From an uncultured Actinomycetota bacterium (GTDB lineage Bacteria > Actinomycetota > Actinomycetes > JAFAQI01): a stretch of 64,000 bases of DNA. A program made the position numbers and the translations under genes. The notes beneath the pieces were generated by a model. That model was not told where the DNA came from. It did not search any database and worked only from the letters and a program-made list of their open reading frames with translations. This document shows, one piece after another, positions 1-64,000 of this stretch (within the stretch, counting starts at the first letter, position 1; every line of letters begins with the position of its first letter). The stretch spans positions 992,001 to 1,056,000 of the forward strand of contig CAVYQE010000001.1 in the NCBI GenBank assembly GCA_963770565.1, written 5' to 3'.

Positions 1-488
1 GCCAGGCGGAGCGCCCGGTAGCCGATGATGCCGGCGCACAGCAACGGTGCGGCGTGCTCGTCGTCGTACTGGTCCGGGATGGGGTAGGCGTACGCCTCGT
101 CGACCACGGCGTACGGCGCATAACCGCCGTCGTCGTCCCAGCCGGTGAATCGCGGCGAGACGCAGAGGTTTTCCTGTCCATGGCGGCACCACCGGCAGCG
201 ACCGCAGGTGTGTCTGAGCCATGCGATCCCCACCCGGTCGCCGACCGCGAAGCGGTCGGCACCGTCGCCGAGGGAGTCGACCGACCCGACGATCTCGTGG
301 CCGGGCGTCACCTGCTTGCGCTTGGGGGCGAGGTCGCCTTCGGCCAGGTGGAGGTCGGTCCGGCATACGCCGCACGCACTGACCCGGATCCTGAGCTGTC
401 CCGGGCCGGCCACCGGCTCCGGCCGATCTACCTCGACCAAAGGCGATGAGTCGATCGGCCCGGGGCGGTCGACCACCCACGTCTTCAC
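1..488 (-). CDS. Zinc-dependent alcohol dehydrogenase family protein (3' end runs off the window)
   Basis: Not in the ORF track. Manual minus-strand translation from GTG at 488 gives MKTWVVDRPGPID...CGVCRTDLH...GHE...APLLCAGIIGYRALRL, the medium-chain ADH motifs. Confidence 0.85.
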   Translation of the reverse strand, partial: MKTWVVDRPGPIDSSPLVEVDRPEPVAGPGQLRIRVSACGVCRTDLHLAEGDLAPKRKQVTPGHEIVGSVDSLGDGADRFAVGDRVGIAWLRHTCGRCRWCRHGQENLCVSPRFTGWDDDGGYAPYAVVDEAYAYPIPDQYDDEHAAPLLCAGIIGYRALRL

Positions 489-563
489 CGACGCCGTCCC
501 ATTTTCCCAACGGTAGGTCCTTCGACCGACCCGGAGCCGATTGGGGGCACTCGACTGGTCAGA

Positions 564-581
564 TAGGGACTTTGGTCCCTA
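564..581. promoter_or_regulatory. DosR/DevR-type binding palindrome between divergent adh and cydA
   Basis: TAGGGACTTTGGTCCCTA, close to the mycobacterial DosR consensus TTSGGGACTWWAGTCCCSAA. Confidence 0.8.
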
Positions 582-615
582 CGCGGGCGAGGTCCGCTCG
601 ACACAGGCTGGCGGT

Positions 616-2010
616 GTGAACGCACTCGACGTCGCCAGGTGGCAGTTTGCTGTCACAACCGTCTACCACTTCATCTTCGTGCCGCTGACGATCGGGCTGT
701 CGTTGCTCGTCGCGGGCATGCAGACTGCCTGGGTCCGGACGGACAAGCCGATCTACCTTCGGATGACGAAGTTCTGGGGCAAATTGTTCCTCATCAACTT
801 CGCGATCGGAGTCGCCACCGGCATCGTGCAGGAGTTCCAGTTCGGGATGAACTGGTCGTCGTACTCGCGGTTCGTTGGCGACATCTTCGGTGCACCGCTG
901 GCGATGGAAGGGCTGCTCGCGTTCTTCCTCGAGTCGACCTTCCTCGGCCTGTGGATCTTCGGGTGGGACAAGCTCCCCAAACGCGTGCATCTCGCGACGA
1001 TCTGGCTCGCGTCGATCGGCACGATGATCAGTGCGTACTTCATCCTCGCGGCGAACTCCTGGATGCAGCACCCGGTCGGCTACAAGATCGACCACGCGAA
1101 GAACCGCGCGGAGCTCACCAGCATCTGGAAGCTGATGACCAACTCGACCGCGCTCGTGACGTTCCCGCACGTGATCTTCGGCGCCTTCATCACCGCCGGT
1201 GCCTTCATCCTGGGAGTGAGTGCCTGGCACATCTCCCGTAAGCGCGACGTCGAGCTCTATCGCAAGTCGATGCGTATCGCGCTGGTCACCACCTTCGTCG
1301 CGGCGATCGGTGTCATGGTCTCCGGCCACATCCAGGGACAGGTCATGACCCGGCAGCAGCCAATGAAAATGGCCGCGGCCGAGGCGCTCTACCACACCGA
1401 GAAGCCGGCGTCGTTCTCGTTGTTCACGATCGGCAGCCTCAACGGCAAGAAGGAGGTCTACAGCCTGCGGGTGCCGGGCGTGCTCTCGTTCCTCGCGACC
1501 GGAAGCTTCAACGGCAAGGTCGAGGGGATCGACGAGATCCAGAGCGACTACACCCAGATGTACGGCCCGGGCAGCTACACGCCCGACATCCCCGTGACCT
1601 ACTGGACCTTCCGGCTGATGATGGGTTTCGGCTTCCTGGCCGCGTTCCTGTCCATCGCCGGCCTGTGGCTGAGCCGGAAGCGGCGCGCGCCCGCGGGGCG
1701 GTGGTTCGTCCGGGCCGCGCTGTGGGGGATCAGCCTCCCGTACCTCGCCAACACCGCGGGCTGGCTGTTCACCGAGATGGGCCGGCAGCCGTGGACGGTG
1801 TTCGGCCTGATGCAGACCAAGAACGCGGTCTCGCCGACGGTCGGACTCGCGTCGGTGATCACGAGCTTTGCAGTCTTCACCCTGCTGTACGGCGTACTCG
1901 CATTCGTCAACGTGCGCTTGATCCTGCAGACCGTCCGCAAGGGCGCGCCGTCCGAGGAATCGCTCACACCCACCGACGGCGTCGCACCGGCGCTCGCCTT
2001 CTCCTACTAG
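616..2010 (+). CDS. cydA: Cytochrome bd ubiquinol oxidase subunit I
   Basis: ARWQFAVTTVYHFIFVPLTIG, QEFQFGMNWS, QPMKMAAAE and EMGRQPW motifs; likely GTG start at 616. Confidence 0.97.
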   Translation: MNALDVARWQFAVTTVYHFIFVPLTIGLSLLVAGMQTAWVRTDKPIYLRMTKFWGKLFLINFAIGVATGIVQEFQFGMNWSSYSRFVGDIFGAPLAMEGLLAFFLESTFLGLWIFGWDKLPKRVHLATIWLASIGTMISAYFILAANSWMQHPVGYKIDHAKNRAELTSIWKLMTNSTALVTFPHVIFGAFITAGAFILGVSAWHISRKRDVELYRKSMRIALVTTFVAAIGVMVSGHIQGQVMTRQQPMKMAAAEALYHTEKPASFSLFTIGSLNGKKEVYSLRVPGVLSFLATGSFNGKVEGIDEIQSDYTQMYGPGSYTPDIPVTYWTFRLMMGFGFLAAFLSIAGLWLSRKRRAPAGRWFVRAALWGISLPYLANTAGWLFTEMGRQPWTVFGLMQTKNAVSPTVGLASVITSFAVFTLLYGVLAFVNVRLILQTVRKGAPSEESLTPTDGVAPALAFSY

Positions 2011-2025
2011 TCCGGAGCTCGGGTC

Positions 2026-3087
2026 ATGCATCTCACGACAGTGTGGTTCGTTCTCATCGCGGTTCTGTGGACCGGCTACTTCATCCTCGACGGCTTCGAC
2101 TTCGGCGTCGGGATGTTGTTGATGGTGCTGGGCCGCGACAACACCGACCGGCGGCTGTGCATCAATGCCATCGGTCCGGTGTGGGACGGCAACGAAGTGT
2201 GGCTGCTGGTGGCCGGCGGCGCGACCTTCGCGGCCTTTCCGGAGTGGTACGCCTCGATGTTCTCGGGCTTCTACCTCGCCTTGCTGCTCATCCTCGTCGG
2301 GTTGATCGTGCGCGCGGTTGCCTTCGAATATCGCGGCAAGGTCGACTCCGACCAGTGGCGTGCCCGCTGGGACGTGGCGATCGGAGTCAGCAGTTTCCTG
2401 CCGTCGTTCCTGTGGGGGGTGGCCTTCACCAACGTTGTCCGTGGCGTGCCGCTCAATGCCGCGCACCACTTCACCGGCAACCTGTTGACCCTGCTCAATC
2501 CACTTTCGCTGCTCGGAGGGGTAGTCACGACGGTGGCATTTGCGTTGCACGGCGCGGTCTTCCTCGCGCTGAAGACCGACGGTGACCTGCGACACCGGGC
2601 TCGGCGGCTCGCCTCGCAGCTGGCAATGGTCGCGGTTGCGGGCGGAGGCCTCTACCTCGTGATCGTCCAGGCCGAGCATGGTCGCCCGGCCGCGGATGTC
2701 CTCGCTGCCGGTGCTGCGCTCGCCCTCGTGGGGGCGGTGTTCGCGACTCTGAGCGGGCGCGAAGGGTGGGCCTTCATCGCGACCGCTGCTGCGCTCGCCT
2801 TCGTGGTCAGCACGTTGTTCGCCGACCTCTGGCCGAACGTGATGCCGTCAAGCACCAGTGCGGCCGACAGCCTGAACGTGCACAACGCGTCGAGCTCGCC
2901 GTACACGCTGGGTGTCATGACGTGGGTGGCCGGCTTTGCGACTCCGGTCGTTCTGGTCTACCAGGGCTTCACCTACTGGGTGTTCCGCAAGCGGCTGACC
3001 CGCTCCGACATCCCCGGCGACGTTCGCACCGACGGCGCACCCACCGGCGGCGCACCCAGCGGCATCGCGGTGACGAGCGGGTCGTGA
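2026..3087 (+). CDS. cydB: Cytochrome bd ubiquinol oxidase subunit II
   Basis: LDGFDFGVG and IGPVWDGNEVWL motifs; follows cydA. Confidence 0.97.
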   Translation: MHLTTVWFVLIAVLWTGYFILDGFDFGVGMLLMVLGRDNTDRRLCINAIGPVWDGNEVWLLVAGGATFAAFPEWYASMFSGFYLALLLILVGLIVRAVAFEYRGKVDSDQWRARWDVAIGVSSFLPSFLWGVAFTNVVRGVPLNAAHHFTGNLLTLLNPLSLLGGVVTTVAFALHGAVFLALKTDGDLRHRARRLASQLAMVAVAGGGLYLVIVQAEHGRPAADVLAAGAALALVGAVFATLSGREGWAFIATAAALAFVVSTLFADLWPNVMPSSTSAADSLNVHNASSSPYTLGVMTWVAGFATPVVLVYQGFTYWVFRKRLTRSDIPGDVRTDGAPTGGAPSGIAVTSGS

Positions 3088-4811
3088 AGCCGCTCGACCC
3101 GCGCCTGCTCCGACGGGCGGCGCCGGCTCGCCGCTACCTCGGCGTGGTGGTGACCGCGGGCGGACTGACCGCAGGGTTGATCGTGGCGCAGGCGACCCTG
3201 CTCGCCTACGCGATCGTGCACGCCGGGCGCGGCCTCAGCGCCCTGCGTGACCCGTTGCTGCTGTTGCTCGCCGTCCTCGTGGCCCGCGGCCTGCTCAGCT
3301 ATGCCGGCGAGGTAAGCGCGCTGCGCGCCGCTGCGGCCGTGCGCTCGTCGCTGCGTCGCGACGTCGCAGCCCAGCTCGTCCGGCTCGGGCCGGCCTGGAC
3401 CAACGGTGAGCGGTCCGGGTCGATCGCCACCTTGATGACGAAGGGTCTCGACTCGATCGACGGCTATTTCGCGCGCTACCTGCCGCAGCTCGTCCTGGCC
3501 GCCTTGGTCCCGGTCGTGGTGGTGGCGCGGGTCGCCGGCTCGGACCTGATCTCCGCGGTGACGATCGGTGCGACCGTCCCGCTCATCCCGGTCTTCATGA
3601 TCCTGGTCGGGATGCACACCAAGGCGCGCACCGATCGTCAGTGGCGCGAGCTGTCGAGGCTGGGCGGGCACTTCCTCGATGTGGTCGAAGGTCTCCCGAC
3701 GCTGAAGGTGTTCGGTCGGGCCAAGGCGCAGGTGGCACTGATCCGGGGAGTGAGCGAGGACTACCGCCGTACCACGATGGGCACCTTGCGGGTGGCCTTC
3801 ATGTCCGCGCTCGTGCTGGAGCTGCTCGCAACGCTGGCAACCGCGGTGGTGGCGGTCGAAGTGGGGCTGCGGCTGCTGGCCGGCGACCTGTCCTACCAGA
3901 CCGCATTGTTGGTGTTGCTCCTCACGCCGGAGGCGTACCTCCCGCTTCGGGCGGTCGGCGCCAGCTTTCACGCCAGCGCCGATGGCGTGGCCGCGGTCAA
4001 CGACGCACTGGCAGTGCTCGACACCGAGCCGGCGACCGGCCTGACCGGAACCGAGCCGTGTGACCTGCGCCGTGACGTGATCCGTCTGGTCGGAGTCAGC
4101 GTGCGTTATCCCGGCCGCGGATCGAATGCCCTGGATCACCTCGACCTCGAGATCGCGCCGGGCGAGCGGGTCGCGGTCCTCGGCGAGTCCGGGGCGGGGA
4201 AGTCCACGCTGCTCTCGGTGTTGTTGGGTTTCGTCCCGCTCGCGGGCGGGACCGTGCGGGTCGGCACTCGACCATGGGCGGATCTCGATCTCGAGCAACT
4301 GCGGGCTCAGATCGCCTGGGTGCCGCAGTCGCCGTACGTGTTCGGCGGGTCGGTCAGCGACAACATCCGGCTCGGCGCTCCTACCGCGTCCGACGAGCGG
4401 GTCGCGGCGGCCGCCACCGCAGCCGGGTTTGCGAGCGTGGTTGCCGAGCTGCCCGACGGCTACGCGACCGTCCTCGGCGACCGGGGGATGACGCTCTCGA
4501 CCGGTCAACGGCAGCGGCTGGCCCTGGCCCGCGCGTTCCTTCGGGATGCCCCGCTCGTGGTGCTCGATGAGCCGGCCGCGCACCTCGACGCATCAACCGC
4601 CGCCGAGATCCGCGCGGCGGTGGCGCGGCTTGCAACCGGTCGCACAGTGATCCTGGTGACCCACGACGAGCGGTGGCTGGACCTGGTCGACCGAACCGTC
4701 GTGCTGCGCGCCGGTCGCGTCGAGCCCGCTCTGCACGATGCGCCGGCTCTGCACGATGCGCCGGCAGAGCCGGCTCTGCCCGATGCGCCGGCAGAGCCGG
4801 CGGTGGCGTGA
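3084..4811 (+). CDS. cydD: Thiol reductant ABC exporter CydD
   Basis: GTG start overlapping the cydB stop (MKPLDPRLL); YFARYLPQL, GESGAGKST and LSTGQRQR motifs. Confidence 0.93.
   Translation: MKPLDPRLLRRAAPARRYLGVVVTAGGLTAGLIVAQATLLAYAIVHAGRGLSALRDPLLLLLAVLVARGLLSYAGEVSALRAAAAVRSSLRRDVAAQLVRLGPAWTNGERSGSIATLMTKGLDSIDGYFARYLPQLVLAALVPVVVVARVAGSDLISAVTIGATVPLIPVFMILVGMHTKARTDRQWRELSRLGGHFLDVVEGLPTLKVFGRAKAQVALIRGVSEDYRRTTMGTLRVAFMSALVLELLATLATAVVAVEVGLRLLAGDLSYQTALLVLLLTPEAYLPLRAVGASFHASADGVAAVNDALAVLDTEPATGLTGTEPCDLRRDVIRLVGVSVRYPGRGSNALDHLDLEIAPGERVAVLGESGAGKSTLLSVLLGFVPLAGGTVRVGTRPWADLDLEQLRAQIAWVPQSPYVFGGSVSDNIRLGAPTASDERVAAAATAAGFASVVAELPDGYATVLGDRGMTLSTGQRQRLALARAFLRDAPLVVLDEPAAHLDASTAAEIRAAVARLATGRTVILVTHDERWLDLVDRTVVLRAGRVEPALHDAPALHDAPAEPALPDAPAEPAVA
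4724..4805 (+). repeat. Short tandem repeats in the CydD C-terminus (PALHDA / PAEPALPDA)
   Basis: Repeated gctctgc(a/c)cgatgcgccggc units seen in the DNA. Confidence 0.75.
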
Positions 4812-6499
4812 TGGCGACCGAGCTCGTTCCGGCGACCCGCTGGCCACTGGTTCGGCTGCTCGCCCTCGGCCGCCCGGTGCGCGCCACGCTGGCACTCGCG
4901 GTGCTGGCCGGCGCCGTCACGGTGGGCGCCGCGATTGCCTTGATGGCCGCGTCCGGCTTCCTGCTGTCTCGGGCGTCCCAGCATCCGAACATCGTCGCGC
5001 TGTCGGTGGCGATCGTGGCGGTCCGCGGGCTCGGCATCACCCGTGGGATCAGCCGGTACGTCGAGCGGCTGGCCGGGCACGATGCGGCGCTGCGCGTCCT
5101 GTCCGACCTCCGCGCCTCGGTCTATGCACGGCTCGAGCAGTTGGCGCCGAGCGGGCTGTCCCGGCTTCGTGGTGGCGACCTGGTGGCCCGCTTCGTCGCC
5201 GACATCGACGCGGTCCAGGACCTGTTCATCCGCGGCATTGCGCCGCCCCTCGTCGCGGCCCTCGTCGGTGGGTTGACGGTCGCGTTCGCGGTGGCGATCG
5301 CGGCACCCGGCGGGGCCATGCTGGCGGTCGGGTTGCTCATCGCCGGGTTGGGGCTGCCGGCCCTCGCGTTCGCCCTCGGGCGGCGGCCGGCGACTGCCGC
5401 GAGCGAGGTCCGCGGCGAGGTCGCAGCCGCGACCGTCGACCTGGTGGCCGGTTCGGCCGAGTTGATCGCGTACGGCGCAGCGGATGCCGCGGTGCAGCGA
5501 CTTGCCGAGCGGGACCACGAGTTGCTGCGGCTGTCCCGCCGCTCGGCGGCGGCGAACGCGCTCGGGGCCGGCGGAGCGACCTTGGTCAGCGGGCTGACCG
5601 TCTTTGCGGTGCTGCTGTCCGGCGTGGCCGCGGTGCACGGGGGAAGCCTCGGTGCAGTGCCACTCGCCGTACTCGTGCTGACGGCCATCGCGGCGTTCGA
5701 GCTGACCGCCCCGCTGCCGGCCGCGGTGCTGGCGGTCGCGTCGGTCCGCGGTTCGGCCCGGCGGGTCTTCGAGGTCATGGACAGCCCGGTCGCAGTGCGG
5801 GACCCGGCGCAGCCGGTTCCGGCCCCGACCGGGCCGGTGACGGTGTGGCTTCGCGGGGTCAGTGCGCGGTATGCGGGGTCGGAGCGCGACGCGATCGCCG
5901 GGATCGACCTCGACCTCGCGCCGGGCCGCCGGATCGGGGTGGTCGGCCGTTCCGGTGCGGGCAAGAGCACCCTCGCGGCCATCCTGATGCGGTTCGTCGA
6001 CATCAGCAGTGGATCGTTCCTCGTGAACGGAGTGCCCGCCGAGCGGCTCGATGGTGACGACGTACGGCGACTGATCGGCGGATGTGCAGCCGATCCGCAC
6101 ATCTTCGACTCGTCGTTGCGGGAGAACCTTCGACTGGCCCGGCCGTCAGCGAGTGACGACGAGCTGCATCGCGTGCTCGCCACAGTGCGCCTCGAGGACT
6201 GGGTGCGCGAGCTGCCCGCCGGTCTCGATACCGAGGTCGGCGCCCGCGGCGTCGCGATCTCCGGCGGTCAGCGGCAGCGGCTCGCGCTTGCCCGCGCGGT
6301 CCTCGCCGATCCGGCCGTCCTGATTCTCGACGAGCCAACGGCGCACCTCGATCCGGAAACGGCCGACGAGGTGATGCGCGACGTGCTCGCGGTCACCCGC
6401 GGACGGTCGACGGTCCTGATCACCCACGACGATCGTGGGCTCGAGGAGATGGACGAGATCATCGAGCTCGGCAACGGCCGGGTGGTCGACCGCCGCTAG
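4811..6499 (+). CDS. cydC: Thiol reductant ABC exporter CydC
   Basis: TGATG overlap with cydD; RYVERLAGHD, GRSGAGKST and SGGQRQR motifs. Confidence 0.93.
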   Translation: MATELVPATRWPLVRLLALGRPVRATLALAVLAGAVTVGAAIALMAASGFLLSRASQHPNIVALSVAIVAVRGLGITRGISRYVERLAGHDAALRVLSDLRASVYARLEQLAPSGLSRLRGGDLVARFVADIDAVQDLFIRGIAPPLVAALVGGLTVAFAVAIAAPGGAMLAVGLLIAGLGLPALAFALGRRPATAASEVRGEVAAATVDLVAGSAELIAYGAADAAVQRLAERDHELLRLSRRSAAANALGAGGATLVSGLTVFAVLLSGVAAVHGGSLGAVPLAVLVLTAIAAFELTAPLPAAVLAVASVRGSARRVFEVMDSPVAVRDPAQPVPAPTGPVTVWLRGVSARYAGSERDAIAGIDLDLAPGRRIGVVGRSGAGKSTLAAILMRFVDISSGSFLVNGVPAERLDGDDVRRLIGGCAADPHIFDSSLRENLRLARPSASDDELHRVLATVRLEDWVRELPAGLDTEVGARGVAISGGQRQRLALARAVLADPAVLILDEPTAHLDPETADEVMRDVLAVTRGRSTVLITHDDRGLEEMDEIIELGNGRVVDRR

Positions 6500-6597
6500 C
6501 CGGTCGTGGATGCCGACGATCGCGGGACTTTGCGACTAGATTGCGACTGCCCGGTGTCACCATCGCTGCCATCACTCGCCTCACGTCAGGGGTTCCT

Positions 6598-8157
6598 GTG
6601 CGCACGCTCGCCCGTTCCGCGTCCCTTCTGACCGGCCGCCGCACCGTCGCAGTGGCGGCCGCCGTTGCGCTGGTGACCGTCGGTGCATCGTCGGCTGCTC
6701 TCGGCACGACCCGAGCACCGGCGGTCTCGCATCCAGCCGGCAAGGCGTCGCGAGCCAGCGTGAAGGCCGGCCGGATCGGGGCCCCCATCACGCTGGCGCA
6801 CAACGTCAGCTTTGAAGGCGACACCCTGGACTCCCGGATGGCAACGGACAAGTCGGGCACGACGTACATCTCCTGGATCTCCAGCAAGGACAACGACAAC
6901 GGCGGCCTGCGTGTTGTCCATCTCTGTGTGATCCCGAACAATGCCCGTGCCTGTGCGGGCGGGGTGAAGACGCTCGACCCCACCGACAGCTCGACCAGCG
7001 GAAGCCTGCAGATGGTCGTGACACCGAGCGGTCAGGTCACGATCCTGTGGATCGGGAACGACGGCGGCGGCGGCAGCACGATCTACGACACGACCGCCAC
7101 GAAGACCGGCCCGCTGAGCGCCGAGGGCACGCTCCCGTCGCGCACCCCGAGCAATTCCACGATCCTCGACGCGGAGTCCGGACCGGGTGGCAGCATCTGG
7201 CTGCTCGTGAACCCTGACTCCGAGACCTCGATCCAGCTCAGGAGAGGCCTCACGGCTACGCCGGTCACGATCACGACTCCGCACTCGTACCCGTCCGGAG
7301 TCGGCGGAGCGTCGCTGGCGTTCTCCGGCAACACGGCGATCATTGCCATCGAGGCCAACGCGTCGATTCTCTCACCGCCCATTGCCTACGCCGTGGCGAC
7401 CGGGTCGTCCGTCTCCGGGTTCAAGAACATCGCCAACGCCGCGTCTAACGGGACGACTCCGCGTCTTGTCCATACCGGGGCAGGAATCCGGTTGCTCGCC
7501 GGAGACGCCAAGGACTTCTATCAGACGGCGATCTCGAAGTGGACCGGCCACGGCTTCACCCGGGCCACCGCGATCGGGGGATCGATCGACCTTGGATCGC
7601 TCGACGCGTCGACCGATCCAAGCGGTCGACTGCTCGCCGCGGGGGACGACGGTGCGCACGACGGAAAGGTCACCGTCATCAATTTCGCCGACACCGTGCA
7701 TCCGGCCGCCTTCAGCTTCGGGATCGGCGGCGCGACCAACGCAGGCGGAGGCCCGACCGTGACGACCTCCGCGCGGGGGCGCGGCTGGGTGGCCTGGTCG
7801 TACCAAGGCGGCAACAGCACGAACGGTGACACGCTGCTCGCCGCCCCGATCGTGGTTGCAGGGCTGCACGCCAGGAAGACCGCCCACGGCCACCACGGCA
7901 ACGTCACCGTCGTCGGGCCGGCGAGCTGCCTGCCGCCCGTGTCGATCTCGGTCTCCGTCACCGGCCACGCCGACCAGGGCTGGAAGGTCGCCAAGCGCCA
8001 ACTCACCCTCAACGGCAAGAAGGTCGGCGCGACCCTCAACGGCGCATCACTGACCGCCGGCAAGACCTACACGCTGACCGGCACCGTGACCTTCGCCAAG
8101 GGCCACACCCACTCGAAGACCAAGGCCACCCTCAAGTTCCGCTCCTGCCCCAACTAG
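6598..8157 (+). CDS. Secreted Ser/Thr/Gly-rich hypothetical protein (beta-rich, possible C-terminal Ig-like domain)
   Basis: Hydrophobic signal-like N-terminus (RRTVAVAAAVALVTVGASSAALG) and strong GC3 bias; exact start uncertain (6541 or 6598). Confidence 0.7.
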   Translation: MRTLARSASLLTGRRTVAVAAAVALVTVGASSAALGTTRAPAVSHPAGKASRASVKAGRIGAPITLAHNVSFEGDTLDSRMATDKSGTTYISWISSKDNDNGGLRVVHLCVIPNNARACAGGVKTLDPTDSSTSGSLQMVVTPSGQVTILWIGNDGGGGSTIYDTTATKTGPLSAEGTLPSRTPSNSTILDAESGPGGSIWLLVNPDSETSIQLRRGLTATPVTITTPHSYPSGVGGASLAFSGNTAIIAIEANASILSPPIAYAVATGSSVSGFKNIANAASNGTTPRLVHTGAGIRLLAGDAKDFYQTAISKWTGHGFTRATAIGGSIDLGSLDASTDPSGRLLAAGDDGAHDGKVTVINFADTVHPAAFSFGIGGATNAGGGPTVTTSARGRGWVAWSYQGGNSTNGDTLLAAPIVVAGLHARKTAHGHHGNVTVVGPASCLPPVSISVSVTGHADQGWKVAKRQLTLNGKKVGATLNGASLTAGKTYTLTGTVTFAKGHTHSKTKATLKFRSCPN

Positions 8158-8308
8158 CGGCTACCAGCAAGACGTCTACGGCCGTTCGAAACCATCCAGA
8201 TCGGTGTCTAGACAGTCACCGAAGTTCTGCGGGATGATTTCGTCCGGATCGGGCCGGGACGCGAGGCTCCGTGTCACCGATGTCCGAGAATGACATGTGG
8301 ATGCGGTC

Positions 8309-8340
8309 TTGACGCGTTCTCGGGTCGAACGTATGTTCGA
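8309..8340 (+). promoter_or_regulatory. SigA-type promoter overlapped by a LexA SOS box
   Basis: TTGACG (8309-8314), 17-nt spacer, TATGTT (8332-8337); SOS box TCGAACGTATGTTCGA at 8325-8340; ATG at 8344 suggests a leaderless mRNA. Confidence 0.8.
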
Positions 8341-8343
8341 GTG

Positions 8344-9834
8344 ATGGAGCCGATCCACCCGACGAACCAGGTGCTGTACGCGCGGGCCGCGGTGAAGCTG
8401 GACGAGCTCGAGCAGCTGCCGGTCGGGGTCGGGTTGTATGCCGGTCTGGTCGCGCTGCGGGCCACCCCGATGGATAGTGCGGGTGCGGTCCGGGCGACCG
8501 TGTTGTGGTTGCGGTTCGCGGCGCATTGCGAGGCGCAGTCGATGATCCCGACGGTTGAGGCGGTCAATTCTGCCGACCTGCTTGCCGAGGGCTTCGGTGT
8601 TGATGCGTCACGGTTGATCGGGCACGAGTTGGCTGCGATGTCGAGCATGCCGTACTCGACCTCGCTGGCGCGGGTGGCATTGGCTGACCAGGTCGCAGAG
8701 CAACTGCCGGCGTCCTGGGTTGCGCTCGACCGCGGCGAGATCAGCCTGGCCCATCTCAAGGCATTGGCCAGGGTGGTGAGCGTCGCGACACCGCGGGTCG
8801 CCGCGGCTGTCGAGAGCCGCGTGCTGCCTACGGCGATCCTCCGCGGGTGGACCCCGACTCAGCTGATGCGGGCAGCAGTGAAGGCGCTGATGGCCCTTGA
8901 TCCGGTGGCGGCCGCGGATCGCGCCGCGGCAGCGAAGGCTGACGCCGACGTTCGCTTGTATCCGGGGGTGGACGACACCGCGAGCCTTGTCGCGGTCGGC
9001 GCCGCCGGGCAGGTGCTCCGGGTCAGCGATGCGATTGAGATCCGCGCGGCCGAGCTCGGGCGGGAAGGCGACACCCGCCCGATTGGGCACCGTCGGATGG
9101 ATGCCCTCGCCGATTTGGTGCTCGGCAGCGACGCAGCCCGGCGACCGGTCGTCGAGACCGTGGTCACCGTCGACCTGACCACCCTGCTCGGGCTCACCCA
9201 GCGTCCTGGTGAGCTCTCCGGCTACGGCCCGATCACCGCCGAGTACGCGCGAGAGCTGTCGAAACAGGCGTGGCTGCGGCGACTGGTCACAGATCCCCTC
9301 GATGGCCGGATGCTCGACCTGGGCCGCGACCGCTACCGCCCGTCGGCCGGGCTTCGACGGCTGATCGAGGCGCGGGATCGGACCTGCCGTCACATCGGCT
9401 GCTCCCGGCGCGCGACCAGCTGCGACATCGACCATCGGGTCGCGTGGCCGCTGGGCGGGACCGACGAAGCGAACCTGCACCTGATGTGCCCGATGCATCA
9501 CGACATCAAGACCCGCAAAGCATGGCGAGTCGATATCGAGCCCGACGGGACCGAGGTGTTCACCTCCGCGCTCGGCTTCCAATACCGCCGGCCTCCGGCC
9601 ACCTACCCGATCGACCTGCCCGACCCACCCGACCAGACAGACCCGCCCGACCTCGTCGACCCGCCCGACCCACCGGACCGGACCGACCCACGCGATCCGG
9701 TCGATCTCTTCCCGCAGCCACCGCCACTCAACGAAGAGGAATACACCGAAGTCCGCACCGCCCTCAACGACAGCTTCGGAAACTACGCCGCCCGCGTATA
9801 CGACGTCCTTCGCCAAGCCGAACTAGTGTCTTGA
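8344..9834 (+). CDS. DUF222 (13E12 repeat family) HNH endonuclease-domain protein
   Basis: RRMDALADL, RDRTCRHIGC..CDIDH..NLHLMCPMHH motifs; Pro/Asp-rich tail. Confidence 0.88.
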   Translation: MEPIHPTNQVLYARAAVKLDELEQLPVGVGLYAGLVALRATPMDSAGAVRATVLWLRFAAHCEAQSMIPTVEAVNSADLLAEGFGVDASRLIGHELAAMSSMPYSTSLARVALADQVAEQLPASWVALDRGEISLAHLKALARVVSVATPRVAAAVESRVLPTAILRGWTPTQLMRAAVKALMALDPVAAADRAAAAKADADVRLYPGVDDTASLVAVGAAGQVLRVSDAIEIRAAELGREGDTRPIGHRRMDALADLVLGSDAARRPVVETVVTVDLTTLLGLTQRPGELSGYGPITAEYARELSKQAWLRRLVTDPLDGRMLDLGRDRYRPSAGLRRLIEARDRTCRHIGCSRRATSCDIDHRVAWPLGGTDEANLHLMCPMHHDIKTRKAWRVDIEPDGTEVFTSALGFQYRRPPATYPIDLPDPPDQTDPPDLVDPPDPPDRTDPRDPVDLFPQPPPLNEEEYTEVRTALNDSFGNYAARVYDVLRQAELVS

Positions 9835-9865
9835 TGAGAGCCAAGGACGCCTTCGTGGCGGCGCG

Positions 9866-10912
9866 CTAGTCGATCAGGAAGCGTTCGAGTGGCCGGCGCG
9901 GCTGCGCGGCCACCTGCGGTCCGTAGCCGATTCGAAGCAGGAGCTGTGGCACCGCTCCGCCCCCGAGGATGTCGCCGATCTGCGCGCGGGTCGCCGACAC
10001 CTCGATCGCCTGGTTGAGGAAGCCGACCGATAGCCCCGCCAGCGATGCCCGCAGGTGCGCCCGTGCCATCGCTCGACCGGCGTCGAGCCAGGCCGAGCGA
10101 TCATCGGCGGAGGTGGACAGGATCGCGATGACCGGTGAGGCCCCGACCAGGTCGATGTTGTGGGCGCCACGCTGTTTGCCGATATCGAAGGTGCGCACGA
10201 TCAAGGGGCTGGTGAGCGCGACCTCCTCGAGCGGCGACCGCACCGTGTAGCCGTGCAGACCGTCGCGCTGGCGGCTGAACGGGCGGCGCAGCCACGAGGC
10301 AAGCTCACGGCGGAACCGCAAGTCCGACATCTGCTCCCCGTCGGCGGCCGCGACCAGCGACGCGAGTGCCTGCCGATCGTCGGCCTCGGTGAACGGATGC
10401 AGTACGGCGCCTTCCGCGGCGGCCTCGGCGGCGAGCTCCGCGATCAATGCCTCCTCGACGGGGGTGTCGTCGAAGCCCGCATGGCTGGATCGCCGTTGGG
10501 TGATCTGGTCGAACAGCGGCTCGAGCGTCTCATCAGTCGACGCACCGGTGGCGACCGTTACCGCTGCGCAAGCCTCCGGATCCTTCGGATCCGGCCAGTC
10601 GTCCACCTGGGCTTGCAGTCCGAAGTGTGCAAGCGCGATCCGCAGCGTCATGATCGCGGCCCCGACGCTCATTGTTGCCTCGCGGTCGAGCGGATCGGCG
10701 ACGGCAAGGCCGCGGCTGACGTCGAGCCCCACCGTGACGGTGGTGTCGTCGACCTTGAACCACCAGGGCTGGCTGTTGTGCCCGCTCGCGGCGAGGACCG
10801 CGTATCTCAGGCAGAACTTGATGGCGTCCTCGACACTGCCGCGCGCCGGAAAGTCGGCCGCATCGGGGATCCAGTCGGGCTCGATCGGCGGCGGTGTGTT
10901 GGTCGTGGGCAC
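9866..10912 (-). CDS. Acg-family FMN-binding nitroreductase-like protein
   Basis: LAASGHNSQPW, SVGAA and PQLLLRIGYG motifs; GTG start at 10912 with GGAGGAG RBS. Confidence 0.88.
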   Translation of the reverse strand: MPTTNTPPPIEPDWIPDAADFPARGSVEDAIKFCLRYAVLAASGHNSQPWWFKVDDTTVTVGLDVSRGLAVADPLDREATMSVGAAIMTLRIALAHFGLQAQVDDWPDPKDPEACAAVTVATGASTDETLEPLFDQITQRRSSHAGFDDTPVEEALIAELAAEAAAEGAVLHPFTEADDRQALASLVAAADGEQMSDLRFRRELASWLRRPFSRQRDGLHGYTVRSPLEEVALTSPLIVRTFDIGKQRGAHNIDLVGASPVIAILSTSADDRSAWLDAGRAMARAHLRASLAGLSVGFLNQAIEVSATRAQIGDILGGGAVPQLLLRIGYGPQVAAQPRRPLERFLID

Positions 10913-11023
10913 TGGGTGGCTCCTCCGCTGCGTCGCCGCCAGGCCCCGAGAGGCGCAGCCGACGATGTCCACGAGCAGCATAAGCACTGCCGAAACCGGC
11001 TGCGGGTCCTTCGCAGAGCGGAA

Positions 11024-11040
11024 CGGGACGTTCGACCCTG
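11024..11040. promoter_or_regulatory. DosR-like box between divergent acg and usp
   Basis: CGGGACGTTCGACCCTG. Confidence 0.65.
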
Positions 11041-11092
11041 CTCATTCGGGTCCGGATCGGCTCAAAGTGGAAGGAGACCAAGGAGGCTCACC

Positions 11093-11515
11093 ATGACTGG
11101 ATCTGCACACCCCCCGGTCGTCGTGGTCGGTGTTGACGGTTCGACCGACTCAGACGCCGCGCTGGCGTGGGCGCAGCGCTATGCCCACGCGAATGGCGCA
11201 CTGCTCCAGGTCGTCGTCGCGTGGCATTGGCCGACGTCGTACGGCTTCCCGATCGGGTACGACGGTTACTCGCCCGAGGCGGATGCCCAGGACCTCGCGG
11301 ACAAGGCCGTCGCCGGCCTCGACCTACCGGACGAGCGGGTCCGGACCGTCGTGGTCGAGGGCTTTGCCGGCCCGACGCTGGTGAGTGCGAGCGAGCAGGC
11401 CGACCTGCTGGTCGTGGGTTGCCACGGTCACGGCGCGATGTCCAGCGTCCTGCTGGGCTCGGTCAGCGCGCATTGCGTGCATCACGCCAAGGTTCCGGTC
11501 GTCGTCGTCCGCTGA
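11093..11515 (+). CDS. Universal stress protein
   Basis: VVVGVDGS...ADLLVVGCHGHG...LLGSVS..CVHHA.VPVVVV; AGGAGG RBS. Confidence 0.93.
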   Translation: MTGSAHPPVVVVGVDGSTDSDAALAWAQRYAHANGALLQVVVAWHWPTSYGFPIGYDGYSPEADAQDLADKAVAGLDLPDERVRTVVVEGFAGPTLVSASEQADLLVVGCHGHGAMSSVLLGSVSAHCVHHAKVPVVVVR

Positions 11516-11533
11516 TCGCGGCTCGTCACGACG

Positions 11534-12271
11534 CTACGGCGTACGGCGTCGCAGCGTCGCTGCACCAAGGCCGACGGCAGCCAGGACGCTGCCCAGCACG
11601 ACCACGAGGTCGACCGCCAGCCCGCCGGACCATTGCTCGCCGTTGCCGACCCGGTGCATGGCGTCGATCGCGTAGCTCAACGGCAACACGTCGGACACGG
11701 CGTGCAGGACCGGAGCCATCTGGTTCCGCGGAATGAGCAGGCCGCCGAGCAGGATCTGCGGCAGCACGGTGGCCGGAAGGAACTGCACCGCCTGGAACTC
11801 GGTGCGGGCGAATGCCGACAGGAACAGGCCGAGGGCGGTGCCGAGCAGGGCGTTGCAGGTGGCGATCACCATGATCAGCACGACGCCGCCCGCGACCGTC
11901 ATGCCGAGCACGCCGAGCGACAGCGCGGTGGCCAGGCCGACCTGGACGATCGCCACGAGAGCGAAGGCGAGCGCGTAGCCGGCGATCAGGTCGAGCTTGG
12001 CAATCGGCATGGTGAGCAGTCGCTCGAGGGTCCCCGAGGTTCGCTCGCGCAATGTTGCGACCGATGTCACCACGAACATGGTTGTGAACGGGAAGATGCC
12101 GAGCAACTCCGGGCCGATCCGGTCGAAGACGAGCGGCGATCCGTTGAAGACGTAGCGCAACAGCGTCATCAGCACGCACGGCACGATCAGCAGCAATGCG
12201 ACCGTACGGGGATCGCGCCGGAGCTGGGTCAGCACGCGGCGGGTGGTGGCGATCGTCAGGCGAGGGTTCAT
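11534..12271 (-). CDS. ABC-2 type exporter permease
   Basis: LRRDPRTVALL and RERTSGTLERLL motifs; hydrophobic; coupled to the upstream ATPase. Confidence 0.9.
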   Translation of the reverse strand: MNPRLTIATTRRVLTQLRRDPRTVALLLIVPCVLMTLLRYVFNGSPLVFDRIGPELLGIFPFTTMFVVTSVATLRERTSGTLERLLTMPIAKLDLIAGYALAFALVAIVQVGLATALSLGVLGMTVAGGVVLIMVIATCNALLGTALGLFLSAFARTEFQAVQFLPATVLPQILLGGLLIPRNQMAPVLHAVSDVLPLSYAIDAMHRVGNGEQWSGGLAVDLVVVLGSVLAAVGLGAATLRRRTP

Positions 12272-12984
12272 GCCGAATCTCCGGCATCGGCGATCCGGAG
12301 GAAGGCATCCTCGACGTCGCTGCCACCGGTGCGCTCGAGCAGGCCGGCGGGCGTGTCGTCGGCGACGATCGTCCCATCGCGCATGAGCAACAACCGGTGG
12401 CAGCGTTCGGCTTCGTCCATGACGTGACTCGACACCACCAGCGAGACCCCGGACGCCGCGAGGTCGTGGAACAGCGCCCACAGGTCGCGGCGCAGGACCG
12501 GGTCGAGTCCGACCGTCGGCTCGTCGAGCACCAGCAGCTCCGGCCCACCGAGCAGCGCCGACGCCAGCGAGACCCTGGCCCGCTCGCCGCCGGACATGCT
12601 GTCGACCACCTGACCCATCCGGTCGCTGAGGTCGACCTGGTCGACCACCCGCGCGATGTCATCCGGCGTCGCGCCCAGGATCGTCGCGTAGTAGCGCAGG
12701 TTCTCCGAGAGGGTGATGTCGGTGTAAATCGCCGGTGACTGGGTCACGTAACCGATCCGCGATCGCAGGTCGGCTGATCCGGCCGGCCGGCCGAGCACCT
12801 CGACCGTGCCGCTCACGATGATCTGGACGCCGACCAGACAGCGCATCAGCGTGGTCTTTCCGCTTCCGCTCGGCCCGAGCAACCCGGTCACGGTGCCGGC
12901 TTCGACGCCGAAGGAGATCTTTCGCAGCACCTCGCGGCCCCCGCGCTCAACGACCAGGTCGGTGGTCGTGATGACTGCCGGCAC
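12268..12984 (-). CDS. ABC exporter ATP-binding protein
   Basis: GPSGSGKTT, MSGGERAR and LDEPTVGLD motifs. Confidence 0.92.
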   Translation of the reverse strand: MPAVITTTDLVVERGGREVLRKISFGVEAGTVTGLLGPSGSGKTTLMRCLVGVQIIVSGTVEVLGRPAGSADLRSRIGYVTQSPAIYTDITLSENLRYYATILGATPDDIARVVDQVDLSDRMGQVVDSMSGGERARVSLASALLGGPELLVLDEPTVGLDPVLRRDLWALFHDLAASGVSLVVSSHVMDEAERCHRLLLMRDGTIVADDTPAGLLERTGGSDVEDAFLRIADAGDSA

Positions 12985-13019
12985 GGTTGGGTGTCTGCCT
13001 TCCTTGGTCACCGTCGTCG

Positions 13020-13035
13020 AGGGACCTTCGGCCCT
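13020..13035. promoter_or_regulatory. DosR-like box between the ABC exporter and the usp cluster
   Basis: AGGGACCTTCGGCCCT. Confidence 0.72.
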
Positions 13036-13090
13036 AGTAGCGACAGCGATCGCGAGTGAGACTAGCGCCTGCCCATCTAGGAGGTCGGAC

Positions 13091-13513
13091 ATGACGGAGC
13101 CCAGAAACACGCCAGTCGTGGTGGTCGGAGTTGACGGTTCACCGGCCGCTGAGCGCGCCCTCGAATGGGCGACCGCGTACGCCGAGTCCGCCGGTGCGAC
13201 CCTGCGGGTTGTCTGCGCCTGGGCGTTGCCGACCTCGTTCGGCCGTCCGGTGCCGCACGAGGGCTATGAGCCCGCCGTCGCCGCTCGACAGGTCGTCGAG
13301 AAGGCAGTGGCCGGGCTAGGCCTTCCCGCGGACCGGATCGAGACACTGGCGCCGGTCGGATCGGCCGGCGAGGTGCTCGTGGACGTGAGCAAGGACACCG
13401 ACCTGCTCGTGGTAGGTCGCCACGGCCATCGCACCATCGTCAGCCACCTGCTCGGTTCAGTGAGTTCTTACTGCGCTCATCACGCCCAGGTCCCACTGGT
13501 CGTCATCCACTGA
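13091..13513 (+). CDS. Universal stress protein
   Basis: VVVGVDGS, DLLVVGRHGH and LLGSVS motifs; AGGAGG RBS. Confidence 0.93.
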   Translation: MTEPRNTPVVVVGVDGSPAAERALEWATAYAESAGATLRVVCAWALPTSFGRPVPHEGYEPAVAARQVVEKAVAGLGLPADRIETLAPVGSAGEVLVDVSKDTDLLVVGRHGHRTIVSHLLGSVSSYCAHHAQVPLVVIH

Positions 13514-13568
13514 CCCGACCGGGCGTCGCGGTCAACAGGCGAGAACTCAACACCAGCGAGGAGGAGCA

Positions 13569-13988
13569 ATGTCGAACGACCAGACCGGGACCATCGTCGT
13601 CGGGATCGACGGCTCGACCGAGAGCATCGCGGCGGTCAAGTGGGCCGAGCGCTATGCGACCGCCAGCGGCGCAACGCTGCAGCTCGCCATCGCCTGGCAG
13701 CACGCCATGGCGTACGGCCAGCCGATGATGTTCGAGGGATACCACCCGGAATCAGACGCGCAAGCGGTCGTCGACAAGGTCAAGGCCGATCTGAGCCTGC
13801 CGGCCGACCGGGTCGTGACCCGGACCGCGGAAGGGTCAGCCGGGGTCGTGTTGGTCGGGGCCAGTACAGGTGCGCTCGCGCTCGTGGTCGGCAGCCGGGG
13901 GCACAGCGGGGTCGACTCGCTCCTGCTCGGTTCGGTGAGCAGCTACTGCGTGCATCACGCTGCCTGCCCTGTCGTCATCGTCCGCTGA
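13569..13988 (+). CDS. Universal stress protein
   Basis: IVVGIDGS, VVGSRGH and LLGSVS motifs. Confidence 0.93.
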   Translation: MSNDQTGTIVVGIDGSTESIAAVKWAERYATASGATLQLAIAWQHAMAYGQPMMFEGYHPESDAQAVVDKVKADLSLPADRVVTRTAEGSAGVVLVGASTGALALVVGSRGHSGVDSLLLGSVSSYCVHHAACPVVIVR

Positions 13989-13995
13989 GCCGTTC

Positions 13996-14853
13996 ATGGC
14001 CGCCGATGCCGCAGCCGGCGGCCCTCAATCGCTGCCCGGGGTAGCTGAGCTGCTCGTCCCGGTGGACCTCTCGCACGCCTCATGGCGGGCGCTTCCGCTG
14101 GCGCGCTGGATCGGCGATGAGCTGTCGGCCGCAATCGTGCCGCTTTACGTCGACGCCACCTCGCCGGCCACCGGGTCGGAGACCGCGCGACCGGTCGTGC
14201 TCCGCACGAGCGTGGCCGGGACGGCGGTGGCAGTGCAGGTCCTCCCGGGACCGGACGCCGCCGAGGTGGTCGGGCAGCGCGCCCAGCGTCAGCCGGGCAG
14301 CGTGGTGGTCATGTCGACGCATGGTCACAGCTCGCATCCGGAGCTGGCCTGGGGCGAGCTGTGCGACCGCCTGCTGATGGAACACCGGGCCGGAATTCTC
14401 GTCGTCGGCCCGAACTTCGACGCCGACCGCAACGCCGCCGTCAAGCGCGTGGTGGTCTGTATCGACGCGGCCGCGCCGGACCACGAGATTGTGCAGGAAG
14501 CCCTCGCCTGGGCGGATCGGCTGAACGTGAGCTTGATCGTGGTGACGGTCAAGGGCCACGGCCGGTCCCGGCCGGGTGACGACGACACCTACCACGTGCT
14601 GGCATCGGTGTTCGAGGAGCTTCCGCCGGCGCGGGTCTCGGTGACCGCGGAAGCCCTCGATGACCTCGACGTCGCGCCTGCACTGTGCCGGTTTGCCGAG
14701 CGTCAGTCCGGAACATTGCTGGCGTTGGCGCCGGGTGCGGCACCGCGCGCGGTGCATGCGATGACGCACAGCGTGACGATGGCGGTCGCTCGCGAAACCC
14801 GCAGTCCGATGCTGCTTCGCTGGCATCGCGGCGAACCCGGCGATGTGCCGTGA
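13996..14853 (+). CDS. Tandem-domain USP-like protein (divergent)
   Basis: LLVPVDLSHASWRALP, VVMSTHG and second-domain VVVCID motifs. Confidence 0.75.
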   Translation: MAADAAAGGPQSLPGVAELLVPVDLSHASWRALPLARWIGDELSAAIVPLYVDATSPATGSETARPVVLRTSVAGTAVAVQVLPGPDAAEVVGQRAQRQPGSVVVMSTHGHSSHPELAWGELCDRLLMEHRAGILVVGPNFDADRNAAVKRVVVCIDAAAPDHEIVQEALAWADRLNVSLIVVTVKGHGRSRPGDDDTYHVLASVFEELPPARVSVTAEALDDLDVAPALCRFAERQSGTLLALAPGAAPRAVHAMTHSVTMAVARETRSPMLLRWHRGEPGDVP

Positions 14854-15350
14854 CAGCAGAACCCGCCGGCTCGGCCATCCCGGCCAGTGACTTCCCCGAG
14901 GCGCCATCCCGTTGGCACCGGGCGATCCGGGCGTGGCGGCACGAGACCGAAGAGATCGACCAGTTGGGCGATCGGATTGCTGACTCCGAGACCCGGGCGA
15001 TGATTCGCCGACTCGGCCAGTCATACCTGGAGAGCAGCGAGGCGGCGTTCGCCGGCGCGGCCCACTCCTCTGAGTTCGTGTCGGACCTGGCCTGGCTGGC
15101 GCTGGACTTCGAACGAGTCGGGGCGGGACGCCAGGCCGCGGTCGTCCTCGCGCGCTACCGCGAGCTGGCGGCGACGACGTACCCGCTGTCGTTGCTCCAC
15201 TTCTATGTGGGCTATCACGCGATCGTCCGGGCGCGTCTGTCGGTGATGCGCCGCGGCACGCGGCGCCCGCACGATGCTGAGGTACGCCGGATGGTCGAGA
15301 TCGCGGTCGAGCACCTGCGGCGCGCAGTCCGCGATGCAGTGCCGGCTTAG
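14850..15350 (+). CDS. Small protein resembling part of the Rv2004c-type aminoglycoside-phosphotransferase-like domain
   Basis: SDLAWLALDFERVG...LLHFYVGYHAIVRARL resembles that family's D.AFL.MDL..G/FY..YRA.VRAKV segment; GTGA overlap with the upstream gene. Confidence 0.55.
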   Translation: MTAEPAGSAIPASDFPEAPSRWHRAIRAWRHETEEIDQLGDRIADSETRAMIRRLGQSYLESSEAAFAGAAHSSEFVSDLAWLALDFERVGAGRQAAVVLARYRELAATTYPLSLLHFYVGYHAIVRARLSVMRRGTRRPHDAEVRRMVEIAVEHLRRAVRDAVPA

Positions 15351-15357
15351 TGGCTGG

Positions 15358-16017
15358 CTATTCCTCGATCGACTTGCGCTGGACCTCATGGGCCAGGACC
15401 GCCGCTTGGGTGCGCCGCTCGAGGCCGAGCTTGGCCAGCACGTTCGAGACATAGTTCTTGACGGTCTTCTCGGCAAGGAACATCCGCTCGCCGATCTGCC
15501 GGTTCGTCAGGCCCTCGCCGATCAGGTCGAGCACCTTGCGCTCCTGGTCGGACAGACCGGACAGGCGATCCCGGGTCTCGCCGTGGGTACGCAGCCGCTC
15601 CATCACCCGGCGGGTGGCGGTCGGGTCGAGCAGCGATCCACCGCCCGCAACGGTCCGGACCGCACCGACCAGGTCCGACCCGCGAATCTGCTTGAGGACG
15701 AAGCCCTGAGCGCCGGCCATGATGGCGTCGAGCATCGCCTCGTCGTCGGCGAACGACGTCAGCATGAGACATGCCAGCTCCGGCATGGCCGCACGCAGGT
15801 CGCGGCAGACGTTCACCCCGCTCCCATCCGGCAGCCGGACGTCGAGGATCACCACCTGCGGCCGCAGTGCGGGGACGCGGGCCAGGGCCTCCGATGCCGA
15901 GGACGCTTCACCGATGACGACGATGTCGCCATCGGCCTCCAGCATGTCCTTGACACCCCGACGGACGACCTCGTGGTCGTCACACAAGAACGCTCGGATG
16001 GGTTCGGTCACCCACAT
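15358..16017 (-). CDS. dosR: DosR/DevR-like NarL-family response regulator
   Basis: [28 protein letters not shown] and [23 protein letters not shown] motifs, nearly the same as DevR. Confidence 0.9.
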
Positions 16018-16083
16018 ACCGTACGGCGAACGGCCGCGAGGGATCGGGATTGGACGTCAATCAGCCGGCCGGCCGGCGCTCGA

Positions 16084-16515
16084 CTAGGCGCTGACGGCTC
16101 CGGTGATCGCGCGGCCGGTGATGATTCCGGGCACGATCTTGACGAACATCGATCCATCGGCGGCACCTGCGCTGCTGAGCCCGAGCTCCACCGCACGCAG
16201 CCACTCGCTGGCGTACAGCACGGTCGCCGTGCCGACCACGACCACGCTCCAACCGGCCTCGGTAGACGGATCGAAGTCGTCGATCTCAAAGGCCACGATC
16301 GTGTTGCGGCAGGTGCGGTCGAGGAGGCCGCCCTGTTGGGTCCGGAAGACCACATTGGCGGAGTCCATGGCGTAGTTGACCGGCACGATCAGGGGCAGTG
16401 CGCCTTCGCTGACCGCGAGCCGGCCGAGCTGGTGCGCCTGCAGGCGCGTGACGCACTCGTCGCGGGACAGTTCGCGGACCGTATTGATCGGGGTGAGGTT
16501 CTCGGTGTTGTTCAT
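16084..16515 (-). CDS. Pyridoxamine 5'-phosphate oxidase-like protein
   Basis: ELSRDEC..L...GRLA...PVNY...VAFEID...GWSVVVVG motifs. Confidence 0.85.
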   Translation of the reverse strand: MNNTENLTPINTVRELSRDECVTRLQAHQLGRLAVSEGALPLIVPVNYAMDSANVVFRTQQGGLLDRTCRNTIVAFEIDDFDPSTEAGWSVVVVGTATVLYASEWLRAVELGLSSAGAADGSMFVKIVPGIITGRAITGAVSA

Positions 16516-16973
16516 CGGGTCGACCCGGCAAGAAGTGCGTCGTCGGAGGCGCACTCGCGACGGAGCCCGAAGTGGGCGACCGCGCGCAGGATGTCGCTGA
16601 TGGTGATCAGGCCGAGCAGCCGACCGCCGTCATCGACGACCGGGACCGCCTCGAGCCGCTCGGTGTTCATGAGCGAGGCGACGTGGGCCAGTGGAGAGGC
16701 GGGCAGGACGCACGAGGTCCGGTCGTGGAGCAGGGTGCGGATCGGCGTCGATCGCAACGCCGACGGGCCGCGCTGCCAGGCCTGGACCAGCACCCGGTCG
16801 TCGACGATTCCGATGCAACGCTCACCCGAAACCACCACAGCATGGTGAACGTGGCAGTTGATGAGCACCGACCAGGCATCCCAAATCGTCCCGGAGTCCT
16901 GAACCGTGACGACCGGTGATGTCATCACGTCGGCCGCCGTGACATCGCGGTACGGAGCGGCGATCGATGTCAT
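16512..16973 (-). CDS. CBS-domain protein
   Basis: ADVMTSPVVTV and VPVVDDGGRLLGLIT.SD motifs; GGAGG RBS. Confidence 0.88.
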   Translation of the reverse strand: MTSIAAPYRDVTAADVMTSPVVTVQDSGTIWDAWSVLINCHVHHAVVVSGERCIGIVDDRVLVQAWQRGPSALRSTPIRTLLHDRTSCVLPASPLAHVASLMNTERLEAVPVVDDGGRLLGLITISDILRAVAHFGLRRECASDDALLAGSTR

Positions 16974-17034
16974 GGCCTCCTCCGATCTTCGGTTGTTCCG
17001 CACTCTCAGCGTGCTCCTGATGGGGTTCCCGGGC

Positions 17035-17052
17035 TAGGTGCGCAGGTCCCGA
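17035..17052. promoter_or_regulatory. Weak DosR-like box between the divergent CBS genes
   Basis: TAGGTGCGCAGGTCCCGA; one half-site is strong. Confidence 0.45.
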
Positions 17053-17107
17053 ACAGACAGGACCAAGGTCGGTAGCGACCGCGCGCGAATGGTCGCACCA
17101 TGTGACT

Positions 17108-17599
17108 ATGACCACCGATGAGAAGGAGCACTGCGCGACCGAGGTGAACGTCAGCGCAGTGATGAGCCAGGCGCTGCTGACCGTTGATGCTTCCGAATCC
17201 GTGCTCATGGCGTACGAGCTGGCGAGCCGTGCCGGTATCCACCACGTCCCGGTCATGGCCCCGGACGGGCGCTGCGTCGGCGTGGTGGGCCTGGACGAGC
17301 TGCGGGTCTGGTCAATCGGACCGCTGGGACAGTCACGCCCCCCGGTCGGCGATCTGATCGACCGTGCGGACGCCCGGGTCACTCGGGCGGCAACGCTTCA
17401 GGAGGCCGCCGCGATGATGGCGGCACACCACACCGACGTCGTCCTGGTCGTCGAGGAAGATCGTCTTGTCGGCCTGCTGACCTGGCGCGACGTGGTGCGC
17501 TGGGTGGCCGGTCTCGCCGGAACCGATCACGGGACCCCGCGTAGCCGGCCGGTGCTGTTCTCGATCGACCCCGTGATCGCCCTGCCGGACCGATCGTGA
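17108..17599 (+). CDS. CBS-domain protein
   Basis: VMSQALLTV, HHVPV and LVGLLTWRD motifs. Confidence 0.85.
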   Translation: MTTDEKEHCATEVNVSAVMSQALLTVDASESVLMAYELASRAGIHHVPVMAPDGRCVGVVGLDELRVWSIGPLGQSRPPVGDLIDRADARVTRAATLQEAAAMMAAHHTDVVLVVEEDRLVGLLTWRDVVRWVAGLAGTDHGTPRSRPVLFSIDPVIALPDRS

Positions 17600-17607
17600 G
17601 CCTGCGC

Positions 17608-18579
17608 TCAGGCTGAGTCGGTACGCAGTACCTCGTCCGTGGGTCGTCGCCCGGTCGCCGGCGAGGCCGTTCCGTAGCCCATCCTCAGCACCATCTGCGG
17701 CCACCCGAGCAACCCGAGCTGGGCCCGCAGTTGCTGGCGGGGCGTCGGGTCGTCGATCACCTGATTGAGGGGCGAGGACACGATGCCGAGGCTGGCCGCG
17801 CGAAGCAGCAGGCGAGCCAGCCGCCGGCCGGCATTGAGCCAGTCGAGCTCCCGGTCGTTCGTGGTGCCGACGATGACGACCAGAGGCTTCTCGTCGACCA
17901 CCGGGGTCTCGCTGCCGGGTTCTGAGCCGCCCAGGTGGGCACCGAACTCGCGCTGGACATAGCTGAGGTGCCGCTCCGCGGTCCCCGGGACGGCGGCGTC
18001 GGGGATGCCGTCGGGCGCGTCGCCCTCCCGGCGCCACTGCCGGACCTCCTGCTCGTAGGCCGGGTCGGCGTGCTCGGCGGCGTCGGCGTGCTCGAGCAGC
18101 ACCATCAGCGCGATCGTGTCGTCGGGCCGGGTCACCGGCACCACCCAGGCGTCCGCGACCGCAGCGTCTTCGCGCAGGTCGTCGACGATCTCGGCCGGGA
18201 TCGGGCGCGGGTCGAACGGCGCCCGGACCGTCGTACGGATCGGGATTGCACGGATCAGCTCGGTGTCGACGGCATCGGGCGTCGTGTCGCCGGTAAGCGT
18301 CATCCGGGCCAGCAGGTCGGCGTCGGCCGGGCTGGGAAACGCCTCGATGTCCGCCGATCGACCCTGGGCGAGCAGGGCCAGCCGAAGGTGCTCGAGCGCT
18401 GCGCCGCAGCTGAGCACGAGCTGGCGCCCGGTCGGATCAAGCGCGGGCAGAGCGCGGGTGCGGTCGGCGCGGAGCTCGACGCCGCCATCGCTGGTCACGA
18501 ACCGCCACGGCTGGGTGTTGTGCACCGATGGAGCTCGGCCGGCGAGCTCGACCGCTGCCGTCCAGTCAACGGGGTTCAT
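17608..18579 (-). CDS. Acg-family nitroreductase-like protein
   Basis: RAPSVHNTQPW, LSCGAAL and PQMVLRMGYG motifs. Confidence 0.9.
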   Translation of the reverse strand: MNPVDWTAAVELAGRAPSVHNTQPWRFVTSDGGVELRADRTRALPALDPTGRQLVLSCGAALEHLRLALLAQGRSADIEAFPSPADADLLARMTLTGDTTPDAVDTELIRAIPIRTTVRAPFDPRPIPAEIVDDLREDAAVADAWVVPVTRPDDTIALMVLLEHADAAEHADPAYEQEVRQWRREGDAPDGIPDAAVPGTAERHLSYVQREFGAHLGGSEPGSETPVVDEKPLVVIVGTTNDRELDWLNAGRRLARLLLRAASLGIVSSPLNQVIDDPTPRQQLRAQLGLLGWPQMVLRMGYGTASPATGRRPTDEVLRTDSA

Positions 18580-18720
18580 GTGCCCCAGTCCACTCGGTCT
18601 TCGCCGCCCTGGCAAGGCACCGCCCGCGCGGTGCGATGGATGCAGCCGGTTCGCTGTCTGTGGCTATCGTGGCGGTGTGACCCAGATCTCTGTCACGCGG
18701 GGGGGAGCGTGGGGGTTTAG

Positions 18721-20457
18721 ATGAGCGAGCACGGCGCGCCCGAGGTGCGACGCGCGGCCGACGCCGCCTCGGAGCCGGCGCGGCTGCGTCTTGACGTGCT
18801 GCTGGCCGAACTCATGGAGCGCGCCAGCGAGGTGCTCGATACCCAAGGCCGGTTGCGTGCGTTGCTCGATGCGGTCGTGTCGATCGCGGAGGACCTGGCC
18901 CTGGAAGCGGTGCTGCAGCGGATCGTCACCGCCGCGTGCGACCTGGTCGGAGCGCGGTACGGCGCGCTCGGGGTGCTCGCGCCCGACCATCGGACCCTGA
19001 GCGACTTCATCACGGTTGGCCTGACCGCCGAGGAGGTGGAGCGGATCGGTGACCTGCCGCAGGGCAAGGGCATCCTCGGCGTCCTGATCGACGCGCCAGA
19101 GCCGCTCAGCCTGGGTCAGCTCGGCGCGCACCCGAAGTCCTTCGGTTTCCCGCCCGGCCATCCGCCGATGTCGACCTTCCTCGGGGTGCCGGTCCGGATC
19201 CGCGACCAGGTGTTCGGCAACCTCTACCTCACCGAGAAGGACGACGGAAAGAGCTTCACTGAGGAGGACGAGCAGCTGGTCGTCGCGCTGGCTGCAGCCG
19301 CAGGCGTGGCGATTCAGAACGCGCAGCTCTTCGACATCCAGCAGCGCCGGCAGCGCTGGCTGACGGCTGGCACCGAGGTTCGAGCGGCCACGACGACCGG
19401 CATCGCGCAGCGCGACTTGTTGGATCTGGTGGCCCGGGAGGGCCGGGTTGCCGCCGTTGCCGACCTGATGGTCCTCGGCATGCCCGACGACGACGGTCGA
19501 TTGGTGGTGCGGGCCGCGGACGGTGCGGACGCCGCCCGCTTTGCCGGGCTGCCGATGAGCGGGCCGAACTCACCCGCCGACCAGGTGGTCAGCACCGGCA
19601 AGCACCTGGTGCTGACCGGTGCCGACGCCGGTGGTTGGCTGGTCGGTGAGACCGACCAGCGATATCGGCTCGCCGTCCTGGCCCCGCTCGGCGGTGACGA
19701 GTCGGGGTCGGCCATTGGCGTCCTGGCGGCCGTCTACAACCGCAGCGTGCATACCGCCGCCGACGACCTCGGCCTCCTGGTCGGGTACGCCGGGCAGGCC
19801 GCGATCGCGCTGCAGCTGACCCGCGCGCGGGCCGACCGCGAGCGGCTGGCGATCCTCGAGGACCGCGACCGGATCGCCCGGGACCTTCACGACCTGGTGA
19901 TCCAACGGCTGTTCGCCACCGGGATGACCCTGCAGAGCGCGGCACCGCGGATCTCCGACCCGGAGGCCGGCCGGCGGATCGCGACGGTGGTCGACGACCT
20001 CGACGCCACCATCCGTGAGCTGCGCCAGGCGATTTACCAGCTGCAGGCGCCCTCGGTCGATGAGGATCTGAGAGCCGACATCCAGCGGGTGGTGGACGAG
20101 GTGGCTGGCGCCTCGGACGCCCGGGTCCGCCTGCACTTCGTCGGCCTGGTGGCCTCGGCCGTGCCGGAGCAGATCCGGCCGCATCTGCTCGCGGTCCTGC
20201 GGGAGGGCTTGTCCAACGCGGTTCGGCACGCCGGTGCGCGCTCGATCGACGTAACGGTCGAGGTCGACCGAGCAGTGGCCGTCACGGTCGCTGATGACGG
20301 CGTCGGCGTGGATCCGGCGGTGACCCGGCGCAGCGGTCTGGCCAACCTCAGCGCCAGGGCGGCGGAGTTCAACGGCAACTGCGAACTGCTCCCCGGCGAG
20401 GGCGGGACCGGGTCGCGACTGGTGTGGCAGGTGCCGTTGGACGGCAGCGAAGCCTGA
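18721..20457 (+). CDS. dosS: DosS/DosT-like GAF-GAF sensor histidine kinase
   Basis: GARYGALGV, heme-ligand motif GFPPGHPPM, H-box DRIARDLHDLVIQRLFA and ATPase E.LSN.VRHA/DDGVG. Confidence 0.88.
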   Translation: MSEHGAPEVRRAADAASEPARLRLDVLLAELMERASEVLDTQGRLRALLDAVVSIAEDLALEAVLQRIVTAACDLVGARYGALGVLAPDHRTLSDFITVGLTAEEVERIGDLPQGKGILGVLIDAPEPLSLGQLGAHPKSFGFPPGHPPMSTFLGVPVRIRDQVFGNLYLTEKDDGKSFTEEDEQLVVALAAAAGVAIQNAQLFDIQQRRQRWLTAGTEVRAATTTGIAQRDLLDLVAREGRVAAVADLMVLGMPDDDGRLVVRAADGADAARFAGLPMSGPNSPADQVVSTGKHLVLTGADAGGWLVGETDQRYRLAVLAPLGGDESGSAIGVLAAVYNRSVHTAADDLGLLVGYAGQAAIALQLTRARADRERLAILEDRDRIARDLHDLVIQRLFATGMTLQSAAPRISDPEAGRRIATVVDDLDATIRELRQAIYQLQAPSVDEDLRADIQRVVDEVAGASDARVRLHFVGLVASAVPEQIRPHLLAVLREGLSNAVRHAGARSIDVTVEVDRAVAVTVADDGVGVDPAVTRRSGLANLSARAAEFNGNCELLPGEGGTGSRLVWQVPLDGSEA

Positions 20458-20733
20458 TCAGGCAGCGGGCAGGACGACGGCGCGGCCTGCGCTGTCATAG
20501 ATCGCGCCACCGATCCGGCTCAGGACCGAGCTCGAACGGCGGTAGTGGTGGGCGCAGAGCAGGATCTCGATCGGTGCGGTCACGTCCGCGGTAGGCGGCA
20601 GTACGGCCTGAAAGGCCGGCTTGCCCGGGCAGCAACACGATCCCGATGACGGCGCAACGGCGCGCCAGACCAGACGGGGCCATGGCCGGTTGTCAACGGT
20701 AGGTGCTGAGCAGTCGTTGTTCGGTGTCGCCAT
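20458..20733 (-). CDS. Small Cys/His-rich hypothetical protein (CCC...LLCAHH), possibly Zn-binding
   Basis: SCCCPGKP...ILLCAHHY; purine-rich RBS before ATG at 20733. Confidence 0.6.
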   Translation of the reverse strand: MATPNNDCSAPTVDNRPWPRLVWRAVAPSSGSCCCPGKPAFQAVLPPTADVTAPIEILLCAHHYRRSSSVLSRIGGAIYDSAGRAVVLPAA

Positions 20734-20836
20734 TGGGGTTCCTTCCCTCATTCCTGAGGGTGCCCGCTCGGGTGCCGCCTTAGGCAGAGCAATGCGGCCC
20801 GATCTGGGTGCGGCGATGGTCCTGTCCCGGTGGGCC

Positions 20837-23545
20837 TTAGGGCCCGGCGGTCGAAGGTCCGGGGGACAGCCGGCGTACGAAGGGATCGGGCCCGCCGGCG
20901 GGGGCCAGTCGCACCTTCACGTCGACCGCGCACGCGCCGGTCGGGGAGGCCAGCACCGGGTTGAGGTCGAGCTCGGCGAGCTCGGGCACCTCGACCGCGA
21001 GCTGCCCCACCCGCAACAGCAGGTCGGCGAGGGCTCCCTCGTCCACCGGTTCCGCGCCCCGGTAGCCGTACAACAGCGGCGCGGCGCGTAGCGATCGGAT
21101 CTGAGCCCGGACCTCGGCCCGCCCCAGCGGCGGAAGCCTGAAGCTGCGGTCGGCGAGCAGGTCGGTGGCCACCCCGCCGAGCGCGAACATCGCGATCGGG
21201 CCGACCGCCGGGTCGTTCACGATCCCGACCGCGGTCTCGACTCCGGCCGCCAGCATCGGTTGTACGACGACTCCGGAGTCGGCACCACAGGCCTCCTGGA
21301 TCGCAGCGACGGCGGCGACCACGTCGTCCGGCGTTTGCAGGTCGAGCTTCACGCCACCGATATCGGTCCGGTGCAGGACCGCACCACCCGCGGCCTTGAT
21401 CACGACCGGGAATCCGATCTCGGTCGCGGCCGCGACCGCTTCCGCGGCGGTGTTGGCGCGCACGGTGGTGACGACCGGGACGCCATAGGACGAGACCAGC
21501 GCCGCCGCGCGGTCGGTGTCGAGCCAGCCGCCTTCCGGCTGCTCCTGAAGGAAGGCGGTGACGAGCTCGCGCGCCGCGCGCCGGTGGATTCCTCGCAGCA
21601 GCGGAGGCCGGGGCTCGGGTGTCCGGCGCCATTCCGCGTAGCCGACGACGGCCCCGAGTGCGGTGGCAGCCGTCTCCGGGAAGGCGAAGCAGGGGATCAG
21701 CGAGCCGGCGCCTTCGCGCTGAAGCGGTTCGGGTGCCTCGAGCTGGCCGAGGAATACCCCGATCAGGGTCTTGGCGGGGCGCTCAGCGGCAAGGCGGGCG
21801 AGCGATGCCGCGACGGTGTCGGTGTCGGTGTCACTGAGCGAGGTGTGCACGACCATCACGATGTCGACCTCACCGCTGCGCATCAGCATTTCGGCCGCCG
21901 CGGCGAGCACGCCGGGGGCGCCACCCGCGGTGCTGTCGATCGGGTTCCCGGTCGCCGCGTGCGGCGGCAGGATTCGCGCGAGCTCGCTGCGCGTCTCGGT
22001 GGAGAGCTCGGGAACGACGAGGCCCGCGGCTGCGCTCGCATCAGCAGCGAGTGCTCCCGGCCCGCCGCCGTTGGTGACGATGCCGATCCGCCGGCCGGCG
22101 GGCAACGGCGCATCGGTCACGATGCTCACGATGTCCATGACCTCGCTGAGGCTCTCCGCCCGCATGACCCCGGCCTGCGCGAACAACGCGTTGATCGCCA
22201 CGTCGGGGGTGGCCGCGGCCGCAGTGTGCGACTTGACGCCGCGAGCACCCGCGCTCGACCGCCCGGCGGTGACCGCGATGACCGGCTTCACCCGGGCCAC
22301 CCGGCGGGCGACCCGAGCAAACTTCCGGGCATTTCCGAACGACTCGAGGTAGAGCACGCAAACCCTGGTGTCGCTGTCGCGCTCCCAATACATCAGCAGG
22401 TCGTTGCCGCTCACGTCCGCCTTGTTGCCCATCGAGACGAAGGTCGACAGGCCGATCCGCCGGCGGGTCAGGTAGTCGAGCAGCGCGAGGCCGACGCCGC
22501 CCGACTGGGAGGCCAGGCCGACCGAACCGGCAACCGGTCGGGTCTCGGCGAACGTCCCGTTCATCCGAACCGCTTCGTTGGCATTGACGATGCCGAGACA
22601 GTTGGGTCCGACGAGTCGCATGCCGGCCCGACGGGCGGTGGCCAGGATCGCGGCCTGCTGCGCCTTGCCCTTCGCGCCGAGCTCGGCGAAGCCGTCGCTG
22701 ACGATCACCGCGCCGTACACGCCGATCGAGGCGCAGTCCTCGATCACCGCGGGCACCTCGGGCGCAGGTACGGCGATGATTGCCAGGTCCGGGGGGTGCG
22801 GTAGGTCGCGAAGTGACCCGACTCCGGGAATGCCGCTCACTTCGGCGCCCGACCGGTTGATCGCATACAAGTCGCCGGTGAACCCACCGCTGACGAGGTT
22901 GGCGAGGATTCGATGACCGATGCCGGATCGGCCCGCCCCGACGACGGCGACGCTGCGCGGCGCCAGTACGCGGTCGAGGGAGGCGTGCTCGGCGATCGAC
23001 TCACGGTCCTCGACCGCCAGCCGCCAGGCCGGTCGGTCGGCGACCGCGAACTCCACCTCGACGACCGCGTGCGCCAGGTCCTCGTGGATCTCGGCGCCGA
23101 GATCGCGCAGGACGTGAAGCATCGAGAGGTTCTCGGCCAGCACGTCTGCCCGCAGCCGCCGGTAGCCCATCGAGCGGGCCGCGCCGACGAGCTGCTCGAG
23201 CAGCAGCATGCCGATCCCATTGCCGTGGTGGCTGTCGTCAACGAGCATCGCGAACTCGGCGGTGCCGGGCTTGTCGGTGGCCTCGATGCAGCCGACGCCG
23301 AGCACCGTGGACTGGTCGATCGCGACCAGCGCGTCGTGATCACCCGAGCGCGGGCGCAGCATGCGTTCCACGTCCTGGTGCCCGGCCCGCTCGGAGTAGG
23401 TGAAGAAGCGCAGCCGGAGCGACTCCGCCGCCGTTCGCTCGTAGAGATCGGTGAGGCCGGCCTCGTCGGACGCCTGAACCGGACGAATCGTGACCACCGT
23501 GCCGTCGGTCAACAGGACGTCGGACGACTCCAGAGCAGGCCTCAT
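20837..23545 (-). CDS. GNAT N-acetyltransferase / ADP-forming acyl-CoA synthetase fusion (Pat-like)
   Basis: N-terminal GNAT (SLRLRFF, AEFAMLVDD..HGNGIG), CoA-binding GPNCLG, SQSGG and GNKADVSGND, C-terminal ATP-grasp ELDLNP. Confidence 0.9.
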   Translation of the reverse strand: MRPALESSDVLLTDGTVVTIRPVQASDEAGLTDLYERTAAESLRLRFFTYSERAGHQDVERMLRPRSGDHDALVAIDQSTVLGVGCIEATDKPGTAEFAMLVDDSHHGNGIGMLLLEQLVGAARSMGYRRLRADVLAENLSMLHVLRDLGAEIHEDLAHAVVEVEFAVADRPAWRLAVEDRESIAEHASLDRVLAPRSVAVVGAGRSGIGHRILANLVSGGFTGDLYAINRSGAEVSGIPGVGSLRDLPHPPDLAIIAVPAPEVPAVIEDCASIGVYGAVIVSDGFAELGAKGKAQQAAILATARRAGMRLVGPNCLGIVNANEAVRMNGTFAETRPVAGSVGLASQSGGVGLALLDYLTRRRIGLSTFVSMGNKADVSGNDLLMYWERDSDTRVCVLYLESFGNARKFARVARRVARVKPVIAVTAGRSSAGARGVKSHTAAAATPDVAINALFAQAGVMRAESLSEVMDIVSIVTDAPLPAGRRIGIVTNGGGPGALAADASAAAGLVVPELSTETRSELARILPPHAATGNPIDSTAGGAPGVLAAAAEMLMRSGEVDIVMVVHTSLSDTDTDTVAASLARLAAERPAKTLIGVFLGQLEAPEPLQREGAGSLIPCFAFPETAATALGAVVGYAEWRRTPEPRPPLLRGIHRRAARELVTAFLQEQPEGGWLDTDRAAALVSSYGVPVVTTVRANTAAEAVAAATEIGFPVVIKAAGGAVLHRTDIGGVKLDLQTPDDVVAAVAAIQEACGADSGVVVQPMLAAGVETAVGIVNDPAVGPIAMFALGGVATDLLADRSFRLPPLGRAEVRAQIRSLRAAPLLYGYRGAEPVDEGALADLLLRVGQLAVEVPELAELDLNPVLASPTGACAVDVKVRLAPAGGPDPFVRRLSPGPSTAGP

Positions 23546-23579
23546 GCACCGAGGGTGGGGTCGAGGCGGGCCGGTCGCC

Positions 23580-23597
23580 TAGGGCCGAACGTCCCGA
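23580..23597. promoter_or_regulatory. DosR-like box upstream of the Pat-like gene and PAS gene
   Basis: TAGGGCCGAACGTCCCGA. Confidence 0.7.
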
Positions 23598-23732
23598 TGT
23601 CAGCGGTCCAAGGCGGCTGAATTTGCGGACTGTTGGTTTGGTCGAACGGGTTTGGCGTGCCACAGTGATCATTAGCACCGGAGCCTCCTACCCGGACCCG
23701 TAGCGATCGCCGGCGATTCCCCATGAAGGGCG

Positions 23733-24464
23733 ATGACAGCGATGGCACGACCCGCCCGTCCCAGCGTGACCAAGGCGGGGGCGGATCCAGCCCTGATGCA
23801 CTCCACCGAGCCGGACAGCCTGCGCCCGCTCTCGGATGCGATGGTCACCGATGCCCTGCTCTGGGCGTTGCTCGATGCGGTTCCCGACGGTCTCGTCCTG
23901 GTCGACACCGACGGCCAGATGCTGCTCGTCAACACCCACCTCGAGGAGATGTTCGGCTACGACCGGGGGGAGTTGCTCGGGCAGTCGGTCGACTTGCTGT
24001 TGCCGGAACGGGCCCGTACGACGCACGCCCAGCATCGGGCCGACTTCATCGAGGATCCCCGGATCCGGGCGATGGGGCTGGGGCTCGACCTCGTCGGCCG
24101 GCATCGCGACGGCCATGACATCCCGATCGACATTCGGCTCAGCCACCTCGACACCTCCGACGGCCTCTGCGTGATCGCTGCGGTGCGCGAGGACAGCGCT
24201 CGCCGGATCGCGATCCAGGACCGTGAAGAGGCGAGCCTGTCCGATCAGAACCTGCGGATCGCGCGGGAGCTCGGCGACACGGTGGTCCGCAGCATCTACA
24301 GCGCAGGCCTGCGGCTGCACACGTTGATGCCCCAGACGACCGAGTCGATTCGAACCGAGATGACCGCCCTGGTTGCCGACCTCGACGCGATCATTAGCGA
24401 GATCCGCAACATCCTGTTCCCGATCGGCGAGTCGGCCCGCCCGACGGAGCCCCGGTCGAGCTAG
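23733..24464 (+). CDS. PAS-domain protein with a degenerate HisKA_3 helix and no ATPase domain
   Basis: PAS (VPDGLVLVD..G...VN...MFGY...ELLG.SV.LLLPER) followed by RIARELGDTVVRSIYSAGL. Confidence 0.8.
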   Translation: MTAMARPARPSVTKAGADPALMHSTEPDSLRPLSDAMVTDALLWALLDAVPDGLVLVDTDGQMLLVNTHLEEMFGYDRGELLGQSVDLLLPERARTTHAQHRADFIEDPRIRAMGLGLDLVGRHRDGHDIPIDIRLSHLDTSDGLCVIAAVREDSARRIAIQDREEASLSDQNLRIARELGDTVVRSIYSAGLRLHTLMPQTTESIRTEMTALVADLDAIISEIRNILFPIGESARPTEPRSS

Positions 24465-26086
24465 TCGCCGGCCAGATCCCGTCGCGACAGTGCGACGCCT
24501 CCGGTGACTGCGGCCAGGGCGCCGACCGCGACGAGCACCGCTGCGCTCGTGAGGTCGGGCGCCCGGGCCGGCGCAGCGGTCATCTGATGCAGCAGCGACG
24601 TATCGAGCAACCAACGGCTCGACCCCACGATCCCGGCCAGCAGCTCGACCAGGAACGACCAGGCGATGACGGCGTACATGACGGCACTCGCCGCCCGCGG
24701 CCAGAGGCCCAGAGTCAACGTGCCGATGCCGACCAGGCAGAGGGCGGGCGGGATTGTGTTGAGACCGGCACCGAGCAGGCTGGTCACGCTGATCCCGGTC
24801 TGGTTCGCGGCAGTCCCCAACCAGCTGAACACCCCCGCCGTGAGTCCCGACCCGATCACCACCGCAACCGCCACGACCAGCTTGCCGGCCAACCAGGTGG
24901 TCCTGGAGACCGGCCGGACCAAGAAGTGGTCCAAGTGCCCGCTGGACTCTTCGTGGCGGGCCGCGGTGATCTGCCCGGTCGCCACGGCCATCACCAGGAC
25001 CGCCACGATCAAGAACGAGATCGCGAGGTAGGACTTTGCCTGCGCGCCGGACCCTCCCAGCCGGATCAACGCCTGGCCGGCGCCGGAGGTGTCCTGTAGC
25101 GACTTGACCGCTTGCTTGGTCACCGAGCCGATGAGCAGCGCCTCGGCGGCAACGGCGGTCAGCCAGCCGATGACGCTCGGCCGCACGAGCCGCACCGTGA
25201 GCCCGATCGGACCGGTGAGCAATCTCACGTTGGCACGGCCGTCGGCCCGGTCGCGCAGGGTGCCGGTGCCGATATCGCGTCGACCCGCGAGCTGGATGGC
25301 GAGCCACGAGAGAAAGACGGTGAGCGCGGCAATCGGAAGCAGGGCCAGTGGCCGCGGGTTGGCGAACGGTTGCAGGGTTTCCACCCAGCCGAGCGGGCTG
25401 GCCCACCGCAGCCACCCGACACCGCGGGCGGCGTCGGCGACCGCCCGGATCGCGAAGCAGACCCCGAACAACCCGCCGGTGAAGCTTGCGGCCTGCCGAC
25501 GGGTCGTGGCGAGCTGGCTGGCGAGCGCCCCGGCCGCTAGGAACATCGCCGCACCGCACACCACGCTGACCGCGAAGAACAACGCCGAGCCGACCGGCCA
25601 GTCGGTGGTCGAGCCGCGCCCGACCGCGACCGTGATGACCGCCGTGACGGCGAACATCGCGGCAAGTGCGGCCGACAACGCAAGCAACGCCTGCGCGGTG
25701 GCCCGGCGGGGTGTCGTCTGCCCGGAGAGCAGCAACTCCCAGCGCCCGGCGTCTTCCTCGCCGCGCAGCAGCTTGGTGGCCGTGAGCATTCCCCAGACCG
25801 CACCGATGATCGTCAGGACGGCCAGGCTCTTCCAGGCGGTGTAGCCGGCCACGTTCTGGAGCTGATGCCCGGGGCCCATCAATGCGGTCAGTCCGCCGGA
25901 GGAGAACGATCTCGCCAACGTCTCCCGTTGTGCGGCCGTCTTGTACGCCGAGGCGTAACCGTAGGCCTGCAACGCGACGTAGACGCCGAAGACCACACCC
26001 CATAGCAGCCCGGACCGTAGAGACCTGCGCATGGTCTCCCGGGTGACGACCGTACGTGGCCGGAGCTGCGCGGTCGGAGCGGTCAC
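24461..26086 (-). CDS. Large ABC-2 exporter permease (Rv1217c-like)
   Basis: RGEEDAGRWELL and EESSG repeats, RRDI/RRDL termini, many TM segments. Confidence 0.85.
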   Translation of the reverse strand: MTAPTAQLRPRTVVTRETMRRSLRSGLLWGVVFGVYVALQAYGYASAYKTAAQRETLARSFSSGGLTALMGPGHQLQNVAGYTAWKSLAVLTIIGAVWGMLTATKLLRGEEDAGRWELLLSGQTTPRRATAQALLALSAALAAMFAVTAVITVAVGRGSTTDWPVGSALFFAVSVVCGAAMFLAAGALASQLATTRRQAASFTGGLFGVCFAIRAVADAARGVGWLRWASPLGWVETLQPFANPRPLALLPIAALTVFLSWLAIQLAGRRDIGTGTLRDRADGRANVRLLTGPIGLTVRLVRPSVIGWLTAVAAEALLIGSVTKQAVKSLQDTSGAGQALIRLGGSGAQAKSYLAISFLIVAVLVMAVATGQITAARHEESSGHLDHFLVRPVSRTTWLAGKLVVAVAVVIGSGLTAGVFSWLGTAANQTGISVTSLLGAGLNTIPPALCLVGIGTLTLGLWPRAASAVMYAVIAWSFLVELLAGIVGSSRWLLDTSLLHQMTAAPARAPDLTSAAVLVAVGALAAVTGGVALSRRDLAGD

Positions 26087-26991
26087 CGGGAGTCCGGGCC
26101 GTCGGTGGCGGCGTGACCGTAGTGAGCGAGGAACAGCTCCTCGAGCGAGGGTTCGCGGCTGAGCAGCTCGTGCACACCGGCGACGGCGAGGACCTTCAAC
26201 AGCGGCTCGATCGTGCCCTGGACCTGGCAACGGACCGTGTGCCCTTCGACCACCACTGCGCTGACGCCGGGCACCCGGGTCAGGTCGGGTATTGACCCGT
26301 CAAAGGTTGCCTCGACGGTCAGCGAGGACAGGTGGCGAAGATCGGTCAGGGTGCCGATGTCGACGAGCCGGCCCGCGCGCAGGATTCCGACCCGGTCGCA
26401 CAACGCTTCGACCTCGCTAAGGATGTGGGAGGAGAGGAAGACGGTCTGCTCGCGCTCCTTCGCCTCGTAGATGCAATGGCGGAAGGCTTGTTCCATCAGC
26501 GGGTCGAGACCATTGGTCGGTTCGTCGAGCAGCAGCAGGTCGGGGCGGGTCATCAGCGCCGCGATCAGGATCAGCTTCTGCCGGTTGCCCTTGGAGTAGG
26601 CGCGCACCTTCTTCGCGAGGTCGAGGTCGAAGCGGTCGACGAGCTGGTCGCGATAGGGCTCGTCGACCTGGCCCTGCACCTGACCGAGCAGATGCAGCGT
26701 CTCGGCGCCGGTCAGCGATGGCCAGAGGCTTGCCTCGCCCGGGACATAGGCCAGCCGTCGATGCGCGGCGACCGCGTCCTGCCGGCAGTCCAGACCGAAG
26801 ATCTCGGCCCGGCCGGCACTCGGGTGGATCAGCCCGAGCAACAGCCGGATCGTCGTCGTCTTGCCGGCGCCGTTCGGGCCGAGCACGCCGAGCACCTCAC
26901 CGGGCGCGACCTCGAGGTCGAGCTCGCTCAGCGCTGCGACATGGCCGTAGTGCTTGGTGAGCCCGTACGTGCGGATTGCGGATAACGGCAT
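26083..26991 (-). CDS. ABC exporter ATP-binding protein (Rv1218c-like)
   Basis: GPNGAGKTT, YSKGNRQK and LDEPT.GLDPL motifs; AGGAGG RBS. Confidence 0.92.
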   Translation of the reverse strand: MPLSAIRTYGLTKHYGHVAALSELDLEVAPGEVLGVLGPNGAGKTTTIRLLLGLIHPSAGRAEIFGLDCRQDAVAAHRRLAYVPGEASLWPSLTGAETLHLLGQVQGQVDEPYRDQLVDRFDLDLAKKVRAYSKGNRQKLILIAALMTRPDLLLLDEPTNGLDPLMEQAFRHCIYEAKEREQTVFLSSHILSEVEALCDRVGILRAGRLVDIGTLTDLRHLSSLTVEATFDGSIPDLTRVPGVSAVVVEGHTVRCQVQGTIEPLLKVLAVAGVHELLSREPSLEELFLAHYGHAATDGPDSR

Positions 26992-27044
26992 CGGCGTACC
27001 TCCTGTGTCTGGTGCCAGTACAGAGCGAACCGGCCGGGACAAAC

Positions 27045-27129
27045 AGGGCAGAAGGTCCCGAACTGGTGGTGCGCGGACGCTTCGCCGATCTGGGACCTCT
27101 GGCGAGGGTTGATGGGACCTTCGGTCCTG
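27045..27129. promoter_or_regulatory. Cluster of DosR-like boxes in a divergent promoter
   Basis: AGGGCAGAAGGTCCCG (27045-27060), TGGGACCTTCGGTCCTG (27113-27129) and a half-site near 27091. Confidence 0.65.
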
Positions 27130-27237
27130 TCGGCCGAGCGACCCGGTCGGCAGTTTGATACCAGCCGGCCATCGCTGGATGCGCTCGGCAGGCGACCCGG
27201 ATCACCGGGCCATCATCACTGAAGGAGTTGTTTTCAG

Positions 27238-27804
27238 ATGAAGCGTCGGACATTCGATGCGCTCTTGGCGTCCGTCGGTGTGGCCATTGCGGTCGTCCTG
27301 CTGGTCGCCGGCGGCCTGCTGACCTGGGCCCACTCGTTCATCTCGGGACAGGTGCACGACCAGCTTGCCGCGCAGAAGATCTTCTTCCCGCCGGCGACGG
27401 CGTTTGACCACGCGAAGGTCGGCACCGAGATCACGCCGGACATGAAGCAGTACCTGGGCAAGTACGCCGGCAAGCAGATGACGACCGGCAACGAGGCCGG
27501 CGCCTACGCGAACCACTTCATCGCGGTTCACCTCCAGGAGATCGGCGGCGGCCAGACTTACGCTCAGCTGTCCGCCAAGTCCCTTGCCGACCCGACCAAC
27601 ACCGCGCTCGCCGGCCAGGTCGAGACCGTCTTCAAGGGGGAGACGCTGCGCGGCCTGCTGCTCAACGCCTACGCGTTCGGCAAGATGGCCACGATTGCCG
27701 GCATCGCCGCAATCGTCGCGTATATCGGTGGCGCCGTGATGTTGCTCCTCGCGGCACTCGGGTTCGTGCACCTGCGCCGGACCCCTGCCGACAAGCAGAT
27801 CTGA
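27238..27804 (+). CDS. Conserved actinobacterial two-TM membrane protein of unknown function
   Basis: N- and C-terminal TM helices with F.GETLRGLLLNAYAF motif; AAGGAG RBS. Confidence 0.8.
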   Translation: MKRRTFDALLASVGVAIAVVLLVAGGLLTWAHSFISGQVHDQLAAQKIFFPPATAFDHAKVGTEITPDMKQYLGKYAGKQMTTGNEAGAYANHFIAVHLQEIGGGQTYAQLSAKSLADPTNTALAGQVETVFKGETLRGLLLNAYAFGKMATIAGIAAIVAYIGGAVMLLLAALGFVHLRRTPADKQI

Positions 27805-27811
27805 CTCAGCT

Positions 27812-27847
27812 CGGACGGCTCCGCAGGCACCTCTGCGGGGCCGTCCG
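27812..27847 (+). terminator. Hairpin terminator
   Basis: CGGACGGCTCCGCAG-loop-CTGCGGGGCCGTCCG right after the stop codon. Confidence 0.7.
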
Positions 27848-27877
27848 CATGAGTCAGGGTCTTTGTTCGCTTGCCAT

Positions 27878-27893
27878 CGGGCCGTTTGACCCT
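27878..27893. promoter_or_regulatory. DosR-like box upstream of usp
   Basis: CGGGCCGTTTGACCCT. Confidence 0.55.
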
Positions 27894-27943
27894 AGGGTCG
27901 GGGTTGCTCGCGGGCAAGGCTTGACTCAACCGAGGAGGTTGAA

Positions 27944-28363
27944 ATGACGAACGAGCAGACGCAGACCGTCGTGGTCGGCGTCGACGATTCACCGCACTCC
28001 ACCGCCGCCCTGCACTGGGCGGACAACTACGCCGAGACCACCGGGGCTTCGCTGCGGGTAGTCGTGGCGTGGGAGTGGGCGATCGCCTACGGCCGTCCGA
28101 TGGCTTTCGAGGGATACAACCCCGACCTCGACGCCGGTGCGATCGCCGAAAAGGCGGTCGCCGAGCTGAAGACACCGCGCGACCGCATCACGATCGTCGT
28201 ACCGGAGAGCCCGCCAGGCGAGGCGCTGGTCAAGGCCAGCGATGATGCCGACCTGCTCGTGGTCGGTCGTCACGGTCACCGGACTGCGACCAGCCTGCTA
28301 GTCGGTTCGGTGAGCAACTACTGCCTGCACCACGCGAAGGTGCCGGTCGTCGTCGTTCACTGA
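27944..28363 (+). CDS. Universal stress protein
   Basis: VVVGVDDS, ADLLVVGRHGH and VGSVS motifs; GGAGG RBS. Confidence 0.93.
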   Translation: MTNEQTQTVVVGVDDSPHSTAALHWADNYAETTGASLRVVVAWEWAIAYGRPMAFEGYNPDLDAGAIAEKAVAELKTPRDRITIVVPESPPGEALVKASDDADLLVVGRHGHRTATSLLVGSVSNYCLHHAKVPVVVVH

Positions 28364-28368
28364 ACGCC

Positions 28369-28416
28369 CCGCGGGGTCGGCCTGCGACCGGATAAGGGAG
28401 AAGGCCGGCCCCGCGG
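28369..28416. terminator. Inverted repeat between convergent genes
   Basis: CCGCGGGGTCGGCCT ... AGGCCGGCCCCGCGG. Confidence 0.65.
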
Positions 28417-28431
28417 AGCGGGTCTGTGCGG

Positions 28432-30261
28432 TTAGCCGACGCCGACGGTCCGAAGATCGACGATGCCGAAGTTGGGCTCGATGTAGACGTTCTTCAACCG
28501 GCTGCTGAAGATGTCGAGCGCCTTGTCGTAGGTGAACGGTGCGTCACACGCGTCCTTGAGGACCGTCTGGTCGACCTGCTGCCAGTACGGGTACTCGGCG
28601 GCCGGCGTGGTCTGCTGCACTGCCTTGTTGATCAGTGCGGTGATCTTCGGGTCCTTGCAGGCGCCGTAGTTGGCGTTGCCCTGCGGCAGGATCTTGCGCG
28701 GGTCGACGATGTTCTCGTAGTACCCGTAGGGTGCCGGCCAGTCCGGGCCCCAGCCTGCGAACGCCAGGCCGTAACCGTCCTTCTTGATGTTCGCCGGAAC
28801 GCCGACCACCGACGAGTAGTACGTCGCTGGGTCGAAGGTCTTGATGGTCGCGGTAATCCCGACCGCCTTCAGATCGTTCTGCAGGAACTGCGCCTGCTGC
28901 GGACCCTTGCCCTGGTTGGTGACGACGATCGTGGTGTGGAAGCCGTTCGGCTTCCCGCAGAGCGAGAGCTGCTGCTTGGCCTTCGCCACGTCGGCGGAGC
29001 CCGCCGGAGTCGTGGGATACAGGTCGTAGTCCTTGAAGCCGGCCAATGTGGGCGGTCCGAGGGTGGTGGCGATCGCGCCACCGTAGACGCCACCACGCGC
29101 GTCCTGCTGCTCGGTCTTGCTCATCGCCCATTCGATCGCCTGCCGGCAGTGAACGTTGTTGAACGGCGGGCTCTCGGAAAGGATCGCGACATAGCGGGTG
29201 AAACCGTCGATCGGGTCCAGACTGCGGGCCTTCAATGACGGCGTTGACAGGATCTTGGCCTGGCTGGCCGGCTGCACCCCGGTGCCACCGATGTCGAGGT
29301 CCTGCGTATTAGCGATGATCGTGCTGTCCAGAGTGGGCTGGTCGAAGCTGGTGGTGATGTTCACCTTGTCGGGCAGTGCAGTCCGGGTCGAGTCGGTGGC
29401 CTTGTTCCACTGGGGGTTGCGGACCAGGTCGATGTGCTTGTTCGGCACGTACGACGCGACCTTGTAGGGGCCGGTCGCCTGGACGTTGTTGTTGTAGTTC
29501 GCACCACCGGTCTTCGGGTTCTGGTCGACGCTGACCTCGACCGGAGAGGTGCCGAACAACGTCATGACGTAGTTCCACTCCGCGAACGGCTGGTTCAGGT
29601 TGAACACGATCTTGGTTGCACTAGGCGTCTGAATCGTGGACAAGCCGTAGACCGCGGCCTTGTTCGTGTACGGGCCGCTGTATTTCGAGCAGGCACCCGA
29701 CGCATTGAGGCCGCCCGGGCACAGGAACGTGGCGAAGTAGGTCGGACCACCGTTGATCACGCTGGTCGCGAACGTCCGCTCGATCGCGTACTTGATGGAC
29801 TTCGACGTCACCGGGGTGCCGTCCTGGAACTTGATCCCCGGCCTCAGGGTGTAGGACCAGGTCTTGTCACCGTTGGTCGGCGTCGCCGGGGCGGTCGCAA
29901 TGTCACCGGTCGGCTGAAGCGCCTTCGCGCCGACCCCGTCGGGATAGGTCAGCAGGGTCCGGTTGATGAGCTGGTGAATGTCCCAGCTGAACGCGTAGTA
30001 GGTCCGCGCCGGGTCCATGTAGTCGACGTCGCCGGCCACGCCGACGTTGAGGGTGCCGCCCTTGACGGTGGAGGGGTTGAGCGGCACCTTGGCCGCGAAG
30101 CCGCCGCCTGTGCCGAGTACGTTGCCCTGGATCTGGGCGGGCTTCGAGCCGCCGCTCGGTGGCGGCGAGCTGCCGGAACCGCTGCTGCCGCAGGCCGCCA
30201 GACCCAGCGTCATCGCGATGACGGTGGCGGCAAACCCGGTAGTCGTTCTGGTTCGTAGCAT
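28432..30261 (-). CDS. Oligopeptide ABC transporter substrate-binding lipoprotein (BldKB/OppA family)
   Basis: Lipobox LAAC, DYMDPARTY, TLRPGIKFQDGTPVTS and WGPDWP motifs. Confidence 0.9.
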   Translation of the reverse strand: MLRTRTTTGFAATVIAMTLGLAACGSSGSGSSPPPSGGSKPAQIQGNVLGTGGGFAAKVPLNPSTVKGGTLNVGVAGDVDYMDPARTYYAFSWDIHQLINRTLLTYPDGVGAKALQPTGDIATAPATPTNGDKTWSYTLRPGIKFQDGTPVTSKSIKYAIERTFATSVINGGPTYFATFLCPGGLNASGACSKYSGPYTNKAAVYGLSTIQTPSATKIVFNLNQPFAEWNYVMTLFGTSPVEVSVDQNPKTGGANYNNNVQATGPYKVASYVPNKHIDLVRNPQWNKATDSTRTALPDKVNITTSFDQPTLDSTIIANTQDLDIGGTGVQPASQAKILSTPSLKARSLDPIDGFTRYVAILSESPPFNNVHCRQAIEWAMSKTEQQDARGGVYGGAIATTLGPPTLAGFKDYDLYPTTPAGSADVAKAKQQLSLCGKPNGFHTTIVVTNQGKGPQQAQFLQNDLKAVGITATIKTFDPATYYSSVVGVPANIKKDGYGLAFAGWGPDWPAPYGYYENIVDPRKILPQGNANYGACKDPKITALINKAVQQTTPAAEYPYWQQVDQTVLKDACDAPFTYDKALDIFSSRLKNVYIEPNFGIVDLRTVGVG

Positions 30262-30688
30262 GACTGTCCCTTCACGACATTCACCTGCATCGAGTCGGCA
30301 TCGTCGGCCAACCGAGGACGCAACATAAGGCCGCGAGGGCTGCGATTGCGGGTGGTGGCGCAACCGCCGTCGAACCGAGACGCGACGGTGACGTTGTTCA
30401 TTTTTCGGTGTCGGAACCGGCACGAAAACGAGACGTGGCGGTGATCTTCCGGGCCGATCGACCTCCGCGATGCCCTCGAACCGACGGTCCGGACGATCTG
30501 CGTCGAGTGGGCGTGATGTCGGGAGCGGGAGGCGATTTGGTCACGGCGATGTCACAGGTTCGAATCGGTCCGCCAACAAGTGATCATCACTGAGCGTCAG
30601 CCGCACCGCCGGCACCCTACAGGCCGTTGACTGACGCGACGACGACTTGTCAGTCTTCGCTCGCCACGACACGACGGAGGGACGATTC

Positions 30689-31045
30689 GTGGACGATGTC
30701 GCCACCCTAACCGAGCTCAACCGACAGGTTGTCGAGGCCTTTCAGCGTGGATCAGCGGAGGAACTGCGAGAACTGTTCTCACCGTCGTTCACTTATCTCG
30801 ACGGTGCGACCGGTGAGGTGTGGTGCGCCAACCAATTCCTGCAGGACGTCGTCGACCATCCGTCGCCCACGGTCCGGTTCGACCAACTCGTCATCCATGT
30901 CGACGGCAACACCGCGGCAGTGTCCGCGCGCTCGCTTCGACTCCCCAACTCGAGCCGCCGCTACCTCGACACCTACGAGCGCCGCAACGGCGGGTGGGAG
31001 TGCGTCCACTCCTGCGCCTGGCCGCTGGAGACACGCCTGCCCTGA
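30689..31045 (+). CDS. NTF2-like/DUF4440 family protein
   Basis: L.ELN...AF..G...F.YLDG.TGE...VDGNTAAVSAR...RYLDTYERR.G.W.CV pattern. Confidence 0.7.
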   Translation: MDDVATLTELNRQVVEAFQRGSAEELRELFSPSFTYLDGATGEVWCANQFLQDVVDHPSPTVRFDQLVIHVDGNTAAVSARSLRLPNSSRRYLDTYERRNGGWECVHSCAWPLETRLP

Positions 31046-31060
31046 CCGGAAGGGTCACCT

Positions 31061-32071
31061 GTGATTCGCTTCCTTGTCCGCCGCACCGTCGGCGCCGCCG
31101 TCGTGCTGGTCGTGATCTCCATCATCACCTTCTGGCTGTTCTACGCGCTGCCGAAGATGCTCAACGCGAACCCGGCCGCGCTGTACGCCGGTCGCAGCCC
31201 TAGTCCGGCGACGATCGCCGCGGTGTCGCAGAAGCTCGGCTTGGACAAGCCGTTCTGGACGCAGTACTGGGACTTCCTCAAGGGCATCTTCGTCGGCCGG
31301 ACCTACGGCACTGGGGTCGCGGCCAACGTCTGTCATCGCCCGTGTCTGGGGTTCTCGTTCATCAACAACGAGCCGGTCTGGTCGGAGATCATCTCCGACC
31401 TGCCGGTGGACATCTCGCTCGCGCTCGGCGCGTCGATCATCTGGCTGATCAGCGGGGTCGCCACCGGCGTGGTGTCGGCGCTTCGGAAGGCCAGCATCTT
31501 CGACCGGTCCGCGATGACGGTCGCGCTCGCCGGCGTCTCGCTGCCGATCTACTTCACCGGCCTGCTGTCGCTGGCCATCTTCAGCTATGGCCCGTCCTGG
31601 CTACGGATCCTTCCCAACGTGCACTTCGTGGGGATTACCGAGAACCCGCTGTCCTGGGCCCGCAACCTGATTCTGCCGTGGGTCTGCCTGGCCTTCACCT
31701 ATGCCGCGCTGTATGCCCGGCTGACCCGCGGCACGATGCTCGAAACCATGTCGGAGGACTACATCCGCACGGCCCGGGCAAAGGGCCTCTCCGAGCACGG
31801 TGTCATCGTCCGGCACGGCCTGCGCGCGGCAATCACGCCGATCGTCACGATCTTCGGGCTGGATCTCGGGCTGCTGCTCGGCGGCTCCGTCCTGGTCGAG
31901 CAGGTCTTCGGCTTCGTCGGCATCGGCAAGCTGGCGATCATCTCGATCGGAAGCCGTGACCTGCCCGTCGTCCTGGGCGTGACGCTCTTCGCCGCCTTCT
32001 TCGTCGTCGTCGCGAACATCATCGTCGACGTCGTCTATGCCTACATCGATCCGAGAGTCGCCGTCGCCTGA
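31061..32071 (+). CDS. Oligopeptide ABC transporter permease (DppB/BldKC family)
   Basis: LGLDKP..TQY, YARLTR..MLE.M.EDYIRTARAKGL and DLPVVLG motifs. Confidence 0.92.
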   Translation: MIRFLVRRTVGAAVVLVVISIITFWLFYALPKMLNANPAALYAGRSPSPATIAAVSQKLGLDKPFWTQYWDFLKGIFVGRTYGTGVAANVCHRPCLGFSFINNEPVWSEIISDLPVDISLALGASIIWLISGVATGVVSALRKASIFDRSAMTVALAGVSLPIYFTGLLSLAIFSYGPSWLRILPNVHFVGITENPLSWARNLILPWVCLAFTYAALYARLTRGTMLETMSEDYIRTARAKGLSEHGVIVRHGLRAAITPIVTIFGLDLGLLLGGSVLVEQVFGFVGIGKLAIISIGSRDLPVVLGVTLFAAFFVVVANIIVDVVYAYIDPRVAVA

Positions 32072-32080
32072 GCTTCCCAA

Positions 32081-32123
32081 CGAGAAGGGCCGGCAGTAGC
32101 ACCACTACTGCCGGCCCTTCTCG
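32081..32123. terminator. Perfect 19-bp-stem hairpin between convergent genes
   Basis: CGAGAAGGGCCGGCAGTAG-CACCA-CTACTGCCGGCCCTTCTCG. Confidence 0.85.
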
Positions 32124-32132
32124 TCTGAGCGG

Positions 32133-33233
32133 TCAGCCGTCGCTGCCGCCGCCGTGACCGTGTTCGCCACCGTCGTTGTGACCACAGGGGTGGTCGTCGT
32201 GGTGGTTGAACGCGAACGCAACCTCAGGGATGAGCTGGTTCGTGCCTTCGGCCAGGGTGCCGATGAGCAACAACTTGTCACCGGCGACGAGCTCGCTCGG
32301 AGTTGCACCGACGTCACCGTTCAGGGCCAGCGGCACACCGGTCAGCGACACCGTGGTCGTGGTGCCGCGGTCGCGCACCGTGACGTTGTCGCCGCTGACC
32401 GACTGGACCTCGCCGCGCATGAACGCCGGCGCGGCGGAGAAGGCGTAGATCGTCGACGCAACCACGGTGTCGTCCGTGACCTCACCGAGGATCGCAACGG
32501 TGTCGCCGACCGTGATGGCACCTTCTGCACCGTCGACGGTGATCGCGGCATTGGTGTCGTCAACGGTGATCTGGTGTCCGTGGTGGTCACCGTCCCCGTG
32601 GCCGTCACCATGACCGCCGCCGGTTCCGTGGTCGGCCGGCGTACTGTCCTCGCTGACCCCGTGGCCGTGGCCGTGGCAGTCCTTGCCGCGGTGGTGGTCG
32701 CCGTTGTCGCGATCGTTCTCCGACACGGTGAGGAAGTCGCCGTTGACCGCGGTTACCGTGCCGAAGAGCAGGGTGGCGGACTCCGATGACACCGACTCGC
32801 CGTCGTTGTGGCGGATTCGGAAGACGTGCCAGCTACCCTTGCCCCGCGCAACCAGTCGCAAGTGGTCGCCGGCCGGGATCTTGGTGCGGGCATGGGCCGA
32901 GTGCGCGAAGACCAGCTTGATCCGCTTGTTGTGCCGGGTCGTGCCGCCGACCGTCGCGGTCTTGGCGAACACGGTGACGGTCCGGCCGTGGTGGGCGGCC
33001 ACGAGGCCCTTGAGGACGAGTCGTTTGCTGTGGTGCCGGCCGGCCGGATGCTTGGCCGCCGGGTGGCGGGTGGCGGAGTGAGTCGATGCAGCGTGGTGCG
33101 CGACGCCGGCCGACGCGGCTGCGGGGATCGCGGATGCGACCGCGACCGCCAGCGAGAATCCGGCAATGGCGAGGGTGGGAACGAGCGCGGGCGCCCGATG
33201 GCGCCGCGAGTGTCGGTTGAACGTGCCTGACAT
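32133..33233 (-). CDS. Secreted His/Gly-rich protein with repeated small beta (DUF5666/OB-like) modules
   Basis: Signal peptide; repeated G.V..V.G....V and GD.V motifs; His-rich linkers; AGGAGG RBS. Confidence 0.7.
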   Translation of the reverse strand: MSGTFNRHSRRHRAPALVPTLAIAGFSLAVAVASAIPAAASAGVAHHAASTHSATRHPAAKHPAGRHHSKRLVLKGLVAAHHGRTVTVFAKTATVGGTTRHNKRIKLVFAHSAHARTKIPAGDHLRLVARGKGSWHVFRIRHNDGESVSSESATLLFGTVTAVNGDFLTVSENDRDNGDHHRGKDCHGHGHGVSEDSTPADHGTGGGHGDGHGDGDHHGHQITVDDTNAAITVDGAEGAITVGDTVAILGEVTDDTVVASTIYAFSAAPAFMRGEVQSVSGDNVTVRDRGTTTTVSLTGVPLALNGDVGATPSELVAGDKLLLIGTLAEGTNQLIPEVAFAFNHHDDHPCGHNDGGEHGHGGGSDG

Positions 33234-33380
33234 GAAGTCCTCCTGGCTAGGTCGGTTACGCGCTGACCTTCACGGCTGTCATCGCCGGTGGCCGCCCCGG
33301 GGATACGGGCAGGGGCGGCTTCGGGGTCGGCAAACGGGTGAACCTGGTGGGATCGCCGCTGGCCGGGGAGGATCTGCGTT

Positions 33381-33656
33381 ATGCGGGTACGACGCGAGCG
33401 GGTGCCACCTCGGCCGCGCCTGGACTACCACGACCCCACGGCCGGGATCGGCGGTGCGGCGCCGGCGGCGAGCGCGCTCACCCTGCGGCTGTGGCTGGCC
33501 TCCGCCGCCGTGATCGGATCTCTCGCGGCGATCGGCCTGACCGTTGCCGTCGGCGGCCCGGGCTGGTTGGTCGTCGTACTCGCCCTGGCCGCGCTGTCGG
33601 CGGTCGTGGACCTGGTCGTGATCACGCGCCGGAAGCGGGCCGGCGAGGCGGGATGA
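33381..33656 (+). CDS. Small two-TM membrane protein (DUF6343-like)
   Basis: SALTLRLWLA ... VVDLVVITRRKR pattern. Confidence 0.65.
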   Translation: MRVRRERVPPRPRLDYHDPTAGIGGAAPAASALTLRLWLASAAVIGSLAAIGLTVAVGGPGWLVVVLALAALSAVVDLVVITRRKRAGEAG

Positions 33657-33658
33657 GA

Positions 33659-33874
33659 TCAGCCGTCGGGAATCAGCCGGCGCACCCGTTCGATCACCGA
33701 GTCGAGATCGGCCGAGGAGTCGGCCGCCAGCCCGACGAGCAGGCAGGTCAGCGGCGCGGCCGGACGCGCGACGCCGTGGGCGACGTCACGGGCGAGGTCG
33801 AGGACCGCGTTGACCTCGATCGGGCCGAGACCGAGCTCGCGGCTCACCGTCTCGACCCACTCGTCAAGCGTCAC
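33659..33874 (-). CDS. DUF6457-like small protein, often next to mobA
   Basis: MTLDEWV...VLDLARDVAHGVARPAAPLT; GTGA overlap with mobA. Confidence 0.75.
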   Translation of the reverse strand: MTLDEWVETVSRELGLGPIEVNAVLDLARDVAHGVARPAAPLTCLLVGLAADSSADLDSVIERVRRLIPDG

Positions 33875-34440
33875 GCCAGCTCCTCGGCCCGGCTCAGGTC
33901 GGCCGGGGTGTCGCAGTCCAATGTCGCCGGGCGGTCTCCGTCCAGGCCCAGCCGGTGGACCGCTCCGGTTCGCTCGAGCTCGGCGAGCAGTGATCGCATC
34001 GGCATCCCTGACGGTACGTCGGGACACGCCGTGCGCAGGCGGGCGGTGTCGTAGCAGCCGATCAGCGGCTGGTCCTGACCGGACTCGTCGACCGCGATCG
34101 CGGCCGCGTCATGGCCCTTTGCGAGCCGGAGCGTGTCGATCGCAGCTGCGGAGATGAAGGGCAGGTCGGCTGCCAGCACGACGACGGTCGGGGCCTCAAC
34201 CAGCGCGAGTCCGGCCGCCAGGGCGGCGACCGGCCCGCCGCCCGGTGGGTCCTCGCGGGTCCAGGTCACGTCGTGCGAGGTGGGCAGCGTCGGTCCGACC
34301 ACGATCGTCGTCGCCGCGCCGGACAACGCGTCGAGCGCGACGTCGAGCAGCCGCCGTCCGCCGACCGTGGCCGCGGGTTTGATGATGCCGCCGAGTCGTC
34401 GGGCTTCGCCACCGGCGAGGACGATCCCGTCGAAACTCAT
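33871..34440 (-). CDS. mobA: Molybdenum cofactor guanylyltransferase
   Basis: GIVLAGGEARRLGG.K, REDPPGGGP, LAADLP and DCDT motifs. Confidence 0.85.
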   Translation of the reverse strand: MSFDGIVLAGGEARRLGGIIKPAATVGGRRLLDVALDALSGAATTIVVGPTLPTSHDVTWTREDPPGGGPVAALAAGLALVEAPTVVVLAADLPFISAAAIDTLRLAKGHDAAAIAVDESGQDQPLIGCYDTARLRTACPDVPSGMPMRSLLAELERTGAVHRLGLDGDRPATLDCDTPADLSRAEELA

Positions 34441-34447
34441 CGTGACG

Positions 34448-36763
34448 TCACGAAGGGGGCACTGCGTGCGACCGGGCCGGCTCGAGTCGCAGCACGATCG
34501 CCTTCGACGTCGGCGTACCGCTCCGGTCCGCCTGGCTGTCGAGCGGGACGAGCGAGTTGGCCTCCGGGAAGTACGCGGCGGCGCAACCACGAGCGGTGGG
34601 GAACGCGATGACCCGGAAGTGCTCCGCGATCCGGTCGACGCCGTCGCTCCACTCCGAGTGCAGGTCGACCACGTCGCCGTCGGCGAACCCGACCTCAGCC
34701 AGGTCGTCCGGGTTCACGAACACCACCCGCCGACCCTTGCGGACGCCGCGGTAGCGGTCATCGAGCCCGTAGATCGTGGTGTTGAACTGGTCGTGCGAGC
34801 GCACAGTCTGCAACAGCAGCCGGCCGGGTGGGCAGCGCGGCCACTCCAGCGGGTTAACCGTGATCTCGGCCCGCCCGCTCTTGGTCGGCCAGCGGCGCTC
34901 GTCCCTCGGCGGATGCGGAAGCACGAAGCCCTCAGGCTCGCGGACCCGCCGGTTGTAGTCCTCGCAACCGGGGACCACCCTGGCGATCCGGTCGCGGATC
35001 GCGTCGTAGTCGGCCTCGAAGTCCTTCCACGGCACCGGGCTGGTGTCGCCGAACATCCGCTGGGCCAGCTGGCAGACGATCGCCACCTCCGACCGCAGCG
35101 ACGGCGACGCCGGCTCCAGCTTGCCGTTCGAGGCGTGCACGCGGCAGACCGTGTCCTCGACGCTGACGAACTGCTCGCGGCCGGCCTGCCGGTCGACCTC
35201 GGTCCGGCCGAGTGCCGGCAGGATCAGTGCTTCCTCACCGGTGATGCCGTGCGAGTGGTTGAGCTTGGTGGATACCTGCACGGTCAGCCGGGTACGGCGA
35301 AACGCCGCCTCGGTCGCGACTGTGTCGGAGTTGGCGGCGGCGAAGTTGCCGCCCATCGCCATGAAGACTTTGATGGCGCCGTCGCGCATGTGTCGCACCG
35401 AGTCGACGACGTCGGTGCCGTACTCGCGCGGGAAGCTCATCCCGAACTCGCCTTCGAGCGCGTCGATGAACGCAGCGGTCGGGCGCTCCCAGATACCCAT
35501 CGTGCGGTCGCCCTGCACGTTGCTGTGCCCGCGGATCGGCGAGACGCCTGCACCCGGCTTGCCGATGTTGCCCCGCAGCAGGAGCAGGTTGACGATCTCC
35601 TGGATCGTCACGACGGCGTGCTTGTGCTGGGTCAGGCCCATCGCCCAGCAGATGATGACGCGGTCGGCACTGATGTAGCGCTGCGCGAGCTCGTCGATCT
35701 CCGCCGCCCTGAGGCCGGTTGCCTCCAGTACGTCGGCTTCGGAGAGCTGGCCGAGATGGGCCCGGAACTCCGGCAGGCCGCGGGTGTGCTCGGCGAGGAA
35801 GGCGTGGTCGAGGATCGATCCGGGCGCGCGGTCGTCGGCGTCGATCACCCGCCGGCTGACGGCCTGCATCAAGGCCATGTCGCCGCCGAGCCGGAGCTGG
35901 AGGAACTGGTCGGCGATCTGGGTGCCTCGGCCCAGCACCCCAGACGGTCGCTGCGGGTTCTTGAACCGGATCAGACCCGGCTCCGGCAGCGGGTTGACGG
36001 CGACGATCGACGTACCCCCGCGCTTGGCTTCTTCAAGCGCGGTCAGCATGCGCGGATGGTTCGTCCCGGGGTTCTGGCCCATGATGATGATCAGGTCCGA
36101 CTTGGCGAAATCTTCGTAGCTGACGCTCGACTTCCCGACTCCGATGCTCTCGCCGAGGGCGACGCCGGTGCTCTCGTGGCACATGTTGGAGCAGTCCGGA
36201 AGGTTGTTCGTGCCGAACGCCCGCACGAACAGCTGGTAGACGAAGGCGGCTTCGTTGCTGGTGCGGCCCGAGGTGTAGAAGGCCGCCTGGTTGGGGGAGT
36301 CAAGCGCCTTGAGATGGTGCGCGATCACATCGAACGCGTCGTCCCACGACACCGGCTGGTAGTGATCGCTGCCGGCCGGCTTGTAGACCGGCTCGACCAG
36401 GCGGCCCTGCTGGCCCAGCCAGTACTCGCTGCGCTGAGCGAGGTCGCTGACCGGATGCTCGGCCCAGAACCCGGGCTCCACCCGGAGTACGTCGGCTTCC
36501 CACGCGGTCGCCTTGGCGCCGTTCTCGCAGAACTCGATGGTGTGGCGGTGCGGCGGGTCCGGCCACGCGCAGGAGGTGCAGTCGAACCCGTCCTCCTGGT
36601 TGACCCGGCGCAGCGTCTTGCTGCTTCGCCATGCGCCCATCTCTCGTTCCGCGTGCTGAAGGGCATGGATGACACCGGGTACGCCGGCCGCCCACTGCGG
36701 CGGCTTGCTGACCTTGAGGTCGTCGTCTGTGACGTCCTCGCGGATCCGCTTGCGGCGTGGCAT
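34448..36763 (-). CDS. FdhF/YdeP-family molybdopterin oxidoreductase
   Basis: GFDCTSCAWPD, FCENGAKA, FYTSGRTSNE, NNLPDCSNMCHE and RSHDQFNTTIYG motifs. Confidence 0.93.
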   Translation of the reverse strand: MPRRKRIREDVTDDDLKVSKPPQWAAGVPGVIHALQHAEREMGAWRSSKTLRRVNQEDGFDCTSCAWPDPPHRHTIEFCENGAKATAWEADVLRVEPGFWAEHPVSDLAQRSEYWLGQQGRLVEPVYKPAGSDHYQPVSWDDAFDVIAHHLKALDSPNQAAFYTSGRTSNEAAFVYQLFVRAFGTNNLPDCSNMCHESTGVALGESIGVGKSSVSYEDFAKSDLIIIMGQNPGTNHPRMLTALEEAKRGGTSIVAVNPLPEPGLIRFKNPQRPSGVLGRGTQIADQFLQLRLGGDMALMQAVSRRVIDADDRAPGSILDHAFLAEHTRGLPEFRAHLGQLSEADVLEATGLRAAEIDELAQRYISADRVIICWAMGLTQHKHAVVTIQEIVNLLLLRGNIGKPGAGVSPIRGHSNVQGDRTMGIWERPTAAFIDALEGEFGMSFPREYGTDVVDSVRHMRDGAIKVFMAMGGNFAAANSDTVATEAAFRRTRLTVQVSTKLNHSHGITGEEALILPALGRTEVDRQAGREQFVSVEDTVCRVHASNGKLEPASPSLRSEVAIVCQLAQRMFGDTSPVPWKDFEADYDAIRDRIARVVPGCEDYNRRVREPEGFVLPHPPRDERRWPTKSGRAEITVNPLEWPRCPPGRLLLQTVRSHDQFNTTIYGLDDRYRGVRKGRRVVFVNPDDLAEVGFADGDVVDLHSEWSDGVDRIAEHFRVIAFPTARGCAAAYFPEANSLVPLDSQADRSGTPTSKAIVLRLEPARSHAVPPS

Positions 36764-36777
36764 CGGGTCGACGCGCC

Positions 36778-37644
36778 TCAGCCGGTCACGGTCGAGATGA
36801 CCGGTCGGTCAGCAGAGTTGTGCACCCGGCCGGATCCGGCATAGATCACCATCGACGGACCTCGCAGGAAGCCGATCAGGGTCAGGCCGACCCGATCGGC
36901 CAGGTCGACGGCGAGTGCTGACGGAGCGGAAACCGCTGCCATTGCAGGGATACCGGCGACCGCTGCCTTCTGGGCGAGCTCGAACGATGCGCGGCCGGAC
37001 ACCAACAACAAGGTGGCGCGAAGCGGAAGTCGCCCCTCGCGCAATGCCCAGCCGACCACCTTGTCGACCGCGTTGTGCCGGCCGACGTCCTCGCGCAGGA
37101 CCAGCAGTTGCCCTGACGCGACGTCGAAGAGCGCGGCCGCATGCAAGCCGCCGGTCCGCTCGAAGACCTGCTGTGCCGCGCGCAGCTGATCGGGCAGGGT
37201 GGCGATCCACTCGGCGTCGAGGTTGGTCTCGTCGGCGCGCAGGTCGTACGGCGAGGTGACCTCTACGCCGTCGATCGTCGCCTTGCCGCACAGCCCGCAC
37301 GCACTGGTCGTCACCAACGCGCGTTGGAGCGACGTCGGCAGCTCGTCGATGTGCGTCGCGAGGTGGGCGTCCAGGACGTTATAGGTGTTGTGTCCCTCGT
37401 CGTCGACGCCCGCGCAGTAGCGCATCTCGCGGAGGTCTTCGCGATGCCGGATCACGCCTTCGCCGACCAGGAATCCGGCCAGCAGGTCCATGTCGTCGCC
37501 GGGCGTGCGCATCGTCACGGCGATCGCGCGGCCGCCGACCCGCATCTCGAGCGGTTCCTCGGCGACCAGTGTGTCCGGCGCGGTGACGGTCGGTTGGCCG
37601 ACGGTCACCCGTGACACCCGCCTGCTCACCGTTACCCGTCCCAC
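36778..37644 (-). CDS. fdhD: Formate dehydrogenase accessory sulfurtransferase
   Basis: EEPLE, MRTPG, CGLCG, TGGLHAA and REDVGRHNAVDK motifs. Confidence 0.93.
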   Translation of the reverse strand: MGRVTVSRRVSRVTVGQPTVTAPDTLVAEEPLEMRVGGRAIAVTMRTPGDDMDLLAGFLVGEGVIRHREDLREMRYCAGVDDEGHNTYNVLDAHLATHIDELPTSLQRALVTTSACGLCGKATIDGVEVTSPYDLRADETNLDAEWIATLPDQLRAAQQVFERTGGLHAAALFDVASGQLLVLREDVGRHNAVDKVVGWALREGRLPLRATLLLVSGRASFELAQKAAVAGIPAMAAVSAPSALAVDLADRVGLTLIGFLRGPSMVIYAGSGRVHNSADRPVISTVTG

Positions 37645-37698
37645 GCCCCAAGTGTGCCCCAGAGGCCGTTGGGTATGCCCGCCCGTCCGGCTCGTGGG

Positions 37699-38130
37699 CT
37701 AGCTGATCGGCTCGCAGACGACCACCGGGATCTCGCGATCGGTCTTGCGTTGGTAGCCGGCGTAGTTGGAGTGCGCCGAGGTGATCTGTGGCCACAGCTC
37801 GGCTCGCTCGTCAGAGTCGGCGATGTGGGCCCGCATCCTGCGGGTCGAACCCTCCATCGTGACCTCGACCTCGGGCGTCTTGCGCAGGTTCTGACACCAC
37901 GAAGGTTCGCGATCGTCGCCGCCGTTCGATGCGACCAGCATCACCTTGTCACCGAGCACCAGCGGCGAGGTCAGCATCGTCGGCCGAGGCTTGCCGCTGG
38001 TCCGACCGGTGGTGGTCAGCTGGAGTACCGGCATCCCCAACGCGCGACCACCGATCCGGCCTTTGCTGGCGTTGAACAGGCTCCGGTGCATGAGGGTGAC
38101 GCTGCGGGACAGCTCGTCTTTGACGTTCAT
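37699..38130 (-). CDS. Deazaflavin (F420)-dependent nitroreductase family protein
   Basis: LTTTGRTSGKPR, VASNGG...P.W..NL and YQRKTDREIPVV motifs. Confidence 0.9.
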   Translation of the reverse strand: MNVKDELSRSVTLMHRSLFNASKGRIGGRALGMPVLQLTTTGRTSGKPRPTMLTSPLVLGDKVMLVASNGGDDREPSWCQNLRKTPEVEVTMEGSTRRMRAHIADSDERAELWPQITSAHSNYAGYQRKTDREIPVVVCEPIS

Positions 38131-38236
38131 GGATCCATGATCGCGCACCGATTCGGCCGGTTGCCACTGGTGCGCGTTGTCCACGGGGACGGCGTTGGTT
38201 TCCGTTGTCCACAAAGGGCTTCTTCGTGCTGCCAGA

Positions 38237-38285
38237 TGTCGGCGGTCGGCAGTAGATTCTGTTTGGGAGTCGAACATACGTTCGA
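38237..38285 (+). promoter_or_regulatory. PafBC (RecA-NDp) type promoter plus LexA SOS box
   Basis: TGTCGG-N10-TAGATT at 38237-38258; TCGAACATACGTTCGA at 38270-38285. Confidence 0.75.
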
Positions 38286-38336
38286 TCAGCGGGCGCGTCG
38301 AGAGTCGCGTCCAAGTGCAGGGATGAGGTGAGGTCG

Positions 38337-39497
38337 ATGTCGGAGTTGCTCTCCGTGCTCGACTCCCTTGCCGTCGATGACGTGCACGCGATGGCGGAGC
38401 CGACGCTCCTTGCCCGGACCGAGACGCTGCTCGCCGCGCGCAACAAGCTCGACGCCGAGATCGCTCGCTCTCTGCAGGCGCTCGACGTGCGCGATGTGAC
38501 GGTGCACGAGTGCGGCCGCACGACCGGTTCGTGGCTGGTCGAGGAGCAGCGGCTCTCCCGGTTGGAGGCAACCCGCCGGATGGGCGTTGCGCGACTGCTG
38601 CCCTATCACCCGGAGCTGACTGCGGGCCTGGCGACCGGTGACGTGTCGCACGAGCACGCCCGGCTGATCCTGGATTGCCTGCGCCGGTTGCCGAGCGAGT
38701 GGGCGCGAGTGGCCGAGCCCGAGCTGATCGCTGCCGCGGCTGAGGTCGATCCCACCTCGCTCGGCCAGTTGTGCCGGGAGCTCCGACTGCGTTCGGGCGC
38801 CGATGAGGATGCCGAGGCCGTCGCCCAGCGGATGTTCCGCGATCGGTGGCTACGACTGTCGACGACCTTTCAGGGCATGGTGCATCTCGAGGGAATGTTG
38901 GATCCCGAGTCCGCTGCGATCGTGACCACGGCGATCACGCCGTTGCTCGCCACCGTCGGCGCTGAGGACCACCGCGACTCGGGTCAGCGTCGAGCCGATG
39001 CCCTCGTCGAGCTCGCCCGGATGGCGCTGGCGGGCGGCAAGCTGCCGGACCACGGCGGGGACCGTCCGCAGATTGTGGTGAGCATCCCGTGGGGGGAGCT
39101 GCGCGACGGCGTTTCGGCCGGGCAGCTGCCGTCCGCAACGCTGAATGGCACGCCGCTCACGCCGGCGATCGCCCGGCGGATCGCATGTGACGCGGGGTTC
39201 ATCCCGGCAGTGCTCGGCGGGCCGTCCGAGATCCTCGACCTCGGCCGTTCGCAGCGCAGTTTCAGCCGCGCACAACGCCGCGCCGCCGCCCTTCGCGACA
39301 AGGGCTGCGTGTTTCCGCAATGCAGGGTCGGCCTCGACCGCTGCCAGTTGCATCACCTGGACTTTTGGGAGTACGGCGGCAAGACGAATCTGCGCGACAG
39401 CGCTTACGTGTGCACGTTCCACCATTGGCTCGTCCACCACACCAGTTGGGTCATCATCCGCAACGCCCAGGGCCGGATCGAGGTCCGACGAACGTGA
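38337..39497 (+). CDS. DUF222 (13E12 family) HNH endonuclease-domain protein
   Basis: QRRADALVEL, RRIACDA, RDKGCVFPQC...HH...W..GG.T...CTFHH motifs. Confidence 0.9.
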   Translation: MSELLSVLDSLAVDDVHAMAEPTLLARTETLLAARNKLDAEIARSLQALDVRDVTVHECGRTTGSWLVEEQRLSRLEATRRMGVARLLPYHPELTAGLATGDVSHEHARLILDCLRRLPSEWARVAEPELIAAAAEVDPTSLGQLCRELRLRSGADEDAEAVAQRMFRDRWLRLSTTFQGMVHLEGMLDPESAAIVTTAITPLLATVGAEDHRDSGQRRADALVELARMALAGGKLPDHGGDRPQIVVSIPWGELRDGVSAGQLPSATLNGTPLTPAIARRIACDAGFIPAVLGGPSEILDLGRSQRSFSRAQRRAAALRDKGCVFPQCRVGLDRCQLHHLDFWEYGGKTNLRDSAYVCTFHHWLVHHTSWVIIRNAQGRIEVRRT

Positions 39498-39512
39498 TTC
39501 CTCGGTCGTGCG

Positions 39513-40673
39513 CTATTGCAGCTGTTCGAGCACGGAGCGACCCACTTCGGTCAAGGTCGCCTCCGGTGCGAGCGGGTGGGTGATGCCGGCGCGGACGTCG
39601 CGCAGCGCCTGCTCGTAGGGCTGGCGCCGGAAGTACGACATGCTGCCGAGCATCTCCATCGCGGTTTCGACCATGGCAATCGAGCTCAGCACGATCTGCC
39701 GCTTGGCCAGCATCGTGGCGCGAAAATGCACTTCGGTGAGGAGCGAGTCATCCGTCGTCCGGCGCAGCAGGCCTTCGAGGGCCCACCACGCCAGCCGCGA
39801 TTCCTGACTGAGCGCGCCGACGTGCCGATAGGTGATCGGGTCGTCGGGGTGCCGACCCTTGGTGACGTCGGTGAGCGCGCGTTCCCGGATGCCGTCGCCG
39901 GCGCCGAGATAGACCGCGGCGATCACCGTGAGCGCGATCAACAATCCGGGCGCCCGATGCGTGGTGCGATGCCGATCGGCGGGCTTGATCTCGCTCTCGA
40001 GTTCGTGCGTGCCGGTGATGTCGTCCTCGGGGACGAAGACGTCCTTGATCCCGATCCCGTTGCTCCCCGAGCCGCGCATGCCCATCGCATCCCAGGTATC
40101 GAGCACCTCGACGCCGGGTGCACTCATCGTGATCAGGACCGACGCAGCGACCGGCCCGCGCTGGTCGTCGATCAGGATCGGGGTCGCCAGGACGTCGGCG
40201 CCGGGGCAGCCGCTCGCCAGGCCCTTGCGACCGTTGAGTCGTAGCCCGCCGTCGACCCGGCTCGCGGTCACTCCGGGGTTGAGCGGGTCCGACGTACCGC
40301 TCGAGCACAGGATCAGGCCATCCGCGATCCGGCGTAGTGCGGACTCGACACCGGTATCGCCGCGGCGCCAGCGGCGCGCCATCGACAACACGGTGTGCTG
40401 GTGCATCGAGATTGCGAGGGAGGTATTCACGCACCCGGCGGCCATCGCGGCTTGGGCCCGGCACACGGTCGAGAGATCGTGGCCCCCGCCGCCGAGCTCC
40501 CGCGGAACGGCAACCGTGCCGTACCCGAGTTCGCGGATCGCCTCGTAGCCTTCCGCGACGAAGCTGGCTTCGCGATCGTGGTCGCCGGCGAACGGTTCGG
40601 CATGGCGGCCGATCTCGCGGGCGATCGCGATGACCTCGGACGGATCGAGCGACCCGTCGCCGGCGTCGGTCAT
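39513..40673 (-). CDS. Acyl-CoA dehydrogenase-fold flavoenzyme, probably monooxygenase-like (YdbM/DszC/KijD3 type)
   Basis: VPRELGGGG, LNGRK..ASG, WDAMGMRGSGS and C-terminal RDVRAGITHP motifs; ATGA-coupled to the DUF692 gene. Confidence 0.85.
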   Translation of the reverse strand: MTDAGDGSLDPSEVIAIAREIGRHAEPFAGDHDREASFVAEGYEAIRELGYGTVAVPRELGGGGHDLSTVCRAQAAMAAGCVNTSLAISMHQHTVLSMARRWRRGDTGVESALRRIADGLILCSSGTSDPLNPGVTASRVDGGLRLNGRKGLASGCPGADVLATPILIDDQRGPVAASVLITMSAPGVEVLDTWDAMGMRGSGSNGIGIKDVFVPEDDITGTHELESEIKPADRHRTTHRAPGLLIALTVIAAVYLGAGDGIRERALTDVTKGRHPDDPITYRHVGALSQESRLAWWALEGLLRRTTDDSLLTEVHFRATMLAKRQIVLSSIAMVETAMEMLGSMSYFRRQPYEQALRDVRAGITHPLAPEATLTEVGRSVLEQLQ

Positions 40674-41521
40674 GACCGCGGCGCCGTCAGCTCGCGGGTC
40701 GGGATCGGGTCGGCGGCGGCCAGGATGCTGCGCACCGTGGCAAGGTCGGCGCGGACCTGATCCGCCGCGCCCTCCCAGTCGGTGTCGCGTTCGATGAAGA
40801 TGATGTCGGGGTTGGCTCGCGTCAACACACGTTCGAGCAACCTGAACACCTCCTCGTGCACCGGGCGCGAGTGCGAGTCGATCCATTCCTCGCCATGCCG
40901 GGTCCCGCCGGCCAGGTGGATGTAGCGGATCCGCTCAGCGGGCAGGGAGTCGATGAATGCCTCGGCATCGAGCGGGCGGTTCTGCGAGTTGATCCAGATG
41001 TTGGTCAGGTCGAGCAGGCAGTCCCACTCCGGCGAGGCATCGAGAAGTTCGCGGTAGAACTCTTCCGGCGTGTACGTCGAGCCGCTGATCATCGTCGTGG
41101 TCGCGAGGTTCTCCAGTCGCACTCGTCGGCCGGTCGCCGCCGAGATCCGGGCGATGTTCGCGACGGCGCACTCGAGCAGCTCGTCGTCGAAGCGATTCGG
41201 CGCGAGGTGACCGAGCGCGTGGCCGCCGGCGGCGGTGAATGCCAGGTGGTCGCTGTAGGCAACTGCGCCGACCGCGTCGGCGAGCCGCGCGATCCGGCCG
41301 AGGTAAGCCTCGGTCGGTCCGCTCACCGAAGCGACGTTGCCGCAAAGCCCATGGATCGCGACCGGGATGCCGGCCACGCCGAGCTCACGCAACTCCCACG
41401 ATCGGCAGAAGCCGGAGTCGGCGAAATAACGGTCCGCGACGAGTTCCACCACGTCGACCGCGCAACCGTCCGGTCCGGAGTAGAGCTCCGGCAGCTCGGG
41501 TCGGTAGCCCGCCCCCACCAT
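40670..41521 (-). CDS. DUF692 family multinuclear non-heme iron oxidase (MNIO; MbnB/TglH/ChrH/HvfB family)
   Basis: G.GYRPEL, VELVADRY, HG, SDHL, LEN, LLDLTN, YIHLAGG, IDSH and IERD iron-ligand motifs; alternative GTG start at 41533. Confidence 0.92.
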   Translation of the reverse strand: MVGAGYRPELPELYSGPDGCAVDVVELVADRYFADSGFCRSWELRELGVAGIPVAIHGLCGNVASVSGPTEAYLGRIARLADAVGAVAYSDHLAFTAAGGHALGHLAPNRFDDELLECAVANIARISAATGRRVRLENLATTTMISGSTYTPEEFYRELLDASPEWDCLLDLTNIWINSQNRPLDAEAFIDSLPAERIRYIHLAGGTRHGEEWIDSHSRPVHEEVFRLLERVLTRANPDIIFIERDTDWEGAADQVRADLATVRSILAAADPIPTRELTAPRS

Positions 41522-41523
41522 CG

Positions 41524-42327
41524 TCAGGCCCACTCGAGAACCCCCTGGGAATGCAGTCGTGCCAGCGTAACGATCGTGCGCTCCGGTTGATCGATGTCAA
41601 TGCAAAGCTCAGCGGCGGATTGCGGGCCGTGTTCGCGGAGGCGGGTCAGCGCGGTCGCGGCGGCGGGGAACAGGCGCAGGATCTTCGGGTCGCGGCGCTG
41701 GCCATCTTGGAAGAACAGCAGATCGCACGGATCGGGCGGAAGGTCGCGTAGCTCGGTCAGGGTGAAGGAGCGAAGCTGACGCAGATCCCAGTCAAAATGC
41801 TGCACCTCGATGCTCGGGTGCAGCCGCAGCAGCCGACCGCGATCGAAGGTGTCTGGAGCCGCCTGCGGATTGCTCCGATCGGGTAGAAGTTCCAACGGTG
41901 CCGGCTGCCAGAAAGCCCGGCAGACGGCGAGCTCGAAGATCGCGAGTTCGGCGATCGCCGGGCCGCATTCGCTCGTCGGGGCCGAGTCGACCGCGAGCCG
42001 GACGAGTGCCGCGCCGAAGCCCAGCGGGTCGTCGGACAGCGCTTCGGTCTGCGGTGTGTCGGCGGCGTAGTCCGCCAGCAAAGCCTCCGCCGACGCTCCG
42101 AGCAGCACAAATGTGCGCGGAAGCGCGCGGCGCAGGATCCCCTGACGCTTGTTGACGAAGGAGGCGGTCAGTGCGGCGAGGTCCGGGACCATGGCGACGA
42201 ACGTGTCGAGGTCGGCGCCCGTCAAGCCGAGTCGGCCGGCATATGCCGGGGGATCGGCAAGGCATTCGGACCGGTCACGACGGCTCGTGATGACGGCCCC
42301 CATCGCCGATTCAAGATCGTGGCGCAC
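41524..42327 (-). CDS. Putative MNIO partner protein (DUF2063/HvfC-like with C-terminal winged-helix RRE-like end)
   Basis: L...LP.T..LLG, AELAIFELA, LRLHPS and terminal L..L...GVL pattern; directly upstream of DUF692. Confidence 0.7.
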   Translation of the reverse strand: MRHDLESAMGAVITSRRDRSECLADPPAYAGRLGLTGADLDTFVAMVPDLAALTASFVNKRQGILRRALPRTFVLLGASAEALLADYAADTPQTEALSDDPLGFGAALVRLAVDSAPTSECGPAIAELAIFELAVCRAFWQPAPLELLPDRSNPQAAPDTFDRGRLLRLHPSIEVQHFDWDLRQLRSFTLTELRDLPPDPCDLLFFQDGQRRDPKILRLFPAAATALTRLREHGPQSAAELCIDIDQPERTIVTLARLHSQGVLEWA

Positions 42328-42414
42328 CTAGCCATTGTGCCGGTCTGGCGTTACCGTGAGCGTGGAAGAGCCTTTGGGTTGGACGGTTGATCGGCTGTCC
42401 TGGGGGAGGCCAGT

Positions 42415-43293
42415 ATGGGCGAGCACGAACTTGCACAGGGTTACTTGCGTGGGGAGATCTCTCGTCGGACCATGATCCGGCGTCTCGTCGGTGGCGGTCT
42501 TTCGCTGGTCGCAGCGTCCGCCTTCGTCGACGAGCTGACGGCGGCGGATGCGGCACCGTCCGCGCACGGCGTGCCGTCGATCACCTCGATCACCCCGTCG
42601 TCGGGACCGCCGTCCGGCGGGACCAAGGTGGTCATCCGCGGCAAGCACTTCCTCGGTACGACGGCGGTGCACTTCGGCTCGCACAAGGCGAAGATCCATT
42701 CGGTGGCGTCGGCCTCGATCCACGTGACGTCGCCGAAGGGCTCGACCGGCTCGGTCGACATCACCGTCACGAACAGTCACGGCACGTCGAAGAAGAGCAA
42801 GCACCATCACTTCACCTACGTCCACAACCTCGCGCCGACGGTGACCAAGGTCGTGCCGGCCTCGGGTCCATCGGCCGGCGGCACCGCGGTAGTCGTTTCC
42901 GGGCGCAACCTCGGCAAGGCCTCGGCGGTTCACTTCGGATCTCGTCGCGGCACGATCACCAAGGTCGGCGCGACGTCGATCCACGTGAAGTCGCCGATCG
43001 GCTCCGGCGTGGTCGACGTCACTGTGACCACCTCGCACGGCACCTCCCACAAGCACGCGGCTGACCACTACCACTTCCTGGTTGCCCCGACACCGACACC
43101 GACGCCGACTCCCACTCCCACGCCGACGCCGACTCCCACTCCGACTCCGACTCCGACGCCGACGCCGACGCCCACGCCCACGCCCACCTCGGGGAGCAGT
43201 TGCAACTCCGGTTGCAGCACGAGTGGCAGTTGTAACTCCGGTTGCGGCGTCGGGTGCAACTCGAGCGGTTGCTTCCAGTGCGGTTCAGGTTGA
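42415..43293 (+). CDS. Tat-signal protein with two IPT/TIG domains, a (PT)17 stalk and a Cys-rich C-terminal tail; candidate MNIO substrate
   Basis: ISRRTMIRR..h-region..ADA; two P.IT.I.P.SGP..GGT.V.I.G..F/L IPT repeats; tail SGSSCNSGCSTSGSCNSGCGVGCNSSGCFQCGSG; GGGAGG RBS. Confidence 0.85.
   Translation: MGEHELAQGYLRGEISRRTMIRRLVGGGLSLVAASAFVDELTAADAAPSAHGVPSITSITPSSGPPSGGTKVVIRGKHFLGTTAVHFGSHKAKIHSVASASIHVTSPKGSTGSVDITVTNSHGTSKKSKHHHFTYVHNLAPTVTKVVPASGPSAGGTAVVVSGRNLGKASAVHFGSRRGTITKVGATSIHVKSPIGSGVVDVTVTTSHGTSHKHAADHYHFLVAPTPTPTPTPTPTPTPTPTPTPTPTPTPTPTPTPTSGSSCNSGCSTSGSCNSGCGVGCNSSGCFQCGSG
43087..43188 (+). repeat. Pro-Thr hexanucleotide coding repeat, (PT)17
   Basis: CCS-ACN units repeated 17 times. 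Confidence 0.9.
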
Positions 43294-43339
43294 GGATCCG
43301 GGTTCCGGAAGTGACGTCCGTCACTGGTGACGGGTTGCG

Positions 43340-44695
43340 GTGACCGAAGGCGGCACCGAGGCCCCTGAGGGGGACGCCGCCGGGCTGCGGTTGGACGAGC
43401 CGGTGGTCGTGCTGACCGGCTCGCGGCACGGTTCGACGTTGGTGCGCTTGATCCTCGACGCCCACCCCTCGCTGGCCTGTCCGGCCGAGACCAACATCCT
43501 CTCGCTGTCGGCGCGGTTGGCGCGGGCCGCCCGGCTACTCGCAAGTTCCGGCGATCCCGCCCTCGGCCCTCCGCTCGACATCGCCCGGGAGACGATCGAC
43601 GCGTTGTTTGCCGACCATCTGCGCCGGGTCGGCAAGCAACGCTGGTGCGACAAGTCGATCGACTCGTCGCGGAACGCCGCTGCGTTTCTCGAGTGGTATC
43701 CGAAGACGAAGTTCCTCTGCCTGTATCGGCACTGCCTCGACGTGATCGATTCAGGCATCGAGGTGACGCCCTGGGGGCTGTCGAGCTTCGGGTTCCGTCC
43801 GTACGGGCAGCGCCACCCGGGCAACGACGTCGCCGCGATCGCCGAGTACTGGTTGACGATGACGACCCGGACGCTCGAGTTCGAGCAGGCTCACCCCGAG
43901 GTCTGCCATCGGGTCTACTACGAGGACCTGGTCGGGGCGCCCGAGGACGTTGCCGCCGAGATCTTCGAGTTCCTCGGCGAGCCCGTCGTACCCGGCATCA
44001 CCGCGACCTGCTTCACCACGGTGGGTGCTCCGGTCGGGCCGGGCGATCCGAAGGTGTGGGCGACGTCGGCCATCTCGGCCAGGTCGATCGGGCGCGGCGC
44101 CCGGGTGCCGCTCGAGCTCATTCCGGTCACCCTTCGCGACCCGGTGTCCGAGCTGCTGGTCGAGCTGGGGTATCCCAAGCTGGGCGACCGGTACGACCAG
44201 GTCGGCCGAGCGCCTTCGAACGGCGCCGCCCCGGCCACTCCAGGCGACGACATCGACCAGCGAATCGGGGCGCACCTGCGCGAAGCCCTCTCGATGCTTC
44301 CCCCGATCAGTGGTTCATGGCGGGCCGCGCTCGACGGCAAGCCGGTGGCGATCGTGGGATCGCCCTGGCCGGATGCGTCGTCGCATTGGCGGGTCGACCT
44401 GGCCGGGCGGAGCTGCGTGCGCTCGAGCGGTGATCCGCTGGACGGCACCGCGTGGGCGGTCCTCGCCGAACCTGACGCGCTGATCGACGTGATGAACGGT
44501 CGGCTCAACCTAGCGATCGCCATGCGGCGGGGCCTGATCCGGATCGAGCGCGACCATTCGACTGCGCTGTCGACGGACGTCAGCCAGCTGGTGCCGCTGG
44601 CCAGGGTCGGGCGCGACGATGTCGTCCGGCTGCAGGTCACCGCGCGGCTGCTCGGCGCCCCGTCGGCCGATCCGGACGAATCATGGGAGCAGTGA
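43340..44695 (+). CDS. Sulfotransferase (TPST/Sulfotransfer_3-like) with C-terminal SCP2-like extension
   Basis: 5'-PSB loop GSRHGSTLVRLILDAHP, WCDKS, 3'-PB YRHCLDVIDS and YEDLV.APE motifs. Confidence 0.85.
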   Translation: MTEGGTEAPEGDAAGLRLDEPVVVLTGSRHGSTLVRLILDAHPSLACPAETNILSLSARLARAARLLASSGDPALGPPLDIARETIDALFADHLRRVGKQRWCDKSIDSSRNAAAFLEWYPKTKFLCLYRHCLDVIDSGIEVTPWGLSSFGFRPYGQRHPGNDVAAIAEYWLTMTTRTLEFEQAHPEVCHRVYYEDLVGAPEDVAAEIFEFLGEPVVPGITATCFTTVGAPVGPGDPKVWATSAISARSIGRGARVPLELIPVTLRDPVSELLVELGYPKLGDRYDQVGRAPSNGAAPATPGDDIDQRIGAHLREALSMLPPISGSWRAALDGKPVAIVGSPWPDASSHWRVDLAGRSCVRSSGDPLDGTAWAVLAEPDALIDVMNGRLNLAIAMRRGLIRIERDHSTALSTDVSQLVPLARVGRDDVVRLQVTARLLGAPSADPDESWEQ

Positions 44696-45780
44696 TGTCT
44701 CCGCAGCCCGAGGACGCGCTGCCCCACGAGAAAGCGCCGCCTCACGAGGAAGCGCTGCCCCACGACGAGCCGGCCGAAGACGAGGTCAGCCCGGAGTGGT
44801 GCCACTGGGCGGCCGTGTCGCTGCTCTCGGGAATGCCCCTGGCCGAGGTGATCTCGACGATGGCCGCGCAGGGCGTGCCCGAGCCGGATGCCGCGCGGGT
44901 GTGCGCGGCGGCGTTCATGGATCCGATGTTCGAGGCCGCGCAGACAATTGCACAGCAACACCGCAAGCTCGTCTCGGTGCTGGCGATGCGATCGACGATG
45001 CTGGACCTGGCCGAGAACGGGCGCGCGATCGAGCGCCGGTCCGGACTGAGCCGCAAGGAGTTCCTCGACGACTACTACGCCCGCAACCGGCCGGTCGTCC
45101 TCGAGGACGTCTGTGACACCTGGCCGGCGGTCGCGCAGTGGACCCCTGAGTACCTGGCCGAGGTGATCGGCTCCGCCGAGGTCGAGGTGATGTCCGACCG
45201 CGATGCCGACGACGACTACGAGATCAACGCGGACGCGCACAAGCAGTACATGCCCTTCGACGACTATGTTGCCCGGGTCCTCGCCGCTCAGTCGACGAAC
45301 GATCTCTATCTGGTGGCGAACAACCACCTGTTGGAGTCCGGCGTGGCCGAGCCGCTCTGGCGAGACATCGCGCTCGACGAGCGATACCTGGATCGCGGCG
45401 ATGCCGCGAGCCGGACCTACCTGTGGTTCGGCGCGGGTGGCACGATCACCAAGCTCCACCACGACGTGATGAACGTGATGTTCCACCAGGTCATGGGCTG
45501 GAAGCAGTTCACCTTGATCTCGCCGCTGGAGACCCCGCACCTCTATAACAACGCGTCGGTCTACAGCGATGTCGACCCGAAGTCGCCCGACTACACCCGG
45601 TTCCCGGCGTACGCGAATGCGCACCCGATCCATGTCACGGTCGGCCCGGGTGAGGCCTTGTTCGTGCCGGTCGGGTGGTGGCACCACGTCGAGGCGCTCG
45701 AGATGAGCATCAGCGTCTCGTCCACGAGCTTCGCCTTCCCGAACTCGATCGAGTGGTTCCATCCGGAGCGGCTGGGCTGA
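44695..45780 (+). CDS. JmjC/Cupin_8 Fe(II)/2-oxoglutarate hydroxylase
   Basis: NRPVVL, WPA..W, WFG..GT.T.LHHD, GWKQF and PVGWWHHVEAL (HxD...H) motifs; TGATG overlap with the sulfotransferase. Confidence 0.9.
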   Translation: MSPQPEDALPHEKAPPHEEALPHDEPAEDEVSPEWCHWAAVSLLSGMPLAEVISTMAAQGVPEPDAARVCAAAFMDPMFEAAQTIAQQHRKLVSVLAMRSTMLDLAENGRAIERRSGLSRKEFLDDYYARNRPVVLEDVCDTWPAVAQWTPEYLAEVIGSAEVEVMSDRDADDDYEINADAHKQYMPFDDYVARVLAAQSTNDLYLVANNHLLESGVAEPLWRDIALDERYLDRGDAASRTYLWFGAGGTITKLHHDVMNVMFHQVMGWKQFTLISPLETPHLYNNASVYSDVDPKSPDYTRFPAYANAHPIHVTVGPGEALFVPVGWWHHVEALEMSISVSSTSFAFPNSIEWFHPERLG

Positions 45781-45816
45781 GCCTCGCGGTCCGGTCGGCG
45801 GCGATACCTTCAGGAC

Positions 45817-47043
45817 ATGACCGAGACCTCGGTGACGTTCCAGCCGTTCAGCGCGGCGTTCACCGATGACCCGTATCCGCACTACGCGGAGCTCCGGGCC
45901 CAGGTGCCGGTGGAGCAGCATGCGCTCGGCTTCTGGGCGCTGTGGCGGCATGCGGACGTGACCGAGGTGCTGCGGGCCCGGCTGTCGGTCGAGGAGGGCA
46001 ATGTCACCAGCTTCGGGCCGATGCGAGCGGTGTACGACGAGATCTACCGGGAGGCCAACACCGGCCGGCGCGGCGAGGGCATGTCGATGCTCGACCGCGA
46101 TCCGCCGGACCACACCCGGCTTCGCCGGCTCGTGTCGCGCGCGTTCACGCCACGCCGGATCGAGACCCTCATCCCGGTCGTCCAGTCCCTCGTCGACGAC
46201 GCGCTGGACCGGATCGCCGACGCCGGCGAAGTCGACCTCATCGAGGCGCTGGCGTTTCCCCTGCCGTTCGCGGTGATCTCGACGATGCTCGGGATGCCGG
46301 AGACCGATGTCACGCGGTTGCGCGAGCTGTCTCACCTGATCGTCAAGTCGCTCGAACCGGTGCCGGACGAGCAGACCATCCGCGAGATCATCCTGGCCGA
46401 CAAGGAGATGGCCGACCGTACCGCCGAGGCGATCGAGTGGAAGCGCGATCATCCCGCCGACGACCTGCTGACCGCGCTGATCAACGCCGAAGACGGCGGT
46501 GATGTGCTCAGCGACGAGGAGCTGATCGGTCAGGTGGTGCTGCTCTACGTCGCGGGTCACGAGACGACGGTCAACCTGATCGGCAATGGCACGCTGGCGC
46601 TGCTCAACGACCCCGCGCAGGCCGCGCTCTGGCGGGAGCGACCCGATCTCGACGACAACGCGGTCGAGGAGCTGCTGCGCTACGACAGTCCGGTGCAGCT
46701 GACCCGGCGGATCACCCTCGAGGACTACGAGGTCGACGGCCACGTCATCCCGAAGGGGAGTTTCGTCATGGCCAGCCTCGGCTCGGCCAACCGCGACGGG
46801 GCGCAGTTCGGGCCGGACGCCGACCGGGTCAGGCTCGATCGCGCGAACGCGAAGCAGCATGCGTCGTTCGGCGGCGGCGTCCACCACTGTCTCGGCGCCG
46901 CGCTGGCCCGGACCGAGGGCCGGATCGCGCTGTCGTCGCTGGTCCGCCGGTTCCCGTCGCTCGCCCTCGCCGGCGAGCCGGCCCGCAACGGGCGGATCAA
47001 CCTGCGCGGCCTCACCGCGCTCCCGGTCAGCGTCGAGTCATGA
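45817..47043 (+). CDS. Cytochrome P450
   Basis: DPPDHTRLR, AGHETT, EELLR and FGGGVHHCLG motifs. Confidence 0.95.
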   Translation: MTETSVTFQPFSAAFTDDPYPHYAELRAQVPVEQHALGFWALWRHADVTEVLRARLSVEEGNVTSFGPMRAVYDEIYREANTGRRGEGMSMLDRDPPDHTRLRRLVSRAFTPRRIETLIPVVQSLVDDALDRIADAGEVDLIEALAFPLPFAVISTMLGMPETDVTRLRELSHLIVKSLEPVPDEQTIREIILADKEMADRTAEAIEWKRDHPADDLLTALINAEDGGDVLSDEELIGQVVLLYVAGHETTVNLIGNGTLALLNDPAQAALWRERPDLDDNAVEELLRYDSPVQLTRRITLEDYEVDGHVIPKGSFVMASLGSANRDGAQFGPDADRVRLDRANAKQHASFGGGVHHCLGAALARTEGRIALSSLVRRFPSLALAGEPARNGRINLRGLTALPVSVES

Positions 47044-47597
47044 CCACCGAGTCGCTGAAGGGCAAACTGCTCATCGCCGCGCCGGGGATGCAGGAGCCGA
47101 CCTTTTCGCGCACCGTGATCAGCGTGCTCGAGCACACCGACGACGGCGCACTGGGTGTCGTGATCAACCGCCCCGGTGACGCCTCGCTGATCGACATCGT
47201 GCCGCCGGTGGCTGAGCTCGCGAGCGAGCCGGCGGTGCTGTTCGCCGGCGGCCCGGTCGAACCGCAAGCCGCGATCGCCCTCGGTTTCGTCACCGGGACC
47301 GCAGCCGGCGACGCCTGCCGGCCGGTCGTTCCGCCATTGGTGACGGTGGACCTGGACTCCGATCCGGCCATCCTTGCCGCCTCGCTCCGAGAGCTCCGCG
47401 TCTTCTCCGGGTACGCCGGTTGGTCGGCCGGCCAGCTCGAGGGCGAGATCGCGGTCGGCGCCTGGTATGTCGTCGAGGCGTTGCCGCTCGACGCGTTCGA
47501 CGCGGAGCCGGGCCGGCTGTGGGCGGCGGTCCTTCGCCGGCAGCCGTGGCCGTTGTGTGCGGTCGCGACCTGTCCCATCGATCCGACCATGAACTGA
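47040..47597 (+). CDS. YqgE/AlgH (DUF179) family protein
   Basis: GKLLIA, F.RTVI, GVVINRP, GGPV and GYAGW..GQL motifs. Confidence 0.92.
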   Translation: MTTESLKGKLLIAAPGMQEPTFSRTVISVLEHTDDGALGVVINRPGDASLIDIVPPVAELASEPAVLFAGGPVEPQAAIALGFVTGTAAGDACRPVVPPLVTVDLDSDPAILAASLRELRVFSGYAGWSAGQLEGEIAVGAWYVVEALPLDAFDAEPGRLWAAVLRRQPWPLCAVATCPIDPTMN

Positions 47598-47609
47598 GAG
47601 GCACCTGCG

Positions 47610-48524
47610 GTGGTTGCGCCGAGCGGCGAGCAGTTCGAGATCACGTCCGGTGAGCAGCGCGCGACCGTGGTCGAGGTCGGCGGCGGTCTCCGTACCTACA
47701 CGGTCGGTGACCGCGCGGTCCTCGACGGGTACGACGAGGCCGCGACCTGCGACGGAGCGCGCTGCCAGACCCTCGTGCCGTGGCCGAACCGCGTGCATGA
47801 CGGGAAGTGGAACTGGCGCGGCGCGGACTTGCAGCTCGCGCTGACCGAACCCGAGCAGCACAACGCGATTCACGGCCTGGTGCGTTGGATGCCATGGTCG
47901 GTGATCGAGCGCGCTGCCTCGTCGATCACGGTCGGCTGCACCTCACATCCGCAACCGGGCTATCCGTGGACGATCGAGGTTCGCAACGCGTGGTCGCTCG
48001 GCGCGGACGGTGTTGCGGTCGAAACCACGATCGTCAACCGCAGCGAGTCGATCGCACCGGTCGCTGCCGGGTTTCATCCTTACGTGCGGGTCGGAACCTC
48101 GACGATCGACGACGCCGTGCTGACCGTGCCCGGCGACACCCGGATCCTGACCGGCGAGCAGCAGATCCCGACCGGCCGCGAGCCGGTTGCCGGCACGGCA
48201 TACGACTTCCGGTCACCGCGCCGGATCGGCGACCTCGCGATCGACCACACCTATACCGACCTGCACCGCGACGACGACGGCCTAGCTCGCCTTCGGCTGG
48301 CCGCACCCGACCGAAGCGAGCAAGTGACGGTCTGGGTCGACGGGGCGTACCCGTACCTCGAGCTGTTCACCGGTGACGCGCTTCCAGATCCATCGCGCCG
48401 ACGCCAGGGGCTGGGAGTGGAGCCGATGTCGGTCCCGCCGAACGCGCTGGTCACTGGCGAGTCGGTGGTCGCACTCGAGCCAGGCGGGTCTTGGCGGGGA
48501 CATTGGGGAATCAACCCCTTCTAA
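47610..48524 (+). CDS. Aldose 1-epimerase family protein
   Basis: PWPNRV, NAIHGL, GFHPY and EPMS motifs. Confidence 0.9.
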   Translation: MVAPSGEQFEITSGEQRATVVEVGGGLRTYTVGDRAVLDGYDEAATCDGARCQTLVPWPNRVHDGKWNWRGADLQLALTEPEQHNAIHGLVRWMPWSVIERAASSITVGCTSHPQPGYPWTIEVRNAWSLGADGVAVETTIVNRSESIAPVAAGFHPYVRVGTSTIDDAVLTVPGDTRILTGEQQIPTGREPVAGTAYDFRSPRRIGDLAIDHTYTDLHRDDDGLARLRLAAPDRSEQVTVWVDGAYPYLELFTGDALPDPSRRRQGLGVEPMSVPPNALVTGESVVALEPGGSWRGHWGINPF

Positions 48525-48590
48525 CCTCGCGACCTTCACATCCGGAGTGGGACCGGAAGACTGGGCAGCAATCGCCGTACGATACGGCGC

Positions 48591-48974
48591 GTGCGCGATG
48601 AGGTTCGGCTGCCGCCACACCCCGCAAGCGTCGGGCGGGCGCGCCGTTTCGTCGTCGACCGGCTGGCCGAACTCGGAGTTGCCGATCCCGCCGCCAATGC
48701 CGCGCTGATCGTCAGCGAACTCGTGACGAACGCCGTGATGCACGCCGGTACGACGATCACCGTGCGCGTCACCGCGGCGGGTGCCGGGGCGCGGGTGGAG
48801 GTCGTGGACGGCAGCCAGGTGCTCCCCGGACTGCGGGTGGTGTCGGTCGGGTCAGGCTCGGGACGCGGGATGTCCCTGGTCGCGCATTTCGCCAGCCAGT
48901 GGGGGGCCGAACGCACCGCCGTCGGCAAGGTCGTCTGGTTCGTCATCGGTGCGGCCGCCGAGGCGACCGGCTAG
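48591..48974 (+). CDS. Anti-sigma-factor-like ATP-binding protein (HATPase_c_2)
   Basis: ARRFV, VSELVTNAV.HA, GRGM.LV and GKVVW motifs. Confidence 0.85.
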   Translation: MRDEVRLPPHPASVGRARRFVVDRLAELGVADPAANAALIVSELVTNAVMHAGTTITVRVTAAGAGARVEVVDGSQVLPGLRVVSVGSGSGRGMSLVAHFASQWGAERTAVGKVVWFVIGAAAEATG

Positions 48975-48984
48975 ACAGTAGGTC

Positions 48985-50625
48985 GTGGTCTTCGATCGGC
49001 TGAGCACCCTCGCGTCCGATGCGGCGAGTGCGGGCTGGGCGACGGCCAAGGTCGCGGCCCGGGTGGGAATCGGCCCACCGCTTCGCCCGGACCGGTTGTT
49101 CGGGGTGGCGCAGGCCCTACGGCACTGGGGCATGACCCCGGCTGCGGTCTGTGCCGCCAACGCGGTCCGGGACCCCGATCGGCCCGCGGTGATCGACGAC
49201 CGGGAGTCGCTCGGCTGGGCCGAGCTCGACCGACGGAGCAGCATCGTCGCGGCCGCTCTTGCCGAGCAGGGCGTCGGCGTCGGTGCCGCGGTCGGGTTGC
49301 TGGCCCGCAACTCGGCCGACTTCGTCGTCGCCCAGATCGCGGTCAGCAAGCTCGGTGCCGACCTGCTGTACCTGAACACCGGCTTTGCCGGACCGCAGCT
49401 CGCCGATGTCCTGGACCACCAGAACGCGGCCGCCGTCATCGCCGACGACGAGTTCGAGCCGTTGCTCGAGGAGTTCGCGGGCTCGATGCCGCGCCTGACC
49501 GCGTGGGTCCAGGACGGCAGCGCGCCGGCGGGAAGCATCGCCGCCCTCGTGCTGGCCGCCGCGGGCACCGCGACGCCCAACCTGCCGGCACCAGGACAGG
49601 ACGGGCGCCACGTCATCCTGACCAGCGGCACGACCGGGCGGCCGAAAGGGGCGCCGCGCGGTGCGCCCAACCCGCTGGCCGGCGTGATCGCCGCAGTGGC
49701 GCTCCTCGACGCGATTCCCTACCGGGCCAGGCGCACGACGGTGCTCGCCGCCCCGGCGTTCCATGCCTGGGGGCTCGGCAACCTGATCATGGCGTCGTTG
49801 TTGCAGTCGACCGTGGTGATGACGCGACGGTTCGACCCGGTTACAACCCTGGAGCTCGTCGACCGGCACGACGCGCACACGTTGGTCGCCGTACCGGTGA
49901 TGTGCGAGCGGCTGCTCGAGGTCGACCCGCCCGCAGTCGCGCCGTCGCTGCAGGTGGTCGCGGTCTCGGGTTCGGCACTGCCACCGACTCTGGCGACCCG
50001 GTTCATGGATCGGTTCGGTGACGTGCTCTACAACCTGTACGGCTCGACCGAGGTTGCGTTCGTCAGCGTGGCCGGGCCGGCAGACCTGCGCGCCGCGCCG
50101 ACCAGCGCCGGGCGGGTGCTGCGCGGCGTGCACGTGCGGCTGGTCGACCCGGACGGCCACGAGGTCGGCGCCGGCGAGATCGGCCGGGTGTTCGCCGGCA
50201 GTGGCCTGTCGATCGACGGATACACCGGCGATGACGACAAGCCGCGCCTCGACGGGCTCACCGCGACCGGTGACCTCGGGCGGTTCGGCGATGACGGCCG
50301 GCTCTATCTCGAGGGTCGGGACGACGACATGATCATCACCGGCGGGGAGAACGTCGTGCCGGCCGAGATCGAGACCAGCCTTCATCGCCACCCCGACGTT
50401 GCCGAGGTCGCGGTCGTCGGGGTTCCCGACGAGCGGTTCGGCCAGGCCGTGGTCGCGCACGTGGTGCTCCGCCCTGGCGGCTCGGCAACCGAGAGCGATC
50501 TGCGCGCGCACGTGAAGGCGCGGCTCGCGACGTACAAGGTGCCGCGGAACGTGGTCTTTCGCGACCGGATGCCGCGCAACGAGACCGGCAAGATCGTCAA
50601 GAGCGAGCTGAACGACCTGACTTAG
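48985..50625 (+). CDS. AMP-binding acyl-CoA synthetase (FadD2/FadD12-like)
   Basis: LTSGTTGRPKG, YGSTE, TGDLG, GRDDDMI and GKI motifs. Confidence 0.9.
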   Translation: MVFDRLSTLASDAASAGWATAKVAARVGIGPPLRPDRLFGVAQALRHWGMTPAAVCAANAVRDPDRPAVIDDRESLGWAELDRRSSIVAAALAEQGVGVGAAVGLLARNSADFVVAQIAVSKLGADLLYLNTGFAGPQLADVLDHQNAAAVIADDEFEPLLEEFAGSMPRLTAWVQDGSAPAGSIAALVLAAAGTATPNLPAPGQDGRHVILTSGTTGRPKGAPRGAPNPLAGVIAAVALLDAIPYRARRTTVLAAPAFHAWGLGNLIMASLLQSTVVMTRRFDPVTTLELVDRHDAHTLVAVPVMCERLLEVDPPAVAPSLQVVAVSGSALPPTLATRFMDRFGDVLYNLYGSTEVAFVSVAGPADLRAAPTSAGRVLRGVHVRLVDPDGHEVGAGEIGRVFAGSGLSIDGYTGDDDKPRLDGLTATGDLGRFGDDGRLYLEGRDDDMIITGGENVVPAEIETSLHRHPDVAEVAVVGVPDERFGQAVVAHVVLRPGGSATESDLRAHVKARLATYKVPRNVVFRDRMPRNETGKIVKSELNDLT

Positions 50626-51194
50626 CGGTGGACCTCGCCGACCAGCGTGACGCCCGCTGCGCTCATCTCGGCAAGTGCGGCCTGAACAGTGTCCGGCGCG
50701 ACCCCGGCGGTGAGGTCGAGCAGGACGGTGGGCGCGAAGCCCTCGCGAGCCGCGTCGATCGCGGTGGCCCGGACGCAGTGGTCCGTCGCGAGCCCGACGA
50801 TGTCGACCCGGTCGACGTCGCGCTCGCGCAGCCAGTCGGCCAGCGTGCTGCCTTCGCCATTGGTGCCCTCGAATCCGCTGTACGCCGCTTCCCACTCGCC
50901 CTTGTCGAACACCGCGTCGAGTCGTTGGGTGTCGAGGTTCGGGTGGAGCTCCGCACCCGCGGTGCCGATCTTGCAGTGCGCCGGCCATGAGTCGACATAG
51001 TCGGGCGTGGATGAGAAGTGCCCGTCCGGGTCGCGGTGCGCGTCGCGGGTCGCGGCGACGACCGGATAGTCGGCCGTGGCGAGCAGCGCACTGATGCCGG
51101 CCGCCACCGCGGCGCCGCCGGGGACCGCGAGCGAGCCACCCTCGCAGAAGTCGTTCTGGACGTCGACGACGAGCAGCGCCTTGACCACGCTCAC
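50622..51194 (-). CDS. pncA: Nicotinamidase/pyrazinamidase
   Basis: VDVQNDFCEGGSL, HFS..PDY..SWP.HC and GLATDHCV motifs. Confidence 0.93.
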   Translation of the reverse strand: MSVVKALLVVDVQNDFCEGGSLAVPGGAAVAAGISALLATADYPVVAATRDAHRDPDGHFSSTPDYVDSWPAHCKIGTAGAELHPNLDTQRLDAVFDKGEWEAAYSGFEGTNGEGSTLADWLRERDVDRVDIVGLATDHCVRATAIDAAREGFAPTVLLDLTAGVAPDTVQAALAEMSAAGVTLVGEVHR

Positions 51195-52483
51195 GCCTCC
51201 ACGATCACGGTCTCGATCGCCGGCTCGCCCGCGGACAGCTTCATCGCGTGGGCCGGCAGCTCCGCGACCGAAGCCGCGCATCGCTTGCGGGCGGCGTCGA
51301 GGCCGGCGTCGGCCACGACTTCACCTTCACGCATCGCCGGCACCTGCAGGTCGCGCTCGTCGTCGCGGCGTGACGGGGCGACCTCGGCCCGGATGAGCTC
51401 GGCGATCGCGGTGCCGGCCTGATCGAGTCGGCGGGAGGCGAGCTTGCGGCCGCCGATCGTGGCCTTGCCGAGCGAGCGCTTGGCGACCGGCTGCCAGGTC
51501 CCGTCGTCGGCTTGCCGGGCGACCAGCTTGTAGACGAAGCCAGCGGTCGGGGAGCCGCTGCCGGTCACCAGCGAGGTGCCGACGCCGTACCCGTCGACCG
51601 GGGCGGAGGCCAACCCGGCGATTGCGAACTCGTCGAGGTCGCCGGTGACGACGATCCGGGTCTGCGTGGCGCCGAGCTCGTCCAGCAGCGTCCGGGCGTC
51701 GCGCGCCTGGGTCAGCAGGTCGCCGGAGTCCAGCCGGATCGCGCCGAGCGATGTCCCGGCGACCTCGACCGCGGTGCGAATCCCCTTGCTCACGTCGTAG
51801 GTATCGACGAGCAGGGTGGTGCCGCGGCCGAGTGCGTCGACCTGCGCCTGGAAAGCGGTGCGCTCGTCGCCGTGAATCATCGTGAACGCGTGCGCGGCGG
51901 TGCCGGCGGTCGGGATCGCCCAGCGCTGTCCGGCCGCGAGGTTGGAGCTGGCCGCGAAGCCACCGATATAGGCGGCCCGCGCCGCGGCCACCGCGGCCTG
52001 CTCATGGGTGCGTCGCGACCCCATTTCGATGCACGGCCGGCCGCTCGCCGCGTTCACCATCCGGGCGGCCGCAGTGGCCACCGCGCTGTCATGGTTGAGG
52101 ACCGAGAGCACGAGGGTCTCGAGCAGGACGCATTCGGCGAAGCTGCCCTCCACCATGAGCACCGGCGAGCCCGGGAAGTAGACCTCGCCCTCGGCGTAGC
52201 TGTCGATCGAGCCGGTGAACCGGTAGTCGGCGAGCCAGGTGCGAGTGGCGTGGTCGATGACCTCGTGGGTGGTGAGGAAGTCAAGCGCCTCGTCGTCGAA
52301 ACGGAAGCGGGTGAGCTCATCGAGCAGGCGGCCGAGACCGGCCACGACGGCGTAGCGGCGACGGCCCGGCAGCGACCGGGCGAACACCTCGAAGGCGCAC
52401 CGGCGGTCTGCCTCGCCGCTGCGCAGCGCCGCGTCCACCATCGTCAATTCGTAGTGGTCGGTCAGCAGGGCTGGTGTGCTCAC
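51191..52483 (-). CDS. pncB: Nicotinate phosphoribosyltransferase
   Basis: [26 protein letters not shown] and RLDSGDL motifs. Confidence 0.95.
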
Positions 52484-53472
52484 GCATGAACCTCATCAGG
52501 TGCGGGTATCGGCAGTTCCGGCGGCACCGGCCTGGCCGGCATCCGGAGCAGCATCAGGATCACGCCGGCCACCACCGCGCAGGTCGCGATCGCCGATCGG
52601 ACGGTGAACGCCTCGTTCAGGACGAGCGAGCCGAGGATAACCGCAACGACCGGGTTCACGAACGCGTACGTCGTGACCAGAGACAGCTCGGCGTTGCGCA
52701 GCAGCCAGATGTAGGCGCTGTAGGCGACGATCGAGCCGATCACGGTCAGATAGCCGAAGGCCAGCCAGGCGTGCGCGGTGAGCTGATCGGTATGCAGCTC
52801 GCCGAACTCGCCGGTGCCGGCTGCGACGACCAGGCAGGCAACCCCGCCGCAGAGCATTTCCATGCCGGTCGCGACCAGGGGGCGGCGCGTGGTCGGCGCG
52901 TTGGTCGAGTACACCGTGCCCGACGCCCAGGACACGGCGGCGACGACGGTGATCAGGATGCCGGCCAGGCTCGCCTTGCCGCTGCCGGTGCCCACGACCA
53001 TCGCGGCGACCCCGGTGAAGCCGAGTGCGAGCCCGATCACGTGCCGGGCGCTCATCCGCTCGCGGCCGATCGCCGCCGCGAACAGGGCGGCCCAGATCGG
53101 GATCGTCGCCACGATCACCGCTGCGGTGCCGGACGGCACCTTGCGTTCCGCGACCGTGACCAGCCCGTTGCCACCGAACGGCAGCGCCAGCCCGATCACG
53201 GCCGCCGCGAACCACTGCCGGCGCCCGAGCGGATCGGGGCGCCGGTCCAGCGCCGGACGGCGTACCGCGAATGCCAGCATGATCAGCCCGGCCAGCGTGA
53301 ACCGCACTCCGGCGAGCAGCATCGGCGGCAACCCCTGGCCGTGGCTCGGGTGGACCGCGACCCGGATCGCGAGGTACGTCGAACCCCAGACGAGGTAGAC
53401 GGTGGAGAGCGCCAGCCAGATCCTGGCCGGGCTCGGGTGACGGCCCATGCTGGTTGCAACCGGTGGATTCAC
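52480..53472 (-). CDS. EamA/DMT family transporter
   Basis: [13 protein letters not shown] and [10 protein letters not shown] motifs; about 10 TMs; start uncertain. Confidence 0.9.
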
Positions 53473-53520
53473 CGAGGTTGTTCCCTTCCGCCGAGGTCCT
53501 CGCGATGCGACCATTGGGGC

Positions 53521-53811
53521 ATGTCTGCCCCGGCAATCGAGCGGACGACGGGGCCCACGGCCGAGGACGATGTCGACGTCGAGCGGCCGTGGGTGGCGAT
53601 CGTGTGGAACGACCCGATCAACCTGATGAGCTACGTCGCCTGGGTCTTCCAGAAGCTGTTCGGCTACAGCAAGGAGAAGGCCAACCGGCTCATGCTCGAC
53701 GTCCACCACAAGGGGCGCGCCGCGGTGTCCTCCGGTAGCCGGGAGCAGGTCGAGCACGACGTCGAGCGGCTGCACGCTGCCGGACTCTGGGCAACCGTGG
53801 CGCAGGACTGA
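53521..53811 (+). CDS. clpS: ATP-dependent Clp protease adaptor
   Basis: [18 protein letters not shown] and MLDVHHKG motifs. Confidence 0.95.
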
Positions 53812-53813
53812 GG

Positions 53814-54407
53814 GTGGGCGCGGTCCGCCGTCGCGGCAAGCAGGTCCGGGTCAGCCTTGACGACGAGGAGGTCCGGCTGCTGCTCGAGCTGGTCGAGCAG
53901 GTCTCCGAGCTGCTCGGTGGCGACGATCCATCGGTCCCCGTCGCGGACGACGAGGACGAGACCGAGACCGAGATGTTGGAGCACATGCTCGACTCGTCGG
54001 CGGGGCCGGTGGTCGCCCCCGACGATCCGGTCCTGCGCCGGCTGCTGCCGGACGGCTATCGCAACGACGACGACGCAGCCGGGGAGTTCCGCCGGCTGAC
54101 CGAATCGAGCCTGCGATCGACGAAGCGGGTCGCATTGCAACGGATGATCGACGACCTGTCGAAGCCTTCCGCGCAGCAGAAGGACGGCACCTTCCGGTTC
54201 GACCTCGACGAGACGGCGATCGAAGCCTGGCTGCCGGCGCTGACCGACCTGCGACTGGCGTTCGGCACCCGGATCGGGGTCACCGAGGACATCGACGCCG
54301 AGCGGGCCGAGGTGATGGAAGGGTCGTTGCGCCACGCCGAGCTCGCGGCGTACGACTGGATGTCGTGGCTTCAGGACGCCATCGTCCGTGGCCTCACCGG
54401 CGACTGA
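53814..54407 (+). CDS. DUF2017 family protein
   Basis: DPVLRRLLPD.Y and LTDLRLA.G.R motifs; clpS synteny. Confidence 0.85.
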   Translation: MGAVRRRGKQVRVSLDDEEVRLLLELVEQVSELLGGDDPSVPVADDEDETETEMLEHMLDSSAGPVVAPDDPVLRRLLPDGYRNDDDAAGEFRRLTESSLRSTKRVALQRMIDDLSKPSAQQKDGTFRFDLDETAIEAWLPALTDLRLAFGTRIGVTEDIDAERAEVMEGSLRHAELAAYDWMSWLQDAIVRGLTGD

Positions 54408-54454
54408 CCCACACGCCACTGCCCTGCTCGCGCCGGACGTCGTACCCTCGGGCC

Positions 54455-54862
54455 GTGCTCCGGATCAGCCAGCAGCTGTACGACGAGATCGTCGCGCATG
54501 CCCGCCGCGACCATCCCGACGAGGCCTGCGGGGTGCTCGCGGGACCGGTCGGCAGCGACCGCCCGGCCCGCTTCGTCCCGATGCTCAACGCCGAGCGGTC
54601 GCCGACCTTCTACCGGTTCGACTCGATGGAGCAGCTGCAGGTGTGGAAGGAGATGGACTCGCGCGACGAGGAGCCGATCGTGATCTACCACTCGCACACC
54701 GCCACCGAAGCCCGCCCGTCGCGTACCGACGTCACCCTGGCCAGCGAGCCGGGTGCGCACTACGTATTGGTGTCGACCCGCGAGCCCGACCAGACCGAGT
54801 TCCGCAGCTTCCGGATCCTCGCGGGGCAGGTCACCGAGGAGCCGGTGGAGATCATCGGTTAG
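54455..54862 (+). CDS. mec: JAMM/MPN CysO-cysteine peptidase
   Basis: HPDEACG and YHSHT....PS.TD motifs; upstream of cysO-cysM. Confidence 0.9.
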   Translation: MLRISQQLYDEIVAHARRDHPDEACGVLAGPVGSDRPARFVPMLNAERSPTFYRFDSMEQLQVWKEMDSRDEEPIVIYHSHTATEARPSRTDVTLASEPGAHYVLVSTREPDQTEFRSFRILAGQVTEEPVEIIG

Positions 54863-54907
54863 GGGGCGGAATCCGGGCTCGACCTCGCGCGTTGCGAGGA
54901 TATGGCC

Positions 54908-55183
54908 ATGGCGATCGAAGCACGCATCCCGACGATCCTGCGCACCTACACGGCTGGCGAGAAGGCGGTCGAGGGCAACGGGCAGACGCTGGCCGAGTTC
55001 TTCGTGGACCTCGACTCGCGGCACGCCGGGCTGCGGGATCGGCTGGTCGGCGAGGACGGCTCGCTCAACCGGTTCGTAAACGTCTACCTCAACGACGAGG
55101 ACGTCCGGTTCCTCGGCGGTCCGGAAACCCCGCTGTCGGACGGCGACGTCGTGACGATCCTCCCGGCCGTCGCCGGCGGCTGA
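54908..55183 (+). CDS. cysO: MoaD/ThiS-family sulfur carrier
   Basis: IPTILRT.T, RFVNVY.NDEDVRF and C-terminal AVAGG. Confidence 0.88.
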   Translation: MAIEARIPTILRTYTAGEKAVEGNGQTLAEFFVDLDSRHAGLRDRLVGEDGSLNRFVNVYLNDEDVRFLGGPETPLSDGDVVTILPAVAGG

Positions 55184-56202
<1,019 letters not shown>

Positions 56203-56208
<6 letters not shown>

Positions 56209-57153
56209 TCCAGCCGGCAACGTCGTGGGGCAGTCCCGACAGCGCCGAAATGTACCGGTCCATCCCTGCTGGCGCAGCACCACGCCCTCCTCGATCGCGA
56301 CGTAGCAAGGCCGGTCGACCACGTCGCCCCATCCGTATCGCAGTTGGCGCAGGCCGAGTAGCTCGCTGCGATTGTCCCGCCTCATGTCGCGCCAGACCTC
56401 TCGGGCGCGGTCGTGCCCGAGCCGCCCGTCGAGTTCGATGTGCAGCCGCCATTCCTCGATCAGGATGTCGAGGTACTCGGTCCCGTCGCCACGCCGCGAC
56501 GCCTGGCGTCGTCCGGCCGGAAGACCATGGCGGCGACGCAACCGCGCCTCGCGAACTTCGAGCGGAGACTGCGCCCCCTCGCTCAGATCTGGTAGCGCGT
56601 CGTTGACGACCTTTCGCCAACGAGTCTTCGGGTGGCGCTCGAGGGCGGCGCGAAGTGAGGTGGGCGACGTCAGAGCAGTTCGCAACGCATCGGCGACGAG
56701 CCCGAGGGCGCGGTCCGCGGTCTCCCGGCTCGCAAGCAGGTCGAGCACGGTTCGTTCGATCGTCGTACGCGGAGGGCGGAACACGCGATGGACGTCGTCA
56801 TCGCAGAGGCCTCGTGATCGGTGCACGACTAGTTGAGGTTGTGGGCGGATCGCCCGCTCGAAGGGCACGGTGACGTGGATCAGTGCTGCTGCGCGACAGA
56901 GTTGCCAGAAGCAAGCAGCCGTCTCGTGGCTTAGGACGGCGCCGGTGCCGGCGTACAGAACCGCTGCGTGGTGCATCGTCGCGGCCGGAATTGGCCCGTT
57001 GAAGGTGACATACACCCGTGGCAACGGCGACTGCCAACGACCCGACGCGACCAGCCGGTGAAGCTGGCGATGAGTCAGACCGCTCGCTTTGGCGGCGGCA
57101 AGGGCGATCGCACCACCGGTCCGGGCGCCGAGCGAAGCGGCAAGCGTCTGCAC
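56203..57153 (-). CDS. AbiEi-like N-terminal domain plus DUF559/Vsr-like nuclease-fold protein
   Basis: GRW....[24 protein letters not shown] and IELDGRLGH...RDMRRDN motifs. Confidence 0.8.
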
Positions 57154-57231
57154 AGCTCCAACGGTCGTCGGCAGGCAGCATCGAGGACAGGCACCCGGCC
57201 AACCTGTGGACTGGCAGTACGTCGTCGCCAA

Positions 57232-57275
57232 CTGTGCAGCGCCCGCCACCGCCGGCGGTACGGTGCGCTGCACGG
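57232..57275. repeat. 44-bp imperfect palindrome, right copy
   Basis: CTGTGCAGCGCCCGCCACCGCCGGCGGTACGGTGCGCTGCACGG. Confidence 0.75.
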
Positions 57276-57296
57276 ACCGGATGGGAGAATGGCGGG

Positions 57297-58097
57297 GTGG
57301 ATGCGCCGATCGGGATCTTTGACAGCGGCGTCGGTGGCCTGACCGTTGCCCGTGCCGTCCTCGACCAGCTTCCGGCCGAGTCGATCGTGTACGTCGGCGA
57401 CACCGCGAACGGGCCCTACGGGCCACGCCGGATCGCCGAGGTGAGGGCGCTCGCGCTCGCGGTCCTGGATGACCTGGTCGAGCACCACGGCGTGAAGCTG
57501 CTGGTGATCGCCTGCAACTCGGCGAGCGCGGCGTGCCTGCGCGACGCCCGCGAGCGGTACCCGATCCCGGTGGTGGAGGTGATCCAGCCGGCGGTGCGCC
57601 GGGCGGTTGCCGCGACCCGCAACGGCCGGATCGGCGTCATCGGCACCGCCGCGACGGTGACGAGCAAGGCCTATGACGACGCGTTCGCGGCCGCTCCTCA
57701 GGTGAGCCTGACGAGCGTCGCCTGCCCGCGGTTCGTGGAGTTCGTCGAACGCGGCGACACCAGCAGTGCCGAGCTCCTCACGGTCGCCGAGGACTATCTC
57801 GCGCCGATCATCGCCGCCGAGGTCGACACGCTGGTCCTGGGCTGCACGCACTACCCGTTGCTGACCGGCGTCATCTCCTACGTGGTCGGCGATGACATCA
57901 CGCTGGTGTCCAGTGCCGAGGAGACCGCAAAGGACGTCTACCACGAGCTTGCGAGTACGGCGGGCTTCCGCGACGAGTCGCTCGGGGCCCCCGAGCACCG
58001 ATTTCTCGCGACCGGCGACCCGGAGCCGTTCGCCCGCCTCGGCCGGCGCTTCCTCGGCCCGGAGGTCGGCGAGGTCGCGGCCGCGCTGCCGGCCTGA
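57297..58097 (+). CDS. murI: Glutamate racemase
   Basis: [19 protein letters not shown] and LGCTHY motifs. Confidence 0.96.
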
Positions 58098-58157
58098 CCT
58101 GCAGTCGCAGGGGGTTGGTCGCGCAGGGTGTCGGTCGAGCGCCGTACCCTCGCGTCC

Positions 58158-58892
58158 GTGAGTGACACCGCGACGACCCGACCGGACGGCCGCTCGGCCG
58201 ATCAACTGCGACCGGTCACGATCACCCGGAGCTGGCTCGATCATGCCGAGGGCTCGGTGCTGGTCGAGTTCGGGCGGACCCGCGTGCTGTGCGCCGCCTC
58301 GGTGACTGAGGGGGTGCCGCGCTGGCGCAAGGGGAGCGGGCTGGGCTGGGTGACCGCCGAGTACGCGATGCTGCCCCGCGCCACCCATACCCGCAGCGAC
58401 CGCGAGTCGGTCAAGGGTCGGATCGGCGGGCGGACCCACGAGATCTCGCGGCTGGTCGGCCGGTCGTTGCGGGCGGCGATCGACTACAAGGCGCTCGGTG
58501 AGAACACCATCGTGATCGACTGCGACGTCCTGCAGGCCGACGGTGGCACCCGCACCGCCGCGATCACCGGCGCGTATGTCGCGCTGGCCGACGCGGTGTC
58601 GTGGCTGCGCGGCCGCAACGCCCTCGCCGGTGAGCCGCTCGTCTCCTCGGTTGCGGCGGTGAGCGTCGGCATCGTGGCCGGTCTGGCCTGTCTCGATCTC
58701 TGTTACGACGAGGACGTCGCGGCCGAGACCGACATGAACGTGGTCTGCACTGGCGATGGTCGCTTCGTCGAGGTCCAGGGCACCGCCGAGGGTGCGCCGT
58801 TCGACCGGGCCGAGCTCGACGGCCTGCTCGATCTCGCCGTCAAGGGCTGCGCCGACCTCACCGCGCTGCAGGAAGCGGCGCTCCGCGGGTGA
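58158..58892 (+). CDS. rph: Ribonuclease PH
   Basis: [19 protein letters not shown] and [12 protein letters not shown] motifs. Confidence 0.96.
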
Positions 58893-59509
58893 CGGTCACG
58901 GTCGTCCTCGCCACCCGCAACCCGGGCAAGATCGAGGAGCTCCGCCGGATCCTGGCGGCGTACGACGTCGACCTGGTCGGCCTCGACGCCTACCCCGACG
59001 TGCCCGACGTCCCGGAGACCGGCGCGACCTTCGCCGAGAACGCGTTGCTCAAGGCCCACGCGGTGAGCGCCGCGACCGGATTGCCGGCAATCGCCGACGA
59101 CAGCGGCCTCGCGGTCGACGCGCTCAACCAGATGCCCGGAGTGCTCTCCGCGCGCTGGTCCGGCCGGCACGGTGACGACGCCGCCAACCTCGCGCTGGTG
59201 CTGGCCCAGATCGCCGACATCCCCGACGATCGCCGCGGCGCGGCTTTCGTCTGTGCGGCCGCGGTCGCGACCCCGGAGGGCCGCGAGGAAGTCGTCGAGG
59301 CCAGGCTCGAAGGCGAGCTCGTGCGCGCGCCGCGCGGCACCAACGGCTTCGGCTACGACCCGATCTTCCGGCCGCACGGACACCAGGTGACCACCGCCGA
59401 GATGGCGCCGGCGGACAAGGACGAGATCAGCCATCGTGGCAAGGCCTTTCGGGCCCTTGCGCCCCGGCTGGCCGAACTGCTGAGCGCGGACGACGGCCTT
59501 GCGGGCTAG
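58889..59509 (+). CDS. rdgB: Non-canonical purine NTP pyrophosphatase
   Basis: [21 protein letters not shown] and SHRG motifs. Confidence 0.95.
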
Positions 59510-60447
59510 TCGCTCAGGTGGGCGCGAAAATACTCGATCGTCTTTTCAAGCCCGTAGCGCCAGGTCGATCTTGGGCTCCCAGCCGAGTACGTCGCGCGCG
59601 AGCGTGATGTCCGGCTGGCGAATCGTCGGATCATCCTCAGGCCGCGCGATGAACGTCAGCTCGCTGGTCGAGCCGCACAGGTCACGCACGATCTTGGCCA
59701 GCTCGAGCATCGACACCTCGTGCGGGTTGCCGATGTTGATCGGGCCGGAGTGGCCGGACCAGAGCATCCGCACCGCACCCTCGACCAGGTCGTCGACGTA
59801 CTGGATCGAGCGGGTCTGGCTGCCGTCGCCGGCCACGGTGATCGGTTCGCCGCGCAGCGCCTGACCGACGAACGCCGGGATCGCGCGGCCGTCATTGAGC
59901 CGCATCCGCGGCCCGTGGGTGTTGAAGATCCGGATGATCGCAGTGTCGACGTCGTGGTAGCGGCGGTACGCCATCGTCATCGCCTCGGCGAACCGCTTGG
60001 CCTCGTCGTACACACCGCGTGGGCCGACCGGGTTGACATGCCCCCAGTACGTCTCGGGCTGCGGGTGCTGCTTGGGGTCGCCGTAGGTTTCTGAGCTCGA
60101 GGCGAGCAGGTAACGCGCACCTTTCTCCTTCGCGAGGCCGAGGGTGTGCAGCGTGCCGATCGAGCCGACCTTGAGGGTCTCGATCGGAAGCTGGAGGTAG
60201 TCGACCGGCGACGCCGGCGAGGCGAAGTGCAGGACGGCGTCGACTCGCCGATGACATGGACGAAGTCGGTAACGTCGGCGCGGATCAGCCGGAAGCCGTC
60301 GCGTTCGACCAGATGAGAGACGTTCGCCGGGGTGCCGGTCAGGAAGTTGTCGAGGCAGATCACCTCGGCGCCGTCGTCCAGCAGCCGCTCGCAGAGGTGG
60401 GATCCGAGGAACCCGGCGCCCCCGGTCACCACAATTCGCTTCATCAT
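59506..60447 (-). CDS. UDP-glucuronate decarboxylase-like NAD-dependent epimerase, with two apparent frameshifts (~60245 and ~59560)
   Basis: [10 protein letters not shown] in one frame; HFASPASP and YDEAKR in another; C-terminal [10 protein letters not shown] after a second shift. Confidence 0.82.
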
Positions 60448-60492
60448 TGTCCCCTGTTGCCCTTCCCACCCGTGCTGAGACGATGGTGGCAC

Positions 60493-60565
60493 GGGGTCGT
60501 AGCCCAACGGCAGAGGCACGTGCCTTAGGAGCACGCCAGTGCGGGTTCGAATCCCGCCGACCCCA
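60493..60565 (+). tRNA. tRNA-Leu(TAG), short variable loop, CCA not encoded
   Basis: Acceptor stem GGGGTCG/CGACCCC-A, anticodon stem CGTGC/GCACG with loop CTTAGGA, T-arm GCGGG-TTCGAAT-CCCGC. Confidence 0.9.
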
Positions 60566-60694
60566 CGCCGACCGTGCCTGCTCTCTCGCTCCGCATACAG
60601 GAAACACCCCAGACCGGAACTCTTGATCCGCCATCCGGCCGAATCTCGTTGGCCGCCCGAACCCGGCGTTGACCTATGGTGGGATTGACCGCCC

Positions 60695-61918
60695 ATGAGC
60701 GCCCACCCGATGCCTGACGTCGACGTTGCCGTTGTCGGCGGCGGACCGGCCGGCCTGGCCGCGGCCGCTGAGGCGGCCAGGGGCGGGCTGCGGGTCGTCG
60801 TCCTCGAGCGGGCCCATGCGATCGGCGAGCCGGTCCGGACCAGCGGCGGCAGTTTCGTCAAGCCGCTGCAGGCGATGGGGGTGCCGGCTCGTTGCTACCA
60901 CCCGATCCACCGGATCCGGGTGATCGGGCCGACCACCGAGGCGCTCAAGACCTACCCGCGCGCGGTCGGCTGCGTCCTCGATGTCCGGGGCACTTACCAG
61001 TGGCTGGCCCAGCAGGCGATCGAGGCCGGCGCCGAGGTCCGGCTGCGCGCCCAGGTCGAGGGCCCGCTGCGCAACGGCCGGGTCCGTGGCGTCGCGGTCC
61101 GCGATCCGTTCCGCGGGAAGTACGACGTCACCTCGCACGTCGTCGTCGACGCCAGCGGGCACACCGGTTTCCTGGCCCGCGACACGGGCTTGCGGCCTGG
61201 CAACGAGCGCAGCGCGGTCGGCATGGAGCTCGAGCTGCACAGCCCGGCGTACGACCAGGACGAGGTGATCTTCTGGCTCGGCGACGACGTCGCACCCGGT
61301 GGGTACGGCTGGGCGTTTCCGTGCGGCGACGGCCGGGTCCGGCTCGGCGTCGGCGTGGTGCGGCCGGACAGCGAGGCCGAGCCGCGGGTGCTACTTGATT
61401 CGTTGCGCGAAGAGTTCGTCCGGCTGGTCGGGCCGAGCTCCGGATCCGGCGTGTTGGAGATGCACAGCGGGCTGATGCCGGTGCTCAAGCCGGACGCAAC
61501 GACGCTGGTCGGCGACGGCATCGTGGTGACCGGCGACGCCGCCGGGCAGGGTTCGACGCTGCTCGGTGAGGGAATCCGTTATGCGATCCTCGCCGGCCGC
61601 GGCGCCGGCCAGGCGATCGTCGCGGCCGGCGGGGACTACACCGCGCGCGGCCTCGCGTCGTACCCCAAAGAGTGGCGCCGGATGAGCGGGCGCAACCTGC
61701 GGATCTCCTACGCCGTGAATGAGCGGATCTGTCGCTTCGAGGATGCCGACTGGGATCGGGTCATCCGCCGGATGGACAAGCTCACCCCGCACCAGGCCGC
61801 GGCGGTGTTCTCGAGCTCGTTCAGCCCGTGGTGGGCGCTGTCGGTGCTCTGGACCGACCCGTCACTGGTCCGCTCCGTCTGGCGGGCGCTCAGAAGCCCG
61901 TCGGTGCGTCGAGCTTGA
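60695..61918 (+). CDS. Geranylgeranyl-reductase-family FAD-dependent oxidoreductase
   Basis: [21 protein letters not shown] and GDAAG...GEGI motifs. Confidence 0.88.
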
Positions 61919-62369
61919 GGTTGCGCAGCAGCTTGGCGACGTGCCCGGTGGCCTTCACGTTGTAGAACGCGTGCGCGATCTTGCCCTTTGGATCGACCAC
62001 GAAGGTGGACCGGATCACGCCGGTGACGGTCTTGCCGTACATCGTCTTCTCGCCCCACGCGCCGTACGCCGACAAGATCTCCTTGTCCGGGTCGGAGAGC
62101 AGCGGGAAGGTCAGGTCGTGGGTCTCGCGGAACTTGCGTAGCTTGGCCGGCTTGTCGGGCGAGATTCCCACCACCGCGAAGTCGGAGCCGTCCAGCAAGG
62201 CGAGGTTGTCGCGGAAGTCGCAGGCCTGCTTGGTACAGCCGGGGGTCAGTGCGGCCGGGTAGAAGTAGAGGACGACGTTGCGCCCGCGGAACTCCTTCAG
62301 GGTCCGGGTCTGCTCGTCGGCGTCGAGCGCGCTGAAGGCAGGGGCAGGGTCACCGGGGGACAATCGCAT
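61890..62369 (-). CDS. bcp: Thioredoxin-dependent peroxiredoxin (Bcp)
   Basis: LYFYPAA.TPGCTKQACDFRD motif; alternative start at 62393. Confidence 0.93.
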   Translation of the reverse strand: MRLSPGDPAPAFSALDADEQTRTLKEFRGRNVVLYFYPAALTPGCTKQACDFRDNLALLDGSDFAVVGISPDKPAKLRKFRETHDLTFPLLSDPDKEILSAYGAWGEKTMYGKTVTGVIRSTFVVDPKGKIAHAFYNVKATGHVAKLLRNLKLDAPTGF

Positions 62370-62413
62370 GGGATCAGACGCTAGTACGCTCATCACCCGA
62401 CGATGGAGGACAC

Positions 62414-62656
62414 GTGGCGCCGAGCCGGGACCCAGACGCGATCGAGCGGGACATCGAAGCAACCAGGGCCGAATTGGCCGACGCGATCGACGCGATCGCT
62501 GAACGGATGAGTCCGAAGCGGGTGGCATCCCGAGGGGTCGAGGTGCTCCGGGAGCAGGCCACCACGGTCTCGTCCCGGCCGCCGGGTCAGCTGGCCGCGG
62601 TGGCCGCGGTCGTGATCGTCGTCGTGGTGATCTTCTGGCGCCGCCGCTCCCGCTGA
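62414..62656 (+). CDS. DUF3618 family protein
   Basis: RDPDAIERDIEATRAELA..IDAI.ER..P plus C-terminal TM helix. Confidence 0.85.
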   Translation: MAPSRDPDAIERDIEATRAELADAIDAIAERMSPKRVASRGVEVLREQATTVSSRPPGQLAAVAAVVIVVVVIFWRRRSR

Positions 62657-62704
62657 TCGCGACGATGCGAGCGAAATCAGCTCCGGTGCGGCAGACTGCC
62701 CACT

Positions 62705-63160
62705 GTGCGCATCTCGGCGAAGTCTGACTACGCGGTCCGGGCGATGGCTGAGCTCGCCGTGTCCGGCGAGCAGGGCGCCGTCAAGGCCGAGCAGATCGCG
62801 GTCGCCCAGGACATCCCGCTGAACTTCCTGCTGGGGATCCTCCGCGAGCTCCGCAACTCACATCTGGTCCGCAGTCAGCGCGGCCGCGACGGTGGCTACG
62901 TCCTGAGCCGCCCGGCCGCGCAGATCACCCTCGCCGACGTGATTCGCGCGGTCGACGGGCCGCTGGCCAATGTTCGCGATCTCAGCCTGACCGAGCTCAG
63001 CTACCCCGGCGCCGCCGAGTCGCTGCGCGAGGTCTGGATGGCGGTACGCGGCAGCCTGCGTGAGGTGCTGGAGAACGTCACGGTCGCCGATCTGGCGAGC
63101 GGCCGGCTACCCCGCAACGTCAAGACGCTGGCGGCGCGTCATCAGGCCGAACGCAACTAG
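62705..63160 (+). CDS. Rrf2-family transcriptional regulator (no Cys ligands)
   Basis: SDYAVRAMAELA, VRSQRG..GGY.L and RAVDGP motifs. Confidence 0.92.
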   Translation: MRISAKSDYAVRAMAELAVSGEQGAVKAEQIAVAQDIPLNFLLGILRELRNSHLVRSQRGRDGGYVLSRPAAQITLADVIRAVDGPLANVRDLSLTELSYPGAAESLREVWMAVRGSLREVLENVTVADLASGRLPRNVKTLAARHQAERN

Positions 63161-63186
63161 GCCCAACCCGTAGTCCCGGTACGGCG

Positions 63187-64000
63187 CTACTTACGGGTCG
63201 GCCGGCTGCCCTTCGGCAACAGCTCGATCCAGGTGCGGCCAGGAGCCAGATTGATCACATGGCCGCTCGCATCGAGCAGGGTCAGCGCTGAGGTGACCGT
63301 CGGCCGCTTCCAGGTGCCCTTGATGATCTTGCCGTTGCGCATCACCCATACCGGGTTGCTGCCGACCGTCACGTCGAGCGGCGAGGCATTGCCGAGTACG
63401 TCGTGCAGGCCGGTGCTGGCGATGTCGACCGACATGATGACGACGTTGGTCGCGCTGACCTGCTTACCGTTGGTCAGCATGTCCGCCGAGCCGTCCTGGG
63501 TCCGCAGCCAGCTGTTGTGCGACCAGGTCCACACCGCGTTGGCCGCCGGCCAGTTCAGCGAGATGTGTTTGGCTCCGCGCGCGCTCGAGTCGATCGAGCC
63601 GTAGCTGAACAGCGGCTTGGGTGCGGTGAGCTTGGACCGCTTCTGCAGCCCGGCGTGCCGGAGCCGCTTGGTCGAGGAGAACACGTTGTGCGGCGCCGGC
63701 CGCGACAGGTTGCGGTCGAAGTACTGCGGATCGTTGTCCTGCGAGATCAGGACGGTGTCGCCGTGCGCTTCGATCGGCGGCAGGTCCTTGGGGTTGGCAC
63801 CGGAGAAGCCGAGGATGCTGCCGTGCAATAACGCGAGCAGGTCGGCGTCGGTGATCCGGGCCGAGCGAATCGGGCCGACCAGAGGCGCCGCAGTGCACTG
63901 GAAGATCGCCATCAGCCGGGTCAGCCCGCCCTCGACGAGCTCCTCAACCACGATGTCGGCCTGGTTGTCACCGGCCTGCGGGAGCGCCTGGGCAACGTTG
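63187..64000 (-). CDS. DUF3048 family protein (5' end outside the window)
   Basis: ARPQAG...ADIV.EELVEGGLTRL, GPIRSAR, APHN and GRTWIEL motifs. Confidence 0.85.
   Translation of the reverse strand, partial: NVAQALPQAGDNQADIVVEELVEGGLTRLMAIFQCTAAPLVGPIRSARITDADLLALLHGSILGFSGANPKDLPPIEAHGDTVLISQDNDPQYFDRNLSRPAPHNVFSSTKRLRHAGLQKRSKLTAPKPLFSYGSIDSSARGAKHISLNWPAANAVWTWSHNSWLRTQDGSADMLTNGKQVSATNVVIMSVDIASTGLHDVLGNASPLDVTVGSNPVWVMRNGKIIKGTWKRPTVTSALTLLDASGHVINLAPGRTWIELLPKGSRPTRK

Follow-up and report, generated by a model that had tools for sequence, protein, structure and literature searches.

An MNIO enzyme and a Cys-tailed two-domain protein predicted to be exported share a six-gene island of an uncultured soil actinobacterium

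Gene content and boundaries of the island

The locus described here lies in a 64,000-nucleotide stretch of DNA (the window) from an uncultured soil actinobacterium, in which an island of six genes pairs an MNIO (DUF692) with a Cys-tailed, putatively exported two-domain protein. Three of the genes are on the minus strand: a partner protein (41524–42327; 267 aa, or 259 aa from an alternative start at M9), the MNIO (40670–41533; 287 aa) and an ACAD-fold flavoenzyme (39513–40673; 386 aa), where the partner stop and the MNIO start overlap by 10 nt, and the MNIO stop and the ACAD start by 4 nt. The other three are on the plus strand and encode an IPT/TIG protein (42415–43293; 292 aa), a sulfotransferase (43340–44695; 451 aa) and a JmjC/Cupin_8 2-oxoglutarate oxygenase (44683–45780; 365 aa). 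The 87-bp intergenic region between the two arms (42328–42414) is presumed to carry both promoters, along with the TIG ribosome-binding site. Gene positions, left-hand overlaps and divergent gap are all as originally predicted, judged by Pfam matches and coordinates. Third-position GC (GC3) is 0.78–0.92 across the seven genes examined, i.e. these six and a flanking P450, and the reading frames thus look real.

The edges of the island were set by blastn of a region of the sister species G003 (C19:5000-10600) against the window, together with an alignment of the junctions. Positions 1–3254 of the G003 region correspond to window positions 36274–39498 at 87.8% identity, and positions 3299–5601 to window positions 45779–48081 at 92.3% identity; the 6.28-kb segment in between (39499–45778) is missing from the sister species and holds exactly the six system genes, its right end being the JmjC stop codon. 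Long terminal repeats were searched for at the island termini and none were found. A Pfam scan of the island revealed no protease gene and no exporter gene, and a search within it for copper or other metal genes gave no hits, the latter counting against the explanation offered below.

A cytochrome P450 (45817–47043, plus strand; Pfam E 1.2e-28) had originally been counted as part of the rightward run, but the comparison with the sister species places it beyond the island edge, as a resident chromosomal gene. Its orthologues in two genomes of the same genus, with 96% (G003) and 77% (G002) amino acid identity, adjoin AlgH, and neither genome has a match to the partner profile, or to the MNIO profile at E≤1e-20. 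As the P450 is found beside AlgH in genomes that lack the island, we rule it out as a member of the system; the P450 near the cluster in genome G017, described below, is only 30% identical and lies on the opposite strand.

The MNIO and its partner protein

The MNIO, present as a single copy in the genome, matches PF05114 over model positions 2–262 of 263 (E 1.8e-54; 185.2 bits, cut-off 25), and scores below the cut-offs of the NCBIfam models for BufB, HvfB, ApyH, MbnB and ChrH. The motifs IHGL, SDHL, LEN, DLTNIW, HLAGG, DSHS and IERD are present and are conserved in full-length orthologues; the last five align with solved chains (3bww up to HLAGG, TglH from LEN on), and we take the His, Asp, Glu and Asn residues of these TIM-barrel motifs to be Fe ligands. 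With our profile A3, the MNIOs of the window and of G017 score 547 and 535 bits, respectively, and the next best protein in 401 genomes of the class 125 bits; by sequence, the two form a distinct MNIO clade.

The partner has no match in Pfam or NCBIfam, PF09836 included. Its AF2 model (pLDDT 80.3) predicts a helical N-terminal domain and a C-terminal β/α RRE-like domain, and in Foldseek searches the best matches of the model are 8hi7_A (E 7.7e-5), 8hci_A (E 2.7e-4) and NGO1945 (3dee; E 1.6e-3), followed by weaker ones to PqqD, the PbtF RRE and MbnC (E 0.17–1.5). The first two are chains of the TglHI holoenzyme, presumably TglI, and are only 12–17% identical to the partner in sequence. The PPDPC motif is invariant among partner orthologues, and the orthologue from G017 gives a weak NGO1945_C match (E 0.0029). 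By its predicted fold, the partner is a DUF2063-like helical domain joined to an RRE-type domain, as in TglI and NGO1945. Of the domain families anticipated for the locus, PF05114 and PF01833 were thus recovered in the MNIO and the TIG protein, but PF09836 was not recovered in the partner, which is assigned by fold only.

The IPT/TIG protein and its Cys-rich tail

The IPT/TIG protein (PF01833, two stretches, E 2.8e-26) consists of a twin-arginine leader (approximately residues 1–45), TIG domains at residues 54–135 and ~141–222, a (PT)17 linker (residues 225–258; 43087–43188, plus strand) whose coding sequence is an imperfect tandem repeat of 6/12 nt, and a 34-residue tail (residues 259–292; 43189–43290, plus strand) with the sequence SGSSCNSGCSTSGSCNSGCGVGCNSSGCFQCGSG. 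The tail, which we propose as the MNIO core, has 7 Cys and otherwise Ser, Gly and Asn; all seven Cys of the protein are located there, and this is the segment originally noted as the sole Cys-rich peptide of the locus. The TIG domains also match the NCBIfam model CoaZ_rpt_PGGG (49.7 bits, cut-off 30); such "choice-of-anchor Z" repeats are, as the name implies, found on proteins that differ in their C-terminal sorting signals.

In the leader, the motif ISRRTMIRRL and the hydrophobic stretch that follows are kept in all five orthologues aligned; the Tat consensus is S/T-R-R-x-F-L-K. Of the original prediction of Tat export, the twin-arginine motif stands and a TatC gene is present in the genome, but none of the TAT-signal models in Pfam and NCBIfam matches the leader, so that we call it Tat-like by motif only.

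The orthologue from G017 has a (TP) linker and a tail with 14 Cys. Two further proteins, each with a leader and two TIG domains, were seen without their loci: in P0145, a short T/P-rich linker is accompanied by 14 Cys spaced as C-x2-C, and P0158, which has a PT linker, contains no Cys at all and may be frameshifted or truly tail-less. In a broader search for homologues of the IPT/TIG protein (E≤1e-10; 289 matches), none of the 120 matches listed has more than 2 Cys within the last 60 residues. Tail patterns vary between lineages (C-x2-5-C, GC/GGC repeats, C-x2-C), and such a variable tail on a conserved scaffold, with a conserved leader and conserved enzymes, is typical of a core peptide. Contigs from an RNA library match the TIG gene exactly at 42661–42853 and 42916–43063, another matches the sulfotransferase gene at 43655–43814, and the JmjC gene is also matched exactly; we regard this as a weak hint of transcription.

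The flavoenzyme, sulfotransferase and JmjC oxygenase

The ACAD-fold enzyme has the three Pfam domains Acyl-CoA_dh_N, _M and _2. Its NCBIfam matches, to SfnB, HsaA and DszC, are partial and far under the cut-offs, and its nearest PDB entries are 5gj7/5z8t, KijD3 (4kcf/3m9v), DnmZ, a nitrososynthase, HsaA, Rv3094c and DszC; among proteins of the acyl-CoA dehydrogenase fold, it is closest to the oxygenating ones. The sulfotransferase carries a Sulfotransfer_3 domain at residues 21–216 (E 2.9e-22) and a C-terminal half with no assigned domain, and its nearest structures are the CurM sulfotransferase (3.3e-9) and protein-tyrosine sulfotransferases (5e-9 to 3e-4). The JmjC oxygenase (Cupin_8, E 1.1e-46) is of the protein-hydroxylase type, with JMJD5 (7e-32), TYW5, JMJD7 and FIH as nearest structures. 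JMJD5-like enzymes hydroxylate Arg, and Arg is absent from both the window and the G017 tail, an observation that counts against the pathway we propose below.

Conservation in other lineages

The original prediction expected DUF692 homologues of this kind to have Cys-tailed IPT/TIG proteins as neighbors, and the neighborhoods agree as far as the contigs reach: in each of the three lineages recovered with enough flanking sequence, a homologous partner-MNIO-ACAD trio adjoins a gene for an IPT/TIG protein with this leader, and a Cys tail is present in both lineages in which the C-terminus lies on the contig (7 Cys in the window, 14 in G017). The lineages are the window with L006, L007 with L008, and G017 (L004, L005 and L009); the contigs of L007 and L008 stop short of the TIG C-terminus, and this lineage is hence outside the tail count. 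The divergent arrangement recurs in L006, L007 and L008, with gaps of 87, 183 and 176 bp, respectively. In G017, all six functions of the island are found in a single operon with overlapping stop and start codons, in which the JmjC (55% identical) and sulfotransferase genes lie between the ACAD and TIG genes, and TIG comes last; a Peptidase_A4 gene downstream, on the opposite strand, is not conserved in the window. Downstream of the MNIO gene, L004, L008 and L011 each have an ACAD orthologue (48–56% identity). The order partner-MNIO-ACAD within the trio departs from the precursor-MNIO-partner order described as usual by Antoine et al. 2025 (PMC12452194), which weighs against the pathway proposed below.

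Proposed pathway and alternative explanations

As substrate of the MNIO and its partner, the IPT/TIG protein with its Cys tail is the best candidate; what supports this assignment is synteny, in 3 of 3 lineages, with tails at 2 of 2 visible C-termini and a 6.28-kb island as its frame. Since an iron enzyme whose usual targets are Cys residues of small peptides is here paired with a putatively exported, Cys-tailed protein, the MNIO probably modifies a whole protein. We suggest, with a probability of roughly one half for the explanation as a whole, that 39499–45778 is a horizontally mobile six-gene cassette for making a post-translationally modified exported protein, as follows. The MNIO and its TglI/NGO1945-like partner would form a cytoplasmic complex, as other MNIOs do, and oxidize the 7 Cys of the Gly/Ser/Cys tail, either all of them or only a part; judging by the enzymes of the methanobactin, oxazolin and bufferin pathways, this would yield groups of the oxazolone-thioamide or thiooxazole type. 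The translationally coupled ACAD-fold enzyme, akin to N- and S-oxygenating members of its fold, would carry out a later oxidation step; the JmjC oxygenase would hydroxylate a side chain and the sulfotransferase would O-sulfate a hydroxyl. The folded, modified protein would then leave the cell via Tat, using its twin-arginine leader, and outside the cell the modified tail would top a (PT)n stalk borne by two Ig-like domains. Its most likely role there would be that of a metal-binding (Cu) or redox-active module.

The alternative that survives best, although we consider it rather improbable, divides the cassette: the MNIO and its partner, probably with the ACAD enzyme, would modify the tail, and the JmjC oxygenase and sulfotransferase would have a different target (for instance a small molecule, a glycolipid or the Thr/Ser residues of the linker) and would not touch the product made by the MNIO. 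In the sister species G003, a JmjC homologue with 55% identity, as close to the window enzyme as that of G017 and fused to an aldo/keto reductase, is part of an NRPS cluster that includes a Stf0 sulfotransferase, an NRPS A-T-C module, an SDR, a methyltransferase and an EryCIII-like glycosyltransferase; there is no MNIO and no TIG on this 15-kb contig, which argues that a pair of JmjC and Stf0 enzymes can serve a small molecule. The contigs of L008 and L011, for their part, show only partner-MNIO-ACAD before they end. Against a division, the JmjC and sulfotransferase genes are present at both complete loci, the window island and the G017 operon. The sulfotransferases can be read either way: that of the window is CurM/TPST-like and that of G017 Stf0-type, with no detectable BLASTP homology between them (E 0.022), which speaks for a division, but the recruitment of two types to the same cassette also argues that the system needs sulfation.

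It is less probable still that the IPT/TIG protein is an accessory exported protein, with a role in binding, scaffolding or immunity, and that the real precursor is a small ORF or lies elsewhere. In many MNIO clusters the precursor is indeed short, unannotated and difficult to call (PMC12452194), and high-GC DNA is rich in overlapping ORFs. However, the gaps inside the cluster measure 15, 87, 46 and 36 bp; a single ORF of at least 20 aa touches the 87-bp gap, and it has no Cys, nor is there any other Cys-rich product in the island in any frame with gene-like GC3. This agrees with the earlier claim that no free-standing small precursor ORF is present, for the gaps within the cluster; in the 176–183-bp gaps of L007 and L008, the scan covered ORFs of 80 aa and more. 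Moreover, a Cys tail unrelated in sequence recurs on the neighboring TIG protein in a second genus, and the TIGR04222 proteins discussed below provide a precedent for the same type of tail.

We consider it very unlikely that the tail is left alone by the MNIO, serving simply as a thiol, a disulfide, a metal-binding terminus or a surface anchor, and that the enzymes make an unrelated sulfated or oxidized metabolite. The match to choice-of-anchor Z repeats would suit an anchor, but the tail lacks both the hydrophobic segment and the basic end that usually mark a sorting signal, none of the NCBIfam models for C-terminal sorting matches the protein, Pfam finds no NRPS, PKS or terpene backbone enzyme in the island, and, to our knowledge and according to PMC12452194, an MNIO with an RRE-type partner modifies peptides in every characterized case.

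Beyond the modified exported protein proposed above, we offer a broader reading as a tentative one, somewhat less probable than the pathway itself: the system may represent a new class of "protein-borne RiPP", in which a mobile cassette caps a Tat-exported Ig-like stalk with a multiply oxidized, hydroxylated and sulfated Cys-derived warhead. On this reading, both the MNIO clade and the partner family would be new, and the chemistry of the MNIO or the flavoenzyme on Cys-Gly/Ser repeats may be one not seen before. If it holds, MNIO pathways can decorate folded multi-domain proteins, and in more than one tailoring step.

Comparison with known MNIO systems

In methanobactin biosynthesis (MbnABC), an MNIO and its partner turn Cys into metal-binding oxazolone-thioamide groups. 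The substrate there is a small peptide, which undergoes cleavage and secretion, unlike the protein proposed here; the window MNIO scores 43 bits against the MbnB cut-off of 325, and MbnC appears in the fold search of the partner only at E above 1. TglHI, which acts on TglA (pearlin/3-thiaglutamate), provides the best structural matches of the partner model (8hi7, 8hci), and the window MNIO aligns to TglH across residues 129–251, but the sequence identity of the partners is low, as given above. TglH acts on the C-terminal Cys of a small leader-bearing peptide.

Bufferins (BufA/BufB/BufC, with DUF2282 or Buf_6/12Cys precursors; PMC11626156) share with the system proposed here an MNIO and a two-domain partner directed at Cys of an exported precursor that bears a signal peptide, and their role is Cu chelation according to PMC12452194. 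The window system differs from them in its multi-domain candidate substrate, in a leader that is Tat-like and not Sec, and in the absence of a DoxX gene from the island; its MNIO scores 148 bits with the BufB model (NF050167; cut-off 310), and neither a PF09836 (DUF2063) match in the partner nor a DUF2282 or Buf_6/12Cys precursor was found. In the HvfA/oxazolin-type systems (Buf_EGKCG; Haemophilus and others, with HvfB; PMC11252979), the MNIO, as proposed for the window, modifies a protein and not a short peptide, with precursors reaching 506 aa and up to 58 Cys (PMC12452194). Those proteins consist of EGKCG repeats throughout and form a β-helix, in contrast to the short tail on unrelated folded domains in the window, and the window MNIO scores 119 bits against the HvfB cut-off of 360.

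The original prediction that no multi-domain protein had been described as an MNIO substrate is now dated: Antoine et al. 2025 propose protein substrates, among them Actinomycetota TIGR04222 membrane proteins with C-terminal Ser/Gly/Cys tails and DUF2063-like partners, although modification of these tails is itself only a proposal (PMC12452194). We found Gly/Ser/Cys tails at 10 of 28 other actinobacterial MNIO loci, and all eight tested belong to TIGR04222 proteins. TIGR04222 itself has no match in the window's IPT/TIG protein (P0001; NCBIfam, E≤0.01) and none in the whole genome, in a search in which control genomes were likewise silent. The two systems have in common a large, non-peptide protein with an unstructured C-terminal Gly/Ser/Cys tail predicted to be extracytoplasmic, encoded next to the MNIO, and both have a partner of PME-type 2, DUF2063-like but lacking a Pfam signature. 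They differ in that the scaffold here is a soluble protein, in which a Tat-like leader is followed by a pair of IPT/TIG domains with a (PT)n stalk, and not a polytopic membrane protein; that the MNIO belongs to a separate clade (547 vs 125 bits with profile A3) and is preceded by the partner gene; and that an ACAD-fold flavoenzyme, a JmjC oxygenase and a sulfotransferase are added. We thus view the window system as a rare variant that would extend the recently proposed action of MNIOs on proteins.

Gene content and limits of the island

The original prediction proposed that an MNIO (DUF692) cluster in this high-GC stretch (~69%) modifies a Cys tail on an exported IPT/TIG protein, and Pfam and NCBIfam scans confirm, at the coordinates first given, the genes on which that proposal was built. 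On the minus strand lie the partner (41524-42327; 267 aa, no family match), the MNIO (40670-41533; PF05114, E 1.8e-54) and an acyl-CoA-dehydrogenase-fold (ACAD) flavoenzyme (39513-40673), the stop and start codons of which overlap; across an 87-bp gap, the plus strand carries the 292-aa IPT/TIG protein (42415-43293) with two IPT/TIG stretches, followed by a Sulfotransfer_3 protein, a Cupin_8/JmjC protein and a P450. The absence of a separate small precursor is borne out as well, since the intergenic gaps of only 15, 87, 46 and 36 bp leave no room for one. The window's MNIO is the sole MNIO in the genome.

The limits of the system are set by a sister species, G003, which shares 93% identity with the window in the flanking protein FdhD and 98% in AlgH. 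Its DNA aligns to window 36274-39498 and then resumes directly at 45779-48081; the window thus carries a 6.28-kb insertion relative to G003. This insertion starts just past the stop of a DUF222 gene, ends at the stop of the JmjC gene, and contains exactly the genes for ACAD, MNIO, partner, TIG protein, sulfotransferase and JmjC protein; no terminal repeats or integrase marking its ends were found. The same six functions make up an operon in G017, a genome of another genus, and we consider this the strongest argument that the six genes would work together. The P450, originally counted as part of the system, is instead a resident gene: its G003 orthologue adjoins AlgH and is 96% identical, that of G002, a genome of the same genus, is 77% identical, and neither the partner profile nor the MNIO profile found a match in G003 or G002. 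A P450 also occurs near the G017 cluster, on the other strand and with only 30% identity.

Of the two DUF222 genes in the window (8290-9834 and 38328-39497), the second stops 1 nt short of the island's left edge and is also present in the sister species that lacks the island. In G002, FdhD and the P450 are separated by ~5.9 kb of DNA that bears no relation to the island (L052, G002:C26:10800-20300), so that this slot is variable within the genus. Elsewhere, window 9866-28363 holds three universal stress proteins, two nitroreductase-family proteins, a GAF histidine kinase with a LuxR-type response regulator, two CBS-pair proteins, a pyridoxamine-oxidase-like protein and a GNAT-CoA-ligase-type acetyltransferase, a gene set of the dormancy or hypoxia type; DUF2017, Prok-JAB, ThiS and a PLP-enzyme fragment form a run at 53814-56144 that looks like a sulfur-carrier (CysO-type) cysteine synthesis cluster.

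Expression of the island genes is weakly indicated. Contigs of one soil RNA library agree exactly with parts of the TIG, sulfotransferase, JmjC and P450 genes, with DNA carry-over possible; the same library has no contigs on the MNIO or partner genes and a single 32-nt piece with two mismatches on the ACAD gene, a gap in cover that counts neither for nor against expression of these three.

Conservation of the MNIO/partner pair and its TIG neighbour

Members of the partner family are rare. Among 5.8 billion proteins, a word-indexed search (E<=0.001) found six, including the window's own, and the partner profile matched 2/38 genomes of the GTDB order and 2/401 sampled genomes of the class, the window's genome being counted in both. 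Pattern scans returned 17 matches in species genomes, with one locus confirmed, and 143 in metagenome contigs, with six confirmed.

Loci with the partner family sort into three lineages. The first comprises the window and L006, where the partner is 80% identical and a divergent TIG gene is followed by partner and MNIO up to the contig end. The second (L007, L008 and L011) has a partner ~39% identical to that of the window; L007 and L008 each have a divergent gene whose product bears the same leader and three TIG domains, the contigs ending before the C-terminus of that product, and in L008 and L011 the MNIO is followed by an ACAD gene. The third is G017 (L004, L005, L009, L010), from another genus of the same family, with a partner 35-36% identical; here the genes form a co-directional run of APH-family kinase, partner, MNIO, ACAD, JmjC, Stf0 sulfotransferase and TIG protein, the last combining the same leader and two TIG domains with a (TP) linker and a Gly-Cys-repeat tail with 14 Cys. 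A TIG neighbour thus accompanies the MNIO/partner pair in 3/3 lineages, and a Cys tail is present in both of the two lineages (2/2) where the C-terminus lies on the contig. Two G017 genes are absent from the window's island: that for the APH/EcKL-family kinase, immediately ahead of the partner gene, and one for a Peptidase_A4, a short way downstream of the TIG gene and on the opposite strand (L004 9421-11388 and 17358-18116).

MNIO, partner and flavoenzyme

The MNIO falls under every named equivalog cut-off, the best being BufB with 148 of 310 bits; of its motifs, LEN, DLTNIW, HLAGG, DSHS and IERD can be aligned with 3bww and TglH, two solved chains, and its sequence contains all seven. With an MNIO profile (A3), the window's enzyme scores 547 bits and that of G017 535, the next best among 401 class genomes reaching 125. 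In the AF2 model of the partner (pLDDT 80.3), eight helices form the N-terminal part and a beta/alpha domain the C-terminal one. Foldseek matches this model best to 8hi7_A (E 7.7e-5) and 8hci_A (2.7e-4), chains of the TglHI holoenzyme that we take to be TglI, and to NGO1945 (1.6e-3), with weaker matches (E 0.17-1.5) to PqqD, the PbtF RRE and MbnC; the partner profile gave chance-level matches only (E>=0.14) against PDB sequences. The family first assigned to the partner therefore does not hold, as the scans gave no family match, while its role as a partner finds support in a fold like that of TglI and NGO1945. The partner fits the 'PME-type 2' description in the text of PMC12452194. The ACAD-fold protein is nearest to oxygenating members of the fold (KijD3, DnmZ, nitrososynthase, HsaA, Rv3094c and DszC), and within the order its only orthologue is in G017.

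Leader, linker and tail of the IPT/TIG protein

The IPT/TIG protein starts with a twin-arginine leader; residues 225-258 form a (PT)17 linker, and all seven Cys of the protein fall within the 34-residue tail. The two tail versions are very different, with 7 Cys among Ser and Asn in the window and 14 Cys in Gly-Cys repeats in G017. Such a tail is not usual for IPT/TIG proteins: among the 120 listed of 289 homologues at E<=1e-10, none has more than two Cys in the last 60 residues.

The leader (window 42415-42573; proteins P0133-P0282) consists of an acidic start, G-x-I-S-R-R-x-F/L-I-R-x-L-V, and a hydrophobic Ala-rich stretch. A word-indexed search with its 52 residues found no match, and an exhaustive search of 1.84 billion representatives with a 53-residue profile found 480 proteins at E<=1e-3, the 150 listed being mostly small, unrelated, and His-, Pro- or Lys-rich. 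Because it occurs on so many unrelated proteins, we reject the leader as an MNIO-specific recognition sequence; it appears to be a general export signal, a widespread module. Most of its bearers have 50-280 aa, with mature parts that are His-, Pro- or Lys-rich or ~100-aa beta domains. TIG domains occur in four of the 150 listed: P0145 has two, followed by 14 Cys in a C-x2-C array; P0158, which may be frameshifted, runs from a PT linker into an Arg-rich end that lacks Cys; and P0135 and P0138 are fragmentary. Scans of the leader with Pfam and NCBIfam matched no model, TAT-signal ones included, and TatC is encoded in the genome; we infer a Tat-like export route.

At the (PT)n-coding repeat (window 42953-43233), contigs of other organisms pile up to a depth of 10-13, against 1-4 elsewhere. 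One soil-run contig has a 74-nt 'goes back' joint inside the repeat, so the linker may vary in length or be misassembled.

JmjC protein and sulfotransferase

The roles of these two enzymes in the system are uncertain. The JmjC protein is nearest to JMJD5, TYW5, JMJD7 and FIH; the window's sulfotransferase is nearest to that of CurM and to protein-tyrosine sulfotransferases, that of G017 to Stf0, and BLASTP detects no homology between the two. A hydroxylase and sulfotransferase pair can also serve a small molecule. G003 encodes a JmjC protein that shares 55% identity with the window's, no less than the G017 orthologue does; it is joined to an aldo/keto reductase in one fusion protein, and no MNIO or TIG gene lies on its 15-kb contig. 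This contig (L044, G003:C58:1-15172) carries an NRPS A-T-C module, an SDR, a methyltransferase, an EryCIII-like glycosyltransferase and an Stf0 sulfotransferase. A lanthipeptide-like route of Ser sulfation or phosphorylation, elimination and Cys addition, considered in view of the many Ser in the window's tail and of the APH-family kinase gene upstream in G017, was dropped as a general mechanism since the G017 tail is almost without Ser. An RRE in the JmjC N-terminal part gained no support from the ESM Atlas, where the only lead from residues 30-125, at 0.82, was to Cupin_8 proteins. At its 5' end the JmjC gene has an 18-nt unit three times in tandem (window 44701-44765), coding for a repeated acidic, Pro/His-rich segment that precedes the conserved part, and JmjC orthologues align only from residue 29-43 on.

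Relation to known systems

Synteny, the island limits and precedent support MNIO and partner acting on the IPT/TIG Cys tail. Chemistry and function are inferred, metal binding being our best guess for the latter. The unusual cysteine chemistry known from MNIO enzymes is growing fast and includes copper-binding heterocycles; their action on real proteins, with the tailoring enzymes used, is still largely a bioinformatic proposal. The cassette is compact (six genes, 6.3 kb), a natural polymorphism of presence and absence defines where it begins and ends, and it is known in at least two versions differing strongly in the tail; it therefore offers a clean test of whether an MNIO acts on a folded, exported protein, what an ACAD-fold flavoenzyme does beside it, and whether hydroxylation and sulfation come on top.

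The novelty first claimed for a protein substrate needs correction, as Antoine et al. 2025 already state, in the text of PMC12452194, that MNIOs probably modify proteins, TIGR04222 membrane proteins with C-terminal Ser/Gly/Cys tails often adjoining MNIOs and DUF2063-like partners. The text and two supplements of that paper, the Pfam names of figure 5b aside, make no mention of IPT/TIG, sulfotransferase, cupin, acyl-CoA or P450. Our literature search found no MNIO paper also naming a sulfotransferase or TIG domain, and MNIO together with twin-arginine export or acyl-CoA dehydrogenase only in unrelated papers; TIGR04222 appeared in PMC12452194, its preprint and otherwise only an unrelated genome paper. 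A Gly/Ser/Cys-tailed neighbour is present at 10/28 other actinobacterial MNIO loci scanned, with TIGR04222 in 8/8 tested (the other two run off their locus); the window's own genome had no TIGR04222 match, nor did control genomes.

The window's system shares its tail logic with the TIGR04222-MNIO systems, but its scaffold is a soluble protein in which IPT/TIG domains are combined with a stalk and a Tat-like leader, its MNIO belongs to a separate clade with a separate partner family, and it has another gene order and three extra enzymes. We regard it as a rare variant within an emerging class, that of exported Cys-rich proteins probably modified by MNIOs.

Follow-up and report, generated by a model that had tools for sequence, protein, structure and literature searches.

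A sulfotransferase (ST) gene and a JmjC oxygenase gene belong to a six-gene island in the genome of an uncultured Actinomycetota bacterium, and comparative genomics suggests that the two enzymes form a tailoring pair whose substrate is the exported protein encoded with them, hydroxylation being followed by O-sulfation. We give this reading an even chance of being correct. A hydroxylate-then-sulfate modification of the exported precursor appears plausible, and asparagine is probably not the residue concerned; the Pro-Thr linker of the precursor would be a likelier site for both enzymes than the asparagines of its tail. All coordinates refer to the window, the whole stretch of 64,000 nucleotides that was analysed.

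The ST gene (43340-44695, forward strand) starts with GTG and encodes 451 residues that match Sulfotransfer_3 (PF13469; 80.5 bits, Pfam cut-off 27). The JmjC gene follows on the same strand, beginning at ATG 44695 or at an alternative in-frame ATG upstream at 44683 and ending at 45780, and its product of 361 or 365 residues matches Cupin_8 (PF13621; 160.3 bits, cut-off 27.4). Both genes are intact, with the cofactor motifs present. The original prediction had described them as overlapping and as lying directly downstream of a candidate substrate. Both statements hold: the stop codon of the ST gene (TGA, 44693-95) and the start codon of the JmjC gene (ATG, 44695-97) meet in TGATG at 44693-44697 of the forward strand, and the GTG lies 46 nt past the stop of the precursor gene (42415-43293), which encodes 292 residues. 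A hairpin between the precursor and ST genes was rejected as an attenuator, as it folded no better than shuffled sequences (z -0.12), and no promoter- or terminator-like sites were found in 39000-47200.

The island (39499..45778) comprises genes for an acyl-CoA-dehydrogenase-fold (ACAD-like) flavoprotein, an MNIO enzyme, its partner protein, the precursor, the ST and the JmjC oxygenase. In the colinear relative G003 this block of about 6.3 kb (6.28 kb) is absent and replaced by 44 bp, as seen in an alignment of the junctions, and blastn matched the two flanks at 89% (window 31284-39498 and G003 C19:1-8253) and 91% identity (window 45779-56000 and G003 8298-18502). Because all six genes are missing from G003 as a single block, they constitute one unit, and the ST and JmjC genes were inherited with the MNIO, partner and Cys-rich precursor genes. 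The proposed coupling of the ST and JmjC genes to each other, to the MNIO genes and to the Cys-tail protein is thereby supported. A downstream P450 gene was rejected as a cluster member, since G003 has this gene but not the island. In the metagenome locus L175 a P450 of ~30% identity was also seen, ~5 kb from the partner gene on its upstream side.

The first three genes lie on the reverse strand. The ACAD-like protein (39513..40886; SfnB/DszC-like) matches Pfam Acyl-CoA_dh_N/M/2, its NCBIfam matches are far under the cut-offs, and its true start is probably downstream of that of the longest open reading frame. The MNIO (DUF692) enzyme (40670..41533) was identified by PF05114 with 185 bits; its best NCBIfam match, MNIO_BufB, reaches 148 bits, under the cut-off of 310. 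The partner protein (41524..42327) has no family match in Pfam or NCBIfam. Homologues of the partner (33-35% identity) and of the ACAD-like protein (46-58%) stand beside MNIO genes in the loci L096, L099, L104 and L175, where a JmjC homologue accompanies all three (L096/L175, L099, L104). The partner homologue of L096 shows a weak match to NGO1945_C (E 0.0029).

The candidate substrate (42415..43293, forward strand) consists of an N-terminal leader, two IPT/TIG domains (PF01833, two TIG matches), a (Pro-Thr)17 linker and a Cys-rich tail. The leader (42415..42564, forward strand) follows the conserved pattern MxExELxxGYLxGxISRRTLIxxLVxxG...AF, with 9 invariant columns in an alignment of 8 precursors, and from its twin-arginine motif we read it as a Tat-like signal. 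A profile of the leader found a single strong match in the bacterium's own genome, the precursor gene itself (E 2.7e-25; next E 0.0037). The linker (43087..43188, forward strand) contributes 17 Thr. The tail (43189..43290, forward strand; SGSSCNSGCSTSGSCNSGCGVGCNSSGCFQCGSG) has 34 residues, mainly Cys, Ser and Gly, and alternates Ser with Cys; it holds 7 Cys, 11 Ser and 1 Thr, and, just as the original prediction had stated, no Tyr and three Asn, all in CNS motifs. This tail is presumed to be the MNIO target. Of the tyrosines of the precursor, one is residue 10, in the leader, and the others, at 135 and 219, appear by eye to fall in the TIG-domain region; by composition, neither tail nor linker holds a Tyr acceptor.

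In the favoured reading, for which we infer reaction order, substrate and modified residue, a cytoplasmic JMJD5-like JmjC oxygenase with Fe(II), 2-oxoglutarate and O2 would hydroxylate a side chain of the precursor, possibly docking on the leader that is conserved at its N-terminus. Next, the ST would use PAPS to O-sulfate this new hydroxyl or that of a Ser/Thr; an APS-kinase domain is present in the bacterium's own genome and implies a PAPS supply. The MNIO, partner and flavoprotein trio would separately rewrite the tail cysteines, and the finished precursor would be exported last, through Tat, after capping by the ST. Complex prediction gave an ipSAE of 0.46 for the JmjC oxygenase with the leader against 0.00 for the best control, with agreement between runs in 100% of contacts and partner pLDDT of at least 84. 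Among solved complexes the mark used was attained by 116 out of 157, among mismatches by 2 out of 215; 18 of the 157 solved complexes and both passing mismatches reach it at scores of at most 0.60, a range in which passes are more often wrong unless the contact is likely beforehand, so that the model supports docking on the leader weakly.

The product of 44695-45780 is best described, from its sequence and predicted structure, as a JMJD5-like JmjC/Cupin_8 2OG oxygenase. Its model (pLDDT 89.9) has JMJD5 as top Foldseek match (E 4.7e-21, TM 0.85 normalised to target, rmsd 2.4 Å, 30% identity). His-255, Asp-257, His-330 and Lys-270 are invariant in 41 sequences and align with the JMJD5 motifs LHQD, WHYV and GRK; Lys-270 is presumably the basic residue that binds 2OG. 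A four-helix N-terminal domain (residues ~33-104) is conserved and additional to human JMJD5. JMJD5 is an arginyl C-3 hydroxylase, and side-chain hydroxylation by bacterial JmjC enzymes is known mainly for ribosomal proteins; we know of no JmjC enzyme, bacterial or other, that hydroxylates Pro or Thr, which counts against the favoured reading. An Arg-rich C-terminal extension, SPLR, occurs in the related tails of L093, L094, L097 and L102 and was rejected as a JMJD5-like arginine target, because the tail in the window lacks it.

The product of 43340-44695 is predicted to combine a TPST-fold ST, spanning residues ~21-216, with an SCP2-like domain at the C-terminus (~300-445). Family-invariant residues are Arg-29, Gly-31, Ser-32, Glu-50, Lys-105, Arg-130 and Ser-138, which include the 5'-PSB (Arg-29, Gly-31, Ser-32) and 3'-PB (Arg-130, Ser-138) motifs for PAPS binding. 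The top Foldseek matches were TPST1/2 (E 2e-10), the STs of CurM and olefin synthases also being among them. The C-terminal domain is of alpha/beta type in the AlphaFold model (block pLDDT mostly 70-92) and aligns across the ST family; SCP2 (PF02036) was matched in 13 of 42 aligned relatives (best E 6.4e-9) and gave no Pfam match at E<=1 in the window's own ST.

Of the original label TPST-like, the fold stood, and the exact ST family did not, as it is not kept in sister clusters, which have an ST of Stf0 type. The window's type was seen only in the window and, again beside a JmjC gene, in one near-identical contig. Sixty relative genomes yielded no orthologue but only ~30% identical paralogues; among the sixty are the unpublished G051 and G060, whose paralogue matches are weak and which support no claim made here. 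A search of genome contigs with the single ST sequence found no relative, whereas a search with an ST alignment did. Neither MNIO nor JmjC genes occur near the window's ST family in any of 78 loci. In the tree, a family clade of 25 rows lies at a median of 188 bp from leader-bearing Cys-rich peptides, and the window's ST sits on a long branch outside this clade, so that relatives give no guide to its acceptor. The subgroup to which it belongs (L013, L015, L020, L032, L042, L064) was likewise tried for this purpose and showed no consistent neighbourhood.

The genomic company of the JmjC family was surveyed in 80 metagenome loci, with 78 loci (1.35 Mb) as control; absences and raw counts are soft, since the metagenome contigs are mostly short and include several duplicates. 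An ST lay near the JmjC homologue in 30/80 loci, being of Stf0 type in 21, of a third type in 8 and of the window's type in 1, and no Stf0-type or third-type ST occurred in the 78 control loci. The three types are dissimilar by BLASTP (E 0.022, the best between the window's ST and the Stf0 type, and 0.47). In the sister clusters L093, L094, L096/L175 and L102 an Stf0-type ST takes the place of the window's ST. Fusions of ST and JmjC domains were found in 11 of 38 longer homologues, with Stf0 in 10 of the 38, and P0158 is a fusion of Sulfotransfer_3 and Cupin_8. This recurrent adjacency and fusion further bears out the coupling of the two enzymes. The window's JmjC falls in a clade of 16 rows (support 97/87) in which the other ST-bearing rows have Stf0, suggesting replacement of the ST around a constant JmjC. 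Other recurrent company was a GT1 glycosyltransferase (17/80 loci), a methyltransferase (11/80) and, as a fusion partner, an APH-type kinase, all of which likewise act on hydroxyls.

Open reading frames with Pro-Thr runs, usually directly upstream, were present in 23/80 JmjC loci and in 0/78 control loci. Such runs are the one feature common to the proteins adjoining JmjC homologues, some of which have neither a Cys tail nor MNIO nearby (for example L124 and L108). The original prediction had looked to other MNIO clusters for the pair and would have taken its occurrence mostly without MNIO genes as a refutation; the pair does occur mostly without MNIO, which accompanied a JmjC homologue in 3/80 loci and was absent from the ST-bearing L098/L100, L124/L126 and L157 within the ~5-10 kb visible on each side. 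The JmjC-ST pairing tracks Pro-Thr-repeat proteins and not MNIO. Of the four cluster types linked to MNIO, L099 and L104 (with 1.6 and 10 kb seen downstream) have the JmjC gene without an ST, and sulfation is therefore dispensable. As a tentative generalisation, for which we see a modest chance, the JMJD5-like enzymes might be a widespread bacterial family that hydroxylates the Pro-Thr linkers of exported proteins, which interchangeable sulfo-, glycosyl-, methyl- and phosphotransferases would cap in the cytoplasm before Tat export; in the window, MNIO rewriting of the tail would be added, and the n-region of the signal would serve as recognition leader.

A rather improbable alternative has both enzymes working on the precursor but independently of each other, the ST on pre-existing Ser/Thr (or Tyr) residues of tail or linker and the JmjC oxygenase elsewhere or on the leader, so that the product of one is not the substrate of the other. 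Acceptors for this are plentiful among the Ser and Thr counted above, the clusters that have a JmjC gene and no ST fit it, and the 25-row ST clade neighbours Cys-rich peptides (25 peptides in 20/78 loci, 23 of them with Tyr) with no hydroxylase nearby. The ST-JmjC fusions and the exchange of ST types beside a constant JmjC argue instead for a shared pathway step.

We consider it unlikely that the target of the pair is a small molecule or lipid instead of the precursor, with the SCP2-like domain binding a hydrophobic acceptor and the precursor adjacent by chance. SCP2 domains bind lipids, the best PDB sequence match of the ST is the CurM ST (3.3e-9; TPST 5e-9), which sulfates an acyl-ACP hydroxyl, and in M. 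tuberculosis Stf0 transfers sulfate to a sugar. Moreover, the related JmjC genes of L098/L100/L176 have an NRPS context, and the sister JmjC of L098/L100 and of G003, from the same genus, stands with NRPS, SDR, methyltransferase, GT and Stf0 genes and without a Pro-Thr protein, so that this sister enzyme may act on a small molecule. Against a small-molecule target in the window, the island consists of the MNIO trio, the precursor and the pair, with no small-molecule biosynthetic or PKS-like gene, and Pro-Thr proteins are enriched beside JmjC genes.

The original prediction proposed, as one option, an FIH-like JmjC enzyme that beta-hydroxylates the Asn of the three CNS motifs, with sulfation of hydroxy-Asn by the ST, and this we regard as very improbable. 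FIH belongs to the same JmjC clade and is matched at ~1e-18, and besides the CNS motifs of the window the tails of L099 and L104 have Asn beside Cys. The window's JmjC is nevertheless nearer to JMJD5 than to FIH both in sequence (7e-32 for JMJD5) and in fold (TM 0.85 against ~0.53), so the assignment to an FIH-type enzyme was not upheld. Nor was the Asn target: the Cys-rich core has no Asn in five of nine related tails (L093, L094, L096, L097, L102), which makes sulfation of beta-hydroxy-Asn unlikely, and in L091, with a JmjC of 93% identity, a single CN motif remains, CHS and CST standing where the window has CNS. JmjC homologues also adjoin Pro-Thr proteins without any Cys tail. Least probable of all is sulfate as a leaving group, placed on a hydroxyl made by hydroxylation or on that of a Ser/Thr, whose elimination to a dehydro residue and attack by Cys would give thioether cross-links in the tail; the ST does resemble those of CurM and olefin synthases, which activate a hydroxyl for elimination, and Ser alternates with Cys in the tail, but the island has no cyclase or lyase gene, the tail cores of L096 type are almost pure Cys-Gly without Ser/Thr, and JmjC homologues adjoin Pro-Thr proteins without Cys.

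Returning to hydroxylation and O-sulfation of the exported precursor, the nearest known relatives of the JmjC oxygenase are human JMJD5 and then TYW5, JMJD7 and FIH of the Cupin_8 clade, with which it shares the fold and the HxD...H triad plus Lys. It differs from JMJD5 in being bacterial, in its extra four-helix N-terminal domain and in the linkage of its family to sulfo-, glycosyl- and methyltransferases; in contrast to the arginyl substrate of JMJD5, no conserved Arg occurs in the window's linker or tail. The ST shares PF13469, the fold, the PAPS motifs and an invariant Glu, aligned with the EET of TPST, with TPST1/2. CurM and olefin-synthase STs accept an aliphatic hydroxyl and not a phenol, but these are PKS domains acting on acyl-ACP, and Stf0 (PF09037), which takes the place of the ST in sister clusters, has no SCP2-like domain. 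To our knowledge, O-sulfation of bacterial ribosomal products is known on tyrosine alone (RaxX and sulfonated lanthipeptides). In the portions consulted of the respective reports, the sulfation of RaxX (bioRxiv 10.1101/442517) and that of lanthipeptides by SslST (PMC11143521) are on Tyr, and RaxST and SslST likewise stand beside a ribosomally made substrate. The window's ST differs from TPST, RaxST and SslST in its Tyr-free candidate tail, its SCP2-like domain and its hydroxylase partner.

Among MNIO systems, the bufferin/oxazolin-type clusters and the Actinomycetota TIGR04222 proteins with Cys/Ser/Gly-rich C-termini have, in the main text of PMC12452194, the same MNIO and partner, together with a precursor that is exported, has the size of a protein and is probably modified in its unstructured, Cys-rich C-terminus. 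The window's precursor adds the IPT/TIG domains, the Pro-Thr linker and the Tat-like leader, and its cluster adds the ACAD-fold flavoprotein, the JmjC oxygenase and the ST; the words sulfotransferase, cupin, acyl-CoA dehydrogenase and P450 do not occur in that main text. Our literature searches found no work combining MNIO with a sulfotransferase, and a search on multinuclear non-heme iron, cupin and RiPP matched biphenomycins, as judged from part of that source. For JMJD5, bacterial hydroxylase and sulfotransferase, only Iyer et al. 2010 (PMC2938197) was found. The excerpted text of that study predicts bacterial operons of hydroxylases and sulfotransferases for collagen-like and tail-collar proteins, proposes that secreted proteins of low complexity are first hydroxylated by a dioxygenase and then sulfated on that hydroxyl, and notes ST-JmjC fusions, including an FIH1-sulfotransferase fusion of Monosiga; the excerpts hold no mention of Pro-Thr proteins or MNIO/DUF692.

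If the pair acts as proposed, it would be a small testable system with a single gene for the substrate, a pair of enzymes and a leader that is unique, through which protein hydroxylation followed by aliphatic O-sulfation becomes addressable. It would also reveal what a large JmjC family does, of which the search retrieved 458 homologues at E<=1e-3, many of them fused to sulfotransferases, and MNIO clusters would be able to act on protein-sized, multi-module substrates that carry a second, independent modification module. The window repeats the pattern of Iyer et al., a dioxygenase and an ST encoded with a secreted low-complexity protein. In the excerpts of PMC2938197 the oxygenases are of beta-hydroxylase/PhyH type and the substrates Gly-rich or collagen-like, whereas here a JMJD5-like JmjC enzyme accompanies Pro-Thr-repeat proteins with a Tat leader, sometimes with an MNIO module. 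Should the Pro-Thr linker be the site, the system would amount to a bacterial equivalent of hydroxyproline-rich or mucin-like decoration.

ORF calls divide the region into two divergent gene sets. On the minus strand lie an acyl-CoA-dehydrogenase (ACAD)-fold flavoprotein (39513-40886), an MNIO/DUF692 enzyme (40670-41533; PF05114, 185 bits) and a 267-residue MNIO partner without a family match (41524-42327). The plus strand carries the candidate precursor, 292 residues with two IPT/TIG domains (42415-43293), a Sulfotransfer_3 protein of 451 residues (ST; 43340-44695), a Cupin_8/JmjC protein (JmjC; from 44683 or 44695 to 45780), a P450 (45817-47043) and an AlgH-like gene (47040-47597), the start of which is overlapped by the P450 stop by 4 nt. 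As originally predicted, the ST and JmjC genes overlap in a TGATG at 44693-44697 and the precursor tail holds three CNS motifs without Tyr: after (PT)17 the C terminus reads SGSSCNSGCSTSGSCNSGCGVGCNSSGCFQCGSG, with 7 Cys, 3 CNS and 0 Tyr. The MNIO and flavoprotein ORFs overlap in different frames. In two metagenomic loci, L099 (6282-8390, 702 residues) and L104 (2422-4473, 683 residues), MNIO and the ACAD-fold flavoprotein form one open frame, which argues for the flavoprotein working with MNIO.

The window is matched colinearly by G003, a genome from the same genus, over 31284-39498 at 89% identity and over 45779-56000 at 91%; G003 has 44 bp in place of window positions 39499-45778. This 6.28-kb island begins just past a DUF222/HNH stop, ends with the JmjC stop codon and contains exactly six genes: flavoprotein, MNIO, partner, precursor, ST and JmjC. 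Because the six are absent from G003 as one block, ST and JmjC are co-inherited with the MNIO genes and travel with them. Lying directly 3' of JmjC, the P450 could be taken for a member of the cluster, yet the island-less G003 has it too; it and AlgH are resident flank genes outside the cluster. The DUF222 gene (38328-39497) stops 1-2 nt short of the left edge and is of the HNH-endonuclease type, often tied to mobile DNA; it is also found in G003 and hence is not itself in the indel.

In JmjC, H255, D257, H330 and K270 are invariant across 41 homologues and align with LHQD, WHYV and GRK of JMJD5. The closest fold to its model (pLDDT 89.9) is human JMJD5 (Foldseek E 4.7e-21, target-normalised TM 0.85, 30% identity), followed in the Foldseek ranking by TYW5, JMJD7 and FIH, and sequence search likewise gave JMJD5 at 7e-32 versus FIH at about 1e-18. 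Ahead of the catalytic core lies a conserved N-terminal domain of four helices (residues ~33-104). In ST, the PAPS-binding residues R29, G31, S32, R130 and S138 are invariant; invariant too are E50 and K105, aligned with 'EET' and 'NK' of TPST. By fold, its model (pLDDT 82.7) is matched best by TPST1/2 (E 2e-10) and by the sulfotransferases of CurM and of olefin synthases. An APS-kinase domain encoded elsewhere in the genome makes PAPS supply plausible. The C-terminal domain of ST, once read as SCP2-like, is homologous throughout the family and gave a Pfam SCP2 match in 13 of 42 members; the window's own protein gave no such match.

A protein search with ST returned 51 matches, one 90% identical and 44 more (P0002-P0045) at 36-51% identity, and 78 loci, the majority in Streptosporangiaceae MAGs, were retained when species-representative genomes were scanned with a profile. 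By tblastn (E<=1e-5, up to 10 kb), homologues of JmjC, MNIO, the partner and the TIG precursor were found at 0 of these 78 loci and a P450 at 4. Around the ST-family gene, to about 4 kb, crude ORF calls filtered by GC3 placed an ABC exporter at 43 loci, a redoxin at 15 and MauE/DoxX at 15. At 20 loci there are in addition 25 small Cys-rich-core peptides sharing a conserved leader (..ERVASLLP..), at a median of 188 bp from ST and with Tyr in the core of 23. In a FastTree of 62 family members and the window, sixteen loci being left out for lack of an ST ORF through the filter, all peptide-linked loci fall within one 25-row clade; the window ST forms a long branch outside it, among loci in which no consistent context was seen. 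The family includes peptide-associated members, and the acceptor of the window ST cannot be read from its relatives.

In the Streptosporangiaceae-type loci L014, L016-L019, L021-L026, L029, L030, L033-L038, L051 and L082, an ST+SCP2 gene stands with one to three small peptides, in most cases about 0-400 bp away. The conserved peptide leader is ..L(A/L)ERV(A/E)SLLP.., the core usually has 8 Cys, with Tyr, and the same loci encode an ABC exporter, MauE/DoxX and a redoxin, some of them an S26 peptidase as well. These look like ribosomal peptides that are sulfated and rich in disulfides, of a family not yet characterised. decRiPPter yielded MauE/MauD candidate RiPP families in Streptomyces, which the available text does not tie to a sulfotransferase (PMC7794033).

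Homologues of JmjC number 458 at E<=1e-3, and many share 50-63% identity with it. From a scan of metagenomes 80 loci were retained, their neighbours called by tblastn (E<=1e-5) with added Pfam checks; many contigs span only 1.3-5 kb, so absences are uninformative, and L098/100, L106/107, L108/110, L124/126 and L129/130 are duplicates. A sulfotransferase of any type lies near JmjC at 30 of the 80 loci: Stf0-type (PF09037) at 21, a third type (weak PF13469) at 8 and the window type at 1. The near-identical strain L091 (JmjC 93%, ST 90% identical) shares the ST-JmjC pair, and its tail reads ...SGSGCHSGCSTSGCSTSGCNISGCFTSGCGSGVRN. An EryCIII-like GT1 glycosyltransferase occurs at 17 loci and a Class I methyltransferase at 11; the same queries found no Stf0-type or third-type sulfotransferase, glycosyltransferase or methyltransferase in the 78 control loci (1.35 Mb). 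MNIO, partner and flavoprotein accompany JmjC at only three loci (L096, L099, L104), so the expectation that the pair recurs mainly in MNIO clusters fails and the pairing is not MNIO-specific.

The three sulfotransferase types are mutually dissimilar by BLASTP (best E 0.022 and 0.47). Fusions repeat the pairing: P0158 joins Sulfotransfer_3 to Cupin_8, and 11 of the 38 JmjC homologues longer than 632 residues contain sulfotransferase domains, 10 of them Stf0. The same 38 include two aldo-keto-reductase fusions and two proteins joined to methyltransferase and APH-kinase domains. The recurrent partners are all transferases acting on hydroxyl groups, which fits an oxygenase making a hydroxyl that the partners cap. 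JmjC-methyltransferase-APH-kinase fusions were seen in P0205 and P0207, and JmjC-aldo-keto reductase fusions in P0172, P0173 and L098 (3838-5826), an NRPS-containing locus of a type also present in G003. By eye only, CysNC-like and CysD-like genes were noted at L126 15134-17458, about 8 kb from a JmjC-glycosyltransferase-Stf0 set, echoing the PAPS-synthetase linkage of Iyer et al. 2010.

An IQ-TREE of 74 JmjC rows, rooted by midpoint only and without L097, L099, L100 and L110 (stop in the matched stretch) or L114, L145 and L169 (length), places the window and L091 within a 19-row clade (support 100/100). In a nested 16-row clade (97/87) the first branch is L096, with MNIO and Stf0; all its other sulfotransferase-bearing rows have Stf0, and the MNIO-linked rows (window, L096, L104) are scattered. 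On the simplest reading of this tree, the JmjC-Stf0 pairing would be older and the TPST-like + SCP2 enzyme would have replaced Stf0 in the window's lineage. Elsewhere in 400 sampled genomes of the class, JmjC homologues are encoded only by G017 of the same family and by G003, both at 55% identity. The order in G017 is partner-MNIO-flavoprotein-JmjC-Stf0 and then a TIG-(PT)n-(CGG)n protein; in G003 JmjC has an NRPS context and is accompanied by a methyltransferase, a glycosyltransferase and Stf0. The Stf0 version of the window's cluster was recovered at L096 and L175.

ORFs bearing long runs of Pro-Thr were found at 23 of the 80 JmjC loci (0.67 Mb) versus 0 of the 78 control loci (1.35 Mb), usually directly 5' of JmjC or its sulfotransferase. 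They combine TIG domains with Cys tails in the window, L094 and L096, and a Tat-like leader with PT and a Cys tail, without TIG, in L099, L102 and L104. L108/110 and L127 encode PT proteins ending in PPPG repeats, L119, L143, L149 and L151 peptidase-PT-membrane-anchor proteins, and L124/126 a leader-bearing Pro-rich protein free of Cys, with MNIO absent from the 9 kb upstream. The PT repeat is the sole feature common to the JmjC-neighbour proteins. In the precursors of L099 (9461-10027) and L104 (5721-6290) the twin-arginine leader is followed by what may be a lipobox (ALAAC), and the Cys-rich core by a conserved extension at the C terminus (..RPSWMP..). The precursors of L093, L094, L097 and L102 have a (CAS)n(CGS)n(CGG)n tail and then a basic extension with an S-P-L-R motif, which the window's tail lacks.

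Precursors of the window's clade share an N-terminal leader, MxExELxxGYLxGxISRRTLIxxLVxxG...AF (alignment A4, 8 precursors), and its profile has one strong match in the window's genome, the precursor gene. A predicted JmjC-leader complex gave weak support (ipSAE 0.46, with 0.00 for the best control; three runs sharing 100% of contacts; partner pLDDT 84 or higher). Of 157 solved complexes, 116 pass the mark applied, as do 2 of 215 mismatches; at 0.60 or under only 18 of the 157 pass it, along with both of those mismatches.

The MNIO/partner/flavoprotein module goes with Cys-rich tails, and the JmjC module, with sulfotransferase, glycosyltransferase, methyltransferase or kinase, goes with PT-repeat proteins; two modules appear to be combined on one substrate. 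JmjC would form a hydroxyl on the precursor and ST would cap it. Modification presumably precedes Tat export, a coherent order given enzymes without signal peptides, their need for cytoplasmic cofactors and a substrate with a twin-arginine leader. The original prediction placed hydroxylation on Asn, followed by sulfation of the hydroxy-Asn, or sulfation on Ser/Thr. Asn is present in the Cys-rich core of the window, L091, L099 and L104, but it is missing from that of L093, L094, L096, L097 and L102, and hydroxy-Asn made and sulfated in the tail is therefore very improbable. The comparative pattern instead favours the PT linker as the likelier hydroxylation site, although JmjC enzymes are not known to act on prolyl or threonyl residues. 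Coupled action of a hydroxylase and a sulfotransferase on the neighbouring protein, the part of the prediction that is supported, is the best explanation, held at about even confidence. Against the coupling, L099 and L104 have MNIO and JmjC without ST; against a protein-directed reading, the JmjC relative of L098 and G003 looks like part of a small-molecule cluster. The JmjC-ST system is small enough for direct testing.

No paper joining 'MNIO' and 'sulfotransferase' was found in the literature searched, and the main text of an MNIO landscape survey has 0 mentions of sulfotransferase, cupin, acyl-CoA dehydrogenase or P450 (PMC12452194). RiPP sulfation is documented on Tyr in the available texts (PMC11143521), including RaxX (bioRxiv 10.1101/442517). 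The link of an MNIO module to Cys-rich tails is shared with bufferin-type systems and with the Cys/Ser/Gly-tailed proteins of Actinomycetota covered by that survey (PMC12452194). Iyer et al. 2010 paired bacterial beta-hydroxylase or PhyH-type dioxygenases with sulfotransferases, proposed that collagen-like or tail-collar proteins encoded with them are hydroxylated first and sulfated afterwards, reported FIH1-sulfotransferase fusions in Monosiga and listed JMJD5 among families present in bacteria; the available text holds no description of the window's neighbourhood (PMC2938197). The window's JmjC-ST system is a variation on a predicted kind of hydroxylase-sulfotransferase system, and the variant itself is new.
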